From NCBI GenBank assembly GCA_037446815.1, contig JBBIHX010000003.1, positions 291 through 64,290 on the forward strand: a stretch of DNA of 64,000 nt, in the 5' to 3' direction. The notes below the pieces were generated by a model. The model was not told where the DNA came from and did no database searches. It saw only the letters and a list, made by a program, of their open reading frames with translations. Positions within the stretch are counted from its first letter, which is position 1. Every line of letters starts with the position of its first letter. Below are positions 1-64,000 of this stretch, one piece after another. Source of the DNA: Caldilineae bacterium (GTDB lineage: Bacteria; Chloroflexota; Anaerolineae; DTLA01). A program made the position numbers and the translations under genes.

Positions 1-200
1 AACGCCCGTTCCCGGTGAAGTACTACCTGTTCGCCATGCTGTTTGCCGTGGTGGATTTGGTGGTCGTGTTCCTGTACCTGTGGGCCGTGCAGGTTCGGGA
101 CTTGGGATGGGCCGGGTTTGCGGGGATTCTCCTCTTCCTGCTCGTTGCTGTCGTGGGATACATCTACGTCTGGCGGAATGGAGCGATGGAATGGGACTAG
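1..200 (+). CDS. nuoA: NADH-quinone oxidoreductase subunit A, C-terminal part (gene runs off the window start)
   Basis: Reading from nt 3 gives [27 protein letters not shown]..., a hydrophobic segment with the NuoA-like 'RFPVK(F/Y)Y' signature. It lies directly upstream of nuoB-N. Confidence 0.8.
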
Positions 201-670
201 AAACGAAACTGCCTGATGGTGTTGTCCTCACCACGCTGGAGTCTGCGGTCAACTGGTGTCGGAAATACTCGGTGTGGCCGCTTCTCTTCGGGTTGGCGTG
301 CTGCGCTATTGAGATGCTCACCTCCGGCATGTCGCGGTTTGACATTGCGCGGTTCGGGTCGGAAGCGTTCCGCGCCACGCCGCGCCAGCCGGACCTCATG
401 ATCGTGGCCGGCCGCGTGTCCAACAAGATGGCCCCCGTGGTCAAGCGCCTCTACGACCAGATGGCCGAGCCGAAGTGGGTCATCGCCATGGGCGCCTGCG
501 CGTCCTCCGGCGGCATGTTCCACAACTACGCCATCCTCCAGGGCGTGGACAAGATCATCCCCGTGGACATCTACGTGCCCGGGTGCCCGCCGCGCCCCGA
601 GGCCCTGTTCTACGCGCTGACCCAACTGCAACAGAAGATCACAACCCAGCGGTTCAAAGACTTTGCGTAG
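191..670 (+). CDS. nuoB: NADH-quinone oxidoreductase subunit B (20 kDa, Fe-S N2)
   Basis: The ORF 80..670 contains the NuoB core (CCAIEM...GACASSGG...PGCPPRPE Fe-S cysteine motifs). The likely true start is the internal ATG at 191 (MGLETK...), which overlaps the nuoA stop by about 10 nt. Confidence 0.9.
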
Positions 671-690
671 GCCCATTTTCCTGAACGTGG

Positions 691-2445
691 ATGGTAGGCA
701 TGGCTATGACCGATAACGACACGCTCTTGGAGAGGCTCAAGGCACAGTTCCCCGGCGCAATCCAGGGAGAATCCGCATTCAGGGGCGAGACGACCCTGAC
801 CGTCCGCGCGGATGACCTCCTGTCGGTTTGTCGGTTCCTTCGCGACGACCCGGAGGCCCAATTCAACCACCTGGCGTTTGTTACGGCGGTGGACTATTCG
901 GCGCTGGGGCGTGAGCCGCGCTTTGCCGCCGTGTATCAGTTGTATTCGCTCCCGCATCGGCGCGCCCTGCGGCTCAAGGTACCGCTGGACGGCGAAAGCC
1001 CCATAGCCCCCAGCGTTGTGAGCATCTGGCCCGGGGCCAACTGGCACGAGCGCGAGGTCTATGACCTCATGGGCATCCGCTTCAAGGGCCACCCGGACCT
1101 GCGCCGCATCATGCTGCCCGATGAGTGGGTGGGCCATCCGCTGCGGAAGGACTATCCCCTGGGCGGCGAGCCGGTGGCTTTCACGGCCACGCTGGACGAT
1201 CCGGCGCTGGAGGGCCTGGGCACCCAGGTCTTGGACCCCGTATCGGTTCCTCCCGTCCGCCCGCCCGAGGCCCAGCCCCACACGATGGTCATCAACATGG
1301 GCCCCCAGCACCCCAGCACCCACGGCGTGCTCCGCGTGGTGGTGGAACTGGACGGCGAGACGATGGTCAACGTTTGGCCCGACATCGGCCACCTGCACTC
1401 GGGCATTGAGAAGACCGCCGAGTACAAGACCTACGCCCAGGTGTTGCCCTACACCGACCGCATGGACTACGTGGCGGCCATGACTAACAACATGGGGTAT
1501 GTCCTGGCCGTGGAGAAACTTCTCGGCGTGGAGATTCCGCCACGCGCCCAGATTCTGCGCGTCATCCTGTGCGAACTCCAGCGCATCGCGGCGCACCTGG
1601 TGTGGGTTGGCACCCACTGCCTGGACATGGCGGGCATGATCAACGCGCTGCTCCAGTACGCCTTCGCCGCCCGCGAGGACATCCTGAACATCTTTGAGAT
1701 GGTCTCCGGCGCGCGCCTGACGCCCAGTTATATCCGCATCGGCGGGGTGGCCAGGGACGTGCCGCCCGGATTCGTGCCCGCGGTCAAGCGATTCCTGGAG
1801 ACCTTCCCCGGGTGGCTGAAGGACATCATGCGCATGCTGGACGAGAACCCCATCTGGCTGTCGCGTATCAAGGGCATCGGGCCGCTGACCGCCGAGCAGG
1901 CCATCGCGTTGGGCGTTACCGGGCCGGTGCTCCGCTCCACCGGCGTGGATTACGACGTGCGCAAGTACGCGCCGTACTCGTCCTACGACCAGTTTGACTT
2001 TGACATCCCCACCGGCACCAACGGCGACTGCTACGACCGATACCTGGTGCGCATGGAGGAGATGCGCCAGAGCGTGCGCATCATCCAGCAGGCCATCGCC
2101 AAGTTGCCCGAAGGCCCCGTGCGGTGCGACGACCGCAAGATCGTCTTCCCGCCGCGCGAGGAACTGGACACCAGCATGGAGGCCCTCATCCACCACTTCA
2201 AACTGGTTACGGAGGGATTCCACCCGCCCGAAGGCGAGGTGTACGCGTGCGTGGAGGCCCCGAAGGGCGAAATCGGCTACTACATCGTGTCGGATGGCGG
2301 GCCCAAGCCCTACCGTCTGAAGATTCGCGGGCCTTCCTTCTCCAACTTGCAGGCGTCCAGCCTGATGGCGAAGGGGCACATGTTCTCCGACATGGTGGCC
2401 ATCATCGGCTCCATTGACATCACCCTGGGCGAGGTGGATCGCTAG
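691..2445 (+). CDS. nuoC: Fused NADH-quinone oxidoreductase subunits C/D (584 aa)
   Basis: The N-terminal about 170 aa is NuoC-like (30 kDa subunit). The C-terminal about 400 aa is NuoD-like (49 kDa, ends with the ...ITLGEVDR motif). The exact start (ATG 691, 700 or 706) is uncertain. Confidence 0.9.
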   Translation: MVGMAMTDNDTLLERLKAQFPGAIQGESAFRGETTLTVRADDLLSVCRFLRDDPEAQFNHLAFVTAVDYSALGREPRFAAVYQLYSLPHRRALRLKVPLDGESPIAPSVVSIWPGANWHEREVYDLMGIRFKGHPDLRRIMLPDEWVGHPLRKDYPLGGEPVAFTATLDDPALEGLGTQVLDPVSVPPVRPPEAQPHTMVINMGPQHPSTHGVLRVVVELDGETMVNVWPDIGHLHSGIEKTAEYKTYAQVLPYTDRMDYVAAMTNNMGYVLAVEKLLGVEIPPRAQILRVILCELQRIAAHLVWVGTHCLDMAGMINALLQYAFAAREDILNIFEMVSGARLTPSYIRIGGVARDVPPGFVPAVKRFLETFPGWLKDIMRMLDENPIWLSRIKGIGPLTAEQAIALGVTGPVLRSTGVDYDVRKYAPYSSYDQFDFDIPTGTNGDCYDRYLVRMEEMRQSVRIIQQAIAKLPEGPVRCDDRKIVFPPREELDTSMEALIHHFKLVTEGFHPPEGEVYACVEAPKGEIGYYIVSDGGPKPYRLKIRGPSFSNLQASSLMAKGHMFSDMVAIIGSIDITLGEVDR

Positions 2446-2466
2446 CGATTGAGGCGGGAGGTTCAC

Positions 2467-2937
2467 GTGCTATCGGACAAGGTCAAGTCGGAAATCCAAC
2501 AACTCAAGGCGCGCTACCCGCATCCCAACTCGGCGCTTCTCCCCGCGCTGGCGCTGGCGCAGAAGGAGCACGGCTGGCTTAGCCCCGAGGTGCTGGAAGA
2601 GGTGGCCACCGTCATGGAACTGTCGCCGGCGCAGGTGGGGTCGGTGGCGAGTTTCTACACCATGTTCAACCGCCGCCCGGTCGGCAAGTACCTCATCCAG
2701 GTCTGCACCAACATCGCGTGCTCGCTCCTGGGGGCCGAGCACATCGTGGAGCATCTCAAGCGGCAACTGGGCATCAACGTCGGCGAGACGACACCCGACG
2801 GCCGCTTCACGTTGATGGAGGTGGAATGCCTCGGGTCATGCGGCACCGCGCCCGTGATGCAGGTCAACGATACCTACTACGAGAACCTGACGGCGGAAAG
2901 GGTGGATGAGATTCTTGCGGAACTCCGCAGGCGGTAG
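2467..2937 (+). CDS. nuoE: NADH-quinone oxidoreductase subunit E (24 kDa, 2Fe-2S)
   Basis: The ORF 2449..2937 carries the NuoE thioredoxin-like fold cysteines (CTNIAC...CLGSCGTAP). The probable start is GTG 2467 with a GGGAGG RBS about 6 nt upstream. Confidence 0.85.
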   Translation: MLSDKVKSEIQQLKARYPHPNSALLPALALAQKEHGWLSPEVLEEVATVMELSPAQVGSVASFYTMFNRRPVGKYLIQVCTNIACSLLGAEHIVEHLKRQLGINVGETTPDGRFTLMEVECLGSCGTAPVMQVNDTYYENLTAERVDEILAELRRR

Positions 2938-2955
2938 GTTGTACCCGAATCGCAC

Positions 2956-4239
2956 ATGAGCCAGGAGACGCACATGGCAGAACCAGTCCTATTGCGCAAC
3001 GTGGGGGTGCCCAACTCCCACACGATAGAGGTGTACATGCAGCGCGGGGGGTATCAGGCCCTGCCCAAGGCCCTGAAAGAGTACCAACCCGCCGCGCTGG
3101 TAGATTTGGTCAAGCGTTCGGGCCTGCGCGGGCGCGGCGGCGCGGGCTTCCCCGCCGGCGTCAAGTGGAGTTTTCTCCCCAAAGGCGTGTACCCGCGCTA
3201 CCTGGTATGCAACGCCGACGAGGGCGAGCCCGGCACGTTCAAAGACCGCGTCTTGATTGAGCACGACCCCCACGGCCTTATTGAGGGCATCATCATCTCC
3301 TGCTACGCCTGCGAGGTCAACACGGCCTTCATTTACATCCGCGGTGAATACGAATTTGGCGCGCGGCGGCTGGAGCAGGCGATCCAGGAAGCCTATGCCC
3401 ACGGCTTCCTCGGCAAGAACATCCTGGGCAGCGGGTTCAACCTGGACATCATCGTGCATCGGGGCGCGGGGGCCTACATCTGCGGCGAAGAGACGGGCCT
3501 CCTGACGTCGCTGGAGGGCGACCGCGGCCATCCCAAACTGAAGCCGCCCTTCCCGGCCAGCGAGGGCCTCTACCGCAAGCCCACCGTCATCAACAACGTG
3601 GAGACCCTGTTCAACGTGCCCTTCATCGTAGAGCGGGGCGCGGAATGGTATACCAGCATGGGCACCGAGAAAAGCCCGGGCATCAAACTGTTCTGCATCA
3701 GCGGGCACGTGAACAAGCCCGGCGTGTACGAATTGCCGCTGGCGACGCCGCTGCGCACCCTCATCTACGATTACGCGGGCGGGCCGCTGGAAGGCAAGCC
3801 CATCAAGGCGATCATCCCGGGCGGCTCGTCCACGCCGATGATCACGCCGCAGCACCTGGACGTGCCGCTGGACTACGAGTCGCTGGCGGCCATTGGCACC
3901 ATGCTGGGGTCGGGCGCGGTCATCGTCATCGGCGAGGGCACGTGCATCGTGCGCACGGTGGAGCGCCTGGCCGAGTTCTACCGCCACGAGTCCTGCGGCA
4001 AGTGCATCCCTTGCCGCGAGGGCACCGACTGGCTGTACAAGATTCTGCACCGCATTGAGCACGGCGGGGGCCGCGAGGAAGACCTGCCGCTCCTGCTGGA
4101 CATCTGCAACAACATCGGCGGCAAGAGTTTCTGCCCGCTGGGCGATGCCGCCCTGGGGCCCGTGCGCTCCAGCATCGCCAATTTCCGCGACGAGTACCTG
4201 CAACACATTCGCGAGAAACGTTGTCCGTACCAGGCTTAG
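2956..4239 (+). CDS. nuoF: NADH-quinone oxidoreductase subunit F (51 kDa, FMN/NADH-binding)
   Basis: A glycine-rich GRGGAGFP motif gives the FMN/NADH site. The C-terminal [10 protein letters not shown]...C is the 4Fe-4S motif. Confidence 0.9.
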
Positions 4240-4280
4240 CAAACGTACCTGCGTTTCTACACCAATGAGGTAGGCGCTGC

Positions 4281-6782
4281 ATGGAAGTTCTGGTAAACGT
4301 AACGATAGACGGTCAACCCATTAGCGTCCGGGCGGGCACCACGGTGCTAGAGGCCGCGAAGCAACTCGGCATCGCCATCCCGACCTTCTGCTACTACGCC
4401 AAGTTGGTGGGTATCGGCGCGTGCCGCATGTGCCTGGTAGAAGTGGAGAAGATGCGCGGTCTCCAGACGGCCTGCACAACCAAAGTGCAGGAGGGCATGG
4501 TCGTGCGCACCAACACGCCGGAGGTCGTCAAGACGCGGCAGGGCGTGCTGGAGTTCCTCCTCACCAATCACCCGCTGGATTGCCCGATTTGCGACAAGGG
4601 CGGCGAGTGCGAACTCCAGGACCAGGTGTTCCAGTTCGGCGGGACGGTGAGCCGCTTCGTGGAGGAAAAGCGCCACAAGGCCAAGGCCAAGCCCCTGGGC
4701 CCCTTCGTGATGAAGGACGAGGAGCGGTGCGTCCTATGCCGCCGGTGCATCCGCTTCCTGGAAGAGTGGCCGGGCGATGTGGAGTTGGACGCCTTTGAGC
4801 GCGGGCGCAACACCGTGGTGGATACCTTCTACGGCCGCCCGCTGTCATCGCCGTTTTCGGGCAACGTCATTGACCTCTGCCCGGTGGGGGCGCTGACCAG
4901 CATCCCCTTCCGATTCAAGGCGCGCAGTTGGGAACTCCAGCGCACCCCCAGCATCTGCACGCTGTGCGGCGCGGGGTGCAACCTGACGCTGGACGCCAAG
5001 GCCAACCGCCTGCTGCGCGCTGTGGGCCGCGAAAACCGCGACGTGAACGACGAATGGCTGTGCGACCGCGGGCGGTTCGGCCAGGACCACGTCCGAAGCG
5101 ACCAGCGGCTCACGTCGCCGCTCATCCGCAAGGACGGCCATCTGCAACCGGTCCCGTGGGAAGAGGCGCTGGCCTTCGCCGCGCGGCGGGTGCAGGAAAT
5201 CGCCCAGACGGCCAATCCGGACGTTGTCGCGGCGGTCGGCTCGGCGCGCGCCAGCAACGAGGCCAATTACCTGCTCCAGAAGTGGGCGCGCGCGGTCGTC
5301 GGCACCAACAACGTGGACTTCGCCGGGCGGCCCGCCGATGACGCGGCTCCGCTCTCCGCGATAACCGCGCCGCTGCGGGCGGGCGTTGTCGTGCTCCTAG
5401 GCGTGGACCCGCTGGGCGACGCGCCGATGGTAGATTTGTGGATTCGCCGCGCCGCGCTGACAAAGGGCACCCGCGTCATCGCCATCGGCCCCAAGCGCCC
5501 TGTCGTCAGCCGCTACGGCCTGTGGTTGGGGTGCAAGCCGGGCGCGGAGTCGGCGGTGTTGGCGGGGCTGTTGCACCTGCTGGCCCGCGATGACCGCGTG
5601 CAGGGCGCCGCCAAGTCTGACATGGCGGGATGGACGAAAGAGTATGCGCCCGACCGCGTGGCCGAGGCGACCGGCGTTAGCGCCCAGGCCCTGAAGCAGG
5701 CTGCCGACTTCCTGGCCGCGAAGGGCGCCCCGCTGGTGCTGTACGGCAGCGGCGCGAATCTAGCGCCCGTGCGCGATCTCATCGCCCTGCTGGGGGGCGA
5801 GGCGGGCTACCTTGCGCCGCAGCCCAACGCTTGGGGCGCGCTGCTGATGGGCGCCGCCCCCGATCGCTACCCGGGCGGCGCGTCGGTGGAAGACGCCAAG
5901 GCCCGCGACAGTTTCGGCAAGCGGTGGGACGCGAGGCTCTCGCCGCGCAAGGGATTTGCCCTGCGCGAGATGCTGGCGGGGTGCCGCGAGGGCAACGTCC
6001 AGGCGATGCTGGTGGTGGAAGCCGACCTGGCGCGCGAGTGCCCGGGCGCGGCCGAGGCGCTCCGCACCCTGCGCTTCCTGGTCGTCGTGGATCAGTTCCT
6101 CACGGCCACGGCGGAACTGGCCGACGTGGTCTTCCCATCCGCCGCGCCCGCCGAAACTGATGGCACATTCCTGAACCTGACCCGGCGGCTCCAGCGGGCG
6201 ACCCAGGCCGTATATCCGCCCAAGGGCGTCCGCCCGGCATGGAAGGTCGTCGCCAACCTGGCGAATGCGGCCCCAGGGCGCGAGAAGAAGCGCGGCGCCG
6301 AATCGCACTGGGACTACGAGACGGCCGCCGAGGTCTGGCGCGAGATCACGCGCGGCGTGGCCGTGTGCCGCGAATGCACGTATGACACCATCGGCGCGGG
6401 GGGCTGGCAGCCGGAGTTCGCGGCGGAAAAGGTCAAGCCCGCGCCCCTCGCGGTGGAGTACCCCGTCGCGCCGGAGGGCTTCCCGCTGGCGCTGGCGGCG
6501 GGACGGGCTTTGTTCCCCAACTCCGCGCCGTCGCGGTACTCGCCCGCCCTTGCGCCCGTCCTGTGGGGAGACGCGCTGCTGGTGCACCCCAAGGATGCCG
6601 AAGGGCGCGGCATCAAGGCGGGAGACGCCGTGCGCCTCGCGTCGGCGCGCGGGTCGGTGGAACTGAAGGCGCAAGTAACGGACGAGGTGGCGCCCGGGTG
6701 CGTCTGGGCCTGCCAGGAGTCGGTCGCGGCGCTGATGGAGTCGCCCGACAAGATCACCTACGTGAAACTGTCGCGTTCGTAG
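4281..6782 (+). CDS. nuoG: NADH-quinone oxidoreductase subunit G (75 kDa), 833 aa
   Basis: The N-terminal 2Fe-2S ferredoxin fold is (C..GIGACRMC). 4Fe-4S motifs follow (HPLDCPICDKGGEC, CVLCRRCIRF), then a molybdopterin-oxidoreductase-like C-terminal domain. Confidence 0.9.
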   Translation: MEVLVNVTIDGQPISVRAGTTVLEAAKQLGIAIPTFCYYAKLVGIGACRMCLVEVEKMRGLQTACTTKVQEGMVVRTNTPEVVKTRQGVLEFLLTNHPLDCPICDKGGECELQDQVFQFGGTVSRFVEEKRHKAKAKPLGPFVMKDEERCVLCRRCIRFLEEWPGDVELDAFERGRNTVVDTFYGRPLSSPFSGNVIDLCPVGALTSIPFRFKARSWELQRTPSICTLCGAGCNLTLDAKANRLLRAVGRENRDVNDEWLCDRGRFGQDHVRSDQRLTSPLIRKDGHLQPVPWEEALAFAARRVQEIAQTANPDVVAAVGSARASNEANYLLQKWARAVVGTNNVDFAGRPADDAAPLSAITAPLRAGVVVLLGVDPLGDAPMVDLWIRRAALTKGTRVIAIGPKRPVVSRYGLWLGCKPGAESAVLAGLLHLLARDDRVQGAAKSDMAGWTKEYAPDRVAEATGVSAQALKQAADFLAAKGAPLVLYGSGANLAPVRDLIALLGGEAGYLAPQPNAWGALLMGAAPDRYPGGASVEDAKARDSFGKRWDARLSPRKGFALREMLAGCREGNVQAMLVVEADLARECPGAAEALRTLRFLVVVDQFLTATAELADVVFPSAAPAETDGTFLNLTRRLQRATQAVYPPKGVRPAWKVVANLANAAPGREKKRGAESHWDYETAAEVWREITRGVAVCRECTYDTIGAGGWQPEFAAEKVKPAPLAVEYPVAPEGFPLALAAGRALFPNSAPSRYSPALAPVLWGDALLVHPKDAEGRGIKAGDAVRLASARGSVELKAQVTDEVAPGCVWACQESVAALMESPDKITYVKLSRS

Positions 6783-6801
6783 ATTCGCGAGAACTCGGGG
6801 A

Positions 6802-7806
6802 GTGCACATGGACGGGAACTGGATAGACACGCTGCTCATCCCGGCTATCAAGGCCATCGTGGTAACGTTGGGGCTGCTGGCGGCCTTCGCGTACATGACG
6901 CTGGCCGAGCGGAAACTGTGCGCGCGGTTCCAACTGCGCTACGGCCCGAATCAGGCGGGGCCTTTCGGCATCTTCCAGCCCATCGCCGACGCGCTGAAGG
7001 CCATCTTCAAGGAAGAGGTGATCCCAGAGCACGTGGACAAGTGGCTGTACGTCCTGTGTCCCGTGCTGGCGATGGTTCCCGCCATCCTGGCCTTCGCCGT
7101 GATTCCCATCGGCCGCCCCATTGTCATCGCCGGCCACACCGTTACACTGCAACTGGCGGATATCAACGTGGGGCTGCTGTACCCCATGGCGGTGGCGGGG
7201 CTGGGGGCCTACGGCATCGTGCTGGGCGGGTGGTCGTCCAACAACAACTACTCCCTGCTGGGGGCGCTGCGCACCACGGCGCAGATTATCAGTTACGAAC
7301 TTCCCATGGGCCTGGCGCTGGTGTCGCTGGTCGTCGTTACGGGAACGCTGCGGATGAGCGGCATCGTGGAGTACCAGGCGGCGCTGCCCCTCATCGTGCT
7401 CCAGCCCATCGGGTTCCTCATCTACTTCATCTGCGGCCTTGCGGAGACGAACCGCTCGCCCTTTGACTTCCCCGAGACGGAGAACGAACTCATCTCCGGC
7501 TACAACACCGAGTACGGGGGCATCAAGTTCGCGCTGTTCTTCATGGCCGAGTACATCAACATGATCGTGGTGAGCGCGCTCACGGCGACGCTGTTCCTGG
7601 GCGGCTGGCAGGGGCCGATTCTGCCCGGGTGGCTGTGGTTCTTCATCAAGACGGCGTTCATGCTGTTCGTGTTCGTCTGGGTTCGGGCAAGCCTGCCCCG
7701 CGCCCGCTACGACAAACTCATGCGCTTCTGCTGGAAATTCCTGACGCCGCTGGCCCTGGCGAACCTGCTGGTTACGGCGGTGGTCGTTCTCATCCTTCGC
7801 GGATAG
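6802..7806 (+). CDS. nuoH: NADH-quinone oxidoreductase subunit H (membrane)
   Basis: Polytopic membrane protein with NuoH/ND1-like motifs (LAERK...RYGPNQ...GGW.SNNNYSLLGALR). It sits in operon position. Confidence 0.9.
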   Translation: MHMDGNWIDTLLIPAIKAIVVTLGLLAAFAYMTLAERKLCARFQLRYGPNQAGPFGIFQPIADALKAIFKEEVIPEHVDKWLYVLCPVLAMVPAILAFAVIPIGRPIVIAGHTVTLQLADINVGLLYPMAVAGLGAYGIVLGGWSSNNNYSLLGALRTTAQIISYELPMGLALVSLVVVTGTLRMSGIVEYQAALPLIVLQPIGFLIYFICGLAETNRSPFDFPETENELISGYNTEYGGIKFALFFMAEYINMIVVSALTATLFLGGWQGPILPGWLWFFIKTAFMLFVFVWVRASLPRARYDKLMRFCWKFLTPLALANLLVTAVVVLILRG

Positions 7807-7847
7807 ATATGTGGGATGCAATCGTCTCACGTTGACAGAGGTGGGGC

Positions 7848-8318
7848 ATGTCCATAGTCAGTGCGGTCAAAGGGTTCTACCAGATTCTGAAGGCGATGGC
7901 GGTTACGCTGAAGTACTTCTTCACGAAGCCGCTGACCGTTCAGTACCCGAAGGAGAAGATTCGCCTGTACCCGCGCTTCCGCGGGCGACATGAATTGCAG
8001 CGCCGCCCCGAGGGGCTGGAGTTGTGCGTGGGATGCGGATTGTGCGCCGCCATCTGCCCGGCCAGGGCCATCTACGTGGAGGCGGCGGAGAACACGGATG
8101 AGGCGCGGTTCTCGGCGACCGAGCGCTACGCCCGCGTGTACGAAATCAACTACACGCGCTGCATCTTCTGCGGGTTCTGCGAGGAAGCCTGCCCCACCGG
8201 CGCGCTGAAACTGGGACACGAGTTCGCGCTGGCCCGGGCGTCGCGGGGCGAGTTGGTCATGGGCAAGGAGGCGCTGCTTCAGCCCGCGACACCTCATGCG
8301 ATCATACTGGAGGATTGA
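7848..8318 (+). CDS. nuoI: NADH-quinone oxidoreductase subunit I (2x[4Fe-4S])
   Basis: Two CxxCxxCxxxCP ferredoxin motifs (CVGCGLCAAICP; CIFCGFCEEACP). Confidence 0.9.
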   Translation: MSIVSAVKGFYQILKAMAVTLKYFFTKPLTVQYPKEKIRLYPRFRGRHELQRRPEGLELCVGCGLCAAICPARAIYVEAAENTDEARFSATERYARVYEINYTRCIFCGFCEEACPTGALKLGHEFALARASRGELVMGKEALLQPATPHAIILED

Positions 8319-8824
8319 ACAGCATGCTGGAGATCATCCTTTTCGCGTGCTTCGCGCTTGCGGCCATCGCCGGCGCCGTCTGGGTGATACTGGGCAAGAA
8401 CGCCAGTTGGAGCGCGTTGGGGCTGCTGGTGAACTTCTGCTCGCTGGGCGCGCTCTACATCATGCTGAACGCCCCGTTCGTCGCGCTGATTCAGTTCATC
8501 GTGTACGCGGGCGCCATCGTGGTGATGTTCCTGTTCGTGGTCATGCTGCTCATGGTGCGCCGCGGCGAAGGCGAGGACAAGAAGCCCTTCCAGCGGTATA
8601 TGGGCATCGCGCTGGCCGTGCTGCTGGCGGCGGGCCTGGTGTACATCGGGGTGAGCGTGGCGATGCCCCACGGGTCCCTGCCCGCCACGCCGCAGGACAA
8701 TGCTCGCGTCCTGGGCCTGACGCTGTTCTCCGAATATCTGCTGCCGCTGTGGATGGCGGGCGTGCTGCTGCTCATCGGGATGATTGCTGTGGTCATGCTG
8801 GCCAAACGCAAGAAGGAGGCTTAG
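8315..8824 (+). CDS. nuoJ: NADH-quinone oxidoreductase subunit J
   Basis: Small hydrophobic protein in operon position; its start codon overlaps the nuoI stop (ATGA-type coupling). Confidence 0.85.
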   Translation: MNSMLEIILFACFALAAIAGAVWVILGKNASWSALGLLVNFCSLGALYIMLNAPFVALIQFIVYAGAIVVMFLFVVMLLMVRRGEGEDKKPFQRYMGIALAVLLAAGLVYIGVSVAMPHGSLPATPQDNARVLGLTLFSEYLLPLWMAGVLLLIGMIAVVMLAKRKKEA

Positions 8825-8875
8825 GCGCCCGCACGATTCGGTGCGGGGTCGCCGGGACTTGCACAGGAGAACGAG

Positions 8876-9181
8876 ATGACGCTTTCTTCGCTTCATTACT
8901 TTATCCTTAGCGCGATTCTGTTTGCCATTGGCGGCATAGGGGTACTGGTGCGCCGGAACGCCATCGTCATCTTCATGTGCGTGGAGATGATGCTGAATGC
9001 CGTCAACCTGTCCCTTATCGCCTTCGCGCGCTACCTGAACGGCGTGGACGGTCAGTTGCTGGTGCTGTTCGTGATGGCCATCGCCGCCGCCGAGGTGGTC
9101 GTCGGGCTGGCGATCCTGGTGGCGCTGTACCGGAAACGTCCCACCACGGACGTGGACGAGATGAATCTGCTGAAGGGCTGA
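8876..9181 (+). CDS. nuoK: NADH-quinone oxidoreductase subunit K
   Basis: A 101-aa three-helix membrane protein with a conserved NuoK-like pattern (...MLNAVNL...AAAE...GLAIL). Confidence 0.85.
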
Positions 9182-9319
9182 TGCGAGGCCCTGGCCTGTC
9201 ATCGGGCGCGAGGCTACGCACGCCGAGGGCCGGCGCGCCGCCGTCAGCCGGAGCCGCGGGGCGGCGAAGCATGGCCGGGGAACATCAAGAGTGAGGGATC
9301 ATAGGAGCGGGAGGAACGC

Positions 9320-11236
9320 ATGCTGAATTACCCCTGGCTCGTTCTGCTATTCCCCCTGGTGGGGGTGATCATCAATGCATTCGTTGGCCGCTACCTGGGC
9401 AAGCGGGGCGCGGGCATCCTGGCCTCGGCCATGGTGGGCCTGTCGTTTGTCGGCGCGGTCTGGATGTTCGTGGAACTCCTCGGGCTGGAAGACCGCGTCG
9501 TTACCCGCCCGCTGTTTGACTGGATTTCCGTCGGCGATTTCAACGTCCAGGTGAAACTGCTCATAGACCCCCTGTCGTCGGTGATGGCAGTGGTGGTCAG
9601 CGGCGTCTCGTTCCTCATCCACATCTATTCCATCGGCTACATGGCCCACGACGAGCGGTTCGTGCGCTTCTTCGCCTATCTCAACCTGTTCGTCTTCGCC
9701 ATGTTGACGCTGGTGCTGGCCGAGAACCTGCTGGTTACCTACGTTGGCTGGGAGGGCGTGGGGCTGTGCTCGTACCTGCTCATCGGGTTCTGGTTTGAGC
9801 GCAAGTCGGCTGCCGACGCGGGCAAGAAGGCGTTCCTGGTCAACCGCGTGGGCGACGTGGGGTTCGCCCTGGGCCTCATGCTGATGTTCGTTACCTTCGG
9901 CTCGCTGAGCATGAGCGAGGTGCTGGAGAGCACCCTGGCCGTGCGCCTGATGCCCGGCGTGGCGACGGCTATCGCGCTGCTGCTGTTCGTGGGGGCGGTG
10001 GGCAAGTCGGCGCAGATTCCGCTGTACGTCTGGTTGCCCGACGCGATGGAAGGCCCCACGCCGGTGAGCGCCCTCATCCATGCCGCGACGATGGTTACCG
10101 CCGGCGTGTACATGGTGGCCCGCACGCACACGCTCTTCGCGCTCTCGCCCTCGGCGCTGACGTGGGTGGCGGCTATCGGCGGGGTTACGGCCTTCTTCGC
10201 CGCGACCATCGCCCTGACGCAGCACGACCTGAAGCGCGTGCTGGCCTATTCCACCATCAGCCAGTTGGGGTACATGTTCCTGGGCGTGGGTGTGGGCGCC
10301 TACGCCGCGGGCATCTTCCACTTGACGACTCACGCCTTCTTCAAGGCGCTCTTGTTCCTGGGCGCGGGCAGCGTGATGCACGCCCTGGCGGGCGAGTTGG
10401 ACATCCGCAAGATGGGCGGGCTGCGCAGCAAGATTCCGGTTACGTTCTGGATATTCCTCATCGCGGCCCTGGCCATCGCGGGCTTCCCTGGCCTGGCCGG
10501 GTTCTTCAGCAAGGACGAAATCCTTTGGCAGACCTTCGCGGGCGGCAAGACGTTCCTGTGGGCGCTGGCGCTGCTGACGGCCGGCCTGACGGCGTTCTAC
10601 GTCTTCCGCTTGGTGTTCATGGTGTTCTACGGCGAGTCCAGGGTGGACAAGAAGGTGGCCGCCCACGTCCACGAGTCGCCCCGCGTGATGACCGTGCCGA
10701 TGGCGATCCTGGCGGTCTTCTCGGTGATTGGCGGCTATATCGGCGTGCCCAAGATTCTGGGCGGCGGCAACTGGATTGAGCACTACCTGGATGGCAGCCT
10801 GGGCTGGCACGCGCCGGAAGCGGCCATTGCCGAGACGGCCCATGCCTCGGCGGGCACGGAATGGGCGCTGCTCATCCTGTCGGTCATCGTGGCGCTGGCG
10901 GGCATCGCGCTGGCCTACGTGTTCTACGTGCGCCGCACCGATTTGCCCTCGCGCGTCGCCAAGAGCCTGGGCGGGCTGTACTCCCTCGTGTACAACAAGT
11001 ACAAGGTGGACGAGTTGTACATGGCCGCTATCGTCAAGCCGCTGCGGGCCATCGGGAAGTTCTTCGCGGACAGCGTGGACGGCCCCGTGGTGGACGGCAT
11101 CGCCGAAGGTATCGCGGCGTTGGTGGCGCTGATGGGGCGCGGGCTCCAGGCGCTGCAAACGGGCCTGGCGCGCAACTACGCCCTGGGCATTCTGGCGGGC
11201 GCGGTGTTGTTGCTGGTGTACGCGTTGGTGAAGTAA
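9320..11236 (+). CDS. nuoL: NADH-quinone oxidoreductase subunit L (antiporter-like)
   Basis: A 638-aa polytopic protein with an Mrp-antiporter-like core (WLPDAMEGPTPVSALIHAATMVTAGVY). Confidence 0.9.
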   Translation: MLNYPWLVLLFPLVGVIINAFVGRYLGKRGAGILASAMVGLSFVGAVWMFVELLGLEDRVVTRPLFDWISVGDFNVQVKLLIDPLSSVMAVVVSGVSFLIHIYSIGYMAHDERFVRFFAYLNLFVFAMLTLVLAENLLVTYVGWEGVGLCSYLLIGFWFERKSAADAGKKAFLVNRVGDVGFALGLMLMFVTFGSLSMSEVLESTLAVRLMPGVATAIALLLFVGAVGKSAQIPLYVWLPDAMEGPTPVSALIHAATMVTAGVYMVARTHTLFALSPSALTWVAAIGGVTAFFAATIALTQHDLKRVLAYSTISQLGYMFLGVGVGAYAAGIFHLTTHAFFKALLFLGAGSVMHALAGELDIRKMGGLRSKIPVTFWIFLIAALAIAGFPGLAGFFSKDEILWQTFAGGKTFLWALALLTAGLTAFYVFRLVFMVFYGESRVDKKVAAHVHESPRVMTVPMAILAVFSVIGGYIGVPKILGGGNWIEHYLDGSLGWHAPEAAIAETAHASAGTEWALLILSVIVALAGIALAYVFYVRRTDLPSRVAKSLGGLYSLVYNKYKVDELYMAAIVKPLRAIGKFFADSVDGPVVDGIAEGIAALVALMGRGLQALQTGLARNYALGILAGAVLLLVYALVK

Positions 11237-11327
11237 AGCAAGCAGCGGTCAGCAATCAGCGGTTGGCTATCGGAATGGCTGACGGCTGAGTGCTCGCAAA
11301 GACAGTAACCAAGGAGACTCGGCGAAG

Positions 11328-12815
11328 ATGAATCAAATGGGCTTTCCACTCCTGACGCTGGTGGTCTGGCTGCCCCTATTGGGCGCTGTCCTGGCCTATG
11401 CATTCCGCCGCGAGCAGGTGAAGGCGGTCAAGACCTGGGCGCTGGCCGTAACCGGAATCACGTTTGTCCTGGCCGTGCTGTTGTGGGTCTTCTTCGCGCC
11501 GACCGAGGCGGGCTACCAGTTTGTGGATCGGGCCGCGTGGATTCCGCAGTTCGGGCTTGAGTACGCGCTGGGGGTGGATGGCATCAGCCTGTTCCTCGTC
11601 ATCCTGGCGGCGCTGCTGTTCGTCGTGGCGGTGCTGACCTCATGGCGGCTCGTCCCAGCCGAGGGGCTGCGCGGCTACTTCGCGCTGTTGCTCTTCATGG
11701 AGACGGGCGTGCTGGGCGTGTTCACGGCGCTGGATCTCGTGCTGTTCTACGTGTTCTGGGAAGTGATGCTGGTGCCGGCGTTCTTCCTCATCGGACGGTG
11801 GGGCGGCGCAAAACGCGTGCGGGCGGCCACCAAGTTCTTCATCTACACCATGGCCGGCTCGGCCCTCATGCTGGTCGCCATCCTGGCACTGGGGTACGCG
11901 GCGTATTCAGCCACGGGCGCGTGGACGTTCAACATCGCCGATTTGGCCGGGATGCGCATCCCGTGGTACACGCAGTTGGCGCTGTTCGGCGCGTTTGCGC
12001 TGGCGTTTGCGGTGAAGGCGCCTTTGGTGCCGTTCCACACCTGGCTGCCCGACGCCTACGTGGAAGCGCCCACGCCCGTAACGATTCTCCTGGCGGGCAT
12101 CCTGGGCAAGATGGGCGTGTACGGGTTCATCCGCTTCGCGATTCCGCTGTTCCGCGACGCGGCGGTGTTCTTCGCGCCCACGATTCAGATTCTGGCCGTC
12201 GTCGGCGTCCTGTACGGCTCGCTCATCGCGCTGGTGCAGACCGACCTGAAGCGGTTGGTGGCCTACTCCAGTTTGGCGCATGTTTCGCTCATCGTGCTGG
12301 GGCTGTTCGCGGTGAATGCGCAGTCCATGTCGGGCGCGGTGTTCCAGTCGGTGAGCCACGGCATCTACATCGCGGCGCTGTTTGCGCTGCTGGGTGCGCT
12401 GGAGGCCCGCAAGGGCACCCGCGACATCGCGGCGTTCGGCGGCGTGTGGAAGGCCGCGCCGGTGATGGGATTCTTCTTGCTTATCGCGGTGCTGGCGTCG
12501 GTGGGCCTGCCTGGGCTGAACGCCTTCGCGGGCGAGTTTGTGCTCCTGCTGGGCGTGTTCAAGGCGCAGAAGGTTTTCGCCGTCCTGGGCGCGCTGGGGA
12601 TGATCTTCGGCGCGTGGTACATGCTCACGCTGTTCCAGCGGGTGATGCAGGGCGCGGCGAAGCCCGAAGCCCTGGCCGACCTGACAGGGCTGGAGAGGGT
12701 AACCGTGGCGCCGCTGCTGTTGTTGGCGTTGGTCTTCGGCGTCCAGCCCAACCTGCTCTACGGCATCATCGTTCCGGCAGTGGAGGCGGTGGTCAAAGCG
12801 GTGGCCTCACGTTAG
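11328..12815 (+). CDS. nuoM: NADH-quinone oxidoreductase subunit M (antiporter-like)
   Basis: A 495-aa protein with the motif WLPDAYVEAPTPVTILLAGILGKMGVYGFIRF. Confidence 0.9.
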   Translation: MNQMGFPLLTLVVWLPLLGAVLAYAFRREQVKAVKTWALAVTGITFVLAVLLWVFFAPTEAGYQFVDRAAWIPQFGLEYALGVDGISLFLVILAALLFVVAVLTSWRLVPAEGLRGYFALLLFMETGVLGVFTALDLVLFYVFWEVMLVPAFFLIGRWGGAKRVRAATKFFIYTMAGSALMLVAILALGYAAYSATGAWTFNIADLAGMRIPWYTQLALFGAFALAFAVKAPLVPFHTWLPDAYVEAPTPVTILLAGILGKMGVYGFIRFAIPLFRDAAVFFAPTIQILAVVGVLYGSLIALVQTDLKRLVAYSSLAHVSLIVLGLFAVNAQSMSGAVFQSVSHGIYIAALFALLGALEARKGTRDIAAFGGVWKAAPVMGFFLLIAVLASVGLPGLNAFAGEFVLLLGVFKAQKVFAVLGALGMIFGAWYMLTLFQRVMQGAAKPEALADLTGLERVTVAPLLLLALVFGVQPNLLYGIIVPAVEAVVKAVASR

Positions 12816-12889
12816 CCGAATCGCGCTAGGCTCTAGGGGTCGGCGCGTTTCCCGAAGTCTGCCGATGTTCTTTGCGGAGGAAGACGTTC

Positions 12890-14335
12890 ATGGCGATTGA
12901 TCTACAGGTTCTCGCTCCGGAAGCGATTATCCTGGCGGTTGTGCTCCTGGCCCTGCTCCTCAACGCGCTGGGCGGCAAGCGGAGCACCGCGGCGATGGGC
13001 TGGCTGGCGCTGGTGGGGGTGATTCTCGCCGGAGCGGCCTCGCTCTACTACTGGGGGGATACGGCGCCCACCTTCCAGGGCATGGTGGGGGCGGATGGGT
13101 ATGGCCTCTTCGCCAACGTCGTGTTCCTGCTGGCGGCCGGCCTCGCCATCCTCATGGGGCTGGAAGCGGTGCGGCGATTTGACCTGCCCGCCGAGGTCTT
13201 CGTCCTCATCCTCATCGCGACCCTCGGCATGATGCTCCTGGGTTCGGCCATCAACCTGGTCGCGGTATTCCTGGCGCTGGAGATTCTCTCCATTTCGCTG
13301 TATGTGCTCACCGCGTCGGAGCGGGACGAGTGGCGCTCGCTGGAAGCGGGCATGAAGTACTTCATCCTGGGCGGGTTTGCGTCGGGATTCCTGCTGTTCG
13401 GCATCGCCATGATTTACGGGGCCACGGGCACGTTCTCGCTGGCCGCCGTGGGCGCGCAGGGGGCGTCGCTGTCGGCTCTGCGCGATGCGCCGCTCCTGGC
13501 CGCTGGGCTGATCTTCCTGCTCATCGGGTTCGCCTTCAAGGTAGCGCTGGTGCCGTTCCAGATGTGGACGCCCGATGTGTATGAGGGCGCGCCGTCGCTG
13601 GTAACCGCGTTCATGTCGGCGGGTGCCAAGGCGGCGGGGTTCGTCGCACTGATTCGCATCCTGGAGACCGCCTTCCCCTACTGGCGCGCCGAATGGGGCC
13701 TTGCGTTGGCGGTCATCGCCGTGCTGACCATGACGTGGGGCAACATGGCGGCCCTGGGCCAGCGAAGCGTCAAGCGCATGTTGGCCTACTCGTCCATCGC
13801 CCATGCGGGGTACATCGTCATCGGCGTGGCCGTGGCGGGCCGCGCGGGCTACGCCAGCGTGCTGTTCTACCTCATCTGCTACACGCTGATGAACGTGGGC
13901 GCCTTCGCGGTGATTCTGGCGATGGGGCACAAGTCGGCCCCCAACGAGGACATAGACGACTACGCCGGGCTGATACGGCGCAAGCCCGGGTTGGCTTTGG
14001 CCATGGGGCTGTTCATGCTGGCCCTGGCGGGCATTCCCCTCACGGCCGGGTTCCTGGCCAAGTTGTACGTCTTCTCCGCGGCGGTGGTGGAAGGGTACGC
14101 CTGGCTCGCCGCGGTTGCGCTCGTGAACGCGGTGATTTCCGCGTACTACTATCTGCGCGTGGCCGGGCGGATGTTCTTCGGCGAGGCGCGGGCGAATGCC
14201 TCGCCTGTCCACGTGTCGGCGCCGCTGGGCGTGGCGCTGGCGCTGACGGGCCTGCTGACGGTGATCCTGGGCGTGTATCCCGCGCCGCTCCTGAACCTCA
14301 TCCAGGCGGCGATACGCCCCATCGTTGGATTCTAG
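12890..14335 (+). CDS. nuoN: NADH-quinone oxidoreductase subunit N (antiporter-like)
   Basis: The ORF 12872..14335 carries the motif WTPDVYEGAPSLVTAFMSAGAKAAGF. The likely start is ATG 12890, 8 nt after a GGAGG RBS. Confidence 0.9.
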   Translation: MAIDLQVLAPEAIILAVVLLALLLNALGGKRSTAAMGWLALVGVILAGAASLYYWGDTAPTFQGMVGADGYGLFANVVFLLAAGLAILMGLEAVRRFDLPAEVFVLILIATLGMMLLGSAINLVAVFLALEILSISLYVLTASERDEWRSLEAGMKYFILGGFASGFLLFGIAMIYGATGTFSLAAVGAQGASLSALRDAPLLAAGLIFLLIGFAFKVALVPFQMWTPDVYEGAPSLVTAFMSAGAKAAGFVALIRILETAFPYWRAEWGLALAVIAVLTMTWGNMAALGQRSVKRMLAYSSIAHAGYIVIGVAVAGRAGYASVLFYLICYTLMNVGAFAVILAMGHKSAPNEDIDDYAGLIRRKPGLALAMGLFMLALAGIPLTAGFLAKLYVFSAAVVEGYAWLAAVALVNAVISAYYYLRVAGRMFFGEARANASPVHVSAPLGVALALTGLLTVILGVYPAPLLNLIQAAIRPIVGF

Positions 14336-14352
14336 GGAGCAAAGCACGGTGC

Positions 14353-14390
14353 GAACACGCTATCTCTTTGCGAGATAGCGTGTTTTGCTT
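14353..14390 (+). terminator. Rho-independent terminator of the nuo operon
   Basis: A perfect 13-bp inverted repeat GAACACGCTATCTC-TTTGC-GAGATAGCGTGTT is followed by TTGCTT, 18 nt after the nuoN stop. Confidence 0.75.
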
Positions 14391-14426
14391 ATGCAGCAGT
14401 GCCAATCTCTTCTACGGAGGTGCGCC

Positions 14427-15737
14427 GTGAAACTGGACTACAAGAAGACGTTCACGCTGGGGTTTGGCTTCCTGGGCATCAGCCTGCTGTGGGCGCTGTA
14501 CAACGCGTATGTGCCCATCTTCCTGCAGTCGGGCAACGCGGAGTTCACGCGCAAACTGCTGGAAGCAGGCAAGGCGCTGCCGACCGTGGCGGGGTTCGGG
14601 TTGAGCGCGGGCGTCGCGGGGTTCATCATGACGCTGGACAACATCGCGGCGGTGTTCATCCAGCCGTGGATCGGCGTCCGCAGCGACAAGACGCGCACAC
14701 GCTGGGGGCGGCGCATGCCGTACATCATGGTCGGCGCGCCTATCGCGGCGGTGGCCTTCGCGGCCATCCCGTTCGTCGTGAAGGCGATTCCGGAGTCGCT
14801 CAACGGCCAGTTGGGCCAGATGACGGGCCTGTTCGCGCTGTTCGTGCTGGTCATCGGCGTGATGCTTCTGGCCATGAGCATCTTCCGCACGCCGGTCATC
14901 GCCCTAATGCCCGACATCATCCCGTCGCCCCTGCGGAGCAAGGCCAACGGCGTCATCAACCTCATGGGCGGCGTGGGGTCGCTCCTGGCGTTTTTCGGCG
15001 GCTCGGTGCTGTACAACATAACCCCCATCCTGCCGTTCGTGGTGGGCGCGGTGGTGATGCTGGGGGCCTGCGCCGTGGTCGTGTGGCGCATCAAGGAGCC
15101 GAAGGAGTTCCCGCAGGACCCCGAGGAGAAACCCTTGGGCGTCATCGGGAACCTGAAGGAGGTGCTGGCCGACCGCGACCGAAGCGCCATCCGCATCCTG
15201 CTGGCCATCTTCTTCTGGTTCCTGGCGTTCAACGCGCTGGAGACGTTCTTCACGTCCTACGGCGTGTTCTACCTGGGCATCAGCGAGAGCCGCGCGGCGC
15301 TCCTCCTGGGGTTCTTCTCAGTGTCGTTCATCATCTTCTCCATCCCGGCGGGGTTCATCGCCACCAAGTTCGGGCGCAAGCGGACGATTCTCACGGGCCT
15401 TGTGTCGCTGGCCGTGCTGCTGTTCCTGGGCTACTGGATTCCCAACGTAACCTTCATCACGGTCATGTTGGTACTGGCCGGGTTCGCGTGGGCGCTCATC
15501 AACATCAACTCGCTGCCCATGGTGGTGGACATCGCGCCGCAGAGCCGCCTGGGTTCGTACACCGGCCTGTACTACTTCTTCTCGGCGTCGGCGGCCATCG
15601 TGGGGCCCATCGTGGCCGGGGCGCTGGTGGACTGGGTCGGCGCGTACAACGTGATTCTGCTGTCGTCGCCGGTGTTCGCGCTCATTGCGGGGCTGTTCAT
15701 GCTGGGGGTTACGCGGGGCGAAGCCATCGCGGAGTAG
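14427..15737 (+). CDS. MFS-type transporter (about 12 TM)
   Basis: Hydrophobic ORF. The probable start is GTG 14427 (VKLDYKKT...) with a GGAGG RBS 8 nt upstream. The track ORF starting at 14385 would begin inside the nuo terminator hairpin. Confidence 0.75.
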   Translation: MKLDYKKTFTLGFGFLGISLLWALYNAYVPIFLQSGNAEFTRKLLEAGKALPTVAGFGLSAGVAGFIMTLDNIAAVFIQPWIGVRSDKTRTRWGRRMPYIMVGAPIAAVAFAAIPFVVKAIPESLNGQLGQMTGLFALFVLVIGVMLLAMSIFRTPVIALMPDIIPSPLRSKANGVINLMGGVGSLLAFFGGSVLYNITPILPFVVGAVVMLGACAVVVWRIKEPKEFPQDPEEKPLGVIGNLKEVLADRDRSAIRILLAIFFWFLAFNALETFFTSYGVFYLGISESRAALLLGFFSVSFIIFSIPAGFIATKFGRKRTILTGLVSLAVLLFLGYWIPNVTFITVMLVLAGFAWALININSLPMVVDIAPQSRLGSYTGLYYFFSASAAIVGPIVAGALVDWVGAYNVILLSSPVFALIAGLFMLGVTRGEAIAE

Positions 15738-15745
15738 GAAAATCT

Positions 15746-15906
15746 CACCGCGGAGACGGAGAGGACGCGGAGATTGAATTGATTTCCTCTGCGTGCTCCC
15801 TGCCTCTGCGGTGGATTGTTGTTCCACCGCAAAGTGTTCACCGGAGAGACGGAGAGGACGCAGAGATTGAATAGATTTCCTCTGCACACTCCCTGCCTCC
15901 GCGGTG
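15746..15906. repeat. Two tandem copies (93-bp period) of a 68-69-bp palindromic mini-element with terminal inverted ends CACCGCGGAG...CTC(T/C)GCGGTG
   Basis: Unit 1 (15746-15814) and unit 2 (15839-15906) are about 85% identical. They lie in the MFS-thyX intergenic region. Confidence 0.7.
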
Positions 15907-15985
15907 AACCGAGAATCGCCCCCGCGTTTGCCGGGCCGCGCAGGGCCGATGTATAATGCCGCATCCTCACCCACCGGAGGACGGC

Positions 15986-16603
15986 ATGCAGGTTGAACTC
16001 ATCGCCATCACCCGCTACTTGCGCGGCAATGGCACGCCCGAGGAACTCCTGGAGCACGCGGGGCGGGTGTGCTACCGCTCGGAGCCGCGGGGCGAGCCGG
16101 GCAAGTTCCTCATGGCGCGCGTCCGCGAAGGACACGAGAGCCTGATTGAGCACGCCTCGGCCACCTTTGAGATTTCGGGCGTCTCGCGCGCCTGCACCCA
16201 CCAACTGGTGCGCCACCGCATCGCCAGTTACTCCCAGGAGTCGCAGCGGTACGTGGACCTGTCCAACCCGGAGTATGTAGTTCCGCCATCCGTCGCCAAC
16301 GACCCGGAGGCCATGGCGGTTTGGCAGAAGGCAACGGAGGGCCTGGCGGAGGCGTACCGCCGATTGCGGGAGCGTGGCATTTTCAAAGAAGACGCGCGTT
16401 TCCTGTTGCCCAACGCCACGGCGACCCGCATCGTGGTTACGATGAATTTCCGTTCGTGGCGGCACTTCATCAAGATGCGGGGATTGGACCGCGCGGCGCA
16501 ATGGGAAATCCGCGAAGTCGCCAACCGCATCCTGGACATCCTGTACGAGCAAGCGCCATCGGTCTTTGAGGATTTGATTCGTGAGCGAGCGGCCAAGTCT
16601 TGA
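15986..16603 (+). CDS. thyX: Flavin-dependent thymidylate synthase
   Basis: The ThyX signature RHRxxSxxxxSxRY is present as [14 protein letters not shown]. The likely start is ATG 15986 ([11 protein letters not shown]) after a GGAGGA RBS. Confidence 0.85.
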
Positions 16604-17027
16604 CGCCTACTTCATGCACATCGCCCGCGTGGTGGCGAGTCGCTCCACGTGCCTGCACCGCAACGTCGGCGCGGTCATCGTCAAGGGCAAGCAGATCGTG
16701 TCCACGGGGTACAACGGCGCGCCCGCGGGCCAGCCCCACTGCCTGGACATCGGGTGCGCGCGCGAGGGCGTTCCATCGGGCCAGCGGTCCGAACTATGCC
16801 GCGGGGCCCATGCCGAGCAGAACGCCATCAACTTCGCGGCGCGGTTCGGCATCAGCATAGAGGGGGCTACGCTGTACACCACCCACTTCCCGTGCTCGTG
16901 GTGCGCCAAGAGCATCGTGAACGCGGGGATTCGACGCGTGGTGTACGCCGAGGACTACCCCGACCCGCTGGCAAAGGCAATCCTGGCGGGGATAGAGGTG
17001 GTGCGCGCGGGGGATGGAGGAGAGTAG
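16581..17027 (+). CDS. dCMP deaminase (cytidine/deoxycytidylate deaminase family)
   Basis: Zinc-binding CDA motifs HAEQNAI and PCSWCAKSI. The ORF overlaps the thyX stop by 23 nt, and the pair is functionally coupled (dUMP supply). Confidence 0.8.
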
Positions 17028-17081
17028 AGGGCTATTTCCAGCCTATGGAGATAAAGCAATGGAGAAGTGTTGCTGATGGTC

Positions 17082-17342
17082 TTAGGCATCGCCGCGTTCC
17101 ATGTCCTGCAATTCTGCTTCAAACGGGCACACCTTGTAGCGTCCGAGCGCCAGCAGGAACTCCACGCGTGTCATCCCGGCCAGTTCAGCGGCTCTTCCCG
17201 ATGAGAGACGGCCCAGTTCGTACAGTTTGACCGCGGCCAGGGTCCGCAATTCGCGTGCGAATGAGGCCTCATCGCTCTTCTCCGCGAGCAAGATCTTCTC
17301 AGGGATATCCAACAGAACTCGCCGTGTCGTCATCTTCGCCAT
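17082..17342 (-). CDS. UPF0175-family antitoxin-like protein
   Basis: The C-terminal ...AAVKLYELGRLSSGRAAELAGMTRVEFLLALGRYKV matches the UPF0175 family by eye. The probable start is at MAKMTTRR. Confidence 0.6.
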   Translation of the reverse strand: MAKMTTRRVLLDIPEKILLAEKSDEASFARELRTLAAVKLYELGRLSSGRAAELAGMTRVEFLLALGRYKVCPFEAELQDMERGDA

Positions 17343-17553
17343 CCTTTCCACCAGCAGTATAAGGCAAAGAGGCTCGCAAGTCAATGCCCTTGCTCTGCTG
17401 TACCAGCAAGCGCCCGCGTCTGTCTGGAAGGTCCCGCGCTGACCAGTCGCCCAGATCTCGGTACGCCTGATATGCCCGGCGGTAGAGTTCCCTGTCCAGT
17501 TCCACAGCGGGCTTCCACAACACCGTGTCCGTCGTTTCCAGCGCGTAGTACAC
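17299..17553 (-). CDS. Hypothetical small protein upstream of and overlapping the UPF0175 gene
   Basis: An 84-aa ORF overlaps the next gene by 44 nt. No domain was recognised, so it may be spurious or a remnant. Confidence 0.25.
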   Translation of the reverse strand: MYYALETTDTVLWKPAVELDRELYRRAYQAYRDLGDWSARDLPDRRGRLLVQQSKGIDLRASLPYTAGGKDGEDDDTASSVGYP

Positions 17554-17591
17554 GGCAGACCGGCCCGAGAATCAACGTGGGCGTCGGCACA

Positions 17592-20573
17592 CTAGCCCTT
17601 CATGACCGCCAGCGGGCGCAGGCGCGCGACCTTGCGGGCGATGCCAGCGGCGTGGATGGTGTCCACCACCGCGTCCACGTCCTTGTAGGCGTCGGGGGCT
17701 TCTTCCGCCAAGCCCGCCAGGCTCCCCGCGCGCACCTCAATCCCCTGCGCCTTGAGCTGCTCGCGCAGTTTCTCGCCGCGCACCTGGCGCTTGGCCTCGG
17801 CGCGGCTCAGTAACCGCCCCGCGCCGTGCGCCGCCGACCCGAACGTGTCCTCCATCGCCTTGTTGGTCCCCACCAGCACGTAGGATGCCGTGCCCATGTC
17901 GCCAGGAATCAGCACCGGCTGGCCGATGGCGCGGTAGTCCGGCGGGAGTGACGGATGGCCCGGCCCGAAGGCGCGGGTCGCTCCCTTGCGATGCACGCAG
18001 ACCTTGGTGGGCTTGCCCTCAATCACGTACTCCTCAATCTTGGCGATGTTGTGCGCCACGTCGTACACGACGCGCAGGTGCCAGTTGCGGAACCTGGACG
18101 CGAGAACCCGCTCAAAGGCCTGGCGCGCCATGTGGGTGAGGCACTGGCGGTTGGCCCAGGCGTAGTTGGCGGCCCCGGCCATGGCGCCGAAGTAGGCCTT
18201 GCCCTCCGGCGAATTGAGCGGCGCGCACACCAGTTCGCGGTCGGGCAGGCGGATGCCGTACTTCTGGACGGCGTTTTGCAGCGAGCGGACGTAGTCGGTG
18301 CACACCTGATGCCCTAGCCCGCGCGACCCCGAATGAATCTGCACCACCAGTTGCCCCTTGAACAGGCCCAGGGCGTCGGCCGCCTCCTCGTCGTAAATCT
18401 CCTCCACCTCCTGCACTTCCAAGAAGTGGTTGCCGGAGCCCAGGGTGCCCAATTGGTCGCGCCCGCGCGATTTGGCCCGCTCGCTCACCGCCGACGGGTC
18501 GGCGCCGGGCATGGCCCCGCGCTCCTCCAGGTGATCCAAATCCTCCGCGCTGCCGTAGCCGGCCCGCACGGCCCATTCGGCCCCCCGCACCAGCACGTCG
18601 TCCAACTGCTTGCTGGACAGTTTGATGGGGCCGGTCTCGCCCACGCCGCTGGGCACGGTGTTGTACAGAACGTTGATGAGATCGCCCATCAGCGGTTTGA
18701 CGTCGGCCGCGCTCAGCCCCGACGCCAGCAGGCGCACCCCGCAGTTGGACACGACAAACCCATTGGCGACGAAGTTGTGATCGCGGTGGGCGACGGTGAA
18801 ATCGTACACATCCCCCCGATAGTCGTCGGCAGGCTCCACGCGGACGACCGTATCCCAAGCCATGCCCGACAGCCCCAGGCCCGCGGTGGCTTCTTGCACA
18901 AACTGCGCGAAAGGCGGGAAAGCCTGCCCGACGCGCGGGTTCGTGCTTCGGCCTTCCCACAACGACCGTTCCACGAACCGCTCGTTGACCAAGGGCCCGA
19001 CCAGCGCACGCTTGACCTCCTGGACAGTCTTCCCGTCGGCGCGCAGGGCGACGGCCTGCACCGCCACCGCCTCACGCTGGGCGAGGGCCTGCTGTTTCAG
19101 GCGAAGGTACACCACCGCGATGCTCGCCAGGACACGCTTCTCGCGATGGCACTCAAACCCCACGCGGCTCCACAGGCGGATTAGGTTCTGGGGCGACGCC
19201 GCCACGGTCAGGCGCAGGCGCATCGACCGCGAGCCATCGGCACTTGTTTGCTCCAGGCGCTGCCCGATGGGGAGCGTCTCCACGCCGAAGTCCGCCAGCA
19301 CGTCGGCAACATCCCGAAGCCACTGCAGCCCGCTTTCCAGGAACGCCTCGCGCTTGTTGACCGAGAGCGTCGGCGCTTCAAAGGTGTAATCGTGATCCGT
19401 AACGGTTCCTGGGGCGGACATCTCCGCGCCGAAGAGCGCGCCGAGGAAGAGCCGCTTCTGCCACAAGGGGGCGCGCTTGATCCAGGCCGGCATGCGCCAG
19501 TCCGAGCGCGCCTTGTTGCCCAGGGGCAGGCCCAGCGCGGCCAGCAGGACGACAAGGGCCGTGGAACTGACCTTGAACCACGTCTCCACGTTTTCCAACT
19601 GGTACGCCTTGTACGGGGTGTAAATGGAGTGCTGGCGCGTGCGGGCGTACACGCGGGAGGGCGTGAAGCCGATGGCGCGAACATCCTCCCGCAGGTCTTC
19701 CAAATCCTCAACCCGCCCATAGCAGCATAGGACGCCCTTGCCGTTCGTGTGGAGCGTGAGCGTGCCGTCGCCCCACGCCGCGCCCATCAGGCGCAGGATG
19801 TAAGGCAGCGCGGGCGACGAGTACCGAAGGGGCAGCAAGCCCCGCCTCTCCAACTGGGCCAGAATCTGGGACGCCGCGTTGCCGGCGCTCCCCTTGCCCA
19901 GGCCCTGGAGCACGGACTCCACGTCGGCGCGGGTCAGAATCACATCGTCGGTGGGGCGCTCGTATGGGACGCCGTCAAACCCCATCACGGCGACCGTCTC
20001 GCCGGCGCGAATCTGGCCCAAGGGCCTCATGCCATCCGGCGTCCAAAACGGATGGTCCGCCGTGGCGGTTATCGTGCGGCCCGACGCCGTGTGCAGACGC
20101 ATAACCCGCGCCCGAGGGGGCTGGCGCAGGAACCGCACGATGCCGGTTCTCGCTTCTCGGTTGGCCGACAACGCCTGGCAGGCGAGGGTTTCGTCGCGCC
20201 AGTCGGCCTCTAGTTCGGCAATGGGACGGGTGTAGCCGAGGGCGGTTAGGACCAGGCTATCCCCCGCGAGGCAGTTGATGTCATATCCCACGCCGCCAGG
20301 CGAGATGACGCCGTCGGGATAGCGCGTCGCCGCCACGCCCCCGATGCTGAACCCGTATCCCTGGTGGATGTCGGGCATGGCGAGGGCGTAGCCCACGATG
20401 CCCGGGAGCGTAGTCGTGTTGACCAATTGCTCCACCGAGCGGTCCTTGAGCGCGATCTCCAGCATCTTCTCGTCCGCGTAGATGCGGGCGGGAACGCGCA
20501 TGTCGCTCCGGAACGTCTTGGGAATCTCCCACAGGTAATCGCTAATCTTGACGAAATCCTTCTTGGTAATCAT
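17592..20573 (-). CDS. rtcB: RNA-splicing ligase RtcB interrupted by an in-frame intein (993-aa precursor; exteins total 483 aa)
   Basis: N-extein (aa 1-100) ends ...GGVGYDIN. C-extein (383 aa) begins CGVRLL... and carries RtcB motifs (GSGNHF, HSGSRGLGHQ, HNIAKIEEY, AHGAGR). Confidence 0.9.
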   Translation of the reverse strand: MITKKDFVKISDYLWEIPKTFRSDMRVPARIYADEKMLEIALKDRSVEQLVNTTTLPGIVGYALAMPDIHQGYGFSIGGVAATRYPDGVISPGGVGYDINCLAGDSLVLTALGYTRPIAELEADWRDETLACQALSANREARTGIVRFLRQPPRARVMRLHTASGRTITATADHPFWTPDGMRPLGQIRAGETVAVMGFDGVPYERPTDDVILTRADVESVLQGLGKGSAGNAASQILAQLERRGLLPLRYSSPALPYILRLMGAAWGDGTLTLHTNGKGVLCCYGRVEDLEDLREDVRAIGFTPSRVYARTRQHSIYTPYKAYQLENVETWFKVSSTALVVLLAALGLPLGNKARSDWRMPAWIKRAPLWQKRLFLGALFGAEMSAPGTVTDHDYTFEAPTLSVNKREAFLESGLQWLRDVADVLADFGVETLPIGQRLEQTSADGSRSMRLRLTVAASPQNLIRLWSRVGFECHREKRVLASIAVVYLRLKQQALAQREAVAVQAVALRADGKTVQEVKRALVGPLVNERFVERSLWEGRSTNPRVGQAFPPFAQFVQEATAGLGLSGMAWDTVVRVEPADDYRGDVYDFTVAHRDHNFVANGFVVSNCGVRLLASGLSAADVKPLMGDLINVLYNTVPSGVGETGPIKLSSKQLDDVLVRGAEWAVRAGYGSAEDLDHLEERGAMPGADPSAVSERAKSRGRDQLGTLGSGNHFLEVQEVEEIYDEEAADALGLFKGQLVVQIHSGSRGLGHQVCTDYVRSLQNAVQKYGIRLPDRELVCAPLNSPEGKAYFGAMAGAANYAWANRQCLTHMARQAFERVLASRFRNWHLRVVYDVAHNIAKIEEYVIEGKPTKVCVHRKGATRAFGPGHPSLPPDYRAIGQPVLIPGDMGTASYVLVGTNKAMEDTFGSAAHGAGRLLSRAEAKRQVRGEKLREQLKAQGIEVRAGSLAGLAEEAPDAYKDVDAVVDTIHAAGIARKVARLRPLAVMKG
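18744..20273 (-). mobile_element. Intein (about 510 aa) with a LAGLIDADG-type homing-endonuclease core, inserted immediately before the conserved RtcB Cys of DIN|CGVR
   Basis: Block A is CLAGDSLV, block B is TADHPFWT, and the C-terminal block is VYDFTVAHRDHNFVANGFVVSN|C. Two LAGLIDADG-like motifs are present (LMGAAWGDG; FLGALFGAE). Confidence 0.85.
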
Positions 20574-20623
20574 GGTCTCTCCTCATTACTCGGCTACCTG
20601 GAGTGAGGCGAACTTTGGCGCGG

Positions 20624-22930
20624 CTATCGGCCCCACGCGGCCTCCACATCGTCCCCTGGCGCGTTCGTCAACCGTTTCAGGCCGCGGCCCGCCGCTGAAA
20701 TCCTGTAGATTTCGCCTTGCCCGTCGCGCCATGACGTGAACACCAGCCACTGGCCGTCGGGCGACCAGTCGGGGTACCGATTATAATAAGGCGTGGCGCG
20801 GCTGTCTGTCAACTGCACAAGGGTGCCTTCTACATTGCGCGGATCGGCGATGTACAGTTCCAGCAGGCCGCTGCGCGCCGACACGAAGGCGATGCGCGCG
20901 CCGTCGGGCGAGTAGGTCGGGAAGGCGTCCGACGCGGGATGGTTGGTCAGGCGGCGTTCGGCCCCCGTGTTCACGTCCACCGCGTACAGTTCAAAGTTGC
21001 CGTCGCGGCCCGACGTGAACACGATTTCCCTGCCATCGGGCGACCAGGCGGGGAAACTGTCCCACGCCGCGTTGTAGGTCAGTTGCCGCTTCCCGCTGCC
21101 GTCCATCCGACTGACGAAGATCTCCCAGTCGCCATCCTCGTTGGAGACGTAGGCCAGCCGCTGGCCATCCCTGGCCCACACGGGGTGAATCTGCTCGCCC
21201 GGCCCCTGGATGGCCGCGATGACGCCCGGCGGGTTCAGCCCACCGCCCAGGTCCAGCAGGTAGATGTCGTTGTCGCCGCCTCGGTCGGACGAGAAGGCGA
21301 TCCATCGGCGGTCGGGCGACCAGGACGGGGAGTTGTCGTTGGCCGGGTGCTGCGTCAGGTTCTGCACGGCGGAGCCATCGGCCCGCATGACGTAGATGTC
21401 GTAGTTGCCGCCGCGGTCCGAGGCGAAGGCGATGAGCGCTTCCGCCGGCGGTTCCCCGGGCGGGAGCGACGCCAGGTAGTTGCCGCTGCACCAGCCCGTC
21501 AGGCCGATTTCATCCACCCTCACCTGATACCAGGGGATGGCATCGGCCCATTGGGGGCCGGCCAGGATGGTAACGGCCGTGTTGAATGGTGCTTTCCACA
21601 GCACCGTGTAGCCCAGGCCGGGGCCGCTGCGGATGTTCAGGACATCCGGCGCGGTGATGTACGCCCGTCCGCCTACGACAAGGCCCGTTGGGGGCGGCGG
21701 GGCGGGGGTTGGCCACGGCCTCGCGAGTTTGAGCCGCGCCGCTTCCAGCAGGGGCTTCGCCAGGTTGATGGGCCGCACGTAGCCCATCTTGGCCGGGACA
21801 TCGGTCCTGTACCAGATTTGGCTGGGGATGCCGATCAACTCGCCGCGCGAGTTCAACGCCATCCCGCCGCTGTTGCCCGGGCTGATTTCGGTGTCGGTGG
21901 TGATCCACTCGCCGGTCTCATCGCGGGCGCGCCCCGACACTACGCCTCGGGTTACGGACAGATACCCGTGGGTAACCGCAGGGTAGCCCAGAATGAAGAT
22001 GGTGTCGGGCGCGTCCAGCAGGTCGGAGTTGCCCAGGGGTACGGTGGGGAACGTCGGCGGGAGCGGCCCCGTGCTGCCCTGATGCCGCCGCACAATCTGG
22101 AACACGGCCAGGTCCAGAGTCGGATCGTAGGTGAGGTACTGGGCGACGTATTCCATGGCGGCGGGCGCTGTCGGCGAGTGGAACAGGCCAACGTAGACCT
22201 CGCCCGCCGTGTTGCGCGCTAGGACGGCGCCGTTCTCCTTGTACCACAGCACGTGCCAGTTGGTGAGAATCAGCCCTCGGCTGTCCACGATAGAGCCCGA
22301 TGCCTCTGTAGTGATCTGCCCTTGGTCATTCGGCACCCAGAGTTTCACCAGCGCGTTGCGCGCCTGCTGGATGTACCACTCCGAGGTCATGGTGGGAACC
22401 GCCGTCGGGGCGGGCATGGGAGTCCCTGTAGGGGTGGCAGCCGTCGTGGGCGTGGGGATGGGCGGAGACTCAATTCGGAATGTGGCGACTTGCACCGGTT
22501 GCCCGCCCAAGAAGAGTTCCAGCCGATAGTCGCCGCTGATGAGGCCGTTGACATCCTCAAGCAAGGCATACTTAGCCAGCCCCTGGGCCCCGTCGCGCGC
22601 CGCGTCCCACGTGAAGGACTCCTCGCGCCACAGCGCGCCGTTCCAGTACCAGCGCAGGGTGTACGGCGCGCCGTGGGCCATGCCGCTGTACGCCCAGATG
22701 GCGTAAACTTGCCTTGTCCCAGGCGGGAACGAATTGGTGGCTACGGTTGGCTCGCCGGGGAGCGGCGGGCGTTGGGCAAAGGCGATGGGCCCGAAATAGG
22801 GCGACGGCGTGGCCGATGGCACGGGCGAAGGCGTGGGCGAAGGCGCAGGGGTGCGGAACAGAGAGCATGATGAAAACATCAGCGACAGTACGAGAAGAAT
22901 ACCGACTGTTGCCTGAAGGCTCTTGTTCAC
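20624..22930 (-). CDS. Secreted/lipo-anchored multidomain serine protease: S1 (trypsin-like) peptidase + SH3b + PD40/TolB-like beta-propeller repeats (768 aa)
   Basis: N-terminal signal with a possible lipobox (MFSSC) and a Pro/Thr/Ser linker. The catalytic triad context is TNWHV...DLAVFQI...GNSGGM. The SH3b-like segment is (WYQVRVDEIGLTGWCSGNYL). There are at least 6 PD40-like repeats (W/YSPDG...A/VF). Confidence 0.75.
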   Translation of the reverse strand: MNKSLQATVGILLVLSLMFSSCSLFRTPAPSPTPSPVPSATPSPYFGPIAFAQRPPLPGEPTVATNSFPPGTRQVYAIWAYSGMAHGAPYTLRWYWNGALWREESFTWDAARDGAQGLAKYALLEDVNGLISGDYRLELFLGGQPVQVATFRIESPPIPTPTTAATPTGTPMPAPTAVPTMTSEWYIQQARNALVKLWVPNDQGQITTEASGSIVDSRGLILTNWHVLWYKENGAVLARNTAGEVYVGLFHSPTAPAAMEYVAQYLTYDPTLDLAVFQIVRRHQGSTGPLPPTFPTVPLGNSDLLDAPDTIFILGYPAVTHGYLSVTRGVVSGRARDETGEWITTDTEISPGNSGGMALNSRGELIGIPSQIWYRTDVPAKMGYVRPINLAKPLLEAARLKLARPWPTPAPPPPTGLVVGGRAYITAPDVLNIRSGPGLGYTVLWKAPFNTAVTILAGPQWADAIPWYQVRVDEIGLTGWCSGNYLASLPPGEPPAEALIAFASDRGGNYDIYVMRADGSAVQNLTQHPANDNSPSWSPDRRWIAFSSDRGGDNDIYLLDLGGGLNPPGVIAAIQGPGEQIHPVWARDGQRLAYVSNEDGDWEIFVSRMDGSGKRQLTYNAAWDSFPAWSPDGREIVFTSGRDGNFELYAVDVNTGAERRLTNHPASDAFPTYSPDGARIAFVSARSGLLELYIADPRNVEGTLVQLTDSRATPYYNRYPDWSPDGQWLVFTSWRDGQGEIYRISAAGRGLKRLTNAPGDDVEAAWGR

Positions 22931-23030
22931 CTTTTCACCGCCTTTTGAAGGTGCGAACGGCGCGGATAACTGTATGTATGATTATTATACCGGGCCGACG
23001 GTTTCCTGCCAAATGGATTTGAGGGAGGAC

Positions 23031-23177
23031 TCGGTTTCAAAGTCTGTTGGTATTTGTCATTGCGAGGGCGCGGAGCGCCTGAAGCAATCTCTGGGGCGTG
23101 AGGTTGCTTCGCTTCGCTCGCAACGACACACGAGGAGAGTGTGCCTACGGTTCACCAACACAAGATGGAACCGAATG
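23031..23177 (+). repeat. MITE-like dispersed repeat, family A (copy 1)
   Basis: Terminal inverted repeats GACTCGGTTTCA...TGGAACCGAATG. The internal hairpin is GTCATTGCGAGGGC...GCTCGCAACGACAC. Homologous to 52691-52840 and, in reverse orientation, 29384-29516. Confidence 0.7.
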
Positions 23178-23178
23178 T

Positions 23179-23376
23179 GGGGGAGGACTCGGTTTCAAAG
23201 TCTGTTGGCATCTACCGTCATTCTGAGCGGCGGAGAGCGAAGAATCTCGCTAGCCGAGATGCTTCGCCTTCGGCTCAGCATGACAGATGTGAGCGCAACG
23301 TGCGACGCACCTCCGAGGTGCGTCGCACGTAACCCTCTCCGCGTGGGCAGACCAACGCAAAATGGAGCCGTGTCAG
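23179..23376 (+). repeat. Second, chimeric family-A copy in direct tandem, carrying a family-B palindrome module inside
   Basis: Begins with the same GGGAGGACTCGGTTTCAAAGTCTGTTGG and ends with a degenerate right end (...AAAATGGAGCCGTGTC). The interior contains GAGATGCTTCGCCTTCGGCTCAGCATGAC and the perfect palindrome 23298-23330. Confidence 0.6.
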
Positions 23377-23455
23377 AATCTCGCGGGCCTTGACAGGACG
23401 CGAAGATTGTTATAGAGTTATAGTAAAATGGCATGAGGAATGGGCGCGGGGCACA

Positions 23456-23881
23456 ATGGACTTCTCCATCCGCATTGACCCGAAAAGCAGCATACCGATC
23501 TTTGTCCAAATCATGAGCCAGATCAAGCACCTCATCGCGTCTGGCGCGCTTCAACCTGGGCAGCAATTGCCCACCATCCGCGAACTCGCCGTCAGCCTCA
23601 CGGTCAACCTGCACACGGTGGCCCACGCCTACGCGGAGTTGGAGAAGGAGGGCCTGCTCACCATCCAGCGCGGGCGCGGCACTTTTGTCTCCGAGCAGAG
23701 CGCCGACCACCAACTGGAGGACGTGCGCCTGCTCAAGTTGCAGAGCCTTGTGGAGGGGCTTTTTGTGGAGGCGCTGAATCTGGGGTACGATGTGGAGGAA
23801 GTCAGGCAGGCAGTTGAGCAGCATGTGGAGCGCTGGCGCACGACGGTGCAGCAGTCGCCCATAGATGCATGGGAGGAGTAA
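23456..23881 (+). CDS. GntR-family transcriptional regulator (short, YtrA-like)
   Basis: The GntR winged-HTH is QLPTIRELAVSLTVNLHTVAHAYAELEKEGLLTIQRGRGTFV. The short C-terminal region is typical of the YtrA subfamily. The likely start is ATG 23456 (MDFSIRID). Confidence 0.8.
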   Translation: MDFSIRIDPKSSIPIFVQIMSQIKHLIASGALQPGQQLPTIRELAVSLTVNLHTVAHAYAELEKEGLLTIQRGRGTFVSEQSADHQLEDVRLLKLQSLVEGLFVEALNLGYDVEEVRQAVEQHVERWRTTVQQSPIDAWEE

Positions 23882-23887
23882 CGCACG

Positions 23888-24805
23888 ATGGAAGAAGAAA
23901 TCATACGCGGGCGGTTCATGGAAGGGGCCAGTTTCCAGTTCCGGGCGTTCAACACGCTTTCGTTCGTTATGGCAGCCATTGCTACGGGGGTGGGCATCCT
24001 CGTGGGGCGGCTGGCCGGCGACTGGCGCTGGGGGATTCCCTTGTACGTCGCGGCTGTGGCCCTGCTTTTCGGCTATAAGGTGGCGCAGCACTGGGAGCGG
24101 GCCGTGATCCTGCGCCTGGGCAAATTCCACCGCGTGGCCGGGCCGGGCAGTTTCTGGGTGATTCCCTTGGTGGATCGCATTGCGGCGTGGGTGGACCACC
24201 GCATGATGGTAACGCCCTTCGGCGCGGAGAAGACCCTCACCCGCGACACGGTGCCGGTCAACGTGGACGCCGTGCTGTTTTGGGTGGTGTGGGATGCCAC
24301 CAAGGCGGCGCTGGAGGTGAAGAACTACCGCATGGCCATCGCCTGGGCGGCCCAGACGGCGCTCCGCGACATCATCGGCAAAATGGATTTGGCGGACATC
24401 CTCGTGGGGCGCGAGAAGATTGACGCCGAACTCCAGCAAATCATTGACCACCGCACGACGCCCTGGGGCATCACCGTGGAGTCGGTGGAGATTCGCGACG
24501 TGGTGATCCCCGAGGCGCTGGAAGACGCCATGTCGCGGCAGGCCCAGGCGGAGCGGGAACGCCAAGCCCGCATCATCTTGGGCCAGGCCGAACAGCAGAT
24601 CGCCAAGAGTTTCCTGGAGGCGGCCCGCTACTACGAGGACCACCCGATGGCCTTTCGGCTGCGCACCCTCAATATGATTATGGAGGGAGTCAAGGAGCGC
24701 GGCTCGCTGGTGGTGGTCCCCTACGATGAGATGCGCGACTTGGGAACCATCGCGGGCCTCAGCGCGGTGCGCGACAAGGAAGCCGAGGAGAAGGCGAATT
24801 CCTGA
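23888..24805 (+). CDS. SPFH/band-7 (stomatin/prohibitin-like) membrane protein
   Basis: N-terminal TM helix, then an SPFH core (ERAVILRLGKFHRVAGPGSFWVIPLVDRI...) and a coiled-coil C-terminal region. Located 6 nt downstream of the GntR gene. Confidence 0.8.
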   Translation: MEEEIIRGRFMEGASFQFRAFNTLSFVMAAIATGVGILVGRLAGDWRWGIPLYVAAVALLFGYKVAQHWERAVILRLGKFHRVAGPGSFWVIPLVDRIAAWVDHRMMVTPFGAEKTLTRDTVPVNVDAVLFWVVWDATKAALEVKNYRMAIAWAAQTALRDIIGKMDLADILVGREKIDAELQQIIDHRTTPWGITVESVEIRDVVIPEALEDAMSRQAQAERERQARIILGQAEQQIAKSFLEAARYYEDHPMAFRLRTLNMIMEGVKERGSLVVVPYDEMRDLGTIAGLSAVRDKEAEEKANS

Positions 24806-24989
24806 CGCCTTCCGCCGCGGATGCAGCCCCTCACAGATGCGACGCGCGCGCCATTGAGGGCGGTGCAGTCATGGCGCGTCCGTCATTCCACTGCGGGCAG
24901 GGCGGGCCCTCTCGCATGGGTGGCCGCTCGCTCCGGCGCGCCCCCTACATCTCCCCCGGGCGAATCTTTGTGAAATCCGTCCTAATATC

Positions 24990-25018
24990 TTGACAACCTG
25001 CGATTTCCGTGTTATAAT
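24990..25018 (+). promoter_or_regulatory. Near-consensus sigma70-type promoter (TTGACA-17 nt-TATAAT) for the FeS/NrfD/cytochrome operon
   Basis: TTGACA at 24990-24995 and TATAAT at 25013-25018 with a 17-nt spacer. A 7-N12-7 inverted repeat (TATAGTT...AACTATA, 25022-25047) lies immediately downstream. Confidence 0.65.
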
Positions 25019-25078
25019 GCGTATAGTTCTAGTAGACTATAACTATAGACCTTGCGCACAAGAGCGAGGAGAATCCCG

Positions 25079-25750
25079 ATGTCAGAACCGAAAGTAACGC
25101 GAAGGACATTCCTCCGCTACCTGCTGGGCACCGGCGCGGTAGCGGCTGCGGGCGGAGTTGGCCTGGGCCTGGCCCACGGCACGCAGGCGGCCCTGGCCCA
25201 GACGGATGCGCCGAAGGCCCGCTACGCCCTCATCATTGACACCACCAAATGCGTAGGTTGCGGCGCGTGCGTGCGGGCGTGCAACATCCGCAACAACCTC
25301 CCCGAGGGCAAGAGTTACATCCACATCGTGGCCAAGGATGAGCGGAACCATCAGTGGTTCCTGCCCGTGCAGTGCCAGCATTGCGCCGACGCGCCTTGTG
25401 CGCGGGTGTGCCCCACGCGGGCCACGTACCGCCACGAGAGCGGCGTCGTCCTCATCAACGAGAAACTGTGCGTCGGGTGCAAGTACTGCGAGGTGGCCTG
25501 CCCCTACCAGGCGCGCACCTTTGACGAGGAGCGGGGCGTGGTGGACAAGTGCTGGCTGTGCCTGGACTGGGTGAGCGAGGGCAAGAATCCGGCGTGTGTC
25601 CAGGCGTGCGTCCTGGGCGCGCGCCTTTTCGGGCGGCTGGATGACCCCAACAGCGAGGTCGCCCAACTGGTGGCGTCGGGCAGGGCCAAACCGCTGCATC
25701 CCGAATTCGGCACCCATCCGGCAGTCCTGCATTACATCATTGAGGAGTAG
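25079..25750 (+). CDS. Tat-exported 4Fe-4S ferredoxin-type subunit (NrfC/PsrB/DmsB-like)
   Basis: Twin-arginine signal RRTFLRYLLGTGAVAAAG. Multiple Cx2Cx2Cx3CP clusters (CVGCGACVRAC, CQHCADAPCARVCP, CVGCKYCEVACP, CWLC...C). GAGGAG RBS before ATG 25079. Confidence 0.85.
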   Translation: MSEPKVTRRTFLRYLLGTGAVAAAGGVGLGLAHGTQAALAQTDAPKARYALIIDTTKCVGCGACVRACNIRNNLPEGKSYIHIVAKDERNHQWFLPVQCQHCADAPCARVCPTRATYRHESGVVLINEKLCVGCKYCEVACPYQARTFDEERGVVDKCWLCLDWVSEGKNPACVQACVLGARLFGRLDDPNSEVAQLVASGRAKPLHPEFGTHPAVLHYIIEE

Positions 25751-25756
25751 TGTGCG

Positions 25757-26713
25757 ATGGGACAGACGGCCTGGGGTTGGTTGATCGCCATTTACCTGTT
25801 CCTCGGCGGGCTCGGCGCGGGTTCCTTCTTGATGGCCGCCCTCTTTGAACTGAGCGGCTGGCGCTATCGGAGCAAATTCTGCCCGGTGGCGCTGGTAGGG
25901 GCTACGGTGAGCGGGCCGCTGGTGGCCTTGGGCAGCGCCCTGCTCATCTTTGACCTGGGCGCGGGGCGCATGGAGCCCTGGCGCATCTTCTACATGTTCA
26001 CCCACTTCAGTTCGGTGATGACGTGGGGTATCTGGATTCTGAGCGTCTTCATCCCGCTCAGCCTGGTGTACGGGTTCCTGGAACTGATGGAATCCGAACC
26101 GTGGCTGAAGGGATTTGTGTCGGCGCGGCTGCCCTGGGTTCTGCGCAACGCCCGCACCTACCGCCGCTGGGTGGCCGCGGTCGGGAGCGTTTTCGCGGTG
26201 GCCACGGCCGTGTACACCGGCGTGCTCATCAGCGCGGTCGGGCCTGCTATCCCGCTGTGGAGCCAGCCGGTGCTGCCATTCCTGCGCATTCCGATGCTGC
26301 CCATCCTGTTCTTCATCTCGGCGATCTCCACCGGAATGGGCCTGACCTTTGACATCTCCGCCACCATCGCGGACCCCGAAATCCAGCGCCGATTCCGCGT
26401 CATGGACCTGAGCCACATCTTGCTCATCGGGTTGGAGAACATCGCCATCGGGCTGCTGTTCATCTCGGCGTTGAGCGCCGGGGGAGCCGCAGCCGAGGCC
26501 GCTCGCATCGTCCTGTACGGCCCCCTGGCGGTGGTGTTCTGGGTAGGCGTTGTGCTCGTGGGCCTTGTGTTCCCGTTCGTAGTCCACGCTTATGCCATTG
26601 GCCGAGGGCAGCACTCGCTGGCGTCAGGCGTCGGTTCCGGCGTGGGGATTGTCATCGCGGGCTTGCTGCTTCGCTACATGATCGTGTACGCGGGCATCCC
26701 GGCAGCCCTATAG
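25757..26713 (+). CDS. NrfD/PsrC-family integral membrane quinol-interacting subunit
   Basis: A 318-aa protein with about 8 TM helices. The N-terminal WLIAIYLFLGGLGAGSF is characteristic of NrfD-like proteins. It starts 7 nt after the FeS gene. Confidence 0.8.
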   Translation: MGQTAWGWLIAIYLFLGGLGAGSFLMAALFELSGWRYRSKFCPVALVGATVSGPLVALGSALLIFDLGAGRMEPWRIFYMFTHFSSVMTWGIWILSVFIPLSLVYGFLELMESEPWLKGFVSARLPWVLRNARTYRRWVAAVGSVFAVATAVYTGVLISAVGPAIPLWSQPVLPFLRIPMLPILFFISAISTGMGLTFDISATIADPEIQRRFRVMDLSHILLIGLENIAIGLLFISALSAGGAAAEAARIVLYGPLAVVFWVGVVLVGLVFPFVVHAYAIGRGQHSLASGVGSGVGIVIAGLLLRYMIVYAGIPAAL

Positions 26714-26734
26714 CGCGAACTGAGGTAGAGGACT

Positions 26735-28282
26735 ATGCTTCCAGCACGTTGGCCAAAATGGCTTCTGATCCCCCTCTCGTTGGCGGTTGTGGCCATCGCT
26801 GTGGTCGTTGGGCTTCTGGCCGAGCCGGTGGGGCAGGCGTTGTCTCCGAAGATCACGCCCGCGCCCACGCTGTACTTTATCGGCTACGCCGCGCCCCTGT
26901 CGCAGGAGTGCACCAAGTGCCACACCGACCCGCAGGCGTTGGCGGCTTCGGCCGAGTCGCCGGATACGGCTAAATCGGCGTACATTGATCCGGCGACGCT
27001 GAACACGCCCCACGGTCACCTGGGGTGCATCACGTGCCACGGCGGGACGGCCAATCAGGCCGACAAGAATGCCGCGCACGAGAATCTGGTGGCCGACCTG
27101 TCCAAGTCGCACCCGCAGGACTGCCTGACGTGCCACCGCAACCTGCCGGCGGAAATCCCAGAAGACAACCTGCGCACGCCGCACGGCGCGGTCGTGAACG
27201 CGGTCTGGGAAGGCTCCACGTGCGGCGTGTATTGTAGCGATTGCCACGGGGCGGTGGGCCATGGATTTGACCCCGTCTCCGGCGGAACGACGTGCTCCAT
27301 GTCGGTTTGCCTGGACTGCCACAAGGAGCGGAACCTGGGCGCGCGGCTGACGGACTGCGATACCTGCCACGTGGGGCCGCACGATGTGGCACAGGTCTTG
27401 AGTTGCAGCGACTGCCACACGTCCACCGAGACGTGGAAGCAGACCACACTGAAGGTGCACCCGATTCAACTGGTGGGCAAGCACGCGATGACAGACTGCT
27501 TCACCTGCCACAGGTGGCCCAACTTCAAGGGCCTGTCGGGCGTATGCAGCGATTGCCACAAGCGCCCGCACGAGTTCGGGAATGACAACTGCGCGCTGTG
27601 CCACACGCCACAGGGGTGGGCGGAGTCGGCCAAGGCGCTAGTGGCCGCGGCTGCTGCCATTCCTCACCCGACGCAGGGGCGCGAGGACTGCCGCTCCTGC
27701 CACGGCGTGCAAGGCGCGATGGCTCTGCCCGCTGATCACAAGGATCGCACGAACGACACGTGTCTGGTGTGCCACTCCCTGGCGCCGTCGCCCGCCATCC
27801 TCCACCCTGTGGAGGGGCGCGAGGCCTGCCTGGCCTGCCACGGCGAGGGCAAGATCGCGCAGTTCCCCGTGGCGACGCACGCCGGACGGGCCGAGTCCAC
27901 GTGCACCACGTGCCACGAGCCGGCGGGCGTAACGCCGCTGCCCATCTCGCACTCCACGCAGGGGCGTGAGGACTGCCTGATGTGCCACGCGCCGGGCGGT
28001 ATCAAGCCGTATCCCGAGACGCACGAAGGCTGGGGGAATATGCTCTGCCTGCTGTGCCACAAGGCCGGCGAGGCTCCCACCAAGGCGGAACACGTGTTCC
28101 CGCAGGATCACGACGGCGCGGCCAAGAACTGCGTGCTGTGCCACCCGAAGAACGACTTCACCACGTACCACTGCGAAACGTGCCACGCCACGGGCGGCAT
28201 GACGCAGGTCCACGGCGCGCGCGGCATCAAGGATATTCAGAACAAGTGCGTGTTGTGCCACCCAACGGGAAAGAAACCGTAG
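26735..28282 (+). CDS. Multiheme cytochrome c with 19 CxxCH motifs (515 aa), N-terminal signal-anchor
   Basis: I count 19 CxxCH motifs by eye (CTKCH, CITCH, CLTCH, CSDCH x3, CLDCH, CDTCH, CFTCH, CALCH, CRSCH, CLVCH, CLACH, CTTCH, CLMCH, CLLCH, CVLCH x2, CETCH). Three copies of an 'HP..GRE(D/A)C..CH' module are present. Confidence 0.9.
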   Translation: MLPARWPKWLLIPLSLAVVAIAVVVGLLAEPVGQALSPKITPAPTLYFIGYAAPLSQECTKCHTDPQALAASAESPDTAKSAYIDPATLNTPHGHLGCITCHGGTANQADKNAAHENLVADLSKSHPQDCLTCHRNLPAEIPEDNLRTPHGAVVNAVWEGSTCGVYCSDCHGAVGHGFDPVSGGTTCSMSVCLDCHKERNLGARLTDCDTCHVGPHDVAQVLSCSDCHTSTETWKQTTLKVHPIQLVGKHAMTDCFTCHRWPNFKGLSGVCSDCHKRPHEFGNDNCALCHTPQGWAESAKALVAAAAAIPHPTQGREDCRSCHGVQGAMALPADHKDRTNDTCLVCHSLAPSPAILHPVEGREACLACHGEGKIAQFPVATHAGRAESTCTTCHEPAGVTPLPISHSTQGREDCLMCHAPGGIKPYPETHEGWGNMLCLLCHKAGEAPTKAEHVFPQDHDGAAKNCVLCHPKNDFTTYHCETCHATGGMTQVHGARGIKDIQNKCVLCHPTGKKP

Positions 28283-28306
28283 TCTAGACGCAAGAGGAGA
28301 CGAAAG

Positions 28307-28414
28307 ATGTACGACTTCATCGGACCGGTAGCCTTGGTAGCCTTCGGTGTGCTGTCCATTCTCGGCGGCGCAATCGGCCAGGTTCTCGCACGGCGCCGCA
28401 CGGACGCCCACTAG
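28307..28414 (+). CDS. Unannotated 35-aa hydrophobic small protein (MYDFIGPVALVAFGVLSILGGAIGQVLARRRTDAH)
   Basis: Strong RBS AGAGGAGA 7 nt upstream of ATG 28307. One predicted TM helix with a basic C-terminal tail. Located 25 nt after the cytochrome stop. It falls below the 60-aa ORF-track cutoff. Confidence 0.45.
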   Translation: MYDFIGPVALVAFGVLSILGGAIGQVLARRRTDAH

Positions 28415-28466
28415 GAGAGTCCCGTTTCCGGGAAGATTCCGCGTAGCCGGCGCCGGCAACGCTGCA

Positions 28467-28500
28467 GAGAGACGCGCCCCCATCCCGCTCCGCCGAGCGG
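28467..28500. terminator. Candidate bidirectional hairpin terminator between the convergent cytochrome operon and the FHA gene
   Basis: The imperfect inverted repeat CCCCATCCCGCTC-CGCC-GAGCGGGGTGGGG lies in the 107-nt convergent gap. Confidence 0.3.
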
Positions 28501-28521
28501 GGTGGGGGAGGCTGCGCGGCG

Positions 28522-28947
28522 CTAGGGCGCGTCCGCGGCGTGGCCCAGGCTCACGTGGAAGACCAGTTCCCAATCCTCTATGGCGATGATGTCGCCGGGC
28601 CTCAGGCGTTCCGGCTTGAGCCGAAGCAGGCGCTTGCCGTTGAGCCACGTGCCGTTGATGCTGAGGTCGCTGATCCAGTACAGGCCGTTGGAGCGCGTGA
28701 TGACGGCGTGCTCGCGGGAGATGTACCGGTGATCCGAGCGCAAGACGAGGTGGCAATGCTCGGCTCGGCCGATGAGGAACTCGGCCGTGCGGATAGGGTG
28801 CCGCGATGAGCGCCCCCGTTTGCGTGCTTCAAGCCAGGCGTCCGCCGGGCCATCGCCCGAGTCGGCCAGGGTCATATCCGCGCCCCCTGCGCCGAAATGG
28901 CCTGGCGAGTCCCGCCCTCCCCACTTCTGGGGTAACGCCTGCATCAT
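28522..28947 (-). CDS. FHA-domain protein
   Basis: The FHA core is FLIGRAEHCHLVLRSDHRYISREHAVITRSNGLYWISDLSINGTWLNGKRL. The start is ambiguous (ATG at 28947, 28875 or 29043). Confidence 0.6.
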   Translation of the reverse strand: MMQALPQKWGGRDSPGHFGAGGADMTLADSGDGPADAWLEARKRGRSSRHPIRTAEFLIGRAEHCHLVLRSDHRYISREHAVITRSNGLYWISDLSINGTWLNGKRLLRLKPERLRPGDIIAIEDWELVFHVSLGHAADAP

Positions 28948-29383
28948 GCCTGCTCCCGACGATTCCCCATGCCGTCGGCTCACGGTTCTGCTGGAGCGCG
29001 GCGCATTTCGCGAGGTGAAACCCTTCCACTTCAATAATAGCATAACATATGCGGATTGTCAATCCCCTTTTCGCACATATTTCACCCTGTGAGAGCAGCG
29101 ACGCACGGCTGTTGCATTGGGAGCGGAGCGGTATCCACGAATAACACGAATCCACACGAATAAGGTTAGGGTGAGCGCCGCCCGACGCTGAAGCATCGGG
29201 CTGAGGGTGCAAAGCCCGGCGGGCTATCAGCCCCGAAGGGGCTTCTGCCCGTAGCGCGGGGCTTCAGCCCGGCGCCAGGGGTATCGCAACCGCGAATAAC
29301 GCGGATAGGTTTGGGGTGAAGAGAGACCTCACCCCCTGCTGGCGGACAGGGGGAGGCCGAAGGCCGGGGGTGAGGTGTTTCCG

Positions 29384-29516
29384 CCCGCGCCCTCGCAATG
29401 ACAGGCGGGGCCGGACTCCCTCGCCCTTCGGGAGAGGGCTGGGGTGAGGGGGATTGCTTCGGGCGCTCCGCGCCCTCGCAATGACAAATACCAACAGACT
29501 TTGGAACCGAATCGCC
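29384..29516 (-). repeat. MITE-like repeat family A, partial copy in reverse orientation
   Basis: The reverse complement reads GATTCGGTTCCAAAGTCTGTTGGTATTTGTCATTGCGAGGGCGCGGAGCGCCCGAAGCAATC..., matching the left half of the 23031 and 52691 copies. Confidence 0.6.
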
Positions 29517-29549
29517 CGCGCGCGCCGATTCCTGCAAAGCGGCGGCCTG

Positions 29550-29558
29550 TGGTATAAT
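29550..29558 (+). promoter_or_regulatory. Extended -10 promoter element (TGgTATAAT) for the ABC-F gene
   Basis: TGGTATAAT lies 32-40 nt upstream of ATG 29590. The -35 hexamer is weak. Confidence 0.5.
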
Positions 29559-29589
29559 ATGCGCCGATTCCACATCGGCGTGAGACAGG

Positions 29590-31482
29590 ATGTCTATCCT
29601 TGTTGCAGACAGCATCTCCAAATCCTACGGCGCGCAGGACGTGTTCCTGGACGTGTCGCTACAGGTGGCCCGCGGCGACCGCATCGCCCTTGTCGGCCCC
29701 AACGGCCACGGCAAGACGACCCTTCTCCGCATCCTGGCGGGGCTGGAGCCGCCATCGGCTGGCACGGTGAGCCGCGCCAAAGGGCTCACCATCGGCTACC
29801 TGCCCCAGATCGCCGACCTGGACACCACCAGGACGGTGTACGAGGAGGCCCTGTCCGCTTTCCAGCCGCTCCTGGAGATGCAGGAGGAACTCCGCCGCCT
29901 GGAGGCCCGCATGGCCGACCCCCGCGAGCGCGAGGAGGTCATGGAGCGGTACGGCGAACTGCAGGCGCGGTTTGAGTTGCTCGGCGGATACGAATACCCG
30001 CATCAGACTGAGCATGTGCTGTTGGGCGTGGGCTTCTCCGCCGAGGAATTCTCCATGCCCTTGAGCCGATTGAGTGGCGGCCAGAAGACGCGGGCGCTCT
30101 TGGCGCGGCTGCTCCTCCAGCAGCCAGACCTCCTGCTCCTGGACGAGCCGACGAATCACCTGGACCTGGCGTCCATAGAGTGGCTGGAGGAGCACCTGGC
30201 CCAGTGGCCGGGCACGTTCATCGTCGTGGCGCACGATCGCTATTTCCTGGACAAAGTGGCCACGCGCGTCTGGGAACTCTCGTTCAAGCGCGTGGAGACC
30301 TATCGGGGCAACTACTCCCAGTACCTGGAGCAGCGCGCGCAGCGGTACGAGCAGCGCCTGGCCGAATACGAGGCGCAGCAGGAAGAGATCGCGCGCCTGG
30401 AGGGCTACATTCGGCGCTACAAGGCGGGGGAGCGTACCAAGCAGGCGCGCTCGCGTGAGCATCGCCTGGCGCACATGGAGCGGCTGGATCGCCCCGAGCG
30501 CCTGCGCGCCATGAGCCTGCGCCTCCAGACCGACCTCCGCAGCGGGGATATCGTCCTGGCGTCCGAGGGCATGACCGTCGGGTATCGGGGCGACGAGTCC
30601 GCGCGGGCCAAGGTGCTGTTCCGCAGTCCCGAATTCGTGCTACGGCGTGGAGAGAAGGTCGCCATCCTCGGGCCGAACGGGAGCGGCAAGACGACCCTCC
30701 TGCGCACCCTCCTGGGCCAGATTCCCCCGCTGGCAGGATCGTTCCAAGTCGGCGCGAGCGTGCGCATGGGCTACTTCGCCCAAGGGCACGCCGATCTGGA
30801 CGATGGGAAAACAGTGCTGGACGAACTGTTGGATGTGCGGAATGTCCCCCTGGGCGAGGCGCGCAACCTGCTGGGCCGCTTCCTGTTCTCGGGCGATGAC
30901 GTGTTCAAGAAGGTGGGCGACCTCAGCGGCGGCGAGCGGGCCCGCCTGAAACTGGCCAAACTCACCCTGTTGGACGCCAACTTCCTCCTGCTGGACGAGC
31001 CGACCAGCCACCTGGATGTGTTGTCCCGCGAGGTGCTGGAGGACGTTCTCCTTCGGTTTGCGGGCACGATTCTGTTGGTAACCCACGACCGCTATTTCAT
31101 CAACGCGCTGGCAACCCAGGTTTGGGTGATTGACGGCGCAGACATGCGCGTGTATCCTTTCGGCTACGCCGAGTATCTGGAGGCGAGGGAGCGGGAGCGC
31201 AGGCGGGCGAAGGAGAGCGCTGCCCCCGCGCCCACCCCCCGTCGGGCAACCCGCCCGAATGGGCAGGCGCAGGCCAGGAAGTTGGCCGAGCAGGCGAAGC
31301 AGATGGAGGAGCAGATTCGCGCCCTGGAGACGCGGCTGAAAGCCCTGGAAGAGGAGATTGTCCGCGCCAGCGAGGCGCAGGATGCTGTCGCCGTTGGACA
31401 ACTCGGCGAGGAGTACCGCGAATTAGAAGAGACGTTGCAACGGAGGCTGGAAGAGTGGATGACGACCGTCGCGCAACTGTAG
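29590..31482 (+). CDS. ABC-F family ATPase (two ABC cassettes, no TMD; Uup/EttA-like) with a C-terminal coiled-coil
   Basis: Two Walker A motifs (GPNGHGKTT; GPNGSGKTT), two ABC signatures (LSGGQKTR; LSGGERAR), an inter-domain linker, and a charged Arg/Glu-rich C-terminal tail. Confidence 0.85.
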   Translation: MSILVADSISKSYGAQDVFLDVSLQVARGDRIALVGPNGHGKTTLLRILAGLEPPSAGTVSRAKGLTIGYLPQIADLDTTRTVYEEALSAFQPLLEMQEELRRLEARMADPREREEVMERYGELQARFELLGGYEYPHQTEHVLLGVGFSAEEFSMPLSRLSGGQKTRALLARLLLQQPDLLLLDEPTNHLDLASIEWLEEHLAQWPGTFIVVAHDRYFLDKVATRVWELSFKRVETYRGNYSQYLEQRAQRYEQRLAEYEAQQEEIARLEGYIRRYKAGERTKQARSREHRLAHMERLDRPERLRAMSLRLQTDLRSGDIVLASEGMTVGYRGDESARAKVLFRSPEFVLRRGEKVAILGPNGSGKTTLLRTLLGQIPPLAGSFQVGASVRMGYFAQGHADLDDGKTVLDELLDVRNVPLGEARNLLGRFLFSGDDVFKKVGDLSGGERARLKLAKLTLLDANFLLLDEPTSHLDVLSREVLEDVLLRFAGTILLVTHDRYFINALATQVWVIDGADMRVYPFGYAEYLEARERERRRAKESAAPAPTPRRATRPNGQAQARKLAEQAKQMEEQIRALETRLKALEEEIVRASEAQDAVAVGQLGEEYRELEETLQRRLEEWMTTVAQL

Positions 31483-32588
31483 CACCTGCCAACGTCCCCC
31501 CTGCCCAGGGTCGCCGCAAACCCTATGTCATCGGCCTCACCGGCAACATCGCCACGGGCAAGACCACGGTCATGTCCATGTTGCGACACCTGGGCGCGCG
31601 GGTCATAGACGCCGACGCGCTGGCCCACGAAGTCATGGTCTCCGGCACGCCCGTCTGGCAGCGCATCGTCAACGTGTTCGGGCGCGGCATCCTGGATGAA
31701 AAGGGCGAGATCGTGCGGGCCAAACTGGCCGAAATCGTGTTCAACGACCCCAAGGCCCTGCAGGCGCTGGAGGAGATCGTTCACCCCGCCGTGTTGGAGC
31801 GCGTGCAGCGCCTCATCGCCGAGGCAGAGGAGCCTGTCGTCGTCGTGGAGGCCATCAAACTGATTGAGTCGGGGCTGGCGGACAAGTGCGACACGCTATG
31901 GGTGGTAACGTGCCGCCGCCAGCAGCAGATGCAGCGGCTGATGGAGCAGCGCTACCTGCGCGAAGACCAGGCGCGGGCGCGGATCGCGGCCCAGCCCCCG
32001 CAGGCCGAAAAGATCTTCCGCGCCGACGTGGTGATTGACAACAGCGGCACCCTGGAACAGACCTGGGAGCAGGTGCGCCAGCAGTGGCAGAAGGTGTCGG
32101 CGCTGGTGGGCGGCGCGGCGCCTCCCTTGGTGATCCGCCGTGCCACCCGCGAGGATGTGCCCGGCCTGGCGCGGTTTCTCGCCAGCATGGATTGGCGGGG
32201 CAAGCCGCCCAACGAGGAGGCCGCCTTCGCGCGCATCATGGAGCGGGCTCACTGGCTCCTCCTCCGCAATGAGCATGTCATCGGCATGGCGAGTTGGGAA
32301 GCCATCAACCTGGTGGCCTGCATTGAGGAGATCGCCGTGGGGCCAGAGCCGGATGCCGAAGATTTGGCATGCCGCCTGGCCGCCGCCGTGGAAGGCGAGG
32401 CTCGCCTCCTTCAGTGCGAGGTCGTGCTCGTCGGGATTCCGCCCAAGGCGAACGCGCTATGGGATGGGGTGCACCGGCGGTGCGGGTACACGGTGATGGC
32501 GCGGGCGCAACTGCCGAAAGTCTGGCGCGAGGTGGCGGACGAGATCGCCCCCCATGCGGAACAGGTCTTCGTGAAGCCATTGCGCTGA
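31455..32588 (+). CDS. coaE: Dephospho-CoA kinase fused to a C-terminal domain of unknown function (about 170 aa)
   Basis: N-terminal VIGLTGNIATGKTTV P-loop with a CoaE-like core to about aa 200. The extra C-terminal region (VIRRATREDVPGLARFLASMDW...) could be GNAT-like, but this is uncertain. The start overlaps the ABC-F 3' end, so the true start may be internal. Confidence 0.7.
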   Translation: MDDDRRATVAPANVPPAQGRRKPYVIGLTGNIATGKTTVMSMLRHLGARVIDADALAHEVMVSGTPVWQRIVNVFGRGILDEKGEIVRAKLAEIVFNDPKALQALEEIVHPAVLERVQRLIAEAEEPVVVVEAIKLIESGLADKCDTLWVVTCRRQQQMQRLMEQRYLREDQARARIAAQPPQAEKIFRADVVIDNSGTLEQTWEQVRQQWQKVSALVGGAAPPLVIRRATREDVPGLARFLASMDWRGKPPNEEAAFARIMERAHWLLLRNEHVIGMASWEAINLVACIEEIAVGPEPDAEDLACRLAAAVEGEARLLQCEVVLVGIPPKANALWDGVHRRCGYTVMARAQLPKVWREVADEIAPHAEQVFVKPLR

Positions 32589-32730
32589 GCGATTGCGGGC
32601 GCCCTTCGGCAGTGCTGCGCGCCTACGCTGCGCGGGCCACACAGCGCACGGTGCCCGGCCGCGCCTGCGCCGATTTTCCTCCCTCTCGCCGCTTTCCCCA
32701 AAAATCCCAAGTTTAAAATCCTCAAACCCC

Positions 32731-32759
32731 TTGCGACTTTACAGAATATCGTGTATAAT
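32731..32759 (+). promoter_or_regulatory. Sigma70-type promoter (TTGCGA-17 nt-TATAAT, with upstream TG)
   Basis: TTGCGA at 32731-32736 and TATAAT at 32754-32759 with a 17-nt spacer, about 57 nt upstream of the GTG start at 32816. Confidence 0.6.
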
Positions 32760-32815
32760 AGCATCGTCTGATAGGCTAGTTCGCCAAGCAACCAGGGAAG
32801 GGTGGTGCACGCACT

Positions 32816-33829
32816 GTGAGGATAGCGCGAATCCTCATCGGCGGTGCGGTGCTGGTGTGTTTGGTCTTCGTTGCACCTGCGCCAGCCCAAACTCAATATC
32901 CGCCGCCCCAGTACTTCCCGCAGACGGGCCACATCGTGCGGGACGAGTTTCTGGCCTATTTCCGCGCCTACGGCGGCGAGCGCATCTTCGGCTACCCTAT
33001 CACCGAGGACTTCTACGACCGGTATGACGCCGGTTGTCGCACGCAGTACTTCCAGAAGGCGCGGATGGACCTGGTGCCGAGCGTGTTCGGGCCGGCGCGC
33101 ATCCGCCTGGCGCCACTCAGCGAGTACCTCGGCAAGCGGGATCCGCCCATCTCCCCCTCGGACATCCCGCCGTCCAGCGATCCCAACCGACGGTACTATC
33201 CGCAGACGGGCCACACGCTCGGCTACGCGTTCAAGACGTTCTTTGACTTCAACGGCGGCCTGGAGGTGTTCGGCTATCCCATCACCGAACTCATGGTGGA
33301 AAACGGCGTCATCGTGCAGTATTTCCAGAAGGCCAAAATGGAGTGGCATCCCGAGAAGCCCAACGAAGAGCGGGTGCAACTGGCCAACCTGGGAGAACTG
33401 TACTTCCAGTACGCGCGGTTGAATCCTGCGCTGCTAAGCCGTGTCCCGCCTCCCGCGGCGACCAGCGCAGGGCCCACTACCCAGCCCACGGCCGCCGCGT
33501 GGTCGCCTTTGCGCCGCTCGGTTACCCAGATGACCGCGTACGTCTCCCTGCGCAGCGCCATCGTCAGCACCCGGGGGAATCAGACGGTCTCGGTATCGGT
33601 GGCCGACCAAGATGGACAACCTATCGCGGGCGCGACGGTGTTCTGCACCGTTCGCTATCCCAATGAGGATCGCGTACTCGCAATGCCCGTTACCGATACG
33701 GACGGACGCTCCTACCTTACCTTCCAACTGGCCAATCCCCCACCTGGCTACATCGTGTTCGTGGAGGTAACGGCAACCTACGGGCAAGCGAAGGCAGGAG
33801 GACGCGCTGCTTTCCTTACCTGGTGGTAG
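32816..33829 (+). CDS. Secreted hypothetical protein with an internally duplicated 'PQTGH...FGYPITE...YFQKA(R/K)M' module and a C-terminal Ig/CarbopepD_reg-like beta domain
   Basis: GTG start and an N-terminal signal peptide (ILIGGAVLVCLVFVAPAPAQ). Two roughly 90-aa repeats are followed by VSVSVADQDGQPIAGATVFCTVRY... Confidence 0.65.
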   Translation: MRIARILIGGAVLVCLVFVAPAPAQTQYPPPQYFPQTGHIVRDEFLAYFRAYGGERIFGYPITEDFYDRYDAGCRTQYFQKARMDLVPSVFGPARIRLAPLSEYLGKRDPPISPSDIPPSSDPNRRYYPQTGHTLGYAFKTFFDFNGGLEVFGYPITELMVENGVIVQYFQKAKMEWHPEKPNEERVQLANLGELYFQYARLNPALLSRVPPPAATSAGPTTQPTAAAWSPLRRSVTQMTAYVSLRSAIVSTRGNQTVSVSVADQDGQPIAGATVFCTVRYPNEDRVLAMPVTDTDGRSYLTFQLANPPPGYIVFVEVTATYGQAKAGGRAAFLTWW

Positions 33830-34055
33830 GTTGCGAGTACCGGCCTAGAGGGGGGCTACCTCTCCTGCCCGCGGGGTGCCCCCCTCGCCCCACCTCAAGC
33901 CCATTCACCCAATCGCAGGTCGTCGCCCTCCAGGGCATGGATGGCGAGAAAACGGCTGAAGTTCACCAGCGAGGACGCGGAGCAGGGGCGACAGGCCGGT
34001 CGCCCGTGCATGTGCTTTGCCCCTTCTGCCCCATCCGTGCCATCCGTGAATACGA

Positions 34056-34134
34056 CCCTGGAGATGCTTCGCCTTCGGCTCAGCATGACGGGGGAGGACA
34101 ACGTGCGACGCACTTCCGAAGTGCGTCGCACGTT
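34056..34134. repeat. Repeat family B copy (GAGATGCTTCGCCTTCGGCTCAGCATGAC...+ perfect 35-nt palindrome)
   Basis: About 80 bp homologous to 23257-23330. The perfect palindrome AACGTGCGACGCACTTC-C-GAAGTGCGTCGCACGTT spans 34100-34134 in the convergent gap between the secreted-protein gene and proS, so it is a probable bidirectional terminator. Confidence 0.6.
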
Positions 34135-34183
34135 GAGCACATGCCCCTATCCGCGCAATCCGCGCAATCCGTGGATGCGGCGG

Positions 34184-35641
<1,458 letters not shown>

Positions 35642-35724
35642 TCAGGGCCGTTAGCCTTTGGCCGATAGCCTTTAGCCGCTGGCCAAAGGCTGACCGCTGA
35701 TCGCTGACGGCTGTTTGCGCGTTG

Positions 35725-35990
35725 TAACAAAAAATGCCCCGCCCTACAAGGACGAGGCGCGGGACCCCGTGGTACCACCTTGCTGACCCGATATGCGGGC
35801 CGCTCTGTCGGTCGCTGGACCGTTCCGCGATAACGGGCGGACCCCGATGCGGCTTATCGGGCTGGCCTTTTCGCCGCTGGCTCCCGGGCGGGTTCGGCGG
35901 TGCTGCGGCGCCGGCTTGCACCCTCCCGGCTCGCTGGGGCCTTTGCGGGCCGCCTACTGCTCCCGTTCATCGCCTTGGTGTATCGTGCTA
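35725..35990 (-). promoter_or_regulatory. Candidate T-box riboswitch leader of proS
   Basis: On the minus strand the T-box-like AGCAAGGTGGTACCACGGGG (plus 35763-35784) can be compared with the consensus AAnnnGGGTGGnACCGCGGG. An F-box CCGTTA is upstream (plus 35831-35836) with AGTA upstream of that. A downstream GC hairpin plus TTTTTT (plus 35729-35734) would be the intrinsic terminator, and the ATG follows 110 nt later. Confidence 0.5.
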
Positions 35991-36045
35991 TTGGCGGTAG
36001 GATAGCATAGAACGGACGGGCTGTCAAACGGATTGCGCGGATGTT

Positions 36046-36087
36046 GGTCGCCCCCGATGTAGGGGCGACCGATCGGTCGCCCCTACG
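36046..36087. repeat. Triple-arm palindrome GGTCGCCCC-cgatgta-GGGGCGACC-gatc-GGTCGCCCC, containing a perfect 28-nt palindrome (36059-36086)
   Basis: GTAGGGGCGACCGATCGGTCGCCCCTAC is a perfect inverted repeat with an extra upstream arm copy. It lies between the divergent proS leader and the + strand cluster promoter. Confidence 0.7.
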
Positions 36088-36166
36088 AATTTGCCCGCGG
36101 GCGCTTCGCCGTTCGGAATGACAGGCGCCAAAGGACCCCGAAACTGAATCCCATGCGTGCAAGAGG

Positions 36167-36195
36167 TTGACGGAAAATGAGACTAGGGTTATAAT
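36167..36195 (+). promoter_or_regulatory. Sigma70-type promoter (TTGACG-17 nt-TATAAT) of the signalling supercluster
   Basis: TTGACG at 36167-36172 and TATAAT at 36190-36195, 67 nt upstream of ATG 36262. Confidence 0.6.
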
Positions 36196-36261
36196 CAGCA
36201 TATAATTTTGGAGGCATCTGCTGTTCCGCCATTTGTGCACACGCAGACAAGGTGAGAGAAG

Positions 36262-37074
36262 ATGGCCCTTAAGGGAAACCTGAAGGATTTCGGCGTTGCC
36301 CAACTGCTGAACCTGATTCACATCGCCCGCAAGACAGGTGCCCTCTCTGTCCGCAGCAATGGATTGTCGGCCACGCTGTATTTCCGCGAGGGGAAGTTGC
36401 TCGGCGCGTACCAGGATAGCCGCGACGACAGCCTTCTGGCCCTGCTCCAGCGCGCCGGCAAGATCACGCCCCAACAGGCGGAGAGCATCTTGTCCCGCGC
36501 CGAGACGCGCACCGACAAGGAGGTCGGCCTCCTTCTCCTCCACAACAACTACGTAACGCAGAAGGACATCCTCCAGGTGGTGCGGGCGGCGGCGCTGGAG
36601 ACCGTGTACGCCATCTTCGCCCTCACCGATGGCACCTTCCAGTTTGATCCCAATCGGATGCTCCCCCAAGAGAAAATCGGCGTTCCCATTGACCTGGACA
36701 ACGTCATCATGGAAGGGACGCGGCGGATGAAGGAATGGGAGCAGTTGCAGGCCGAGTTGCCCGACCTGGACGTGGCCCTGAAGTTCACCGACAGGCCTGG
36801 GACTTCCCTGAAGAACATCAGCCTGAGCGTGGAAGAGTGGCGGGTCATCTCCTTCATCAGCCCGCGCAACACCATTCGCCAAATCGCCCAGTATATCGGC
36901 CTGAGCGAGTTCCAGATTCGCAAAATCGTGTACGGTCTCCTGACGGCGGGCTTGGTGGAACTGGTGCGGCCCGAGGGCGCGCTGCCCCCTGGCCTACCGG
37001 GTCTTCCGCCGTCGCCAGCGGTCAAGCGGGGGGTGATCTTGCGCTTGATTGACAAAATTCGCCGCATCAGCTGA
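36262..37074 (+). CDS. DUF4388-domain protein (MglA-associated regulatory partner type)
   Basis: The N-terminal MALKGNLKDFGVAQLLNLIHIARKTGALSV...YFREGKLLGAY is the DUF4388 signature by eye. The Pro/Gly-rich C-terminal tail begins 18 nt upstream of the GTPase gene. Confidence 0.7.
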   Translation: MALKGNLKDFGVAQLLNLIHIARKTGALSVRSNGLSATLYFREGKLLGAYQDSRDDSLLALLQRAGKITPQQAESILSRAETRTDKEVGLLLLHNNYVTQKDILQVVRAAALETVYAIFALTDGTFQFDPNRMLPQEKIGVPIDLDNVIMEGTRRMKEWEQLQAELPDLDVALKFTDRPGTSLKNISLSVEEWRVISFISPRNTIRQIAQYIGLSEFQIRKIVYGLLTAGLVELVRPEGALPPGLPGLPPSPAVKRGVILRLIDKIRRIS

Positions 37075-37091
37075 CTCGGAGGAACTGCGGA

Positions 37092-37628
37092 ATGCAAGCG
37101 GTCAAAATGGTTATCACGGGCCCATTCAACGCGGGCAAGACGGAGTTCATCAAGACCATCAGCGAGATTGACGTTGTCTCCACCGAGCGGCGAATTTCCG
37201 ATGAGACGCGCGCCACAAAGGAAGAGACCACCGTTGCCATGGACTTCGGGCGCATCACCATTGACGAAGACCTGGTGCTTTTCCTGTTCGGCACGCCCGG
37301 GCAGAAGCGGTTTGATTTCATGTGGGAAATCCTATCCGAGGGGATGCTGGGGTTTATCGTGCTGGTGGACTCGGTGCGGCCCGAGACCTTCCGCGAGGCG
37401 CGCCGCATCTTGGATGTGTTCCGAACCTACGCGCCCGCGCCCTACGTGGTGGCGGCCAACAAGCAGGACCTGCCCGATGCCTGGAGCCCCCAGGACATCC
37501 GCATCGCCCTGCGCGTGGATCCAGGCGTCAAGGTCGTCCCGTGCGTTTCAACCGACAAAGAGAGCGTGAAGAGCGTCCTGCTGGAACTCCTGTACACGAT
37601 TCTGGAGAACTCCAAGGACGAGGAATAG
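37092..37628 (+). CDS. MglA-like small Ras-superfamily GTPase (178 aa)
   Basis: P-loop GPFNAGKT. The switch-II motif FGTPGQ is the TxxGQ variant (Thr replaces the canonical Asp), which is diagnostic of the MglA group. NKxD is present as ANKQD. GGAGG RBS. Confidence 0.8.
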   Translation: MQAVKMVITGPFNAGKTEFIKTISEIDVVSTERRISDETRATKEETTVAMDFGRITIDEDLVLFLFGTPGQKRFDFMWEILSEGMLGFIVLVDSVRPETFREARRILDVFRTYAPAPYVVAANKQDLPDAWSPQDIRIALRVDPGVKVVPCVSTDKESVKSVLLELLYTILENSKDEE

Positions 37629-37643
37629 CGAGGGGCCAACAGG

Positions 37644-38435
37644 TTGGGTTCCATCGTAACACGCCAAGGGATCGTGCATTATGAGACCCAAGGGAGCGGC
37701 CCGCCGGTCATCCTGTTGCATGGGTGGCTTGGCTCCTGGGGGTATTGGCTGGATACGATGGAGGCACTATCCGACGCCTTTCGCACGTATGCGCTGGACT
37801 TTTGGGGGTTTGGGGAGTCGGGCAAGCCGCGCAGCGGCTACGAAGTGGACGACTTCGTGAACCTGGTGGATCAGTTCATGGACCGCCTGGGGATACCGGC
37901 GGCTCCCGTGGTCGGGCACTCCATGGGCGGCACGGTCGCCCTGAAGTTGGCCATGGAGCGCCCCGAGCGGGTTACCAAGGTGGCGGTTGTCGGCTCGCCT
38001 ATCAACGGGCGTTCGTTGAGTTTGCCGTTGCGTTTGGCCGGGCGCAAGCCGGTGGCGTATCTCGTGTGGCACATGCCCGGGATGCTGCGATGGGGCATTC
38101 GGACCTTCTCGCCGCGGCTGGCCCACGACTGGCGCAAGTGGTACGACATGATTATGCACGACCTGTCGCGCACGACGCTGGAGGCCTTTCTGTCCAGCAT
38201 TCGGTCGCTGCGCCGGACGGATCTAACGCCCAGGCTGGGCGAGGTGCAGGTGCCGGTGTTGGGGTTCTACGGCCAGCGGGACCTCATCGTGGACCCGCGG
38301 CAGGGGGGCGTGCTGCTGCGCGGCGCGCCCAAGGCCGATTTGGCCAGGCTGGAGCACTGCGGCCACTTTCCGATGCTGGACGATCCGGCCCTGTTCAACA
38401 GCCGGTTGAGGCAGTTCTTGACCACATCGCATTGA
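37644..38435 (+). CDS. Alpha/beta-hydrolase fold protein (paralog A)
   Basis: HGWLGSW oxyanion region and a GHSMGG nucleophile elbow. Paralogous by eye to 51908..52687 (same N-terminal IVHYETQGSG/IIHYETLGRG, LHGWLGSW.YW). Confidence 0.75.
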   Translation: MGSIVTRQGIVHYETQGSGPPVILLHGWLGSWGYWLDTMEALSDAFRTYALDFWGFGESGKPRSGYEVDDFVNLVDQFMDRLGIPAAPVVGHSMGGTVALKLAMERPERVTKVAVVGSPINGRSLSLPLRLAGRKPVAYLVWHMPGMLRWGIRTFSPRLAHDWRKWYDMIMHDLSRTTLEAFLSSIRSLRRTDLTPRLGEVQVPVLGFYGQRDLIVDPRQGGVLLRGAPKADLARLEHCGHFPMLDDPALFNSRLRQFLTTSH

Positions 38436-38483
38436 CGGCAAGCACGGCGCTATTCGACGGTTCATCCTTTTCTCGGAGGACTC

Positions 38484-39206
38484 ATGGACGAGGAAAAAGA
38501 CATTCACCAGGAGCAGCACGGTCAGGAGGAGCAGCACGCTCACGAAGAGCCGCATGAGCACGGCGAGCATGAGCACGGCGAAGTGGCCCAGCCTCGGTAC
38601 TACTACGGCAACAAGATGGCACGCATCTACCTGCTGGCGCTGGAAGATGTGCTGGGCAAGAACGGCGTGAACGCTTTGCTCAACCTGGCGAAACTGAAGC
38701 ATCTCATCAACAACTACCCGCCCAACAACTTTGAGCGCGAGTTCCCGTTTGAGGACTTCGCGGCGCTGAACCAGGCGCTGGACGACGTGTACGGGCCGCG
38801 CGGCGGCCGGGGCCTGGGCACGCGAGGGGGCCGCGCCACGTTCAAGTACGTGCTCAAAGAATACGGCGCCATGTTGGGCATCAGCGACCTGGCCATGCGC
38901 CTCATGCCGCTGGGCATGAAACTGCGGCTGGGCCTCGGCGTGATGGCTGAGACCTTCAACCGCTCCAGCGACCAGGTGGTGCGCCTGGAAGAGGACAACG
39001 AGCACTTCTACTATCACATCGTTCGCTGCCCGGTGTGCTGGGGCCGCAAGTCGCAGACGCCGATATGCTACGTGGCGCTGGGCCTGTTGCAGGAGAGCCT
39101 CGCGTGGGTAACTGGCGGCAAGAACATGTCCGTTGTGGAGACGACCTGCATCGCCAAGGGCGACCCCACGTGCTGTTTCGTGATTGATAAGAAACCGTTG
39201 GATTAG
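38484..39206 (+). CDS. V4R-domain protein with a His-rich acidic N-terminal tail
   Basis: The C-terminal half carries the V4R cysteine pattern (CPVCWG...C...GDPTCCF). The N-terminal region HQEQHGQEEQHAHEEPHEHGEHEHGE is a candidate metal-binding tail. Confidence 0.7.
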   Translation: MDEEKDIHQEQHGQEEQHAHEEPHEHGEHEHGEVAQPRYYYGNKMARIYLLALEDVLGKNGVNALLNLAKLKHLINNYPPNNFEREFPFEDFAALNQALDDVYGPRGGRGLGTRGGRATFKYVLKEYGAMLGISDLAMRLMPLGMKLRLGLGVMAETFNRSSDQVVRLEEDNEHFYYHIVRCPVCWGRKSQTPICYVALGLLQESLAWVTGGKNMSVVETTCIAKGDPTCCFVIDKKPLD

Positions 39207-39409
39207 GCGGGGGAGAGCACGGGCAGATTGCGGCGCGGGATTCGGGGCCGCCCGCCGACGCGGCTCCGAGCCGTCCCGCTAGAAGCGCATCCTAGGCCGG
39301 GCGAGGTACCCCCCAGCCCGCCGGTCGGCCGAGGGCTTCCCGTGCCTCGCCCGGACGTGCGGGGAGGGGCGCGCAACACGGTGGGCGATCCGGAGGGTGC
39401 CAGAGGGCC

Positions 39410-40660
39410 ATGATACGGATAGTCATTCGGGATCGGACCAAGATACCCCCGTTCAACGAGCCTGCGCGCGATTTGCGCGTGCTCAATAAGCCCCTGTGGC
39501 TGCACCAGCGCGACGTGCTGGCGCGGTACTGCCTCACCGAGGTGGAAGTGGAAGTCGGCGACCCGCTGCCGCCCATCCGTGAAGAATGCCTGGTCTATCG
39601 CGACAACCTCTTCTTTGACGAGGACTTCATCCACGAGTTCTTGCGGTTGGCCAGGGCGCGGCGAAGGCCCTGTCAGGTGGCCTTCTCCCCCGACGACAAG
39701 GCCATCGTCGTTCACGCCCTCCCGCTCCAGGACAACATCCGCCTGCAAGGCGACGTGTATGTGGCCGACCTGTGGTACTACCCCAGCGGCCCCACCGACG
39801 AACCGCCGGAGCCGGTGGTGGTGGACACTATGGCGCAGGAAATCGGGTACTACCACATCCCCACCTACATGGCCTCGGAGAAGGGGGAACTGGTCTTCTG
39901 GGTTCCCTTGCGGCCGTTCCTGGCGATAGAGAACTGGGTGCATGTGTTCATGGCCAATTCGCCCTTTGGCATCTTCAGCATGGGGGCGAAGATGGAGCAC
40001 GAGGTGGCGCGCTTTTCCAAGGCGGCCCGCGTGCTGTTGCGTTCGCTGCTGGAGCGGCGGCAGTTCCTGTCGTCGTCGCGGATGATCCGCGTGGGGCGCA
40101 ACGTGCAGATAGACCCCACGGCCATCATCCAGGGGCCGGCCATCATCGGCGACAACACCACCATCGGCCCGGGCGCGGTGGTTACCAACTCCATCATCGG
40201 CAGCAACGTCAACGTCATGCAGGGATGCCAGGTGATGCTCAGCGTCGTCAGCGATGGGTGCTATCTCCCCTTCCGCGCGGCGCTGTTCATGACGACGCTC
40301 ATGGAGAATTCCATGGTGGCGCAGAATGCCACGCTGCAACTGTGCGTCGTCGGGCGGCATTCGTTTGTGGGGGCCAACACGGTCTTCACGGATTTCAATC
40401 TGCTGGGCAAGCCGCTGCGCACTATGCACAAAGGCCAGCCGCAGCCTGTGGGCTTGCCCGTTCTGGGCGGGTGCGTCGGACACAACTGTCGCATCGGCGC
40501 GGGGATGGTCATCTATCCGGCGCGCACCATTGAGTCGGATACGGTTCTCATCCGCGCCGAGGGCCGCGGCGTCATTTCGGACAACGTGCTGTTTGAGCAA
40601 AGCGACCACGTGCGGTTAGGAGAGGAGAGCCTGCATCCGCAGAAGTACACAAGGGGGTAG
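39410..40660 (+). CDS. Left-handed beta-helix (hexapeptide-repeat) protein with a unique N-terminal domain
   Basis: The C-terminal half has imperfect hexapeptide repeats (IIGDNTTIGPGAVVTNSIIGSNVNVMQGCQV..., VVGRHSFVGANTVF, CVGHNCRIGAGMVI). The N-terminal about 200 aa lacks a GxGTRL nucleotidyltransferase motif. The stop is 1 nt before the next start. Confidence 0.6.
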   Translation: MIRIVIRDRTKIPPFNEPARDLRVLNKPLWLHQRDVLARYCLTEVEVEVGDPLPPIREECLVYRDNLFFDEDFIHEFLRLARARRRPCQVAFSPDDKAIVVHALPLQDNIRLQGDVYVADLWYYPSGPTDEPPEPVVVDTMAQEIGYYHIPTYMASEKGELVFWVPLRPFLAIENWVHVFMANSPFGIFSMGAKMEHEVARFSKAARVLLRSLLERRQFLSSSRMIRVGRNVQIDPTAIIQGPAIIGDNTTIGPGAVVTNSIIGSNVNVMQGCQVMLSVVSDGCYLPFRAALFMTTLMENSMVAQNATLQLCVVGRHSFVGANTVFTDFNLLGKPLRTMHKGQPQPVGLPVLGGCVGHNCRIGAGMVIYPARTIESDTVLIRAEGRGVISDNVLFEQSDHVRLGEESLHPQKYTRG

Positions 40661-40661
40661 T

Positions 40662-41714
40662 ATGGAACGTTTCGGCTTTATCCTACACCCTTTGGATGTG
40701 CGGAGAGATGTGGCAAAGCGCTTCGCGGTTCTCAGCATCTTGCCGCTACGGTGGCTGGATTTCCTGTCGGGATATTTCCCGCCGGTGTACCTGTCGCACG
40801 TTACTGGCATTCGGTCTGCACTGGGTGATGAGGCGGAGGGTTGGCTTGTGGCCTGCCCGCTCACGCCCAGGGCGATGACCCGGTTCCCGCTGAAGCGCGT
40901 CTATCGGCAGATCATCCGCGCCGGGCAACTGGCCGAGCGGCTCGGCGCGCGCATCATTGGGCTGGGCGCGCTGACCTCAGCCGTCGGCGACGCGGGGGAG
41001 ACGGTGGCGCAGGGCCTGAAGGCAGCGGTAACGACGGGCAACAGTTACACGGTGGGGGTTACCTGCGGCGCCGTGCGCGCCATTGCCCGCACCCTGGGCA
41101 AGCCGCTGGAGGAGTTGCGCGTGGCGGTGCTGGGCGGGACGGGGTCCATCGGCAGCGCGTGTGCGCGCCTGCTGTGCCGCAACGTGGGAGAGGTGCGCAT
41201 CGTGGGCCGCGACCCTGCAGCGGTGGAACGCCTGGTGCGTTCGCTGGAACCGGTGGCGTATCGGGAGGTATCCGGCACGACCGACCTGATGGCCCTACGG
41301 GACGCGGACGTCATCGTCAGCGCTACCAACTCGGCAGGGCCACTCATCCGTCCGGAGCACTTGCGCCCGGGCGTCGCGGTGTACGACCTGGCGTTGCCTC
41401 CCGACGTGTCGGCGGCGGTGCGCCAAATGGGGCTGGATGTGCAGGTCTATTCCGGCGGCGATGTCCTGGTGCCGGGGAAGCCGAACTTCGGGTTTGACTT
41501 CGGGCTACCGCCCGGCCATGCCTACGCCTGCATGGCCGAGACGATAGCCTTGGCCTTGGAGGGTCGGTACGAGAACTACACGCTGGGGCGAAGTATCGCC
41601 CCAGAGCAGGTGCTGAAGATTTGCGTCATCGCCGAGCGGCATGGGTTCCGCCCCGCGCCTTTGCGCGCCAGGGGCAGGACCGTGGAAGTGCCCTCGTGCG
41701 TGGAAGTGGTATAA
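40662..41714 (+). CDS. Acyl-ACP-reductase (AAR)-like NAD(P)-binding protein
   Basis: By-eye alignment to cyanobacterial AAR throughout: FGFILHPL~[16 protein letters not shown]~[32 protein letters not shown]~[36 protein letters not shown]~[20 protein letters not shown]~VRHGFQP. The catalytic Cys of the AAR 'EHC' motif is not obvious here. Confidence 0.65.
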   Translation: [350 protein letters not shown]

Positions 41715-41762
41715 TAGAAGCCGGCAGGTGCGCTTGTACGACAGGTGTTAGGGAGGATAGAT

Positions 41763-42674
41763 ATGCCGAAGGACAGGATTCTAATCGTAGAAGATGACCG
41801 CGACATCTCCAGTCTGCTCGCCTTCTACTTTGAGTCCCAGGGCTATGAGATTCTGGCGACCACGCACGGCAACGAGGCCCTGGAGATTTCGCGGCGCAAG
41901 TTGCCCAACCTGGTGATTCTGGATATCAAACTTCCGGACATTGACGGCTACGAGGTATGCCGCCGCCTGCGCACCAACCTGCGCACCAGCCACATCCCTA
42001 TCATCTTCCTAACCCAGAAGGACGAGCGGGCCGACCGCATCGCCGGCCTGCAACTGGGCGCCGACGACTACATCACCAAGCCCTTTGACATGGAGGAACT
42101 CCACCTGCGGGTGAAGAACGCCCTGCGCCGAGCCAGTTACGAGAACCTCACGAACCCGGTTACGGGCCTCCCCAGCGGGCGGCTGATAGAGGAGCAGTTG
42201 AAATCCCTCATCCAGCGCAACAACTGGACGGTGCTGTATATCGGCGTGTGCGGGTTGCGCGCGTTCAACGACTTGTACGGCTTCGTCGCGGCGGACGACG
42301 TGCTCCGCTTTGCGGCGATGGTGTTGGGCGAGACGATTGACGCCCTGGAAGGCGGCCAGGACTTCGTGGGCCACATCGGCGGCGGCGACTTCATCATCAT
42401 CACCACGCCCGACCGCGAGGCGGCCCTGCGCGAACGCATCACGGCGCGGTTCAACAGCGAGGTCAAGAGTTTCTACAACTTCAAAGACCGCGAGCGCGGC
42501 TACCTTCTCATCAAGGACGAGACGGGGCGAGAGAAAAAGGTGGCGCTCATGACGCTGGCCGTGGGAACGGTGCACGGAGGGGCCGGGCGGTTCAGCGACA
42601 TCCGCGAAATCACCGAGGTGGCCTCCGACGCGCGCCGCGCCGCCGCCATCGCCCAGTGCGGCGAGATCGGCTAG
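41763..42674 (+). CDS. Response regulator: REC domain + degenerate GGDEF-like domain (GGDF)
   Basis: REC: ILIVEDDRDI...LDIKLPDIDGYEV...DDYITKPF. C-terminal: NPVTGLPSGR...HIGGGDFIIIT, GGDEF-like with a degenerate GG(D/E)EF motif. GGGAGG RBS before ATG 41763. Confidence 0.75.
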   Translation: MPKDRILIVEDDRDISSLLAFYFESQGYEILATTHGNEALEISRRKLPNLVILDIKLPDIDGYEVCRRLRTNLRTSHIPIIFLTQKDERADRIAGLQLGADDYITKPFDMEELHLRVKNALRRASYENLTNPVTGLPSGRLIEEQLKSLIQRNNWTVLYIGVCGLRAFNDLYGFVAADDVLRFAAMVLGETIDALEGGQDFVGHIGGGDFIIITTPDREAALRERITARFNSEVKSFYNFKDRERGYLLIKDETGREKKVALMTLAVGTVHGGAGRFSDIREITEVASDARRAAAIAQCGEIG

Positions 42675-42709
42675 CGGCCCTCCGGAATCTCTAGAGGCGG
42701 GGTTAGGGT

Positions 42710-45700
42710 ATGAACGTTTCCAAGGGAAGATTGAGAGCGCAGCAGGTTGTCGCCTGGCTGTACTGGTTCGGATGGCTGTACGTGCTGATTTCCTCCCTCA
42801 CCAATCAAGGACGGGTCGGCCTGTGGGTCTTGGCTCTCCTGGCCGCGCAGTGGCTGGTGCTCCGCGTGGGCGCGGTTCGGGCTTTTCGCGCTCGTCATGC
42901 TCTGCTTGGACTTCTTGCCGTTGAGGTGCCATTTTCCATCGCGGTCTTCTATTTGACGGGCGGGCGTACCAGCCCCGCGTCCATCCTGGCCTACTTCCTC
43001 GTCGGCCTGGGCGCAGCGCACTTGCCGCTCGCGGCGCTGGCGGTGTACATCCTCGGCATCACCGTGGCGTTCCTGCTGCCTCTCGTGCCCCCGCTGTGGC
43101 CCGCGGGCGAACCCATCCGCTGGCAATACCTGGTAACGGGGCTGTTCAGTTACTACGCGCTGGGGTACATCGTCCGATACCTGGTGCAGGCCGAGGAGCG
43201 GGAGCGGGCCGAGCACCTGGAAAGCCAGGAGGTGCTGGCCGAGTCGCGCAGGCGCGTGAACGAACTCACCGCCCTACAGCGCATCAGCCGCCAACTCGGC
43301 AGCACGCTGGAACTGGACAAACTGCTGCCCATGATTGTGGAAGAGACGGTGGCCGCGACGCCGGCAACTCATGGCGCGCTGCTGCTGGTGGATGAGAACA
43401 CGGGCAAGTTGGCGCTGCGCGCGTCCTACGGGTACACGCCCGACCAGATCATGGCCTACAAGGAGTTGGACTTTGAGTCCACCAAGACCATCGTCGGGCG
43501 GGTGCGGGAGACGGGGCAACCGGCGCTCATTGCCGATGTGTCCCAGGACGCGGACTACTTCGCCCTCGTGCCGGAGACACGCTCCGAGGTGGCGGTGCCC
43601 ATCCGAATGGGCAACGTGGTGGTGGGCGTGCTGAACCTGGAGGCACGCACGCCCAATGCGTTCGCCGATGCCGATGTCCATTTCTTGGAGGCCATCGCCG
43701 ACCAGGCGGCGCTGGCGCTGGCCAACGCGCAATTGTACACGGCGACCGACAGGACCCTGGCGCGGCGCGTGGAAGAACTCGGCGCGATGAGCGAGATCAC
43801 GCGCGAGTTGGCCAGCACGCTGGACCTGCACCGCGTCCTGGACTTGCTCATCGGTCGCGCCATCCAGGCTACCGGCGCGACCTCGGCCCTGGCGGGCCTG
43901 TACGACCCCGAGACCGATACCCTGGAACTTCTCGCGCACCGGAATTATCCCACGCTCATCACCGCCGAGGGCACCGTGGAGCGGCCCGCGACGGGCGGCA
44001 TCACCCAGCGCGTGGTGCGAACCGGCAGGCCTGCCCTCGTGCCCGATGTTACCAAAGACCCCGACTACGTGCCGGCCCTGCCCGACACGCGCTCGCAGTT
44101 GACGGTGCCCATCCGCTACGAGAACCAGGTGCTGGGCGTGCTGAACTTGGAGAGCAACCGTCCGGCAGCGTTCACCCACGAGAACCTGGCGTTTGTGGAG
44201 AACCTGGCAAACCAGGCGGCGGTCGCGGTCCGAAACGCCCGCCTGTACGACCAGGAACTCCGCCGATTGCAGGAAATCTCGCTGCTGAACGAGGTGGGCC
44301 AGGCGATTTCGGGCAGCCTGGATTTGGAGTCCACCCTACAGACCATTCTGGAGAGCGCGCGCCGCCTGCTGGACTACTACGTGGCCGAAGTGAACCTGTG
44401 GGACGAAGACCAGGGCGTGATGGTAACGTGCGCGGCGGCGGGCGAATCGGGCTACCTGACCCAGGTGGGCACGACCTACACGCCGGAGCAGGGATACACC
44501 GGCTGGATCACCCGCAACCAGAAGCCTCTGTTCATCCCCGACACGCGGGCGCGGGCCGATGTGCAGCCGCGCGTGAGCCTGGAAGACACGCCCTACCGTT
44601 CCTACATGGGCGTGCCGCTGGTGAAGGGGCAGAAATTGGTGGGCACGCTGGAGATGGCCGCGGACCGCCCCAATGCGTTCTCGCAGCAGGACCTGCGCCT
44701 GCTCCAGGCCATCGCGGGCCAGGCCGCCGTCGCCATTGAGAACGCGCGCCTGTACGAGGAGACCCAGTCCAGGGTGGACGAGATGGCCGGCCTGTTCCAG
44801 ATTGCCGGCATCGTTACCTCCACGCTGGACATGGACCAGATGCTGCAGGAGACGCTGCGCAAGACCGCGGAGTTGCTCAAGGCCGAGAAGATGGCGCTCC
44901 TCCTGTACAACGAGACGACAGAGCGGCTGGAAGCGCGGGCCAGCGCCGTGGTGGGACTCCCGCCCGAGGAAGCGGAGATGCTCTCTATTGATGCACAGAC
45001 GCCCGATTTCGCCTACGGCGTCTTTCGCACGGGCCGACCGTTCCGTTCGTCGGATGCGCCCCACGACAAGCGCATCATCCCCGCCTACCGCCCGCTGATT
45101 GAGAAGTACGGGTTCCGTACGGTGCTGTCGGTGCCGCTGCGGACGCAAGACGTCATTCTGGGCGAACTGCACGCGGGGAACAAGCGCGATGGGGCCTTCT
45201 CCACCGAGGATGAGCGGCTTCTGGCGACGGTGGCCGCCCAACTGGCGGCGGGTATCCAGAATCTGCGGCTGTACCAGCGCACCGACGAGCAACTGCGGCA
45301 CCAGATTGACCAGATGACGGCCCTCCAGCGCATCACGCGCGAATTGAACGCCACGCTGGAACTGGAGCGCATCCTGGAGGTCGTGATCACCGAGGCCATT
45401 CGCGCCACCCGCGCCTCGCATGGCAACATCGCCCTGCTGGATGTGGAGAGTGGCACGTTCCACATCGCGGCGTACAAGGGGTACTCGGCGGAAGAAGAGG
45501 CTATCCTCCAGAAGATGACCCTGGGCAGCGGGAACAGCATCGCCGAGGATGCCATCCGCGCCGCCAAGTCCATCATCGTGGCCGACGCCCGCAAGGAGAC
45601 CCGCCCCGTCTGCATTCGCAAGGGCACCCTGTCCGCCGTGGCCGTGCCCATCCTGTACGAGGGGGCGGTCGCCGGCGTCATCAGCCTGCGGGCGATGGAG

Positions 45701-48700
45701 GTGCAGGCCTTTGACGAGGACACGGTGAGGTTCCTGGAGGCGCTGGCCAACCAGGCGGGCGTGGCCATCGGCAACGCATGGCGGTACCAGGAGCAGGTGC
45801 GCCTGGGGGCCAGCCTCAGCCGCCGCGCCGAGCAACTGCGCAGCCTCTTGGAGATCGGCAACGCGCTCCGCATGAACCTGTCGCTGGAAGAGGTGCTGGA
45901 CCAGATTGTCTACGCCATCCCCGAAACGACGGGGTTCAACCTGGCCCTGTTGAGCGTCGTGGAGGGTGATCCGCCGTACCTGCGGCGCGTGGCGGCGGCA
46001 GGGCTGCCCATCGCCGTCTTTGAGGAGATGCGCCGCGTGCGGCAGCCTTTGGAGCGGTTCACCCGCATCATGCGCGACGAGTACCGCATCAGCCAGTCCT
46101 ATTTCTTCCCGCACCAGAAGGCGCACGAGTGGCAAGAGGGGTTGCACGTATACACGCCGCCGGCGCCCGATGAGGAGTGGGAGCAAGGCCGCTGGCACCC
46201 CGAAGACATGCTCATCGTCCCGCTCCATTCGTCCTCCGGCGAGATTCTGGGCCTGCTGAGCGTGGATGAGCCGCGCGATGGTCGGGTGCCCACCCGCGCC
46301 GTGGTGGAGGCGCTGGAGATCTTCGCCAACCAGGCGGCCACGGCCATTGAGAACGCGCAACTGTACGAGAAGCAGTTGGCCCAGAGCCAACTGATGGCGC
46401 GCCGCGCCGAGCAACTCAGCAACCTGCTCAACTTCGGCAACGCCCTGAAGGCCGAGATGAGCCTGGAGCAGGTGTGCCGCGAGATCGCCGATGCCGCACA
46501 CACGCAGATGGGCTATCGCCTCGTGGCGTTGAACCTGATTGATGGCGACGATCCGTCGCTGGTGCGTGTGGTGGCGACGGCGGGGGTGGACGCGGAGACC
46601 ACAGCCGCGCCCTTCCCGCGTTCCGCGCTGGAGAGCCTGCTGGACGAGCGGTATCGTATCAGCCAGTCGTACCTTATCACGGGGGACGGCAAGGGCGCGC
46701 TGGAGGGGAGCGGGGCGCCGGTGTACGTGCCCGATTTGGGCGAGCGCGGGCCCGACGAGTGGCAACCCACCGACGCCCTCATCGTCCCGCTGACCGGCAG
46801 CAAGGGGCACATCGGCTACCTGTCGCTGGATGACCCCGTGAGCCGCCGCCGACCAGAGCCCGAAGACATCGCCGCGCTGGAGGTGTTCGCGAACCAGGCG
46901 GCCATCGGCATTGAGAACGCCATGCTGTACGAGAACGTTATCTCGCGCATGCGCGAAATCTCGGCCATGTACGACGTGAGCCGAGGGTTGGTGTCCACCC
47001 TGGACCCGGAGGAGATGCTGGAGGACGTGTTGAGCGCGCTCCGACAGTCGGCCGGGTACGACAACTGCGCGTTCCTTCTGCTGGACCCGGTTGCCGACGA
47101 CCTGGTGGTGCGCGCCGCCGTGGGGTACATGGAAGACATCAAGGGCCTGCGCATCCAGGTGGGGCGCGAGGGCATCACCGGCTGGGTCGCCGAGAACAAG
47201 CAGCCCCTCGTGGTGCCCGACGTTACGCAGGACGCCCGATACATCCAGAAGGACTCGCAGACCCGCTCGGAGATCGCCGTGCCCATGATGGTGGGCAATC
47301 GGCTCATCGGCGTGCTGGATGCCCAGAGCAGCGAATTGGACGCCTTCGGCGAGCGGGACTTGCGCATCCTGTCGGCGGTGGCAGCGCAGACGGCCGTGGC
47401 CACTGAGAACAGCCGCCTGTATGAGGAGACGCGCCGCCGCGCCACGCAGTTGGAGGCCACCAGCGAGGTGGGGCGACGCATCGCGTCCATCCTGGGCCTG
47501 GATGAACTCCTCTCCGAAGTGGTGGAACTGGTGCACGAGACCTTCAACTACGACCACGTGCACGTGTTCCTGATTGACCCGGATACGCAAGAGGCGGTGT
47601 ACCGCGCGGGCAACGGCTCGGTGGGCCGCGCCATTCGCGAAGAGGGGCTTCGGCTGAAAGTGGGCCAGGAAGGGATGATTGGCCATGCCGCCAGCACCCG
47701 CCAGCCCCTCATCGCCAACGACGTTGCCAAAGACCCCTTCTACGTGCCGCACCCGCTGCTGGCCGACACGCGCTCGGAATGCACCGTCCCGCTGGTCATC
47801 GGAGACCGCGTCATCGGCGTTCTGGACGTGCAGAGCCACGAGTTGGACGCTTTTGGCGACGACGACCTGTTCCTGCTCCAGACCTTCGGCGACCAGTTGG
47901 CCGTGGCCATTGAGAACGCGCGCCTGTTTGAGGAGTCGGAGCGGCGGATCCGTTCCCTGGCGGCGCTGAACCGCATGGGCCAGACAATCAGCTCCACGCT
48001 GGACCTGACGGCGCTCCTGGACGAGGCCTATCGCCAGATTTCGCAGGTCATTGACGCCTCCAATTTCTACATCGCCTTCTACGACGAGGAGCGCGACGAG
48101 GTATCCTTCCCGCTGGCCATTGAGGAGGGTGAGCGCGTAACGTGGCAAAGCCGCCGCGGGACGCGCAGCCTGACCGAGCATATCATCCGCACGCGGCAGC
48201 CGCTATTCCTGCCGGAGAACGTGGTGGAGGCGGCCACCGAAATCCTGGGCAACCCGCCGGTGGGCCGGGCCGCCCTGTCGTGGATGGGCGTGCCGATGAT
48301 TGTGGGCGAGAAGGTCATCGGCGTCATCGCCGTGCAGAGTTATGCCAAGGCTCGCGCCTATACGGAAGAGGACCTCAACGTGCTGCAAACCATCGCGGCG
48401 CAAGTGGCCACGGCGGTGCAGAACGCCCGCCTGTTCCAGGAGACGCGCCAGAGCGCCGAGGAGATGCGCCTGCTGTACGACCTGGGTGTGGCCCTCAGCG
48501 AGACGCTGGAACTGGACCGCGTGCTGACGCTCATCGCCGAGAGCGCGCTGCAACTGACCCACACGCAAATCGCCACGCTGTACATCAAGGGCCAGACGGG
48601 CGATGAACTGACCTTCAAGGTTGTCTCGGACCCGCCGGAGCTGGCCCAGGGGATTGAAGTACACAAGCCGCGCGCCAAGGGCCTGACGGCGCAGATTCTC

Positions 48701-51475
48701 AAATCGGGCAAGCCGCTTATCCTGGACGACATTGCGCAGGACGAGCGCGTCAGCCCGGTTATCAAAGAGATGGGCATCCAGTCCATGATGGGCGTGCCGG
48801 TGCAGGTGGAGGGGCAGACCATCGGGGTGCTGTTTGCAGGCTCTAGGGAGTCCCACCACTTCACCGATAGGGACGTGTCGCTGGTCAACTTCCTGGTGAA
48901 CCAGGCGTCGCGCGCCATCCGCAACGCCCAGTTGTACGAGGAAATCACGCGCCTGAACCTGGAACTGGAAGAGCGCGTGGAGCAGCGCACGCGCGAACTG
49001 GCCAAGGCCAACGAGGAACTCACCATTGAGCGCGACCGCACCGAGGCGCTGTACCGCATCGCGCGCGAGTTGAGCCAGACGCTGGACCTGAACCGCGTGA
49101 TGAGCCGCGCCCTGCAATTGCTGAAAGAGTCCATCGGCATGAAGCGGGGCTCCATCCTCCTGCTGGATCAGCAGACCGGCAAACTGGTGCACCGCGCGTC
49201 GCTGACGCGGGGCACGCTGGAGCAGGGCGAGGCATCGCGGGCGTTCAGCGTGGGCGTTGGGCTGGCCGGGTGGGTGCTCCAGCACCGCCAGGCGGCCATC
49301 GTCCCCGACGTAACGAAGGACGAGCGGTGGCTCGCGACGGCGGGCGAGGAGACCGTGCGGTCGGCGCTGTCGGTGCCGCTACAGGCGGGCGAGGACATCC
49401 TTGGCGTGCTGACCCTGGCCGACCCGCGCCCCGACTACTTCAGCGAGGCCCACCTGAAGATGGTAACCGCCGCGGCCACACAGATCGCCACCGCCATCGG
49501 CAACGCCGAACTGTATCGGCTGATTCAGGAGCAAGCGGACCGCCTGGGCGACATGCTGCGCATGCAGCAGACCGAAGCGTCCAAGACCCGCGCCATCCTG
49601 GAGGGCATCGCCGACGGCGTGGTGGTTACCGACACCGACGGGCGCATCATCCTGTTCAACGACGCCGCCGAGCGCATCCTAGGCGTGCCGCGCAATGTCG
49701 TCATGAACGAGAACGTGCATGCCCTGCCGGCTACCCTGTCGGCGGGGGCCGAGATGGCGGCGCGTGGCCTGGCCGCCGTGAGCCGCTGGGTCGGCGTCGC
49801 GACCCGTCAGCGGCCCCAGATGGAAGAGCGCTTCGCCGTGGGCAACAAGGTGGCCAGCGTGCGCGTGGCCCCCGTGATGATGGGCGACGAACTGCTGGGC
49901 ACGGTGGCCCTGTTCCGCGACATCTCCAAGGAGGTGGAGGCCGAGCGCGTCAAGAACGAGTTCATCTCCACCGTGTCCCACGAGTTGCGCACGCCCATGA
50001 CCTCCATCAAGGGTTACACCGACCTGCTGTTCATGCAGGCCGCGGGGCCCATCACCGACGCCCAGCGCAAGTTCCTGACCGTCATCAAGTCCAACGCCGA
50101 CCGCCTGGCCACGCTGGTAAATGACCTGTTGGACATCTCCCGTATTGAGACCGGCCGCATCCGCCTTGACCGCCAGCCTACCGACGCCGCCAAGGTGATC
50201 CAGGACGTGGTAACGGCGCTCAGCAAGCAGGCGGACGAGAAGCAACTGACGGTTACCACCCGGATCAAGTCGCCGCTGCCGCCGGTGTACGCCGACCGCG
50301 ACCGCCTGACCCAGATTCTGACCAACCTGGTGGACAACGCGTGCCGGTATACGCCTGCGGGCGGGAAGATCACCGTGTCGGCGCGGCGCGTTTCCGACAA
50401 GGTGCAGATTGACGTAACCGACACCGGCATCGGCATCTCGCCCGAAGACCAGAAGAAGGTCTTTGACCGCTTCTATCGGGCCGACCATCCCGTCGTCCAA
50501 GAGACCGGCGGCACCGGCCTGGGCCTGGCCATCGTCAAGTCGTTCGTGGAGATGCACGGTGGCACCATCTGGCTGAAGAGCGAGTTGGGCAAGGGTTCAA
50601 CGTTCAGTTTCACGATGCCCATCGCCGTGTTTGACCAGCCGCTCCCGCCGCGCGAGGAAGTAACGGAGGAGGCCGAACCCATCGGCGCGGGCAAGCGCAT
50701 CCTGGTGGTGGAAGACGAGCCGGACATCGCCAACCTGGTGGCCCATCACCTGCGCGAGGAAGGGTATGAGGTGAGCACGTGCGGGCGCGGCGATGAGGTC
50801 ATGGACATCGCCCTGCGCGAAAAGCCGCACCTCATCACCCTGGACATCCGCCTGCCGGGCAAGGACGGGTTTGAGGTGCTCGGCGAGTTGAAGGCCCACC
50901 CGGAAACGTCGGAAATTCCCGTCGTCATCCTGTCCATCGTGCCCGACCCCGACCGAGCCTACCGATTGGGCGCGGTGGACTACCTGGGCAAGCCGGTGGA
51001 CGAGAAGCGCCTTGTCAACACGATACACTCCATCCTGTTCGCCCACGACCTGGTGCTCATCTGCGACGACAATGAGGACACGCAGAAACTGCTGCGCGAG
51101 GTCCTGGAGCGCAACGGATTCGTGGCCCGGACTGTGTCGGACGGACGCCAGGTGCTGGCCGTCGCTGAGAAGGAGCGCCCCGGCCTCATCCTGCTGGACC
51201 TCAAGATGCCCGGCCTGGACGGGTATTCGGTGTTGGAGCAACTGAAGCAGAATCCGAACACCGCCGACATCCCGGTGATTGTGATGACGGCCAGCATTGC
51301 CGACGACAAGGTGAAGCGCGACCGCGCGCTGGCGCTTGGAGCCGCCAAGTTCATGACCAAGCCCTTCTCCATCCCCGATTTGGTGGAGGAGGTGCGCAAG
51401 GCGCTGGAGGCCAGGGCCAAGGCCAACGGCAAGGCGCAACGGGCCGACCGCGAGGCCGCCGCGAGCGCCGAGTAA
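42710..51475 (+). CDS. Giant membrane-anchored hybrid sensor histidine kinase (2921 aa): about 5 TM - 12 tandem GAF - PAS - HisKA - HATPase_c - REC - REC
   Basis: N-terminal hydrophobic region of about 170 aa. Twelve GAF units, each ending in an (E/Q)NA(R/Q)L(Y/F) helix and sharing a VPDVT(K/Q)D...TRSE.(A/T)VP...(V/I)(L/I)GVL core. PAS (ILEGIADGVVVTDTDGRIILFN), H-box (STVSHELRTPMTSIKGY), HATPase (LVDNACRYT...GTGLGLAIVK), then two REC domains (KRILVVEDEPDI...; LVLICDDNEDTQ...). Confidence 0.85.
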   Translation: MNVSKGRLRAQQVVAWLYWFGWLYVLISSLTNQGRVGLWVLALLAAQWLVLRVGAVRAFRARHALLGLLAVEVPFSIAVFYLTGGRTSPASILAYFLVGLGAAHLPLAALAVYILGITVAFLLPLVPPLWPAGEPIRWQYLVTGLFSYYALGYIVRYLVQAEERERAEHLESQEVLAESRRRVNELTALQRISRQLGSTLELDKLLPMIVEETVAATPATHGALLLVDENTGKLALRASYGYTPDQIMAYKELDFESTKTIVGRVRETGQPALIADVSQDADYFALVPETRSEVAVPIRMGNVVVGVLNLEARTPNAFADADVHFLEAIADQAALALANAQLYTATDRTLARRVEELGAMSEITRELASTLDLHRVLDLLIGRAIQATGATSALAGLYDPETDTLELLAHRNYPTLITAEGTVERPATGGITQRVVRTGRPALVPDVTKDPDYVPALPDTRSQLTVPIRYENQVLGVLNLESNRPAAFTHENLAFVENLANQAAVAVRNARLYDQELRRLQEISLLNEVGQAISGSLDLESTLQTILESARRLLDYYVAEVNLWDEDQGVMVTCAAAGESGYLTQVGTTYTPEQGYTGWITRNQKPLFIPDTRARADVQPRVSLEDTPYRSYMGVPLVKGQKLVGTLEMAADRPNAFSQQDLRLLQAIAGQAAVAIENARLYEETQSRVDEMAGLFQIAGIVTSTLDMDQMLQETLRKTAELLKAEKMALLLYNETTERLEARASAVVGLPPEEAEMLSIDAQTPDFAYGVFRTGRPFRSSDAPHDKRIIPAYRPLIEKYGFRTVLSVPLRTQDVILGELHAGNKRDGAFSTEDERLLATVAAQLAAGIQNLRLYQRTDEQLRHQIDQMTALQRITRELNATLELERILEVVITEAIRATRASHGNIALLDVESGTFHIAAYKGYSAEEEAILQKMTLGSGNSIAEDAIRAAKSIIVADARKETRPVCIRKGTLSAVAVPILYEGAVAGVISLRAMEVQAFDEDTVRFLEALANQAGVAIGNAWRYQEQVRLGASLSRRAEQLRSLLEIGNALRMNLSLEEVLDQIVYAIPETTGFNLALLSVVEGDPPYLRRVAAAGLPIAVFEEMRRVRQPLERFTRIMRDEYRISQSYFFPHQKAHEWQEGLHVYTPPAPDEEWEQGRWHPEDMLIVPLHSSSGEILGLLSVDEPRDGRVPTRAVVEALEIFANQAATAIENAQLYEKQLAQSQLMARRAEQLSNLLNFGNALKAEMSLEQVCREIADAAHTQMGYRLVALNLIDGDDPSLVRVVATAGVDAETTAAPFPRSALESLLDERYRISQSYLITGDGKGALEGSGAPVYVPDLGERGPDEWQPTDALIVPLTGSKGHIGYLSLDDPVSRRRPEPEDIAALEVFANQAAIGIENAMLYENVISRMREISAMYDVSRGLVSTLDPEEMLEDVLSALRQSAGYDNCAFLLLDPVADDLVVRAAVGYMEDIKGLRIQVGREGITGWVAENKQPLVVPDVTQDARYIQKDSQTRSEIAVPMMVGNRLIGVLDAQSSELDAFGERDLRILSAVAAQTAVATENSRLYEETRRRATQLEATSEVGRRIASILGLDELLSEVVELVHETFNYDHVHVFLIDPDTQEAVYRAGNGSVGRAIREEGLRLKVGQEGMIGHAASTRQPLIANDVAKDPFYVPHPLLADTRSECTVPLVIGDRVIGVLDVQSHELDAFGDDDLFLLQTFGDQLAVAIENARLFEESERRIRSLAALNRMGQTISSTLDLTALLDEAYRQISQVIDASNFYIAFYDEERDEVSFPLAIEEGERVTWQSRRGTRSLTEHIIRTRQPLFLPENVVEAATEILGNPPVGRAALSWMGVPMIVGEKVIGVIAVQSYAKARAYTEEDLNVLQTIAAQVATAVQNARLFQETRQSAEEMRLLYDLGVALSETLELDRVLTLIAESALQLTHTQIATLYIKGQTGDELTFKVVSDPPELAQGIEVHKPRAKGLTAQILKSGKPLILDDIAQDERVSPVIKEMGIQSMMGVPVQVEGQTIGVLFAGSRESHHFTDRDVSLVNFLVNQASRAIRNAQLYEEITRLNLELEERVEQRTRELAKANEELTIERDRTEALYRIARELSQTLDLNRVMSRALQLLKESIGMKRGSILLLDQQTGKLVHRASLTRGTLEQGEASRAFSVGVGLAGWVLQHRQAAIVPDVTKDERWLATAGEETVRSALSVPLQAGEDILGVLTLADPRPDYFSEAHLKMVTAAATQIATAIGNAELYRLIQEQADRLGDMLRMQQTEASKTRAILEGIADGVVVTDTDGRIILFNDAAERILGVPRNVVMNENVHALPATLSAGAEMAARGLAAVSRWVGVATRQRPQMEERFAVGNKVASVRVAPVMMGDELLGTVALFRDISKEVEAERVKNEFISTVSHELRTPMTSIKGYTDLLFMQAAGPITDAQRKFLTVIKSNADRLATLVNDLLDISRIETGRIRLDRQPTDAAKVIQDVVTALSKQADEKQLTVTTRIKSPLPPVYADRDRLTQILTNLVDNACRYTPAGGKITVSARRVSDKVQIDVTDTGIGISPEDQKKVFDRFYRADHPVVQETGGTGLGLAIVKSFVEMHGGTIWLKSELGKGSTFSFTMPIAVFDQPLPPREEVTEEAEPIGAGKRILVVEDEPDIANLVAHHLREEGYEVSTCGRGDEVMDIALREKPHLITLDIRLPGKDGFEVLGELKAHPETSEIPVVILSIVPDPDRAYRLGAVDYLGKPVDEKRLVNTIHSILFAHDLVLICDDNEDTQKLLREVLERNGFVARTVSDGRQVLAVAEKERPGLILLDLKMPGLDGYSVLEQLKQNPNTADIPVIVMTASIADDKVKRDRALALGAAKFMTKPFSIPDLVEEVRKALEARAKANGKAQRADREAAASAE

Positions 51476-51505
51476 AAACTTCTTCCCGGGGACTGGGTTA
51501 GGATT

Positions 51506-51883
51506 ATGCCAAAGATCGTTGTGGCGGAAGACGAGCGGGACATCTTGGAGTTGATTCGCTTTGTCTTGGAGTTCAACGGGTTTGAGGTCGTGACGGCGAG
51601 CAACGGGGAGGAAGCCGTCCAACAGGCGCTGGCGACCATGCCCGACTTGGTGCTGATGGACGTGCGCATGCCGCGCATGACCGGGCACCAGGCGTGCCAG
51701 GCGCTGAAAGCCAACCCCAAGACCCAAAATATCCCGGTGGTGTTCCTTTCCGCGCGCGGGCAGGAGGCCGACATCAAGCAGGGGCTTTCGCTCGGGGCGG
51801 CGGACTACATCCTCAAGCCCTTCTCGCCGGAGGAGTTGCCCAATCGGCTGCGGAACGTGTTGGCCGCGGCGGGAAGCAAATGA
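51506..51883 (+). CDS. Single-domain CheY-like response regulator
   Basis: A 125-aa protein: KIVVAEDERDI...DLVLMDVRMPRMTG...ADYILKPF. Located 30 nt after the kinase. Confidence 0.8.
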   Translation: MPKIVVAEDERDILELIRFVLEFNGFEVVTASNGEEAVQQALATMPDLVLMDVRMPRMTGHQACQALKANPKTQNIPVVFLSARGQEADIKQGLSLGAADYILKPFSPEELPNRLRNVLAAAGSK

Positions 51884-51907
51884 CATGCAGGCGGTCGGGG
51901 AGCGGCG

Positions 51908-52687
51908 ATGAGCGTCATCCTCATTGAGGAGCGAATCATCCACTACGAGACGCTGGGGCGAGGCAAGCCGCTGATCTTTCTGCACGGCTGGCTCGGCTCG
52001 TGGCGCTACTGGATGCACGCCATGGAGGCGCTCTCGGAGAACTACCGTACCCACGCTTTTGACCTGTGGGGATACGGCGACTCGGACAAGCAGGGCGGGC
52101 GCCATGATTTGGATTCCTACCTGCGCCTGCTGGAAGCCTTCATGGATCAGATGGGTATCCTGAAGGCGCCGCTGGTGGCGCACAGTCTGGGGGGCATCCT
52201 CGCCGTGCACTTCGCGGCGAAGCACCCGGATCGCGTGCCTCGGCTCGCGCTGGTGAGCACGCCCCTCACCGACGCGGGCCTCAATGCCGGCGCTATCCTC
52301 GGCAAGTCGGCCCTCGGCAAGTTCCAGCAGAAGCGGCAGATTACGCACGACATCGTGTGGCAGGACATTGCCCGCATCGCCCCGAAGGCCATTGACGAAA
52401 GCCTGGCCAGCCTGAAGAAGTTTGACCTTCGGCCCCTGCTCCAGCAGATGCAGATGCCCTCGCTCATCGTGTACGGGCGCAAGGACGGGCTGGTGGATCC
52501 CGGGCAGGCGGCCGGCCTGGAGGGCAACAACCCCCGGATGCGCGTCCTCACCATGCCCGACTCTCGGCACTTCCCCATGTTGGACGAGGTGAGCCGCTTC
52601 AATCGGCTGCTCATGGATTTCCTGGAAGTCGGGGAAGACTTGACCGAGTTGGACCTGAAGACGGAGTGGCGCCGCCGCACCCATTGA
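51908..52687 (+). CDS. Alpha/beta-hydrolase fold protein (paralog B)
   Basis: LHGWLGSWRYW, nucleophile elbow AHSLGG. Paralog of 37644..38435. Confidence 0.75.
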   Translation: MSVILIEERIIHYETLGRGKPLIFLHGWLGSWRYWMHAMEALSENYRTHAFDLWGYGDSDKQGGRHDLDSYLRLLEAFMDQMGILKAPLVAHSLGGILAVHFAAKHPDRVPRLALVSTPLTDAGLNAGAILGKSALGKFQQKRQITHDIVWQDIARIAPKAIDESLASLKKFDLRPLLQQMQMPSLIVYGRKDGLVDPGQAAGLEGNNPRMRVLTMPDSRHFPMLDEVSRFNRLLMDFLEVGEDLTELDLKTEWRRRTH

Positions 52688-52690
52688 CGG

Positions 52691-52840
52691 GATTCGGTTC
52701 CAGAGTCTGTTGTTAGCCGTCATTGCGAGGGCACGCAGTGCCCGAAGCAATCTCCGGGGCGTGGGATTGCTTCGCTTCGCTCGCAATGACACACGAGGAG
52801 GGTGCGCCTGCAATTCACCAACACAAGATGAAACCGAGTC
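52691..52840 (+). mobile_element. MITE (family A), 150 bp, with 12-nt terminal inverted repeats and an apparent 8-9-bp target-site duplication
   Basis: TIRs are GATTCGGTTCCA...TGAAACCGAGTC. The element is flanked on both sides by (C)ATTGACGG (52682-52690 and 52840-52848). It is inserted directly after the hydrolase TGA stop. The internal long hairpin is GTCATTGCGAGGGC...GCTCGCAATGACAC. Confidence 0.7.
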
Positions 52841-52885
52841 ATTGACGGCGGCGCGGCAACCATTACCACACGGAGGCCCTACCCT

Positions 52886-53827
52886 ATGCGCGTTCTCATC
52901 ACAGGCGGCGCCGGATTCATCGGCGCGGCGCTGGCCAATCGCTTGGTGGCCGAGGGACACCACGTGCGCGTGCTGGACGACCTGAGCGCGGGCGACCCGG
53001 CGCGACTGGACCGGCGCGTGGTGTTCACCCGCGGCGACGTGCGCGACGTTCCCAAACTCTGGACGCTGCTCCAGGGCATCTCGTGCGTGTACCACTTGGC
53101 GGCGCGCGTGTCCGTCCCCGAGTCGGTCCTCTACCCGCGCGAGTACAACGACGTGAACGTGGGCGGCACCGTCGCGGTGATGCAAGCGGCCCGCGATGCC
53201 GGCGTGGGGCGCGTGGTGTTCGCCTCGTCGGGGGCCGTGTACGGCGATCAGGCCACCCAGCCAGTCTCGGAGACGGCCTGGCCGCACCCCCGTTCCCCCT
53301 ATGCCGTCAGCAAACTGGCGTCGGAACTGTACGTAAATACCCTGGGCGAACTGTACGGCATTGAAACCGTGAGCCTGCGGATATTCAACGCCTACGGCGC
53401 GGGCCAGTTCGTCCCGGCAGCGCACGCGCCGGTCATTCCCTTCTTCCTCAAGCAGGCGCTGTCGGGCGGTTCGGTCATCGTGTTCGGCACGGGCCAACAG
53501 ACCCGCGACTTCGTGTACATAGACGACGTGGTGGACGCGCTGGTGGCCGCGTCGGAGGCAAGCGAGGTCAACCGCCAGGTCATCAACGTCGGCTCGGGGC
53601 AGGAGACCAGCGTCCGCGCGCTGGTAGACCTCATCGCCGAGGCCATCGGGCGCGAGGTGCATTCGCTGCACAGCCAGGCCGATACGGGCGGCGTGTCGCG
53701 GCTGGTGGCCGACCTGACGCGGGCGCGGGCGCTGCTGGGCTATGCGCCCAAGGTGGACGTGCGGGCGGGCCTGCGGTTGATGCTTCAGCACGACCCCTAT
53801 CTCCGCGACCTGATGGGCCGCGCCTGA
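52886..53827 (+). CDS. NAD-dependent epimerase/dehydratase (UDP-hexose 4-epimerase-like SDR)
   Basis: N-terminal Rossmann motif VLITGGAGFIGAALANRL and the extended-SDR YxxxK (YAVSK). GGAGG RBS. Confidence 0.8.
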   Translation: MRVLITGGAGFIGAALANRLVAEGHHVRVLDDLSAGDPARLDRRVVFTRGDVRDVPKLWTLLQGISCVYHLAARVSVPESVLYPREYNDVNVGGTVAVMQAARDAGVGRVVFASSGAVYGDQATQPVSETAWPHPRSPYAVSKLASELYVNTLGELYGIETVSLRIFNAYGAGQFVPAAHAPVIPFFLKQALSGGSVIVFGTGQQTRDFVYIDDVVDALVAASEASEVNRQVINVGSGQETSVRALVDLIAEAIGREVHSLHSQADTGGVSRLVADLTRARALLGYAPKVDVRAGLRLMLQHDPYLRDLMGRA

Positions 53828-53922
53828 GAGAATGCCTCGCCGCCCTGGCCCCTGATGACCGCTGGACAGGTGGCCTGCTCGCGGGAGTTTCTATTCGCGG
53901 GTTTCTTTTCGCAGGAGTTTCT

Positions 53923-56271
53923 ATGCGCTTGGTGTGGGTCGCCATCGCCTGGACTGTCGGCATCTACGTGGCGAAACAGGCCAACGTTCCGCCCCTCGTC
54001 TGGCTGGCGGGCTTCGTGGCGGTGCTGGTGGCCGCCATCCTGGCGCGGAAGACGCGCGTCGGGCTGGCGCTGCTGGCCGCTGCCTTTCTTCTGCTCGGCG
54101 CGTGGCGCTACGCCGCGAGCCTCCCCGTCATAGACGATGCCCATGTGGCGTGGTACAACGGGCGCGGCGAGGTAACCCTTGTCGGCGTGGTGCACGAAGC
54201 GCCCGAGCCGCGGGGAACGCGCTGGCGCGTCCGCATCGCCGCCCGCGAGATCACCCACGCCTACGGCCATGCGCCCGTGGACGGCTTGGTGCTGGCGACC
54301 CTCCCCGCGTATCCGGTTGTCCACGAAGGCGATGTCGTGCGCCTGCACGGGGCGCTAGCCGAGCCGCCGGTCTGGGAGGATTTCTCGTACCGCGACTACC
54401 TGGCCCGCGAGGGCATCTTCTCCCTGATGAACATGCCGTCGGTGGAGGTGCTGGCGGGTTCAAGCGGGCGGGGTCTGGGCCATGCCCTTGCCGCGCTGCG
54501 CGCGCGGGGCGAAGCGGTCATCGCGGCGCTGATTCCCAACCCCGAGGCGGCGCTCCTGACGGGCATCCTGCTGGGGCGCGAGGGTGGGATTTCCGCGGAC
54601 GTGATGGCCGCCTTCCGCACGACGAGCACGGCGCACATCATCGCCATCTCGGGGTTCAACATCACCGTCATCGCGGGCGCGCTCCTGAAGATGCTCACGC
54701 GGACGCTTGGGCGCAGGTGGGCGGTGGCGATCACGATTCCCGCCGTGGCCCTATACGCCGTGCTGGTCGGCGCCGATCCGCCGGTCGTTCGCGCCGCCAT
54801 CATGGGGTGCATCGCGCTGGTGGCGCTCTTGCTGGGGCGGCGCAATGATGCTCTCAACGCGCTGGCGCTCTCGGCCCTGCTGATGACGGCAGTCCGGCCC
54901 CAGGCGATTTGGGATGTGGGGTTCCAGTTGAGTTTTGCGGCCACGCTGGGGATGATTCTCTACGCGGAGCCGCTCCATCGGCGGGTGGGGGCGTTTCTGT
55001 CGGCGCGCATCCCGGCGGCGTGGGCCAAGGTTGTCGTGGGCTGGTTCGGCGACGCGCTGGCGGCGACCCTGGCCGCGCAGGCGCTCACGCTGCCCCTGAC
55101 GGTGGCCTATTTCCACAACCTGTCGCCCATCAGCATCGTCGCCAACTTGTTCATCGTCCCCGTGCAGCCGCAGATCATGACGTGGGGCGGCGTGGCGCTG
55201 CTCTTGGGCCTCATCTGGCTGCCGCTGGGGATGCCCCTGGGGTGGGCCGCGTGGCTGTTCCTCGCCTACACCATCCGCGCCGCCGAGGCGTTGGCGGCGT
55301 TGCCCGGGGCCAGCCTGGAGGTCGCGCGCGTGCCGTGGCCGATGGTGGTGGGATACTACGCGGTCGCGGCGGGGCTGACCTTCGGCTCCAGGCGCGTGCG
55401 GCGGTGGTTGGGGCCGGCGGCGCGGCGCTGGGCGAAGGTCGTGCGGCGTTGGCGGTGGGAGGGCGCGCTGGCCGTGGTGGCGGCGCTGGTGTGGGTTGCC
55501 GGGCTGCAGATGCCCGACGGGCGCTTGCACGTGCACTTCGTCAACGTGGGCGAAGGGGATGCCGTGCTCATCCGCACGCCCAAGGGGAGCGCCGTGCTCA
55601 TTGACGGCGGGAGCGACCCGGCCCGCCTGTTGAGCGAGGTGGGGCGGCGCCTGCCGTTCTGGCAGCGGAGCCTGGCGCTGGTCTTCCTCACCCACCCACA
55701 CTCGGACCACGCGGGCGGGCTCATCGGCATCCTGGAGCGGTACAGCGTCGGCGCGTTTGTGGACGCGCGGGCAGGCACGTCGCCCGAGTACAAGGCCTGC
55801 GTCGCTGCCGCCCAGGCCCGCGACATTCCCCGCATTCAGGCCGTGCCCGGCCAGCGGTTCGTCGTGGATGGCGACGTGGTTTTGGAGGTGCTGTATCCCT
55901 CGCCCGAAACCCCCTGCCGCTCCGAAAACGAGTGCTCTATGGTCCTCCGTCTCGCCATGGGCCGCGCGTCGTTTCTATTCGCGGGCGACCTGGAGGACGA
56001 AGGGCAGGTGCTGTTCATGAACGAGCGGGATGTGCCCCAGGCGCTGGTGCTGAAGGTGCCGCACCACGGGGGCGAGAAGGCCCTGTACCCGTCGTTCCTC
56101 GCCGCCGTCGCGCCGCGGGTGGCCGTCATCCAGGGAGGCCCTCGCGCCGCCGCCGACCCTCACCCCGTAACGTTGCAGCGGCTGGAGGCCGCCGGCGCAA
56201 CCGTGTGGCAGACCCGCCGCAAGGGTTCACTGGAGGCCGTTACCGACGGCCAGCGCTACTGGGTGCGGTAG
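53923..56271 (+). CDS. comEC: DNA internalization-related competence protein ComEC/Rec2 (with C-terminal metallo-beta-lactamase domain)
   Basis: A 782-aa protein with N-terminal TM helices, a competence core with many TM helices, and a C-terminal MBL motif (VNVGEGDAVLIRTPKGSAVLIDGG...THPHSDHAGGL...HHG). Confidence 0.85.
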   Translation: MRLVWVAIAWTVGIYVAKQANVPPLVWLAGFVAVLVAAILARKTRVGLALLAAAFLLLGAWRYAASLPVIDDAHVAWYNGRGEVTLVGVVHEAPEPRGTRWRVRIAAREITHAYGHAPVDGLVLATLPAYPVVHEGDVVRLHGALAEPPVWEDFSYRDYLAREGIFSLMNMPSVEVLAGSSGRGLGHALAALRARGEAVIAALIPNPEAALLTGILLGREGGISADVMAAFRTTSTAHIIAISGFNITVIAGALLKMLTRTLGRRWAVAITIPAVALYAVLVGADPPVVRAAIMGCIALVALLLGRRNDALNALALSALLMTAVRPQAIWDVGFQLSFAATLGMILYAEPLHRRVGAFLSARIPAAWAKVVVGWFGDALAATLAAQALTLPLTVAYFHNLSPISIVANLFIVPVQPQIMTWGGVALLLGLIWLPLGMPLGWAAWLFLAYTIRAAEALAALPGASLEVARVPWPMVVGYYAVAAGLTFGSRRVRRWLGPAARRWAKVVRRWRWEGALAVVAALVWVAGLQMPDGRLHVHFVNVGEGDAVLIRTPKGSAVLIDGGSDPARLLSEVGRRLPFWQRSLALVFLTHPHSDHAGGLIGILERYSVGAFVDARAGTSPEYKACVAAAQARDIPRIQAVPGQRFVVDGDVVLEVLYPSPETPCRSENECSMVLRLAMGRASFLFAGDLEDEGQVLFMNERDVPQALVLKVPHHGGEKALYPSFLAAVAPRVAVIQGGPRAAADPHPVTLQRLEAAGATVWQTRRKGSLEAVTDGQRYWVR

Positions 56272-56276
56272 CGGGT

Positions 56277-56648
56277 TCAGACGATCTTCGCGCCGAAGGG
56301 CACCAGCGCCAGCCGCAGCAGTTTCATGTGCTGCTTGGCGAAGGGCAACCCGATGATGGTGATGGCGCACAGCAGGGCGAAGACCAAGTGCACCGCGGCA
56401 ACTTCCAGCCCGCCGCACACCAGCCACAGGATGTTCAGCAGGATGGCGAGCAGCCCCTTGGCCGAGCCGCTGGAGTCTATCTCCTTGCCGAATGGCACCA
56501 GCGCAACCCACGCCAGTTTGAAGCACTGCACGCCGAACGGGATGCCTACGATGGTGGCGCACAGCACGATGCCGCCGATGAGGTAGCACAGCGACACGAA
56601 GATGCCCCCGCCGAGGACGATCCACAGCAGATTGCCGATGAGGCTCAT
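56277..56648 (-). CDS. yccF: YccF-like inner membrane protein (DUF307, internal duplication)
   Basis: Two repeats of GIPFG.Q.FKLA..AL.PFG..I. Confidence 0.75.
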   Translation of the reverse strand: MSLIGNLLWIVLGGGIFVSLCYLIGGIVLCATIVGIPFGVQCFKLAWVALVPFGKEIDSSGSAKGLLAILLNILWLVCGGLEVAAVHLVFALLCAITIIGLPFAKQHMKLLRLALVPFGAKIV

Positions 56649-57811
56649 ACGTCTCTCCTTTCACGGTTGACGGGCGATGCGCCCGCGGCCCCTACCGCGT
56701 GATACAGATCCACCAACTGCCGCGCGGCCCTGTCCCAGGTGAACGACCGCGCCCGCTCCGGCCCGCGACGCGCCAGTTCCTCTGCCAATACCGAATCGGC
56801 CAGCACTCGGTTCATGGCCGCCGCAAGCGCGCCGATGTCCGTGGGCGGCACCATCAGCGCGGCATCCCCCACGACCTCGGGCAGCGACGACGTGTCCGCC
56901 ACTACCGTGGGCACGCCGCAGGCCATGGCTTCCAGCGGCGGTATCCCGAAGCCCTCGTAGAGCGACGGAAAGACGAAGAGCGCCGCGCCGGAATACACGG
57001 CGGGCAAGTCTTCGTCGCTGATGTATCCGGGCAGGATGACCGCATCGCCAAGGCCCAGCGCGGTGATCTTGTCAAACACCGGCTGGTATAGCCACCCCTT
57101 GGCCCCCACGATGACCAGTTTGTGCGGGTACCCTTGTTGGCGCAAGGCGTGGAATGCGTCCAGAAGGCGCACCAGGTTCTTGCGCGGCTCTATGGTGCCC
57201 ACGTACAGGATGTACGCCTCGGGCAGGCCGTAGGTGGCGCGCACCCGTCGCAGGGTCTCGGCGTCGCGCACCGGATGGAATCGCGCGTCCACGCCGTTGT
57301 AGATGACGCTGATTTTCTCCTCGGGCACGCCGTAGATGCGGACGGCGTCCCGCTTGGTGCATTCGGACACGGCGACGATGGCATCGGCGCGGCGCAGGAA
57401 CTTGGGGAACATTAGGTTCAGGAACCAGCGGTTGAGCGGGAGGTGAAACTCCGGGAACAAGAGCGGGATGAGGTCGTGGAGCGTGAAGACGGTGCGCACG
57501 CGCCGAAAGTAGGGCAGCAGGTGGTCGGTGCCGTGGAACAGGCCCACGCCCGGCACCAGGCGGTCCTGCGGCACGCGCGCGTAGTGAGCCAGAAGGACAC
57601 TCATGCGCCACGGCTTCGCGGGCCACGGGACGGCGTAGGTCGGCAGGTGCGCCAGGCTCGCGGGAATTTGCCCCCGCGATGGCTGATACGTGAACACGCT
57701 GTACTCGTTGGCGGCGTCCAGCCGATGCGCGCGCTCGGCCAGTTCGCGGGCATGCCGGCCCAAGCCCGCTTTGCGGTGTGCTGCCGGCGAGATGTCTATG
57801 CAAATCCGCAT
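56645..57811 (-). CDS. Glycosyltransferase family 4 (GT-B)
   Basis: C-terminal EGFGIPPLEAMACGVPTVVADTSSLPEVVGDAALMV (GT4 EX7E-type region). It overlaps the yccF start by 4 nt. Confidence 0.8.
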   Translation of the reverse strand: MRICIDISPAAHRKAGLGRHARELAERAHRLDAANEYSVFTYQPSRGQIPASLAHLPTYAVPWPAKPWRMSVLLAHYARVPQDRLVPGVGLFHGTDHLLPYFRRVRTVFTLHDLIPLLFPEFHLPLNRWFLNLMFPKFLRRADAIVAVSECTKRDAVRIYGVPEEKISVIYNGVDARFHPVRDAETLRRVRATYGLPEAYILYVGTIEPRKNLVRLLDAFHALRQQGYPHKLVIVGAKGWLYQPVFDKITALGLGDAVILPGYISDEDLPAVYSGAALFVFPSLYEGFGIPPLEAMACGVPTVVADTSSLPEVVGDAALMVPPTDIGALAAAMNRVLADSVLAEELARRGPERARSFTWDRAARQLVDLYHAVGAAGASPVNRERRDV

Positions 57812-57895
57812 CCTTCGCTCTCCATCGGGATGAGTCGCTGTGTCTGCGCTCTCGCGTTTTGGCCAATTGTGTGGCTGGTTGGCTCACCGCTGTGT

Positions 57896-57950
57896 GGGCG
57901 CGGGTCTGGAGGGGCGGGTCTGTAGGGGCGGGTCTGAGACCCGCCCCTAC
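57896..57950. terminator. Three tandem GGCGGGTCTG(N)AGG units ending in a perfect 13-bp-stem hairpin GTAGGGGCGGGTC-TGA-GACCCGCCCCTAC
   Basis: The hairpin at 57922-57950 lies about 120 nt downstream of the flippase stop (minus strand) and upstream of the GT4 gene. Same arm family as the 36059 palindrome. Confidence 0.6.
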
Positions 57951-58071
57951 GACCTTGCAACCACGATCTGCCCCTGCCTATTTTCGGATTGGACTCTGTA
58001 CCCTCTTCGCCTCGGCGGTGAGTTCTTGCTCACAATGAGTGTACTCCAGCGGCGCGCCAACGCAAATGGCG

Positions 58072-59580
58072 TCATCGGCCTTGGGGCGGGCTACCCGCGC
58101 GGGCGAATCGGGATGCCCAGCGCCCCAGCGTGGGCGACAGCCGCGCCAGTATCGCCTGATCCTCGCCATCCAGCGGCTTGAGCAGGGCGAAGCACGCGGC
58201 GAAGACGACGAGGAAGGCGGCCGCTCCTCGCGCCAGACCCCACAGGCCATCGCCCGTGGTGAAGTGCGACGCCAATGCGGCGAGGGTGGTGCCTGCGGCC
58301 ACGGCGAGGACGAACCGCAGGGGATACGCAGCGCCCGTCGCCCGCATGACCAGGGCCACCTCGGCGGCGGTGGTCAGGATCGCGCAGAGGCCCGTGGCGG
58401 CCACCGCGCCCACCGCCCCCCATGTCGGAATCCACGCCACGGCGAGGGCGACGTTGAGCGCGCCCGTGCCCACGCGAATCCCCAGCGCCCAACCCTCCCT
58501 GCGCAGGGCGTACAGGGTACCGGTGCTGGTTCCCCCGCCGAGGAATCGGTTTGCCACCGTGAACAGGGCGTACACCTGCAGGAGCAGCGCCGCGTCGCGG
58601 TAGGTCTCCCCGTACAGGGCGACGATCTTCGCGGCGTGCAGCGCGCAGAAGGCCAGCACCGGAACCGACAGCAGCATGGTTACCTTCACGAAGCCGCGCC
58701 AGGCGACGCCCAGTTCGCGGAGGCTCCGCGCCGCCACCTCGGCCAGCGCCGAGAGGCTCACGCCCTCCATGCCCATCAGAAGCGCCGTGCCCGCGATGGT
58801 GCTCAGCGTCGCGGCCAGGTTGTAGAAGCCGATTTGCACGCTGTCGCGCAGCAGGAGGCCGATGAGCGCCACGTCGGACTGCTGCCCTAGGACGTAGTTT
58901 AGCCCGTTGATGACGCCGATGTTGACGGCGAAGCGGTGGATGCGGCCCATGGGCATGGGGCTGGCAGGCCCGCGCAGAAATCGCGCCGAGTAGGCCAGGT
59001 ACGCGATGGCGGCTAGCGCGGCGGTGATGCCCAGGAGAAGGAGCATCGCGTCCGGCCCGTATCCGCGTTGCAGGAGATACCACGCCGCCGCGTAGTTGAC
59101 CCCCTGCACGCCGATGCGCACCAGCGCCACAAACCGAACTTCCAGCCGCCCCACCCAGAAGTAGGCCAGCAGATTGGCGATGTTGAACCAGAACAGGTAG
59201 GGGAGCGCCCACACAACGGCCGCGGCGACCGGCCCCACCCAGCGCGATAGGAGCGGCGCGCCTACCGCACCCACGACGACGAGGCAGGCCATGATGAGCA
59301 CGCGCAGGGCCAAGGTGCGGCGCAGCAGGAACCGCTGACGGGGCAAGTCGCCCGACAACGCGGGGACGAAGTTATTTACGGCTTGTTCGTAACCCAGCGC
59401 GCCCAGCAGCGTGCCCGCGACGAAGACGCTGTAGGCGAACGAGTAGACGCCGAAATCGCCTGGGCCGAGGCGTTTGGCGACAAGGCTGACGAACAGAAAG
59501 CGGATGGCGTACTCGCCGATGCGCCCCATGTAGTTCCAGAGGAGCCCCTTGCCGAAGCGCTGGGGGAGGTCGCCGTTCAT
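58072..59580 (-). CDS. Polysaccharide/oligosaccharide flippase (Wzx/MOP family)
   Basis: The ORF 58072..59841 has about 12-14 TM helices. The real start is probably ATG 59580 (MNGDLPQRF...), which overlaps the upstream GT4 stop (ATGA). The 87-aa Arg-rich N-terminal extension in the track looks non-coding. Confidence 0.75.
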   Translation of the reverse strand: MNGDLPQRFGKGLLWNYMGRIGEYAIRFLFVSLVAKRLGPGDFGVYSFAYSVFVAGTLLGALGYEQAVNNFVPALSGDLPRQRFLLRRTLALRVLIMACLVVVGAVGAPLLSRWVGPVAAAVVWALPYLFWFNIANLLAYFWVGRLEVRFVALVRIGVQGVNYAAAWYLLQRGYGPDAMLLLLGITAALAAIAYLAYSARFLRGPASPMPMGRIHRFAVNIGVINGLNYVLGQQSDVALIGLLLRDSVQIGFYNLAATLSTIAGTALLMGMEGVSLSALAEVAARSLRELGVAWRGFVKVTMLLSVPVLAFCALHAAKIVALYGETYRDAALLLQVYALFTVANRFLGGGTSTGTLYALRREGWALGIRVGTGALNVALAVAWIPTWGAVGAVAATGLCAILTTAAEVALVMRATGAAYPLRFVLAVAAGTTLAALASHFTTGDGLWGLARGAAAFLVVFAACFALLKPLDGEDQAILARLSPTLGRWASRFARAGSPPQGR

Positions 59581-60800
59581 GATTGCGCTCCGCGTTGCGC
59601 CGCGTGCCGCAGGAACACCGTCTCGGTGTCGGCGATCATGCGCTCCAGGGTGAAATGCGCCAGAATCGTCTGCCGCGCCGCCTCGCCGACGCGCGCCCGC
59701 GCCGCGGGATCGCGGGCCAGCGTGGCGCTGATGGCGGTCGCCTCGTCCACGCCGCGCGGGGGCACCAGGAACCCGTCGTCGCCGTGGGCGACAAGGGACA
59801 CTACGCCGCCCACCCCACTGGCCACCACGGGCCGCCCGCATGCCATCGGCTCCGCGACGGCAAACGCGAACGTTTCGGTATGCACTGACAGCATCAGCAC
59901 CACGTCCGCCGCATTGTACACGGCGGGCATGTCATCATGGGGGACGTGGCCCAGCCAATGGATTCGGTCGGCGAGGCCCAGGGATGCCGCCCGATGGCGC
60001 AGCCAGGCTTCATCGGGCCCGCTGCCCGCCACCAACATGCGGGGCGCGATTCCCTGGGCGGAGAGGGCCGCCGCCACCGTCAGGGCGAAGTGGTGCCCCT
60101 TGGCCTGCTCCAGCCGCCCCGCCGTCAGCAGCGCCAACTCGCCCTCGGCGATGCCCAGGCGGGAACGCATGGCCTGGCGCAGCGCGTCGTTGGGGGCGAA
60201 ACGGTCGGTGTCCACGCCGTTGGGCACGATGACGATTCTGCTTTCGGGGATGCCGAACTCGCGGACGGCGTCCGACGCCAGTTGTGGGCTGACGCAGATG
60301 ACAGTGTCGGCGCGCCGGGCAGTGGCCCGGAACATGCGCCCGAAGAGGAGCGTGCGCAGGGCGAAACGGGCGCGGCGATAGACCCCGCTCGCGGAGTCGC
60401 TCCACAGGCGCCGCATGGTCTGCCACTCGCCGCCGGGCGTGCCGTGGAGGATGGCCACGCAAGGGGCCGGGCGCTCGCGGGCGGGCAGCCGCAGGTATCC
60501 GTAGGCTCCGATGCCCTGGCTCCAGACGATGTCTACGGGGTCGGCGGCGTGCAGGCGGGCGAAGGCGCGGGCGCTCTCCTCCCACCAGCGGACGGCATAC
60601 GCGCGGTCGGCCGCGTGGGGCAGGAACAGCGTGCGGATGGCGGGCGCGGTGGTTTCCGCGAGCCCGTCGGGGTGGCGAGTGGTGATGATGGTGATGCGGT
60701 GGCCTCGCTCCATCAGGCCCCGGCATAGGGCGTCGGCGTGGCGCTCCAAGCCACCCTTGATGTGCTCCAGGGTGGTGCGGGTCATCAGACAGATGTGCAC
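59577..60800 (-). CDS. Glycosyltransferase family 4 (GT-B)
   Basis: A 407-aa protein with GT4-type C-terminal domain motifs (...EGFGLV-like HTETFAFAVAEPMACGRPVVASGVGG). Confidence 0.75.
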   Translation of the reverse strand: MHICLMTRTTLEHIKGGLERHADALCRGLMERGHRITIITTRHPDGLAETTAPAIRTLFLPHAADRAYAVRWWEESARAFARLHAADPVDIVWSQGIGAYGYLRLPARERPAPCVAILHGTPGGEWQTMRRLWSDSASGVYRRARFALRTLLFGRMFRATARRADTVICVSPQLASDAVREFGIPESRIVIVPNGVDTDRFAPNDALRQAMRSRLGIAEGELALLTAGRLEQAKGHHFALTVAAALSAQGIAPRMLVAGSGPDEAWLRHRAASLGLADRIHWLGHVPHDDMPAVYNAADVVLMLSVHTETFAFAVAEPMACGRPVVASGVGGVVSLVAHGDDGFLVPPRGVDEATAISATLARDPAARARVGEAARQTILAHFTLERMIADTETVFLRHAAQRGAQS

Positions 60801-60809
60801 GGCGGCCTC

Positions 60810-61448
60810 CTAGCGGGAGGGGCCGCCGTCGTGCCCGCGCAACATGCTCTCCACCCGCGCCACCACCATGTCAATCGCGATGGTGTTGAACCCGCCTTCG
60901 GGGATGATGATGTCGGCGTAGCGCTTGCTGGGCTCCACGAACTCCAGGTGCATCGGGCGGACGGTGTCCAGGTACTGCTGGCACACCGATTCCATGGTGC
61001 GCCCCCGTTCGGAGATGTCGCGCTTCAGGCGGCGGATGAAACGGATGTCGGGGTCGGTGTCCACGAAAATCTTGACATCCATCAGGTCGCGGAGCGCCTT
61101 GTCGGCGAAGATGAGGATGCCCTCTACCAGGACGACCGGACGCGGCTCCACGGTACGCGTTCGCTGTAGGCGCGTGTGGGTGGTGAAGTCGTAGATGGGA
61201 ATCTCCACCGCCTGCCCCTCGCGCAGCGCCTGGATGTGCCGAATCAGCAATTCGTTTTCCAGCGAGTCGGGGTGATCGTAGTTGAGGCGAGACCGCTCCT
61301 CAAAGGGCAGGTCGCTGCGGTCGCGGTAGTAGGAATCGTGCTGGATGTAGGCGATGCGCTCCCGCCCCACGCGCTCCAGAATCGCCTGGGAGACCGTGGT
61401 CTTGCCCGAACCGCTTCCTCCCGCCACGCCGATGACGACCACTCCCAT
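60810..61448 (-). CDS. udk: Uridine kinase
   Basis: GVAGGSGSGKTT P-loop followed by IQHDSYYRD, DHPDSLE and a PRK core. The true start is ATG 61448 (MGVVVIG) with a GGAGGG RBS. The longer track ORF adds an Arg-rich N-terminal extension. Confidence 0.8.
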   Translation of the reverse strand: MGVVVIGVAGGSGSGKTTVSQAILERVGRERIAYIQHDSYYRDRSDLPFEERSRLNYDHPDSLENELLIRHIQALREGQAVEIPIYDFTTHTRLQRTRTVEPRPVVLVEGILIFADKALRDLMDVKIFVDTDPDIRFIRRLKRDISERGRTMESVCQQYLDTVRPMHLEFVEPSKRYADIIIPEGGFNTIAIDMVVARVESMLRGHDGGPSR

Positions 61449-61468
61449 GGTGTCCCTCCTCGGTCTTC

Positions 61469-62263
61469 TCACCACGCCACAAAGGATAGGCCCGGCCAGC
61501 CGGTAGCGAGCCAGTCGCCGCCGAACGCGCCGATGAGCATCAGGGCCACGCCGAGAATGCGCAGGGCCGATTCCCTCTTCCCGCCCGCGCGCAGGAGTCG
61601 CCCAGCGCAGACGCAGAGCCAGCCCGCAGCCATCAGATTCACGCGCGGGTCGCTGCGCCATATCATTCCCCAGTTGAGCCAGGCCCACGCCGATGTCAGC
61701 ACGAAGCCGATGCCCATAAGCGCGATGCCAACGTTGTCGGCCAGGCGGTGCTCCTCGCGGATGGAGCGCGCGCCCAGGGTGCCCAGCAGGGCCGCGACGC
61801 ACGCGCCAACCCCGATGGCGTGCAAGGCTGCCTGAACGATGTAGAGGAGCGTGTGCTGGTCAACCGCAGGCGGGGCATCGGGCTGAGCCGCGAGGACAGG
61901 GGTCAGGGCGGCCAGCGCCAGCGCGAGCGCCCCGACGGGCGACGCCTTGCCGCGCCCCGCCACGGGCGCCAACGCCACCATGCCTGCCGAGGCCCCGGCC
62001 AGGAAATCCGAGAGGGTCAGGAACAGGGGCCTGCGCTCCACCAGCGCGGCGGCAAGCAAATAGCCCGCCACCAGCGCGGCGGCGACCAACCCCAGGACGC
62101 GGACGGCGGCCCGCGCCCAGGCGATCGGCCGCACGTAGTCGGCAAGCCACAGGCCGAGGGCGGCTACCAGCGTCGCATAGGCTGAACCCAGGACAATCGT
62201 ACCCACATTCACGGCGTGTTCCACCTTCACGTTGCGCGCGATGGCAGGGGCGCTGTCCCCCAT
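61469..62263 (-). CDS. ccsA: Cytochrome c-type biogenesis protein CcsA/ResC (System II heme handling)
   Basis: The Trp-rich WWD-type motif is SAWAWLNWGMIWRSDPRVN. The start is ATG 62263, coupled to the resB stop (TGATG). The track ORF extends upstream to 62422, but that extension is Arg-rich and non-protein-like. Confidence 0.75.
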   Translation of the reverse strand: MGDSAPAIARNVKVEHAVNVGTIVLGSAYATLVAALGLWLADYVRPIAWARAAVRVLGLVAAALVAGYLLAAALVERRPLFLTLSDFLAGASAGMVALAPVAGRGKASPVGALALALAALTPVLAAQPDAPPAVDQHTLLYIVQAALHAIGVGACVAALLGTLGARSIREEHRLADNVGIALMGIGFVLTSAWAWLNWGMIWRSDPRVNLMAAGWLCVCAGRLLRAGGKRESALRILGVALMLIGAFGGDWLATGWPGLSFVAW

Positions 62264-63600
62264 CAGAGCGCGCTGCGAATCACCCTCTCGGTCTCCGCGT
62301 CGCTGGCCAAATACGCTACCGCGACGCGCCCCTCGGCTTGAACGGCTTGGACAACGGCGGCGCGGGCCCTGGCCCACACGGACGCGGCGAGGCACGCAAT
62401 GGCAATTGCCGCGCCCAGCCACAAAGGATAGCGCGATGGGTCGTGGATGGCAAGTACCGCCGGATACCGCCCCGCCGTGAAGCGGTACGTGATGCCGTCG
62501 GATGTAGTCACGGCCTCGCCGGAGAACGTGCCTTCCCGCGAGGGCTGGATGTCCATGCCGTGGAACACCTGGAACGCGAAGGCGGGCGCGCTTCTATCCG
62601 ACGCCGCAACCAGAGCGATGCGAATCGTGTCCCCCACGTCGGGGGCGGCGAAGTACTGTTCGGGTTGGTCTTCGTCAAACCGCAGGAACAGCGTCCCCAC
62701 AGCAGAGGATTCGCCCGCCGCCTGGAGCGGCAGGGGCGTGCCCTGCCCGTCGGTGGCGCTGACGATCACGCCGGCGAAGGTGCGCGTCATATGCAAGGTG
62801 AGCACCCCGGCCCAGAGCGGGCGCTGCGGAGCGATGACTCCCCGCGCTTGCGGCTCGCCTTCAGGCCCCATCAGGACAACGGGCCACCCCGCGCCTTGCG
62901 CGCCGTCGGCCAGCGCCACCGACCACCCCGGACGGAGCGCCAACGGCACGTTTTCGCCCGGCCCCGGCGCGGCGGTCTCTGAGCGCGCCGCCGTGCCCGA
63001 GAGAAGGAGCGCCACCGCCACCAGGAGCAGCCCGACGGCGCTCCCGAAGCGAAGCCACGCGGCCCAGCCCGCCCGCACGGCGTGCAGGCGCAGCGTCTCG
63101 CCCGTGCGCTCCGTTCGGGTGCGGTAGCCGGCCTGTGTCAGGGCGGCATCCAGCGCGGCGAGGACGCGTGCCGCGTCGCCCTCGGCCAGGCGCTGGCCTT
63201 GCGCCCGAATGGGGAGGGCCGCGGTGTCGGGCGTGGCGTAGCGCAGGGCGCGCCACAGTTCCTGCGCGGCGTTCACCAGGAGGACGAACACGCCGATCCC
63301 CAGCAGCGCGCGCCAGAGGGGCGAAGTCGCGATTTGGAAAAGCCCCAGGGCGCGGAGCGTGGGGCCAAGCCCGCCCCATCGCGTGGTTGCCTCGGCCAGC
63401 CATCGGAGTTGCGCCGCGGCGTCGTCGCCCGTGGCGGGGGCCTGGGGGAAGATGCCTGCCAGGAGCAGGACCAAGGCGGTGAGCAGCAGGAGGATGGCGG
63501 CGCAACGGGAAGAGGTCAGGAAGTCCCAAGCGCGCTCCCATCCTCCCGCGCGGTCATCGGTCAGCATGGGGGCCGTGGGTTGTCCGGAGTGAACGGCCAC
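62263..63600 (-). CDS. resB: Cytochrome c biogenesis protein ResB/Ccs1 (System II)
   Basis: A 445-aa protein with an N-terminal TM helix, a large soluble domain and a C-terminal TM helix, lying immediately upstream of ccsA. Confidence 0.65.
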   Translation of the reverse strand: MAVHSGQPTAPMLTDDRAGGWERAWDFLTSSRCAAILLLLTALVLLLAGIFPQAPATGDDAAAQLRWLAEATTRWGGLGPTLRALGLFQIATSPLWRALLGIGVFVLLVNAAQELWRALRYATPDTAALPIRAQGQRLAEGDAARVLAALDAALTQAGYRTRTERTGETLRLHAVRAGWAAWLRFGSAVGLLLVAVALLLSGTAARSETAAPGPGENVPLALRPGWSVALADGAQGAGWPVVLMGPEGEPQARGVIAPQRPLWAGVLTLHMTRTFAGVIVSATDGQGTPLPLQAAGESSAVGTLFLRFDEDQPEQYFAAPDVGDTIRIALVAASDRSAPAFAFQVFHGMDIQPSREGTFSGEAVTTSDGITYRFTAGRYPAVLAIHDPSRYPLWLGAAIAIACLAASVWARARAAVVQAVQAEGRVAVAYLASDAETERVIRSAL

Positions 63601-63675
63601 CGAATCCTCCTGTTGGCGTATCCTGCATAGACGAAGCCCTGACCGGGCATGGGGTCAGGGCTTGCGAAAGGATTA

Positions 63676-63752
63676 TGGAGCCACCCATCGGAATTGAACC
63701 GATAACCGGGCGCTTACGAAGCGCCTGCTCTGCCGATTGAGCTAGGGTGGCC
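63676..63752 (-). tRNA. tRNA-Thr (anticodon CGT), CCA encoded
   Basis: The minus strand reads GGCCACCCTAGCTCAATCGGCAGAGCAGGCGCTTCGTAAGCGCCCGGTTATCGGTTCAATTCCGATGGGTGGCTCCA. It folds as a cloverleaf (acceptor GGCCACC/GGTGGCT, anticodon stem GGCGC/GCGCC with loop TTCGTAA, T-arm GGTTCAATTCC). Confidence 0.85.
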
Positions 63753-64000
63753 CGATAGGTTCGGCACAACGACGAGTGTCCCTTGCCAACCCGCACCTTG
63801 CCGCGGTGCTTCATCAGGTCGTCGTGGGCACATTATACTAGGATTGCCCTCGGCTGCCAAATTCCGCTCCCATGCGACTTGGGGCCGGGGCGCGGATGAA
63901 CAGCGGAATTCACTGCAAAGAACGCACAGAAACACGGAAAGGGGCTGAACAATCCAGGGCGGCGGGGGTTCCCACCGCGGCAGTACCGGCGACTCGCCGG

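Follow-up and report, generated by a model that had tools for sequence, protein, structure and literature searches.

The 64-kb stretch of DNA analysed here (the window) carries a PATAN gene and a gene for a small GTPase at the head of a long same-strand gene run. The best explanation of these genes, which we hold with moderate confidence, is an Anaerolineae PATAN–MglA Group 5 module that heads a signalling gene run with conservon-like logic. The core of this arrangement is already known; set against the literature searched, only the pairing of roadblock and V4R genes seen in related loci appears to be new.

Organization of the gene run

All genes from the PATAN gene to a second alpha/beta hydrolase gene lie on the same strand (Table 1). 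The first four, encoding the PATAN protein, the GTPase, a hydrolase and the V4R protein, are separated by gaps of 17, 15 and 48 bp, and in the region that they occupy a promoter-like site is present 5′ of the PATAN gene only. This site, which has the oppositely oriented proS gene on its 5′ side, is a probable operon start, as judged from its match to the consensus. The genes from PATAN to the second hydrolase would then form a single long signalling gene run, possibly transcribed as one operon. No riboswitch or other RNA was detected in the 650-bp leader at the Rfam gathering threshold; the sole Rfam match was a tRNA at 63679–63751.

Table 1 Features of the PATAN–GTPase gene run (positions in the window)
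Feature	Position	Strand	Evidence or remark
Promoter-like site, TTGACG-17-TATAAT	36167..36195	+	11/12, consensus match only; ~65 bp 5′ of PATAN gene
PATAN (DUF4388/PatA_N), 270 aa	36262..37074	+	PF14332, 1.8e-30
MglA-family Group-5-type small GTPase, 178 aa	37092..37628	+	Motifs read from sequence
Alpha/beta-fold hydrolase, 263 aa	37644..38435	+	Abhydrolase_1, 1.9e-34
V4R-domain protein, 240 aa	38484..39206	+	PF02830, 34.2 bits (gathering cut-off 31)
Left-handed beta-helix (hexapeptide; LbH) protein, 416 aa	39410..40660	+	Hexapep, 3.5e-15
Acyl-ACP/thioester-reductase-like NAD(P) enzyme, 350 aa	40662..41714	+	NCBIfam matches
Response regulator with degenerate GGDEF (REC-GGDEF)	41745..42674	+	Response_reg, 5e-31; GGDEF, 8.6e-10
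Hybrid histidine kinase, 2921 aa	42710..51475	+	12 GAF, PAS, HisKA, HATPase and two receiver domains
Single-domain response regulator	51506..51883	+	Response_reg, 3.5e-30
Second alpha/beta hydrolase, end of same-strand run	51908..52687	+	Abhydrolase_1, 4.9e-33

The N-terminal half of the LbH protein had no family match, and the reductase-like enzyme matched the PigE N-terminal domain (1.5e-55) and AcACP_reductase (5e-23) in NCBIfam, both under the curated cut-offs. In a motif survey, the degenerate GGDEF motif read GGGDF in the REC-GGDEF protein of the window and GGD[DN]F in its orthologues. Pairs of a receiver gene and a hydrolase gene also follow the kinase in three related loci (L021, L037 and L066); that the second alpha/beta hydrolase is part of the system is something that we only infer.

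Classification of the GTPase

The GTPase has a G1 motif GPFNAGKT (G10-PFNAGK-T17), T46 and T47 in switch I, a G3 motif G67-T-P-G-Q71 and a G4 motif N123-K-Q-D126, and its Pfam matches are ATP_bind_1 (4e-18), Arf (2e-9) and Ras (7e-7). Alignment of residues 5–169 to Thermus MglA (3T12; phmmer, E 6.7e-8) placed LFGTPGQ opposite LYTVPGQ and T46-T47 opposite Arg-Thr, with T46 at the Arg-finger position. GTPGQ and TTVAMDF were invariant in 81 GTPase orthologues, and the protein was 72–99% identical across 80 Anaerolineae species genomes. These data confirm an initial annotation of the locus, which had described a 178-aa MglA-type GTPase with Thr in G3 and an intact NKQD; the 3T12 alignment and the invariance among orthologues rule out misalignment as the source of the TxxGQ call.

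A 2014 survey of the family (Wuichet & Søgaard-Andersen, PMC4316618) gives as the signature of MglA Groups 2–5 a GTPGQ motif and a Thr where the intrinsic Arg finger would be, and tells Group 5 from Groups 2 and 3 by a canonical [NT]KxD G4, by taxa that include Chloroflexi and by an occasional PATAN neighbour. The window GTPase has Thr for the G3 Asp, GTPGQ and Thr46 for the Arg finger, its G4 is NKQD, its relatives are encoded in Anaerolineae (Chloroflexota) loci, and a PATAN gene adjoins it. Because the G4 is a canonical NKxD, Group 5 rather than Groups 2 or 3 is the matching class by sequence, and this class has already been catalogued. The protein shares a Ras-like fold and Thr for the G3 Asp with the Group 1 MglA/MglB polarity switch of Myxococcus xanthus and Thermus thermophilus, and the roadblock-dimer type of GAP is present in relatives of the locus. 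It departs from canonical Group 1, however, in having T46 for Arg53 and GTPGQ instead of TVPGQ and in its weak similarity to the Thermus protein; moreover, the window has no adjacent mglB, and no motility genes lie nearby.

The initial annotation had noted a GTPase lacking MglB; that this would be an unusual orphan is not borne out, as the protein carries the published Group 5 signature and PATAN–MglA pairs without MglB are tabulated for Chloroflexi. One of these is ANT_06780 of Anaerolinea thermophila (<MglA><PATAN>, no MglB), in whose genome an orphan MglB, ANT_03760, is encoded elsewhere; similar Chloroflexi pairs are listed in the same survey (PMC4316618). ANT_06780 comes from the same phylum and class as the window GTPase, is of nearly the same length (179 versus 178 aa), has Thr for the Arg finger at G2, GTPGQ and NKxD, and likewise adjoins PATAN with no MglB within four genes, so that the two are presumably orthologous. 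Group 5 systems elsewhere are mostly MglB–PATAN–MglA triads. Across the family, 390 of 449 MglA members have an MglB/roadblock gene within four genes and 59 are tabulated as orphan MglA (PMC4316618); a coupled MglB is therefore typical of the family, not defining.

We suggest that the GTPase acts as a GTP/GDP switch. With Thr46 where an intrinsic Arg finger would be, and with the catalytic Gln71 retained, it would be expected to hydrolyse GTP fast only with the help of partner proteins.

Roadblock genes

The absence of a roadblock/MglB gene near the GTPase, as annotated initially, extends to the entire window. Robl_LC7 (Pfam) matched none of its GC3-supported genes, all small ones included, and searches of its ORFs of 50 aa or more in all six frames with roadblock proteins of relatives (tblastn, HMM, jackhmmer) returned nothing. 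Related loci nevertheless contradict the idea that a roadblock is foreign to this gene cluster. We compared 80 Anaerolineae loci, 63 of them well covered, scoring roadblock genes within ±8 kb; all come from one class and their counts are not phylogenetically independent. A roadblock gene, which the window lacks, was present in 19 of the 80: 17 loci carried a roadblock and two (L010 and L020) a divergent roadblock-like gene that scored 18.9 bits, under the Robl_LC7 cut-off of 23. The gene lay directly 3′ of the GTPase or directly 5′ of the V4R gene; in L008, the gene directly after the GTPase matched Robl_LC7 at 2.1e-19. A profile of the relatives' roadblock proteins matched PDB entry 7f8m (2.6e-32), the conservon protein CvnB5 (3LEQ, 2.5e-9), MglB (~0.01) and archaeal roadblock structures. 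Besides the Robl_LC7 match, these proteins have an invariant Asp-Gly pair (D31-G32), which is that of Group 2–5 MglBs. Roadblock genes do belong to the operon family of this GTPase. In 61 of 80 loci no roadblock was present within ±8 kb; therefore, the module may frequently function in its absence.

In a second sample, of 80 roadblock-seeded metagenome loci, the GTPase was adjacent in 7 of 56, V4R was the next gene in 26 of 61 and pyrG followed in 25 of 80. Orphan roadblocks are common. A V4R gene came directly after 42 of the 98 roadblock genes examined. A roadblock dimer of the MglB type would serve GTPases of this family as their GAP-type partner and, by analogy with relatives and with Anaerolinea thermophila, is most likely encoded elsewhere in the source genome. 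Such a location in trans is supported by the many related roadblock genes that adjoin pyrG or sit in roadblock–V4R–REC-GGDEF triads.

The PATAN protein

As annotated, a DUF4388 protein flanks the GTPase, its gene lying 17 bp upstream. The PF14332 match spans residues 4–160 and the full length of the Pfam model. In the structure predicted by AF2 (pLDDT 84), a beta-alpha-beta3 core has four helices (residues 58–119) inserted in it, the alpha-helical insertion of PATAN family members, and is followed by a C-terminal winged helix (wHTH) at residues ~172–235; the family profile matched a MarR wHTH at 5.6e-4. PATAN genes occur in 62 of 63 well-covered loci and directly upstream of the GTPase in 76 of 77 related loci, and this neighbour would bind the GTPase directly, as a regulator or an effector.

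Such adjacency, with the short gap in the window, also fits a possible, if doubtful, alternative in which the PATAN-wHTH protein itself regulates the GTPase (as a GAP, a GEF or in a GDI-like way), the roadblock being dispensable in most Anaerolineae and truly lost here. The 61 loci with no roadblock within ±8 kb and the recurrence of MglB-less PATAN–MglA pairs in Chloroflexi are in line with this. So is a weak match to GATOR1, a longin-based GAP complex for Rag GTPases, whose chains were the top three Foldseek matches of the PATAN-wHTH model (E 4-9e-3, TM 0.25, best probability 0.89). These E values are above 1e-3, however, a level at which Foldseek found no PDB match for the model, and the GATOR1 subunit assignment is putative; we regard the similarity as a weak lead. 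Nor is PATAN a hidden roadblock at the sequence level, as hhalign gave a probability of 0.2% between the two families. In the mostly triadic Group 5 systems PATAN normally coexists with MglB, and Anaerolinea encodes an orphan MglB, both of which argue against PATAN acting in its place.

The V4R protein

The V4R gene, placed by the initial annotation one gene downstream of the GTPase, indeed lies there; a GGAGG Shine–Dalgarno sequence precedes its ATG, and the Pfam match of the product passes the gathering score. TIGR02019 (BchJ) aligns over residues 52–233 (E 3e-6), but identity with this bacteriochlorophyll vinyl reductase was rejected, as the protein scored 27 bits where the cut-off is 74. 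The structural model (AF2, pLDDT 87) matched H-NOX (E 5e-6), TRAPPC3 (5.7e-4 to 3e-3), MopR/PoxR (~1e-3), MJ1460 (2oso) and the DmpR sensor domain in Foldseek. The V4R fold is related to that of TRAPPC3 (PMC2253512), and the annotated relationship to Bet3/TRAPP stands to the extent that TRAPPC3 is matched, whereas the best match is the H-NOX ligand sensor. Identity with H-NOX itself was also rejected: H-NOX needs a haem-ligating His and YxSxR, and 64 V4R homologues have no invariant or near-invariant His. The resemblance, seen in the predicted model, is at the fold level only.

Five Cys residues (C182, C185, C195, C222 and C230) are invariant in the same 64 homologues, giving the modelled two-layer fold of the V4R/Bet3/H-NOX type a Cys cluster and a predicted metal site. 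The His-rich stretch that had been annotated as a tail is real (eight His), although it forms an N-terminal extension (residues ~8–31) and not a C-terminal one. It is restricted to the window's species and a near-identical relative (L001), and was discarded as a conserved functional clue.

The survey of co-occurrence proposed in the annotation was carried out on the related loci and identified V4R as a non-random neighbour of the GTPase: it accompanies the GTPase in 44 of the 63 well-covered loci, where the genes are arranged in at least four ways. In seven loci (L002, L004, L011, L037, L066, L069 and L073) it directly follows the GTPase. This linkage, the fold relationship to TRAPPC3 (E 5.7e-4; PMC2253512) and a window that holds V4R and no detected roadblock are what would be expected if the Bet3/TRAPPC3-like V4R protein had taken over the GAP/GEF role of a missing MglB and acted directly on the GTPase. 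We consider this very unlikely. V4R was found in 14 of 15 roadblock-bearing loci versus 30 of 48 others (Fisher p = 0.026; well-covered, non-independent loci), the opposite of what a replacement GAP or GEF predicts; V4R therefore accompanies the roadblock instead of replacing it. About 30% of the loci that keep the GTPase lack V4R, and V4R is therefore not obligatory. Its sequence is also far less conserved (26–68% identity among related loci, versus 72–83% for the GTPase), and its best structural matches are ligand sensors.

Enzyme genes share the neighbourhood. An alpha/beta hydrolase gene lies downstream of the GTPase in 45 of 63 well-covered loci, and LbH (46/63), REC-GGDEF (46/63) and reductase-like (33/63) genes are syntenic as well; homologues of the GAF kinase lie 3′ of the cluster in most related loci. 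The hydrolase, V4R, LbH and reductase genes are usually found together, and source databases name the V4R family 'predicted hydrocarbon binding protein' or '4-vinyl reductase'. With the resemblance of the reductase-like enzyme to acyl-ACP reductase and the PigE N-terminal domain, this could mean that V4R, the hydrolases, LbH and the reductase-like enzyme are an unrelated small-molecule or lipid cassette that merely shares the transcription unit, V4R being a carrier of a hydrophobic ligand. This reading is unlikely, given that V4R occurs in roadblock–V4R–REC-GGDEF triads devoid of the enzymes (L029, L073, L075, L087, L094, L100, L117, L122, L152 and others) and, in some loci, directly after the GTPase with no hydrolase. 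REC-GGDEF genes also follow roadblock–V4R pairs elsewhere.

We propose instead that, in the PATAN–MglA module, V4R is a small-molecule sensor stabilized by its modelled Cys cluster, which probably binds Zn. Its ligand might, as a guess, be a hydrophobic compound that the hydrolase, reductase and LbH enzymes encoded nearby produce or modify. Together with the roadblock or the two-component branch, V4R would feed a signal into the switch, and would not replace MglB. In a more far-reaching version, which we think improbable, dimers of the roadblock and of the Bet3-fold V4R protein would assemble in Anaerolineae into a physical platform that regulates the Group 5 MglA GTPase, a bacterial equivalent of the TRAPP core, in which longin and Bet3 subunits act on a Rab; where the roadblock gene is missing from the locus, as here, V4R would still act on the GTPase, with PATAN or with a roadblock encoded in trans.

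Discussion

An actinobacterial conservon consists of the kinase CvnA, which has an LPxR tail, the roadblock protein CvnB, the DUF742 protein CvnC and the GTPase CvnD, which belongs to MglA Group 2 and has an NxFD G4 and a DAR G5. The locus resembles it in combining an MglA-family GTPase that lacks the Arg finger with a histidine kinase, a small wHTH partner and, in relatives, a roadblock whose profile matches CvnB5. It is not a conservon of the CvnA–D type, however: its G4 is NKQD and not the NxFD of Group 2, DUF742 had no match in any cluster protein, and its kinase is a soluble hybrid with 12 GAF domains, not of the CvnA type. The gene order also differs, and V4R and enzyme genes are present.

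The TRAPP core, a GEF for Ypt1/Rab1, combines Bet3/TRAPPC3 with longin proteins, to which roadblock is structurally akin (PMC3747258). A V4R/Bet3-fold protein, a roadblock and a small GTPase are genomically coupled in the operon family studied here. The H-NOX and phenol-sensor V4R structures match as well as TRAPPC3 or better, and the roadblock is absent from the window. The relationship of the V4R protein to TRAPP, known here from genes and a model, would be at the level of fold only. Its likeness to MopR/PoxR/DmpR, MJ1460 and BchJ rests on a Pfam V4R match above the cut-off, the alignment to most of the protein by the BchJ model and structural matches at E ~1e-3, and its Cys cluster resembles the Zn site of PoxR and Thor-TRAPPC3 (PMC10933270). 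In contrast to MopR, PoxR and DmpR, it stands alone and lacks a fused AAA+ activator; its His-rich N terminus is species specific.

The neighbours recorded in the 2014 survey are MglA, MglB and PATAN only. Its text and supplements (PMC4316618) contain no V4R terms, and V4R, the hydrolase, LbH, REC-GGDEF, the extension by a GAF kinase and the roadblock–V4R adjacency are all absent from it. We found no earlier report of a linkage of V4R to roadblock or GTPase genes in the literature searched; according to a review from 2013, the V4R proteins of prokaryotes have no clear function, and a 2024 study noted that the GTPase genes of Asgard archaea as a rule do not share an operon with genes for roadblock, longin or TRAPPC3 proteins. 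What goes beyond this literature is the class-wide, rearrangement-resistant linkage of the GTPase module, V4R, enzymes and a GAF-kinase/REC-GGDEF pathway.

Should V4R do no more than sense a ligand for the kinase branch, the locus would be an ordinary signalling operon. If the platform reading were true, it would provide the first functional link of a prokaryotic V4R protein to a small GTPase. A bacterial operon with a GTPase, a roadblock and a V4R gene could be used to test how an MglA-type GTPase without an Arg finger is switched off, and whether proteins of the V4R/Bet3 fold act together with small GTPases in organisms other than eukaryotes.

A Group-5-type MglA in a known core arrangement

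The GTPase carries the motifs GPFNAGKT (G1, residues 10–17), GTPGQ (G3, 67–71) and NKQD (G4, 123–126), which are invariant across 81 orthologues. The initial annotation had reported an MglA-type Thr in G3 (TxxGQ) and an intact NKQD, and both readings hold: residues 5–169 align with Thermus thermophilus MglA (3T12; phmmer, E 6.7e-8), and because LFGTPGQ pairs with LYTVPGQ of 3T12, the Thr-for-Asp call is no alignment artefact. The same alignment places Thr46 opposite the intrinsic arginine finger of Thermus MglA. In a 2014 survey of the prokaryotic Ras superfamily (PMC4316618), MglA Groups 2–5 have Thr in place of the lost Group-1 arginine finger and share a GTPGQ G3, the canonical [NT]KxD G4 is retained in Groups 1, 4 and 5, and the Group 5 taxa include Chloroflexi, among other phyla. 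The GTPase has every Group 2–5 and Group 5 feature taken from that survey, and is thus shown, by sequence, to be a Group-5-type MglA without the arginine finger.

The survey also lists PATAN–MglA entries without a coupled MglB in Chloroflexus, Roseiflexus and Herpetosiphon, and an orphan MglB (ANT_03760) elsewhere in the genome of Anaerolinea; other Group 5 systems are mostly MglB–PATAN–MglA triads (PMC4316618). Because such pairs are listed there, an MglA-type GTPase with a PATAN neighbour and no local MglB is an already catalogued arrangement, and the core of the locus is known.

Gene run and its conservation

The stretch 36167–52687 is a tight run of (+) genes, preceded by proS on the opposite strand; their GC3 bias is the one seen in real genes. 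The flanking PATAN gene and a V4R gene one gene downstream lie as initially annotated. The receiver–GGDEF protein is probably inactive as a diguanylate cyclase, since its signature is degenerate; in a motif survey of its orthologues the signature reads GGDNF, GGDDF or GGDSF, or has decayed further. The 12-GAF hybrid kinase is unusually large.

Features of the window and of other loci (L numbers)
Locus	Feature	Position	Strand	Remarks
Window	nuo (NADH dehydrogenase) operon	80-15737	+	ordinary respiratory context
Window	RtcB RNA ligase, 993 aa; probably intein-containing rtcB	17592-20573	-	two-part RtcB match (Pfam, 8e-174) with Intein_splicing (1e-12) between
Window	4Fe-4S / NrfD / multihaem cytochrome c cluster	25052-28282	+	ordinary respiratory context
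Window	promoter-like site TTGACG-17-TATAAT	36167-36195	+	consensus match
Window	DUF4388/PatA_N (PATAN) protein, 270 aa	36262-37074	+	
Window	GTPase, 178 aa	37092-37628	+	17-bp gap after PATAN gene
Window	alpha/beta hydrolase	37644-38435	+	15-bp gap after GTPase gene
Window	V4R protein, 240 aa	38484-39206	+	48-bp gap after hydrolase gene; above Pfam cut-off
Window	left-handed beta-helix (LbH) protein	39410-40660	+	
Window	acyl-ACP-reductase-like enzyme	40662-41714	+	
Window	receiver–GGDEF protein	41745-42674	+	degenerate signature GGGDF
Window	soluble hybrid histidine kinase, 2921 aa	42710-51475	+	12 GAF, one PAS, HisKA/HATPase, two receiver domains
Window	single-domain receiver	51506-51883	+	directly after 12-GAF kinase
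Window	second alpha/beta hydrolase	51908-52687	+	ends run; paralogous to hydrolase beside GTPase
Window	tRNA	63679-63751	-	
L010	divergent roadblock-like gene	8657-9109		after GTPase
L020	divergent roadblock-like gene	1592-1978		after GTPase
L079	856-aa ORF	8034-10601		between GTPase and hydrolase
L089	pyrG-linked roadblock gene	10001-10363		also L105, L111, L135, L142, L160 and others

A scan of species-representative genomes returned more than 580 relatives, from which the best 80 loci (72–99% identity, with L001 at 99%) were used; all are Anaerolineae or Chloroflexota, which marks the source organism as a member of the Anaerolineae (Chloroflexota). The PATAN gene is an invariable neighbour of the GTPase, immediately upstream in 76 of 77 loci among these best 80, and the downstream V4R, enzyme and two-component genes are conserved. 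Among the 63 loci whose downstream flank spans 6 kb or more, a hydrolase was present in 45, V4R in 44, LbH in 46, a reductase-like gene in 33 and receiver–GGDEF in 46. The place of V4R varies, with at least four layouts: it may follow the hydrolase or come straight after the GTPase, stand about 0.8 kb downstream in convergent orientation, or lie about 3 kb upstream. Its linkage thus outlasts rearrangement, which argues for selection for proximity to the GTPase rather than frozen synteny. A survey of co-occurring MglA-like and V4R genes in other genomes had been suggested in the initial annotation, and in these relatives the two do co-occur. A metabolic passenger cassette of V4R and enzymes would suit the hydrolase, LbH and reductase-like neighbours; we think it rather improbable. 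Judged by eye, the L079 ORF inserted between GTPase and hydrolase combines a P-loop (GPGGIGKT) with a C-terminal half rich in repeats, which suggests a STAND-type NTPase.

Roadblock genes in related loci

None of the window's GC3-supported genes, all small ones included, matched Robl_LC7 in Pfam scans, and roadblock proteins of related loci found no counterpart among its six-frame ORFs of 50 aa or longer; the initially noted lack of an MglB/roadblock gene near the GTPase therefore extends across the 64 kb. In the related locus L008, a Roadblock/LC7 protein is encoded directly after the GTPase (Pfam, 2e-19), and 17 of the 80 related loci carry a member of its family. The divergent proteins of two further loci score 18.9 bits for Robl_LC7 against a cut-off of 23 and are ~23–25% identical to the main type; as they fall below the cut-off, standard annotation may overlook some roadblock partners. 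In relatives, the roadblock gene lies directly after the GTPase or directly before the V4R gene, this pair often being followed by a receiver–GGDEF gene of the type present in the window. The roadblock profile matches solved roadblock structures, CvnB5 and MglB among them, and the family retains the Asp-Gly pair that was described in Group 2–5 MglBs (PMC4316618).

V4R was present in 14 of 15 well-covered roadblock loci versus 30 of the 48 that lack roadblock (p = 0.026, uncorrected for common descent). In a second sample, 80 loci from a metagenome scan seeded on the roadblock protein, V4R came next after roadblock in 26 of 61 loci, roadblock was directly preceded by the GTPase in only 7 of 56, and it lay immediately upstream of pyrG (CTP synthase) in 25 of 80. 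With both samples pooled, V4R directly follows 42 of 98 roadblock genes, and the two form a real pair that recurs. In a distance tree, roadblock sequences group by gene context, the pyrG-linked copies forming their own cluster; pyrG is absent from the window. Since GTPase-remote roadblock genes are common in these bacteria, a partner encoded in trans is plausible for the window genome.

Structural matches of the PATAN protein

The AF2 model of PATAN (pLDDT 84) has a beta-alpha-beta3 core with four helices (58–119) inserted into it, and then a strand, a long helix, a winged helix (~172–235) and a disordered tail. The family profile matches MarR-type winged helices (5.6e-4) and, very weakly, the PilB N-terminal domain (PDB; E 0.47); residues 61–107 (36442–36582, +), in the helical insertion, give a sub-threshold match to an MshE-type c-di-GMP-binding motif (NCBIfam NF053729, E 1.3e-3). 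The PilB and MshE-type matches, both of the helical insertion and not significant alone, hint at nucleotide second-messenger binding or PilB mimicry. Foldseek returned no PDB structure at 1e-3 or better; its top three matches are human GATOR1 complex chains (9o5a_C, 9o5d_C and 9v0j_B; E 4–9e-3, prob 0.8–0.9, TM ~0.25, against whole complex chains), with further GATOR1/SEA-complex chains lower in the list. GATOR1, a GAP for Rag GTPases, is built on longin domains. We regard all of these as leads, not findings. That PATAN renders roadblock dispensable would fit its constant place beside the GTPase and the GATOR1 matches; hhalign detected no PATAN–roadblock relationship, and we consider such dispensability unlikely.

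V4R as a candidate ligand sensor

The V4R model (AF2, pLDDT 87, 64 homologues) is of low confidence only at its His-rich N-terminus. In Foldseek against the PDB, H-NOX domains lead (E 5e-6, target TM 0.70), then TRAPPC3 (5.7e-4), the phenol-sensor domains of MopR/PoxR/DmpR (~1e-3) and archaeal V4R MJ1460 (3e-3); on this model, ligand sensors are its closest structural matches. Among the 64 homologues, five cysteines are invariant and no histidine is conserved; a haem H-NOX identity was therefore rejected, and the pattern agrees with the V4R/TRAPPC3 type that Tran et al. (PMC10933270) describe as Zn-stabilised. The relationship of the V4R fold to Bet3, cited in the initial annotation, is real (PMC2253512), as the TRAPPC3 match also indicates. 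The His-rich stretch is likewise present, not as a tail but as an acidic N-terminal extension (38505–38576, +; HQEQHGQEEQHAHEEPHEHGEHEH) confined to this species and L001, with a good Shine-Dalgarno sequence before the start; metal binding is possible.

Across loci V4R identity falls from 68% to 26% while the GTPase stays at 72–83%, a drift that, without being decisive, would be expected of a diversifying sensor more than of a catalytic partner under conservation. The initial annotation had proposed V4R as a GEF- or GAP-like partner. That V4R replaces MglB would agree with the Bet3-like fold and the missing local roadblock gene; given this drift and the roadblock–V4R pairs, we judge it very unlikely. 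A platform of roadblock and V4R that works on the GTPase in TRAPP-like fashion would accommodate those pairs, and we hold it to be quite unlikely.

Proposed mechanism

We lean, with slight confidence, towards a partner-dependent switch. The GTPase would be a nucleotide switch that needs partners for hydrolysis, with the PATAN–winged-helix protein as its direct partner, and a roadblock dimer, its gene probably elsewhere in the genome, would give an MglB-like GAP function. V4R would sense a small ligand, perhaps hydrophobic, that may connect to the hydrolase, reductase and LbH enzymes, and would act with roadblock and/or the branch of receiver–degenerate-GGDEF protein and GAF kinase. The locus resembles a conservon in the logic of its design but does not qualify as one.

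We found no earlier report of the V4R/roadblock/GTPase linkage in the searchable literature. Drawn from gene neighbourhood in one bacterial class, and with its roadblock member absent from the window, the linkage touches on the role of V4R proteins in prokaryotes and on whether proteins of the Bet3 fold partnered small GTPases before eukaryotes.

What the first reader, a model, noticed from the sequence alone, without database searches (positions are those of the whole stretch)
39410..41714. Acyl-ACP-reductase-like protein (cyanobacterial alkane-pathway family) translationally coupled to an LbH protein in a non-cyanobacterial signalling cluster
The 350-aa product aligns by eye along its whole length with cyanobacterial AAR, but the active-site Cys (EHC in AAR) is not evident (ours is ...[11 protein letters not shown]...). 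No ferritin-like aldehyde-deformylating oxygenase gene is present in the window. Its start is 1 nt after the stop of a hexapeptide-repeat (acyltransferase-like) protein. That hints at a two-enzyme lipid or acyl-thioester modification step, possibly producing a signal sensed by the adjacent GAF array.
Basis: partly seen in the sequence, partly recalled or inferred. Interest (0 to 1): 0.6.

Follow-up and report, generated by a model that had tools for sequence, protein, structure and literature searches.

The report
AAR-like thioester reductase with LbH partner
A relative of the cyanobacterial fatty-aldehyde-making enzyme, with its catalytic cysteine intact, is paired with a GlmU-like hexapeptide-repeat protein inside a nine-gene signalling cluster conserved across Anaerolineae; it is not an alkane pathway and its product is unknown.

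Summary
The two ORFs are real and sit as described: LbH protein at 39410-40660, a 1-nt spacer, then the AAR-like protein at 40662-41714.

The 350-aa protein is a full-length homologue of cyanobacterial AAR and is closer still to the thioester-reductase domain of PigE. Its predicted fold matches AAR.

AAR's catalytic residue is Cys294 in MFACFAE, not the "EHC" Cys271. It aligns with Cys290 (AYACMAE), which is invariant in close homologues and near-invariant across the superfamily. The GxxGxxG site is also intact.

No ADO homologue was found in the window or in 86 related loci.

The partner has the two-domain fold of GlmU/ST0452, GMPPA/B and eIF2B gamma/epsilon, but lacks the GxGxR nucleotide loop.

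The pair is adjacent in 72 of 78 species loci, with a median gap of 3 nt. It lies in a conserved Anaerolineae cluster: PATAN protein, small GTPase, α/β-hydrolase, V4R, LbH, AAR-like, response regulator with degenerate GGDEF, 12-GAF hybrid kinase, second α/β-hydrolase.

Best reading: an active acyl-thioester-to-aldehyde reductase working with the LbH protein, functionally tied to this signalling cassette. Substrate and product are unknown.

The parts
36167..36195 (+). Sigma-70-like promoter candidate (TTGACG-17-TATAAT) upstream of the first cluster gene
   Evidence: 11 of 12 consensus positions matched. This is a consensus match only.
36262..37074 (+). PATAN / DUF4388 (PatA_N) protein, 270 aa
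   Evidence: Pfam DUF4388 at 1.8e-30. Present upstream in 48 of 58 species loci with enough flank.
37092..37628 (+). Small Ras/Arf/MglA-like GTPase, 178 aa (GPFNAGKT, GTPGQ, NKQD)
   Evidence: Pfam ATP_bind_1 at 4e-18, Arf at 2e-9, Ras at 7e-7. Motifs read. It is 71-82% identical across Anaerolineae. Present in 48 of 58 loci.
37644..38435 (+). α/β-hydrolase 1 (ABH1), 263 aa, with a GHSMGG nucleophile elbow
   Evidence: Pfam Abhydrolase_1 at 1.9e-34. Present in 48 of 58 loci. In L087 a Roadblock/LC7 gene takes its place.
38484..39206 (+). V4R-domain protein, 240 aa, with cysteines at C182, C185, C195, C222, C230 and C231
   Evidence: Pfam V4R at 2.7e-8. Cysteines listed. Present in 37 of 58 loci.
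39410..40660 (+). Two-domain partner protein, 416 aa. The N-terminal domain (about aa 1-215) has a nucleotidyltransferase-like fold but no GxGxR loop. The C-terminal part is a left-handed β-helix (about aa 224-400).
   Evidence: Pfam Hexapep at 3.5e-15 and LbH_EIF2B at 1.5e-12; no NTP_transferase hit. AlphaFold model has pLDDT above 90 in the N-domain. Foldseek best matches are ST0452 (5z0a, 2ggo) over the full length, then VTC1, GMPPA/B, CobY, eIF2B and RmlA. The sequence begins MIRIVIRDRTKIPPFNEPARDLRVLNKPLW.
40651..40657 (+). Shine-Dalgarno-like AAGGGGG inside the end of the LbH ORF, 4 nt before the AAR-like ATG
   Evidence: read directly from the sequence.
40662..41714 (+). AAR/PigE-N-type thioester reductase homologue, 350 aa
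   Evidence: PDB 4ppm at 2.4e-36 and 6jzq at 1.1e-22. NCBIfam PigE N-terminal part at 189 bits and TIGR04058 at 82 bits. Model pLDDT 93. TM-score 0.80-0.83 to AAR.
41133..41153 (+). Codons for G158-G-T-G161-S-I-G164, the GxxGxxG NAD(P)H-binding motif
   Evidence: G158, G161 and G164 are invariant in A1 and at least 94% Gly across 152 superfamily members. AAR has GATGDIG at the same place.
41529..41531 (+). Codon of Cys290, the equivalent of AAR catalytic Cys294 and PigE Cys296
   Evidence: PMC9743570; PMC8341465.
41745..42674 (+). Response regulator (REC) with a degenerate GGDEF domain (GGGDF)
   Evidence: Pfam Response_reg at 5e-31; GGDEF at 8.6e-10, matching model positions 5-107 of 161 only. 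Motif read. Found directly downstream of the AAR-like gene in 68 of 77 loci.
42710..51475 (+). Hybrid histidine kinase, 2921 aa: hydrophobic N-terminus, about 12 GAF domains, PAS, HisKA, HATPase_c and 2 REC
   Evidence: Pfam. (hydrophobic segments at aa 36-132). Present in 60 of 69 loci.
51908..52687 (+). α/β-hydrolase 2 (ABH2), 259 aa, a paralogue of ABH1 (37% identity)
   Evidence: Pfam. (blastp 6e-60 against ABH1). Found just after the kinase in 38 of 53 loci whose flank reaches that far.

Best explanation
The 350-aa protein is most likely an active NAD(P)H-dependent thioester reductase of the AAR/PigE-N superfamily (COG5322). NADPH is the likelier cofactor.

Inferred mechanism, by analogy with AAR:
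1. An acyl group is transferred from a carrier thioester (acyl-ACP or acyl-CoA) to Cys290.
2. Hydride transfer from NAD(P)H releases an aldehyde.

It is not the first step of an alkane pathway. It forms a conserved two-gene unit with a GlmU/ST0452-like protein whose nucleotidyltransferase-like domain has lost the canonical NTP loop. The two are probably co-translated and may form a physical complex. The partner either acylates or otherwise processes a substrate linked to the reductase reaction, or it regulates or scaffolds the reductase.

The unit belongs to a nine-gene cluster conserved across Anaerolineae. The other seven genes are signalling proteins and two α/β-hydrolases. The most likely role of the pair is therefore to make or remodel an acyl-derived small molecule tied to that signalling pathway. 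The hydrolases may act in its turnover, and the V4R protein or the kinase may sense it.

What is shown: homology, fold, conserved catalytic residues, synteny and gene spacing.
What is inferred: activity, substrate class, complex formation and the signalling role.
For: Homology and fold:
- Full-length homology to AAR and to the PigE N-domain.
- NCBIfam scores: PigE 189 bits, AAR 82 bits.
- The predicted fold matches AAR at TM 0.80-0.83, with the TAD domain next at 0.72. Every other Rossmann family is at 0.45 or below.

Catalytic residues:
- Cys290 aligns with AAR Cys294. It is invariant in 32 of 32 close homologues and is Cys in 136 of 143 ungapped sequences superfamily-wide.
- The TTG motif and GxxGxxG are conserved.
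- Arg183 follows β2 as in AAR, and is Arg in 88 of 152 superfamily sequences.

Precedent: characterised relatives all reduce carrier thioesters to aldehydes. These are AAR (PMC9743570), PigE (PMC8341465), and KecF and TamH (PMC6498172, PMC10829540).

Lipid-like substrates: related clades carry fusions to SRPBCC/START lipid-binding domains and to class III aminotransferases.

Partnership with the LbH protein:
- The LbH gene is directly upstream in 72 of 78 species loci. The gap is at most 7 nt in 51 of the 72, with a median of 3 nt.
- The check also holds in reverse: two LbH homologues looked up independently are each followed by an AAR-like gene.

Cluster conservation at 47-56% identity of the reductase.

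No ADO was found.
Against: - No enzymology exists for any member of this clade.
- No ACP, acyl-activating enzyme or aldehyde-consuming enzyme (aminotransferase, ADO, alcohol dehydrogenase) is in the cluster. Substrate and fate of the product are therefore open.
- Catalytic residues of the LbH domain could not be assigned. The NT-like domain lacks the NTP loop, so the partner may be non-catalytic.
- No LbH-AAR-like fusion protein was seen among the best 120 and best 150 hits listed.
- In 5 of the 77 loci with at least 1,500 nt upstream, the reductase has no LbH gene directly upstream. In four of these (L036, L040, L047, L058) no LbH match was found at all; L029 has only a partial LbH match.
- Thermoflexus has the pair without the response regulator or kinase. 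About 10 of 58 loci lack the PATAN/GTPase module nearby. The signalling link is therefore not obligatory in cis.
- Synteny does not show which protein, if any, senses a product.
Confidence: 0.55

Rival explanations
1. Housekeeping lipid metabolism. The reductase supplies fatty aldehyde for fatty alcohols, wax esters or ether-type lipids of the Anaerolineae envelope. The LbH protein acylates a lipid or sugar precursor. The neighbouring signalling genes only regulate membrane composition.
For: - AAR-type chemistry and conserved catalytic residues.
- START/SRPBCC lipid-binding fusions in related clades.
- The LbH domain resembles those of LpxA, LpxD and GlmU, enzymes that use acyl or acetyl thioesters.
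- The family is very widespread in one class, with at least 591 species hits.
Against: - No lipid-synthesis genes (FAS, acyltransferases of the Pls type, alcohol-forming reductases, wax synthase) lie in the cluster or elsewhere in the window.
- The gene order with seven signalling or hydrolase genes is kept at about 50% protein identity. That is unusual for mere co-regulation.
Confidence: 0.2
2. Regulatory, non-metabolic role. The NT-LbH protein is a pseudoenzyme, like GMPPA or eIF2B gamma/epsilon. Together with the reductase (acting as an NAD(P)H or acyl-thioester sensor) and the V4R/TRAPPC3-like protein, it acts as regulator or effector of the small GTPase or of the kinase, rather than making a diffusible product.
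For: - The NT-like domain lacks GxGxR but is very strongly conserved, with many invariant polar residues.
- Fold matches include eIF2B gamma/epsilon and GMPPA, which are regulatory NT-LbH proteins.
- The cluster encodes a Ras/Arf-like GTPase with a PATAN protein. In one variant (L087) a Roadblock/LC7 protein is also present.
- V4R is the prokaryotic relative of TRAPPC3, a subunit of a Rab-GEF complex (PMC10933270).
Against: - The reductase keeps every catalytic feature tested: the Cys, the TTG motif and the dinucleotide motif. That is expected of an enzyme rather than a pure sensor.
- The pair also occurs without the GTPase module nearby.
- No interaction data exist.
Confidence: 0.15
3. Ordinary cyanobacterial-type alkane pathway: AAR plus an ADO encoded elsewhere in the genome.
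For: Full-length AAR homology with the catalytic Cys conserved. JGI annotates some homologues as 'fatty aldehyde-generating acyl-ACP reductase'.
Against: - TIGR04058 scores 82 bits against a cut-off of 450.
- The protein is closer to PigE than to AAR.
- No ADO in the window or in 86 loci.
- The lineage is Chloroflexota, not cyanobacteria.
- The conserved partner is an LbH protein, not ADO.
Confidence: 0.03
4. A member of a different Rossmann family (shikimate dehydrogenase, glutamyl-tRNA reductase or ornithine cyclodeaminase), as public annotations suggest.
For: Pfam Shikimate_DH at 7.7e-12 and OCD_Mu_crystall at 4.8e-7. NCBI names homologues 'shikimate dehydrogenase'.
Against: - Those hits cover only the NAD(P)-binding domain, residues 115-263.
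- Full-length sequence and fold match AAR, PigE and TAD only. AroE and GluTR reach TM 0.46 or lower.
Confidence: 0.02

Closest known systems
PigE N-terminal thioester-reductase domain (Serratia prodigiosin pathway); also the KecF and TamH reductase domains
   Same: - It is the best sequence match: NCBIfam NF053554 positions 1-347, 189 bits; PDB 4ppm, E 2.4e-36.
- The Cys is conserved in the GCMAET / ACMAET motif, described as PigE Cys296 in PMC8341465.
- The predicted chemistry is the same: carrier thioester to aldehyde.
   Different: - PigE, KecF and TamH are fused to a class III aminotransferase and sit in secondary-metabolite clusters.
- This protein stands alone, has no aminotransferase nearby, and is paired with an NT-LbH protein in a signalling cluster.
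Cyanobacterial acyl-ACP reductase (AAR, TIGR04058; PDB 6JZU, 6JZQ)
   Same: - Full-length homology at E 1e-22 and 26-28% identity.
- Three-domain fold at TM 0.80-0.83.
- The Cys294 equivalent, the TTG motif, GxxGxxG and an Arg after β2 are all present.
   Different: - It scores far below the equivalog cut-off: 82 against 450 bits.
- It has no ADO partner.
- The lineage is Chloroflexota.
- Its conserved neighbour is an LbH protein.
Terminal amidation domain (TAD) of the NRPS CarI (PDB 9E4U)
   Same: Same superfamily fold (TM 0.72 normalised to the query, 0.61 to the target). It shares the invariant Cys and the Thr-Thr-Gly motif (bioRxiv 10.1101/2024.10.28.620694).
   Different: - TAD is a C-terminal domain of NRPS modules, forms a dimer and is NAD-specific through an Asp.
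- This protein stands alone and has Gly-Arg at the position that usually selects NADPH.
ST0452 / archaeal GlmU, GMPPA/GMPPB and eIF2B gamma/epsilon (nucleotidyltransferase-like domain plus LbH) — comparison for the partner protein
   Same: The same two-domain architecture is predicted over the full length. Foldseek gives ST0452 at E 3e-6 and TM 0.43-0.52. LbH profile hits include LbH_EIF2B, GMPPB_C and Hexapep_GlmU.
   Different: - No Pfam NTP_transferase hit.
- The GxGxR NTP-binding loop is replaced by a conserved IRDxxKIPPFNEP.
- No catalytic His could be assigned in the LbH domain.
- Public annotation calls it 'multidrug transporter' or 'hypothetical protein'.
MglA/MglB-type and conservon-type (CvnA-D) small-GTPase signalling modules; V4R/TRAPPC3 — comparison for the cluster
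   Same: - A small GTPase of the ATP_bind_1/Ras type is encoded next to accessory proteins and a sensor kinase.
- One variant (L087) carries Roadblock/LC7.
- V4R is related to TRAPPC3, which binds palmitate (PMC10933270).
   Different: - A PATAN/DUF4388 protein is present instead of Roadblock plus DUF742.
- The cluster adds two α/β-hydrolases, the NT-LbH protein and an AAR-like reductase.
- I found no description of such a combination in the literature searched.

Membership tests
AAR/PigE-N/TAD superfamily (COG5322) | Full-length sequence homology covering the N-terminal, NAD(P)-binding and C-terminal domains | tested here: met
   4ppm over residues 3-345 at E 2.4e-36; 6jzq over residues 4-335 at E 1.1e-22.
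AAR/PigE-N/TAD superfamily (COG5322) | AAR-type three-domain fold | tested here: met
   model pLDDT 93; TM 0.80-0.83 to 6jzu and 6jzy; TM 0.72 (query-normalised; 0.61 target-normalised) to TAD 9e4u; other families at 0.45 or below.
AAR/PigE-N/TAD superfamily (COG5322) | Catalytic cysteine equivalent to AAR Cys294 | tested here: met
   Cys290 aligns with Cys294. It is invariant in A1. The column is Cys in 136 of 143 ungapped sequences.
AAR/PigE-N/TAD superfamily (COG5322) | GxxGxxG dinucleotide-binding motif and Thr-Thr-Gly motif | tested here: met
   G158, G161, G164 and T124, T125, G126 are invariant.
AAR/PigE-N/TAD superfamily (COG5322) | NAD(P)H-dependent thioester reduction to an aldehyde | not testable with these tools
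   This needs enzymology. It is inferred from conserved residues and from characterised relatives (PMC9743570, PMC8341465).
Cyanobacterial AAR proper (TIGR04058 equivalog, alkane pathway) | Score above the curated equivalog cut-off | tested here: not met
   81.9 bits against a cut-off of 449.7.
Cyanobacterial AAR proper (TIGR04058 equivalog, alkane pathway) | Partner aldehyde-deformylating oxygenase (ADO) | tested here: not met
Whole genomes were not searched.
PigE / KecF / TamH bifunctional reductase-aminotransferases | Class III aminotransferase domain, fused or adjacent | tested here: not met
   the protein is 350 aa with only the reductase part. No aminotransferase lies in the cluster. The NF053554 score is 189 against a cut-off of 850.
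Shikimate dehydrogenase / glutamyl-tRNA reductase | Family-specific substrate-binding domain in addition to the Rossmann domain | tested here: not met
   Hits are limited to residues 125-263. Fold TM is 0.38 (query-normalised) to AroE and about 0.31 to GluTR.
GlmU/ST0452-type bifunctional nucleotidyltransferase-acetyltransferase (partner protein) | N-terminal nucleotidyltransferase fold followed by a C-terminal LbH | tested here: met
   full-length Foldseek matches to 5z0a and 2ggo. N-domain matches to RmlA, CobY, KdsB and IspD.
GlmU/ST0452-type bifunctional nucleotidyltransferase-acetyltransferase (partner protein) | Gly-rich NTP-binding loop (L-x-x-G-x-G-x-R) and a Pfam NTP_transferase signature | tested here: not met
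   The sequence reads MIRIVIRDRTKIPPFNEP. The consensus of 40 homologues is IIIRDxxKIPPFNEP. There is no NTP_transferase hit.
GlmU/ST0452-type bifunctional nucleotidyltransferase-acetyltransferase (partner protein) | Catalytic His/Asn set of the LbH acyltransferase site | tested here: inconclusive
   Only weak local alignments to GlmU are available. The register is ambiguous: candidate positions are occupied by A322 or Q305/N306, and H358 is nearly invariant. The LbH part of the model has pLDDT 50-70.

The most novel reading that the evidence does not exclude
The LbH/AAR-like pair could be the enzymatic arm of a previously undescribed signalling cassette in Anaerolineae built around a small GTPase, with eukaryote-like components. 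The cassette has these parts:
- a PATAN protein and a Ras/Arf-like GTPase, with Roadblock in some variants;
- a V4R/TRAPPC3-like hydrophobic-ligand binder;
- two α/β-hydrolases;
- a response regulator with a degenerate GGDEF domain;
- a 12-GAF hybrid kinase.

In this reading, an acyl-thioester-derived aldehyde or acylated metabolite is synthesised by the pair and destroyed by the hydrolases. It would act as an intracellular lipid second messenger or as a covalent acyl ligand of the V4R protein. The eIF2B-like NT-LbH protein might contact the GTPase directly.
Probability: 0.15. Interest if true: 0.8.

Novelty: new variant of a known kind. Interest (0 to 1): 0.5.

Why it matters
Every characterised member of the AAR superfamily feeds its aldehyde to a dedicated partner: ADO for alkanes, or an aminotransferase for pyrrole and alkaloid natural products. 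In TAD the domain ends an NRPS module.

This clade is present in hundreds of Anaerolineae species and has a different, equally conserved partner: a GlmU/eIF2B-like protein with a degenerate nucleotide site. It sits in a cluster dominated by signalling proteins. If the pair makes a lipid-derived signal, or regulates a bacterial Ras-like GTPase, that would be a new use of thioester-reductase chemistry. It would also give a first handle on a conserved but unstudied signalling system in an abundant filamentous lineage of wastewater sludge, sediments and hot springs.

There is a practical point as well. Public annotations for these genes are wrong and should be corrected. They include 'shikimate dehydrogenase', 'aminotransferase PigE', 'multidrug transporter' and 'fatty aldehyde-generating acyl-ACP reductase'.

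Tried and rejected
- **Missing catalytic Cys.** Rejected.
- **Rosetta-stone fusions of the reductase with an LbH or NT domain.** None appeared in the listed hits. The roughly 700-aa fusions carry an unrelated N-domain of about 300 aa with no Pfam hit. hhalign gives probability 0.2% against the LbH N-domain.
- **Loci where the reductase lacks the LbH neighbour (L036, L040, L047, L058).** I listed the neighbouring ORFs and inspected their translations by eye, without a profile search. They look unrelated or housekeeping and give no alternative partner.
- **Riboswitch or other RNA element in the 203-nt gap before the LbH gene.** No Rfam hit.
- **Source organism.** The closest assembly is GCA_036172365.1 at 82-83% identity for the reductase.
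- **Literature.** Searches for this clade or cluster found nothing specific.
- **Failed call.** One Pfam call failed on a wrong frame.


Full report
**1. The observation**

The + strand carries a 416-aa ORF at 39410-40660 and a 350-aa ORF at 40662-41714. The first ends with TAG at 40658-40660. One base follows, then the ATG of the second. A Shine-Dalgarno-like AAGGGGG lies at 40651-40657. Both are real genes, with homologues ranging from 99-100% identity down to about 47%.

The 350-aa product aligns with S. elongatus AAR over residues 4-335 (6jzq, E 1.1e-22). [quoted passage not shown] NCBIfam gives the same order: the PigE model, positions 1-347 of 837, scores 189 bits, and TIGR04058 (AAR) scores 82 bits. 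Both are far below the equivalog cut-offs.

Pfam reports only the generic NAD(P) domain (Shikimate_DH, residues 143-263). That explains the public annotation 'shikimate dehydrogenase'.

An AlphaFold model built on 32 homologues has pLDDT 93. It matches AAR at TM 0.80-0.83, and the NRPS terminal amidation domain (TAD) at 0.72. Every other Rossmann family, including AroE, GluTR and amino-acid dehydrogenases, is at 0.45 or below.

**2. The catalytic cysteine**

That is a mis-assignment.
- In SeAAR the Cys of EHC is Cys271.
- The catalytic residue is Cys294, in MFAC294FAEAM. C294 is described as the active centre in PMC9743570.
- HMMER aligns this Cys with Cys290 of the window protein, in AYAC290MAETI. 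It is the same position as PigE Cys296 (PMC8341465).

Cys290 is invariant in 32 homologues at 48-84% identity. Across 152 diverse members of the superfamily, the column is Cys in 136 of 143 ungapped sequences. The Thr-Thr-Gly motif (T124-G126) and G158-x-x-G161-x-x-G164 are likewise conserved. Arg183 follows β2 as in AAR, which suggests NADPH, though that is an inference. Nothing points to a pseudoenzyme.

**3. Not an alkane pathway**

- The rest of the window encodes a nuo operon, an intein-containing RtcB, ProRS, cytochromes, ComEC and polysaccharide genes.
- Relatives are almost all Chloroflexota of the class Anaerolineae. At least 591 species representatives have a hit.

**4. The partner protein**

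The 416-aa protein has hexapeptide repeats in its C-terminal half. Its best LbH profiles are those found C-terminal to sugar-nucleotidyltransferases: LbH_EIF2B, GMPPB_C, Hexapep_GlmU and LbH_GLGC.

Its N-terminal 215 residues have no Pfam hit but are very strongly conserved. They are modelled with pLDDT above 90.

Foldseek puts the whole model on ST0452 (archaeal GlmU-like; 5z0a, 2ggo). It puts the N-domain on RmlA, VTC1, GMPPA/B, CobY, KdsB and eIF2B gamma/epsilon. The protein therefore has the nucleotidyltransferase-plus-LbH architecture.

The Gly-rich NTP loop (GxGxR) is replaced by a conserved IRDxxKIPPFNEP (sequence). Whether the LbH domain is a competent acyltransferase could not be decided. 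The register against GlmU is ambiguous, and that part of the model has pLDDT 50-70.

**5. Conservation of the pair and its surroundings**

I anchored on the reductase in 80 species-representative loci plus loci found through protein look-ups. Counts are for loci with enough flank:

| Gene | Position relative to the reductase | Loci |
|---|---|---|
| NT-LbH | directly upstream, same strand | 72 of 78 |
| Response regulator, degenerate GGDEF | directly downstream | 68 of 77 |
| Multi-GAF hybrid kinase | downstream | 60 of 69 |
| Second α/β-hydrolase (ABH2) | just after the kinase | 38 of 53 |
| PATAN/DUF4388 protein | upstream | 48 of 58 |
| Small GTPase | upstream | 48 of 58 |
| First α/β-hydrolase (ABH1) | upstream | 48 of 58 |
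| V4R protein | upstream | 37 of 58 |

The gap between the LbH stop and the reductase start has a median of 3 nt. It is at most 7 nt in 51 of the 72 pairs.

The check also holds in reverse. Two LbH homologues looked up independently are each followed by the reductase.

Variants are informative:
- Thermoflexus has PATAN, GTPase, hydrolase, LbH and reductase, but no V4R, response regulator or kinase.
- Some loci have LbH, reductase, response regulator and kinase without the GTPase module nearby.
- One locus, L087, has a Roadblock/LC7 gene where ABH1 usually sits.

The LbH-reductase pair is thus the constant core. It is shared by two signalling modules, and the window has the complete nine-gene version (36262-52687). 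A promoter-like site lies at 36167-36195.

In the window, the kinase has a hydrophobic N-terminus, about 12 GAF domains, PAS, HisKA, HATPase_c and two REC domains. The response regulator's GGDEF domain reads GGGDF and lacks the upstream metal-binding Asp. It is probably not a cyclase (inference).

**6. What the wider family says**

A search of 1.84 billion cluster representatives finds 3,071 relatives at E up to 1e-3, of which 577 are at E up to 1e-30. Architectures among the best 150 include:
- stand-alone proteins of about 350 aa;
- fusions to class III aminotransferases, as in the PigE, TamH and KecF type;
- recurrent fusions to SRPBCC/START lipid-binding domains;
- one PilZ-START-reductase protein;
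- proteins of about 700 aa with an unknown N-domain.

Characterised members reduce carrier-bound thioesters to aldehydes (PMC9743570, PMC8341465, PMC6498172, PMC10829540). TAD keeps the Cys, but its chemistry is unresolved (bioRxiv 10.1101/2024.10.28.620694). The START fusions fit hydrophobic substrates or products.

**7. Mechanism proposed**

*Shown:* homology, fold, intact catalytic and cofactor motifs, conserved gene coupling, and conserved cluster.

*Inferred:* the protein takes an acyl group from acyl-ACP or acyl-CoA onto Cys290 and releases an aldehyde after hydride transfer from NAD(P)H. It does so in a complex with, or in sequence with, the NT-LbH protein. The product, or a derivative acylated by the LbH domain, is connected to the signalling proteins of the cluster. 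The two paralogous α/β-hydrolases are candidates for turnover. V4R is a candidate binder: it is a hydrophobic-ligand domain related to palmitate-binding TRAPPC3 (PMC10933270).

My confidence by claim:

| Claim | Confidence |
|---|---|
| Active thioester reductase of the AAR/PigE type | about 0.8 |
| Not an alkane pathway | above 0.9 |
| Functional unit with the LbH protein | about 0.7 |
| Product serves the signalling cassette | about 0.3 |

**8. Rivals**

- Bulk-lipid metabolism regulated by the neighbours (0.2).
- A mainly regulatory, non-metabolic role of the pair towards the GTPase or kinase, by analogy with GMPPA and eIF2B gamma/epsilon (0.15).
- The alkane pathway (0.03).
- Another Rossmann family (0.02).

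**9. Novelty and verdict**

The superfamily and its chemistry are known. The clade, its conserved NT-LbH partner and the nine-gene cluster were not found described in the literature searched.

That lowers the surprise attached to the enzyme itself. The breadth and rigidity of the cluster are the interesting result.

I rate it a new variant of a known kind, with interest 0.5.

Noticed in passing
window 35745-35979 (- strand): A T-box leader lies upstream of the divergently transcribed prolyl-tRNA synthetase gene (34184-35611, - strand). It scores 66 bits at E 3.8e-13, below Rfam's gathering score of 93. A terminator-like hairpin sits at 35758-35736.
   Followed up: no
window 17592-20573 (- strand): The RtcB RNA ligase gene is interrupted by an intein. 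The product is 993 aa, with Intein_splicing matching residues 117-610.
   Followed up: no
window 41745-42674, motif at 42378-42392: The response regulator after the reductase has a degenerate GGDEF domain. It reads GGGDF in place of GG(D/E)EF, and VCG where the first metal-binding Asp is expected. It is probably not an active diguanylate cyclase. The gene is conserved directly downstream of the reductase in 68 of 77 loci.
   Followed up: partly
window 51908-52687: A second α/β-hydrolase, 37% identical to the one at 37644-38435, sits directly after the giant kinase. It is found at the same place in 38 of 53 related loci, which extends the conserved cluster to nine genes.
   Followed up: yes
L087 8872-9243: In one Anaerolineae relative, a Roadblock/LC7 (MglB-like) gene occupies the position of the first α/β-hydrolase, between the GTPase and V4R genes. 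This ties the upstream module to MglA/MglB-type GTPase regulation. The assembly shows split genes, possibly from frameshift errors.
   Followed up: no
proteins P0267, P0284, P0308, P0317, P0319, P0385, P0301: Relatives at 32-39% identity are fused to an N-terminal SRPBCC/START (Polyketide_cyc) lipid-binding domain. P0267 additionally has a PilZ (c-di-GMP-binding) domain.
   Followed up: partly
proteins P0248, P0251, P0253-P0257 and others: Many relatives are about 700 aa, with a conserved N-terminal domain of about 300 aa that has no Pfam hit. It shows no detectable similarity to any protein of this cluster. The shorter N-extension of P0274-type proteins is related to its C-terminal part (hhalign probability 95%).
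   Followed up: partly
public annotations of homologues: Homologues of the reductase are named 'shikimate dehydrogenase', 'Aminotransferase PigE', 'predicted amino acid dehydrogenase' or 'fatty aldehyde-generating acyl-ACP reductase'. Homologues of the partner are named 'multidrug transporter' or 'carbonic anhydrase/acetyltransferase-like'. None of these names is supported by the analysis here.
   Followed up: yes
window 38484-39206: The V4R protein has six cysteines (CPVC at 182-185, then C195, C222 and CC at 230-231). This resembles the Cys4 Zn site described for PoxR V4R and archaeal TRAPPC3-like proteins (PMC10933270).
   Followed up: no
window 691-14335 and 26735-28282: NADH:quinone oxidoreductase (nuo) genes fill the first quarter of the window: fused 30K/49K, 51K, NuoG-like, NuoH and three antiporter-like subunits. 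A multihaem cytochrome c gene lies at 26735-28282.
   Followed up: no

Follow-up and report, generated by a model that had tools for sequence, protein, structure and literature searches.

The window (the whole 64,000-nt stretch of DNA that was analyzed) contains at 42710..51475 a complete gene for a poly-GAF hybrid histidine kinase, on the + strand like all features given below. Translation yields a single ORF of 2921 aa with zero internal stops, which confirms the frame as uninterrupted, as the initial annotation had asked, and the domain order proposed there (transmembrane segments, 12 GAF, PAS, HisKA, HATPase_c and two receivers) was recovered with Pfam and hydropathy. Long antisense ORFs over the kinase gene gave no Pfam matches, and we regard them as shadow ORFs due to the GC-rich DNA.

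The N-terminal membrane module (aa 1-165, 42710..43204) has on the Kyte-Doolittle scale five strong hydrophobic segments within aa 13-128 and a weaker sixth at 138-159, close to the roughly five transmembrane segments first estimated, with short loops only. It has no Pfam match, is common only to the close orthologues P0002-P0008 (local BLAST and phmmer), and is the least constrained region of the protein (dN/dS 0.13-0.16). A homologue search with this module as sole query gave no hits, the protein's own sequence included. Being both least conserved and limited to short loops, it is a poor candidate for sole sensor. A linker free of Pro and Gly (aa 166-184, 43205..43261), probably helical, leads from the last hydrophobic segment to helix alpha1 of the first GAF unit.

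By self-search the 12 GAF units together occupy aa 185-2277 (nt 43262-49540), not far from the bounds of 43260-49430 previously given, and their number came out at the proposed 12 rather than far fewer than about 10. In the Pfam hmm search GAF, GAF_2 and GAF_3 each matched in 12 stretches (E 1e-139 to 1e-210), with whole-protein scores of 635-689 bits against cut-offs of 22-29 (PF01590, PF13185, PF13492). The fold is that of GAF domains, a six-stranded antiparallel sheet whose two faces are flanked by alpha1 and alpha5 and by alpha2-alpha4, respectively. Pfam and self-search delimit G1 (aa 185-350, 43262..43759), G2 (aa 356-520, 43775..44269), G3 (aa 521-690, 44270..44779), G5 (aa 867-1032, 45308..45805), G8 (aa 1416-1579, 46955..47446) and G12 (aa 2110-2277, 49037..49540); G1 is 43% identical to G2, whose type recurs in 43 homologue units, the type of G3 recurs 95 times, G8 was modeled jointly with G9, and the type of G12 is kept as the last GAF before PAS. 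G4 (aa 691-863, 44780..45298), placed by self-search and unit alignment, is the sole unit with an NK..F...DE motif, GNKRDGAFSTEDE at 45176-45214. G6 (aa 1041-1227, 45830..46390), divergent in type, carries a lid insertion (~25 residues) as well as the motifs YRISQSYFF and WHPEDMLIVPL. Self-search also placed its paralogue G7 (aa 1234-1415, 46409..46954; 42% identity), G9 (aa 1580-1748, 47447..47953; also from the model), which has the lowest dN/dS of any unit at about 0.03, G10 (aa 1749-1917, 47954..48460), of the type most amplified in homologues (217 units), and G11 (aa 1918-2083, 48461..48958), the least constrained GAF (dN/dS 0.14-0.23). Between G11 and G12 lies a coiled-coil linker of the signaling-helix type, LELEERVEQRTRELAKANEEL (48959..49036), recognized by its spacing and periodicity.

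Beyond the array come a PAS domain (aa 2292-2410, 49583..49939; Pfam PAS, PAS_4, PAS_7, PAS_8 and PAS_9), the HisKA dimerization and phospho-acceptor domain (aa 2415-2482, 49952..50155; Pfam E-value 2e-19) and the HATPase_c catalytic domain (aa 2529-2638, 50294..50623; 6e-34). The H-box SHELRTP holds the phospho-acceptor His2424 (nt 49979-49981), and the N, G1, F and G2 boxes read LVDNACRYT, DTGIGI, FDRFYR and GGTGLGL. Pfam and motifs identify two receivers: the first (50702..51043), with the DD/S/K positions, has the pocket residues EDE, D2712 (in ITLDIRLPG), S2742 and K2761, and the second (51053..51394), with the DD/T/K positions, has DDN, D2830 (in ILLDLKMPG), T2860 and K2884. Kinase core and receivers retain their catalytic motifs intact and are strongly conserved. 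None of the named kinase equivalogs of NCBIfam (TorS, BarA, ArcB, PnpS, WalK, NifA-GAF and others) reaches its cut-off, the best scores being 388 bits vs 529 for NifA (GAF part only) and 309 vs 400 for PnpS. A regular expression for the HPt motif, a weak test, had no match among the ORFs of the window.

Six genes further upstream were described from Pfam, NCBIfam and synteny: PATAN/DUF4388 (36262-37074), a small Ras/Arf-like GTPase (37092-37628), an alpha/beta hydrolase (37644-38435), V4R (38484-39206), a hexapeptide LbH protein (39410-40660) and an NAD(P)-binding reductase-like protein (40662-41714). This gene order (36262..41714) is retained around kinases that are just 33-38% identical. The gene at 41745..42674 encodes a REC plus degenerate GGDEF response regulator (Pfam), a candidate upstream partner; such a gene is found directly upstream of the kinase in 7 loci. 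Its motif reads GGGDF with the metal-binding DxD lost, and is degenerate in all four orthologues aligned, which argues that the output is not simply c-di-GMP synthesis. The candidate downstream partner is a CheY-like single-domain receiver of 125 aa (51506..51883; Pfam), and a stand-alone REC follows the kinase in loci L069, L070, L072, L073 and L076. An alpha/beta hydrolase (51908..52687; Pfam, synteny) is also conserved downstream. No match to Roadblock or DUF742 was found within the window; a Roadblock gene is present in one related locus, L075.

Twelve GAFs in one chain had been called extreme, a judgment that the homologues overturn: they carry 7-20 GAFs, many of them more than 12. Among the best 120 homologues 44 have more than 12 (maximum 19), and a scan of 1.84 billion proteins added 142 further cluster representatives, 64 with at least 12, 44 with more than 12 and two with 20. 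Database homologues labeled 'GAF domain-containing protein' come from Anaerolineae, Chloroflexia, Kouleothrix, Roseiflexaceae and Thermoflexales MAGs, and orthologues at 92-94% identity are already deposited (e.g., MDH7489370.1 and GAB4404483.1). Chloroflexota genomes commonly encode giant kinases with 7 to 20 GAFs, and the 2921-aa kinase is not unique; it is one more member of a large, uncharacterized poly-GAF class and, the family being so populous, no discovery by itself. The literature on giant or multi-GAF kinases of Chloroflexi and Anaerolineae yielded no published description of the class. The literature retrieved on multi-GAF kinases consists of cyanobacteriochromes and general linker studies only.

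The consensus originally quoted for the units (VPDVTKD, TRSE, GVL, NARLYEE) is visible in their alignment. Unit against unit, the 12 are 17-43% identical as protein and 39-58% as codon-aligned DNA, and the best pairs are the neighbors G1/G2, G6/G7 and G8/G9, at 42-43% only. Most unit types are common to homologues with only 33-38% overall identity. Such low values for the best pairs, together with this wide sharing of types, show the duplications to be ancient; the idea of serial duplication was right. We recognize eight unit types, each with 5-17 type-specific conserved positions; 8 of the 17 positions conserved across all types are in alpha5. Close orthologues, at 73-78% identity, correspond 1:1 position by position; in homologues at 33-38% identity the order G2-G3-G5-G6-(G9/G10)-G12 is retained. 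Every GAF unit is under purifying selection (dN/dS 0.03-0.23), with G6, G8 and G9 as constrained as the kinase core.

Inter-GAF spacing was counted between two landmarks, the invariant Asn (NAxLYE) in the first unit of each pair and the conserved Leu in the unit after it. In the 2921-aa kinase the spacings are, in order, 32, 28, 28, 32, 35, 35, 28, 28, 28, 28 and 53. The series 28, 32, 35, 39, 42, 46, 49, 53 accounts for 98.6% of the 1238 junctions in the 120 homologues, and for 90% of 1277 junctions in an independent set; spacing is quantized in whole coiled-coil turns at 90-99% of about 2,500 junctions. Hardly any Pro or Gly occurs in the linkers, whose hydrophobic residues recur with a dominant period of 3.5 residues. 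In the AlphaFold model of G8-G9 (pLDDT 86.9) a single unbroken 45-residue helix (model residues 144-188) joins both GAFs, and along the array alpha5 of one GAF is predicted to continue unbroken as alpha1 of its successor. The CyaB2, PDE5A and PDE2A tandem GAFs come structurally closest to the G8-G9 model (TM-score 0.65 at most). The 53-residue class of spacing, to which G11-G12 belongs, was seen at 89 homologue junctions, with strong 3.5-residue periodicity. The G11-G12 linker carries an E-R-T-type (ERT) motif, as does the S-helix, a coiled coil of ~40 residues with this conserved motif at its center, between two signaling domains (PMC1592074, PMC8199190). The heptad and linker periodicity of sensor kinases has been reviewed (PMC6798134). 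Quantized linkers are expected equally for a purely structural rod. Of the two mechanisms offered in the initial annotation, the helical rod gains from the quantized linkers and predicted continuous helices, while for the combinatorial sensor array the evidence points neither way.

We favor, at a probability of roughly 60%, a genuine membrane-anchored hybrid sensor kinase of an uncultured Anaerolineae bacterium that acts as a dimeric helical-spine integrator of several cytoplasmic inputs. Kinases of the HisKA kind form dimers, and in PDE2A, PDE5, PDE6 and CyaB2 the tandem GAFs dimerize along their connecting helices; from these two precedents the protein would be a parallel homodimer. A continuous two-helix spine, with the GAFs suspended from it, would extend from the last membrane helix by way of the S-helix and PAS to His2424; by analogy with PDE2A it may be tens of nanometers long. 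Binding of a ligand or partner at one or more of the GAFs, or a change in the membrane module, would shift the register or rotation of the spine and so set kinase activity, which would make the protein a multi-input integrator and not a passive spacer. Phosphotransfer would then go to Asp2712 and Asp2830 of the fused receivers, to the REC-degenerate GGDEF and CheY-like REC proteins that flank the kinase, or to both.

The array might instead be a passive rod or ruler, its GAFs binding nothing and forming a stiff spacer that keeps kinase core and receivers a set distance away from the membrane or relays a signal arising solely in the membrane module or PAS. Positions common to all types fall mainly in alpha5 and linker lengths are strictly quantized, and the units lack a ligand signature and do not concentrate their type-specific residues in the pocket (below), all of which would suit a rod. 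We nonetheless consider it unlikely. Length is not fixed among syntenic orthologues in the conserved cluster, whose GAF numbers of 11, 12, 14 and 15 argue against a fixed-length ruler, an idea that several 12-unit homologues of ~2900 aa had prompted. The keeping of unit types and order, and the constraint on G6, G8 and G9, exceed fold maintenance, and the membrane module, from which such a rod might relay, is the poorly conserved region described above.

The NK..F...DE motif, which we take to correspond to the NKFDE signature of cNMP-binding GAFs, is absent from 11 of the 12 units, G4 being the exception. As to bilins, aa 185-2277 contain just four Cys (in G5, G7, G8 and G9), none of them in a Cys-His context. 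Apart from the G4 motif, no recognized ligand-class signature was found in any unit. The divergent unit G6 had no match in a sequence search of PDB, and its fold search returned a generic GAF with a disordered lid insertion and no ligand lead. The structural likeness of the units to phytochrome-type GAFs is that of the generic GAF fold. When type-specific conserved residues were tested for clustering in the ligand-pocket elements, each type had residues of its own, but these are scattered over the unit, with a mild excess in beta5-beta6, and are not pocket-centered. We regard as improbable a combinatorial array, with a separate small-molecule ligand for every one of the twelve GAFs and a kinase output computed from many metabolites. 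The low identity among units, the eight types with residues of their own and the purifying selection on all units speak for such an array, as does the range of ligands of known GAFs, which bind cNMPs, haem, bilins, 2-oxoglutarate and others (PMC8199190), and the nearest solved relatives include ligand-binding GAFs. Besides the scattered residues and the want of signatures, it faces the homologue P0088, in which 17 of the 18 typed units are nearest to G10, unlike added ligand diversity.

The poly-GAF kinase is linked to the same neighbors in seven loci, and this tight, wide linkage could mean that the GAF array is a docking scaffold that recruits PATAN, the small GTPase, V4R and the response regulators into a polar or membrane-proximal hub; PATAN proteins and MglA-type GTPases have roles in polarity and pilus control elsewhere (PMC4316618; bioRxiv 10.1101/2021.06.11.447907). 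The intact, highly conserved kinase core and receivers tell against a mere scaffold, since they indicate that catalysis matters, and we judge this explanation very unlikely.

The initial annotation had warned that the repeats create an assembly hazard, a concern that can be set aside. Tandem Repeats Finder found no tandem DNA array in the gene, and direct repeats reach 72 nt at most, with 60-82% identity. The identical protein occurs in an NCBI-derived collection, besides 7 orthologue clusters from other assemblies (73-94% identity, 2920-2957 aa, 12 units each); the orthologues come from NCBI, ENA, JGI and Logan assemblies, with unit order unchanged. With units so old and diverged (DNA identity at most 58%), repeats so short, and independent assemblies in agreement, an array that is collapsed, expanded, chimeric, frameshifted or wrongly fused from two genes, for which nothing speaks except the general risk first raised, has practically no likelihood and was rejected. 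For annotation this means that ORFs of this type in Chloroflexota MAGs, very long and repetitive as they are, represent real genes, not errors of assembly.

Returning to the helical-spine integrator, we may speculate from its conserved neighbors that the output lies in cell polarity, motility or envelope and that a hydrophobic small molecule takes part. The neighbors behind this idea are PATAN, the small GTPase, V4R, the acyl-reductase-like and LbH acyltransferase-like proteins, and the hydrolases. A broader proposal, which we offer as doubtful, is that the poly-GAF kinases of Chloroflexota are allosteric 'wires' of tens of nanometers that sum several position-specific GAF inputs on a single helical spine over at least 11 register-locked coiled-coil junctions, and that with the conserved PATAN, small GTPase, V4R, reductase-like, LbH and REC-pseudo-GGDEF genes they might form an undescribed system linking a self-made hydrophobic metabolite to polarity or envelope behavior in filamentous Anaerolineae. 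A class with 11-19 successive coiled-coil-locked junctions is a natural test bed for long-distance conformational signaling in sensor kinases, and is relevant to whether sensor domains in tandem add, gate or only space. In Anaerolineae, which are widespread and difficult to culture, the conserved cluster is a concrete entry to inputs and outputs.

Several known systems invite comparison. The Chloroflexota homologues in the databases have the same architecture, with no difference in kind from the 2921-aa kinase. The gene set of a Streptomyces-type conservon (CvnA kinase, Roadblock, DUF742 and GTPase) is not assembled here, the resemblance being only a loose association of small GTPase and kinase (PMC4316618). 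The tandem GAFs of PDE2A, PDE5A, PDE6 and CyaB2 (PDB 3ibj, 3lfv, 1ykd) likewise place two GAFs on one long helix; tandem GAFs match the G8-G9 model at Foldseek E-values of 1e-16 to 1e-15 and are also the best PDB sequence matches, and they have in common with the poly-GAF kinase the NAxLYE end of alpha5. Each PDE or CyaB2 protein has a pair of GAFs, with cGMP or cAMP as ligand and a phosphodiesterase or cyclase as output, whereas here there are twelve GAFs and a histidine kinase.

Phytochromes and cyanobacteriochromes also carry GAF or GAF-PHY modules on a helical spine leading to HisKA or another output, and several GAFs in one chain serve there as separate inputs. They hold bilin through a conserved Cys, whereas none of the four Cys of the poly-GAF array is in such a motif, and the hosts of cyanobacteriochromes are Cyanobacteria while that of the poly-GAF kinase belongs to the Anaerolineae. 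To our knowledge, the characterized multi-GAF members of these families all have far fewer GAFs than twelve. DosS/DosT (DevS) likewise have GAFs directly upstream of the kinase core, with GAF profile matches at E about 1e-19, but have two GAFs, with haem in GAF-A, and neither a membrane anchor nor fused receivers. With S-helix and heptad linkers the 53-residue G11-G12 linker shares its ERT-type motif, and all inter-GAF spacings share coiled-coil periodicity; that principle was described for single sensor-effector junctions, whereas here it applies to eleven successive ones, and to ~2,500 across the class.

The kinase gene is a single open reading frame of the window, 42710-51475 (+), which translates to 2921 residues with zero internal stops. 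Each of three Pfam GAF models matches 12 separate stretches of the product (GAF_2, E 2e-210; GAF, 8e-194; GAF_3, 5e-139). Unit borders were set by searching the kinase against itself with one unit: G1, aa 185-350; G2, 356-520; G3, 521-690; G4, 691-863; G5, 867-1032; G6, 1041-1227; G7, 1234-1415; G8, 1416-1579; G9, 1580-1748; G10, 1749-1917; G11, 1918-2083; and G12, 2110-2277. C-terminal to the array, Pfam places a PAS domain (2292-2410), HisKA (2415-2482), HATPase_c (2529-2638) and then two receiver stretches. The initial annotation had read this architecture from the DNA alone, and all of it was found: the uninterrupted frame, the hydrophobic N-terminus, PAS, HisKA, HATPase_c, two receivers and twelve GAF units with every model, rather than far fewer than about 10. 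The H-box SHELRTP, with His2424, is intact, as are the N, G1, F and G2 boxes, and both receivers keep the acidic pocket, phospho-Asp (D2712, D2830), S/T and Lys. Five strongly hydrophobic segments lie at aa 13-128 and a sixth, weaker one at 138-159; the places where positive charge occurs (the N-terminus, the loop past segment two, and downstream of segment six) would suit six membrane passes and two cytoplasmic termini. Two long antisense frames overlap the gene, one of 1281 aa (44336-48181, -) and one of 1064 aa (50597-53791, -) that also covers three downstream genes; since neither matches Pfam, both resemble the shadow ORFs that GC-rich coding DNA produces.

Twelve GAFs in one chain had been called extreme, a description that the relatives contradict. 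Counted with an HMM built from the kinase's own twelve units, the 120 best homologues carry 7-19 GAFs each, more than twelve in 44. Scanning 1.84 billion cluster representatives with a profile yielded 293,688 GAF proteins, the best 150 of which have 7-20 matched stretches; among the 142 new proteins in that set, 64 carry 12 GAFs or more, 44 go beyond 12, and two (3792 and 3952 aa) reach 20. Homologue hits with a named source are all from Chloroflexota (Anaerolineae, Chloroflexia, Kouleothrix, Roseiflexaceae, Thermoflexales), and a literature search found no paper describing a Chloroflexota poly-GAF kinase class. The kinase is a hybrid histidine kinase of the known multi-sensor GAF kind and belongs to such a class, one that is large and itself apparently undescribed. 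A metagenomic locus (L072, 669-18029) encodes a 3786-aa kinase with 19 GAFs, followed by a REC protein, a REC-guanylate cyclase and a second GAF protein, whose 4215 aa run past the locus end; such genes can therefore stand in tandem and be even larger.

We examined the spacing between units, taking junction length from the invariant Asn of NAxLYE in alpha5 to the conserved Leu in alpha1 of the next unit. The eleven junctions of the kinase measure, in order, 32, 28, 28, 32, 35, 35, 28, 28, 28, 28 and 53 residues. Across the 120 homologues, 98.6% of 1238 junctions fall in the series 28, 32, 35, 39, 42, 46, 49, 53, the commonest being 28 (766), 35 (187), 32 (151) and 53 (89). An independent set of 1277 junctions has 90% in the series, and those off it are mostly 21, 18 or 25, or miss a series value by one residue. 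The alternating steps of 4 and 3 correspond to whole coiled-coil turns; the linkers are nearly free of Pro and Gly, with a dominant hydrophobic period of 3.5 residues. The 53-residue class, represented in the kinase by G11-G12, bears an S-helix-type sequence, LELEERVEQRTRELAKANEEL (S-helix: PMC1592074).

Ten same-strand genes, the kinase included, occupy 36262-52687 with gaps of 1-203 nt. Preceding the kinase are genes for PATAN/DUF4388 (36262-37074), a small GTPase of Ras/Arf/ATP_bind_1 type (37092-37628), an alpha/beta hydrolase (37644-38435), V4R (38484-39206), a hexapeptide LbH protein (39410-40660), a 350-aa NAD(P)-binding reductase-like protein (40662-41714; Pfam Shikimate_DH) and, directly upstream, a REC-GGDEF response regulator (41745-42674); a single-domain REC (51506-51883) and another alpha/beta hydrolase (51908-52687) follow, all on the plus strand. 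PATAN proteins and MglA-type GTPases are reported as neighbors in Chloroflexi and other phyla, and elsewhere act in polarity and pilus control (PMC4316618; bioRxiv 10.1101/2021.06.11.447907). The reductase-like product gives end-to-end alignments to the N-terminal domain of prodigiosin PigE (1.5e-55) and to acyl-ACP reductase (5e-23), both under the cut-off; its presence beside LbH, V4R and two hydrolases hints that the cluster may make or sense a lipid-like small molecule. The best promoter-like match within 36-53 kb, sigma-70-type TTGACG-17-TATAAT at 36167-36195 (11/12), closely precedes the PATAN gene; only two matches occur across the 17 kb, a count not above shuffled expectation. Flanking the cluster are two putative genes immediately upstream with no Pfam match (33941-35173, 410 aa; 35315-35668, 117 aa) and, downstream, a ComEC/Rec2-type competence protein (53923-56271; Competence, DUF4131 and metallo-beta-lactamase domains); tRNA-Thr(CGT) at 63676-63751 (-) is the sole RNA gene found in the window.

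Six loci (L069, L070, L073, L074, L075, L076) share the core order V4R, LbH, (reductase-like), REC-GGDEF, poly-GAF kinase; their kinases are 33-38% identical to ours except in L069 (73%), and REC and hydrolase, or more GAF kinases, lie downstream. In L074 (14969-19840) and L075 (13217-18220) three further sensor proteins replace REC and hydrolase after the giant kinase: a PDZ-GAF kinase, a REC-GAF-GAF kinase and another multi-GAF protein, which in L074 has a STAS domain as well. L075 is also the one locus with a Roadblock/LC7 gene upstream. The GGDEF motif, HIGGGDF in the window, is degenerate in all four aligned orthologues (GGGDF, GSDDF, IGSDF) and the metal-binding DxD is lost, making c-di-GMP synthesis unlikely; no RxxD I-site was seen upstream of HIGGGDF. 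Since the degeneracy is conserved in the four orthologues, the protein is probably a pseudo-enzyme with another output.

The most alike units are neighbors, G1/G2 (43%), G6/G7 (42%) and G8/G9 (43%), pairs that are old local duplications. In the homologues whose kinases are 33-38% identical, the best-matching units come in the order G2, G3, G5, G6, G9/G10, G12, with variable insertions between them. A set of 262 proteins contains eight recurrent unit types, each represented 28-217 times and marked by 5-17 conserved positions of its own. Against three orthologues at 92-93%, dN/dS is 0.03-0.23 per unit and about 0.08-0.09 for the whole kinase; constraint on G6, G8 and G9 matches that on the kinase core, and is weakest on G11 and the membrane module. 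All twelve GAF units are maintained. The array may in part serve as a passive ruler; this role is less likely, given that syntenic orthologues differ in GAF number (11, 12, 14 or 15) and that unit identities are conserved.

A ligand-sensor array, a role that the initial annotation had suggested, may likewise hold in part; a full array for twelve ligands is not supported by any signature in the units. Among the twelve, G4 alone has an NK..F...DE motif (GNKRDGAFSTEDE; aa 823-835, nt 45176-45214), resembling the NKFDE signature of cyclic-nucleotide-binding GAFs; cNMP binding by G4 is a lead. A bilin-type Cys context is absent from the array, which has only four cysteines, and type-specific conserved positions are scattered across the whole domain without focus on pocket elements. 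Alpha5 holds 8 of the 17 positions common to all unit types; what every unit shares is thus the helical connector.

The array is not an assembly artefact, a hazard the initial annotation had raised: pairwise comparison of the units gave 17-43% protein identity (mean 26%) and 39-58% codon-aligned DNA identity, Tandem Repeats Finder found no array in the gene, direct repeats reach at most 72 nt, with 60-82% identity, leaving nothing able to mislead an assembler, and same-length 12-unit orthologues occur in other assemblies. The latter comprise an identical protein and seven clusters (73-94% identity, 2920-2957 aa) from NCBI, ENA, JGI and Logan assemblies, all seven with 12 GAF units; in the two orthologues compared (P0005, P0008) units correspond one to one by position with G1-G12. 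Genes 92-93% identical, in conserved order, occur in three species-representative MAGs with Anaerolineae or Chloroflexota labels, and one such cluster includes proteins already deposited under the name 'GAF domain-containing protein' (MDH7489370.1, GAB4404483.1).

The kinase is catalytically equipped, with twelve maintained GAFs, register-locked helical junctions and conserved flanking receivers. We infer a parallel homodimer in which the GAFs would decorate a continuous two-helix spine that links the membrane with the DHp domain; the spine would be altered, and kinase activity thereby set, by what happens at some GAFs and possibly also at the membrane module or PAS, and the fused receivers, the flanking regulators or both sets would then receive the phosphate. 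Worth following are the class-level regularities: quantised junctions, conserved unit order and a conserved gene cluster.

An AlphaFold model of G8-G9, from 28 GAF-pair sequences (mean pLDDT 86.9), joins two GAF folds by one helix (model residues 144-188, aa 1548-1592), and its C-terminal helix extends onward likewise. PDE2A spans about 15 nm for three domains; with this as guide the array would be roughly 55-65 nm long. The twelve-unit profile matches GAFs of PDE5, CyaB2, Nlh1, DevS and PtsP at E 1e-28 to 1e-19, with no ligand-naming preference among them. The best PDB matches of the model are tandem GAFs, CyaB2 (1ykd), PDE5A (3lfv, TM-score 0.65) and PDE2A (3ibj, 0.65), followed by PDE6 and phytochrome GAF-PHY modules; as modelled, the kinase has tandem-GAF geometry like that of PDE2A, PDE5 and CyaB2.
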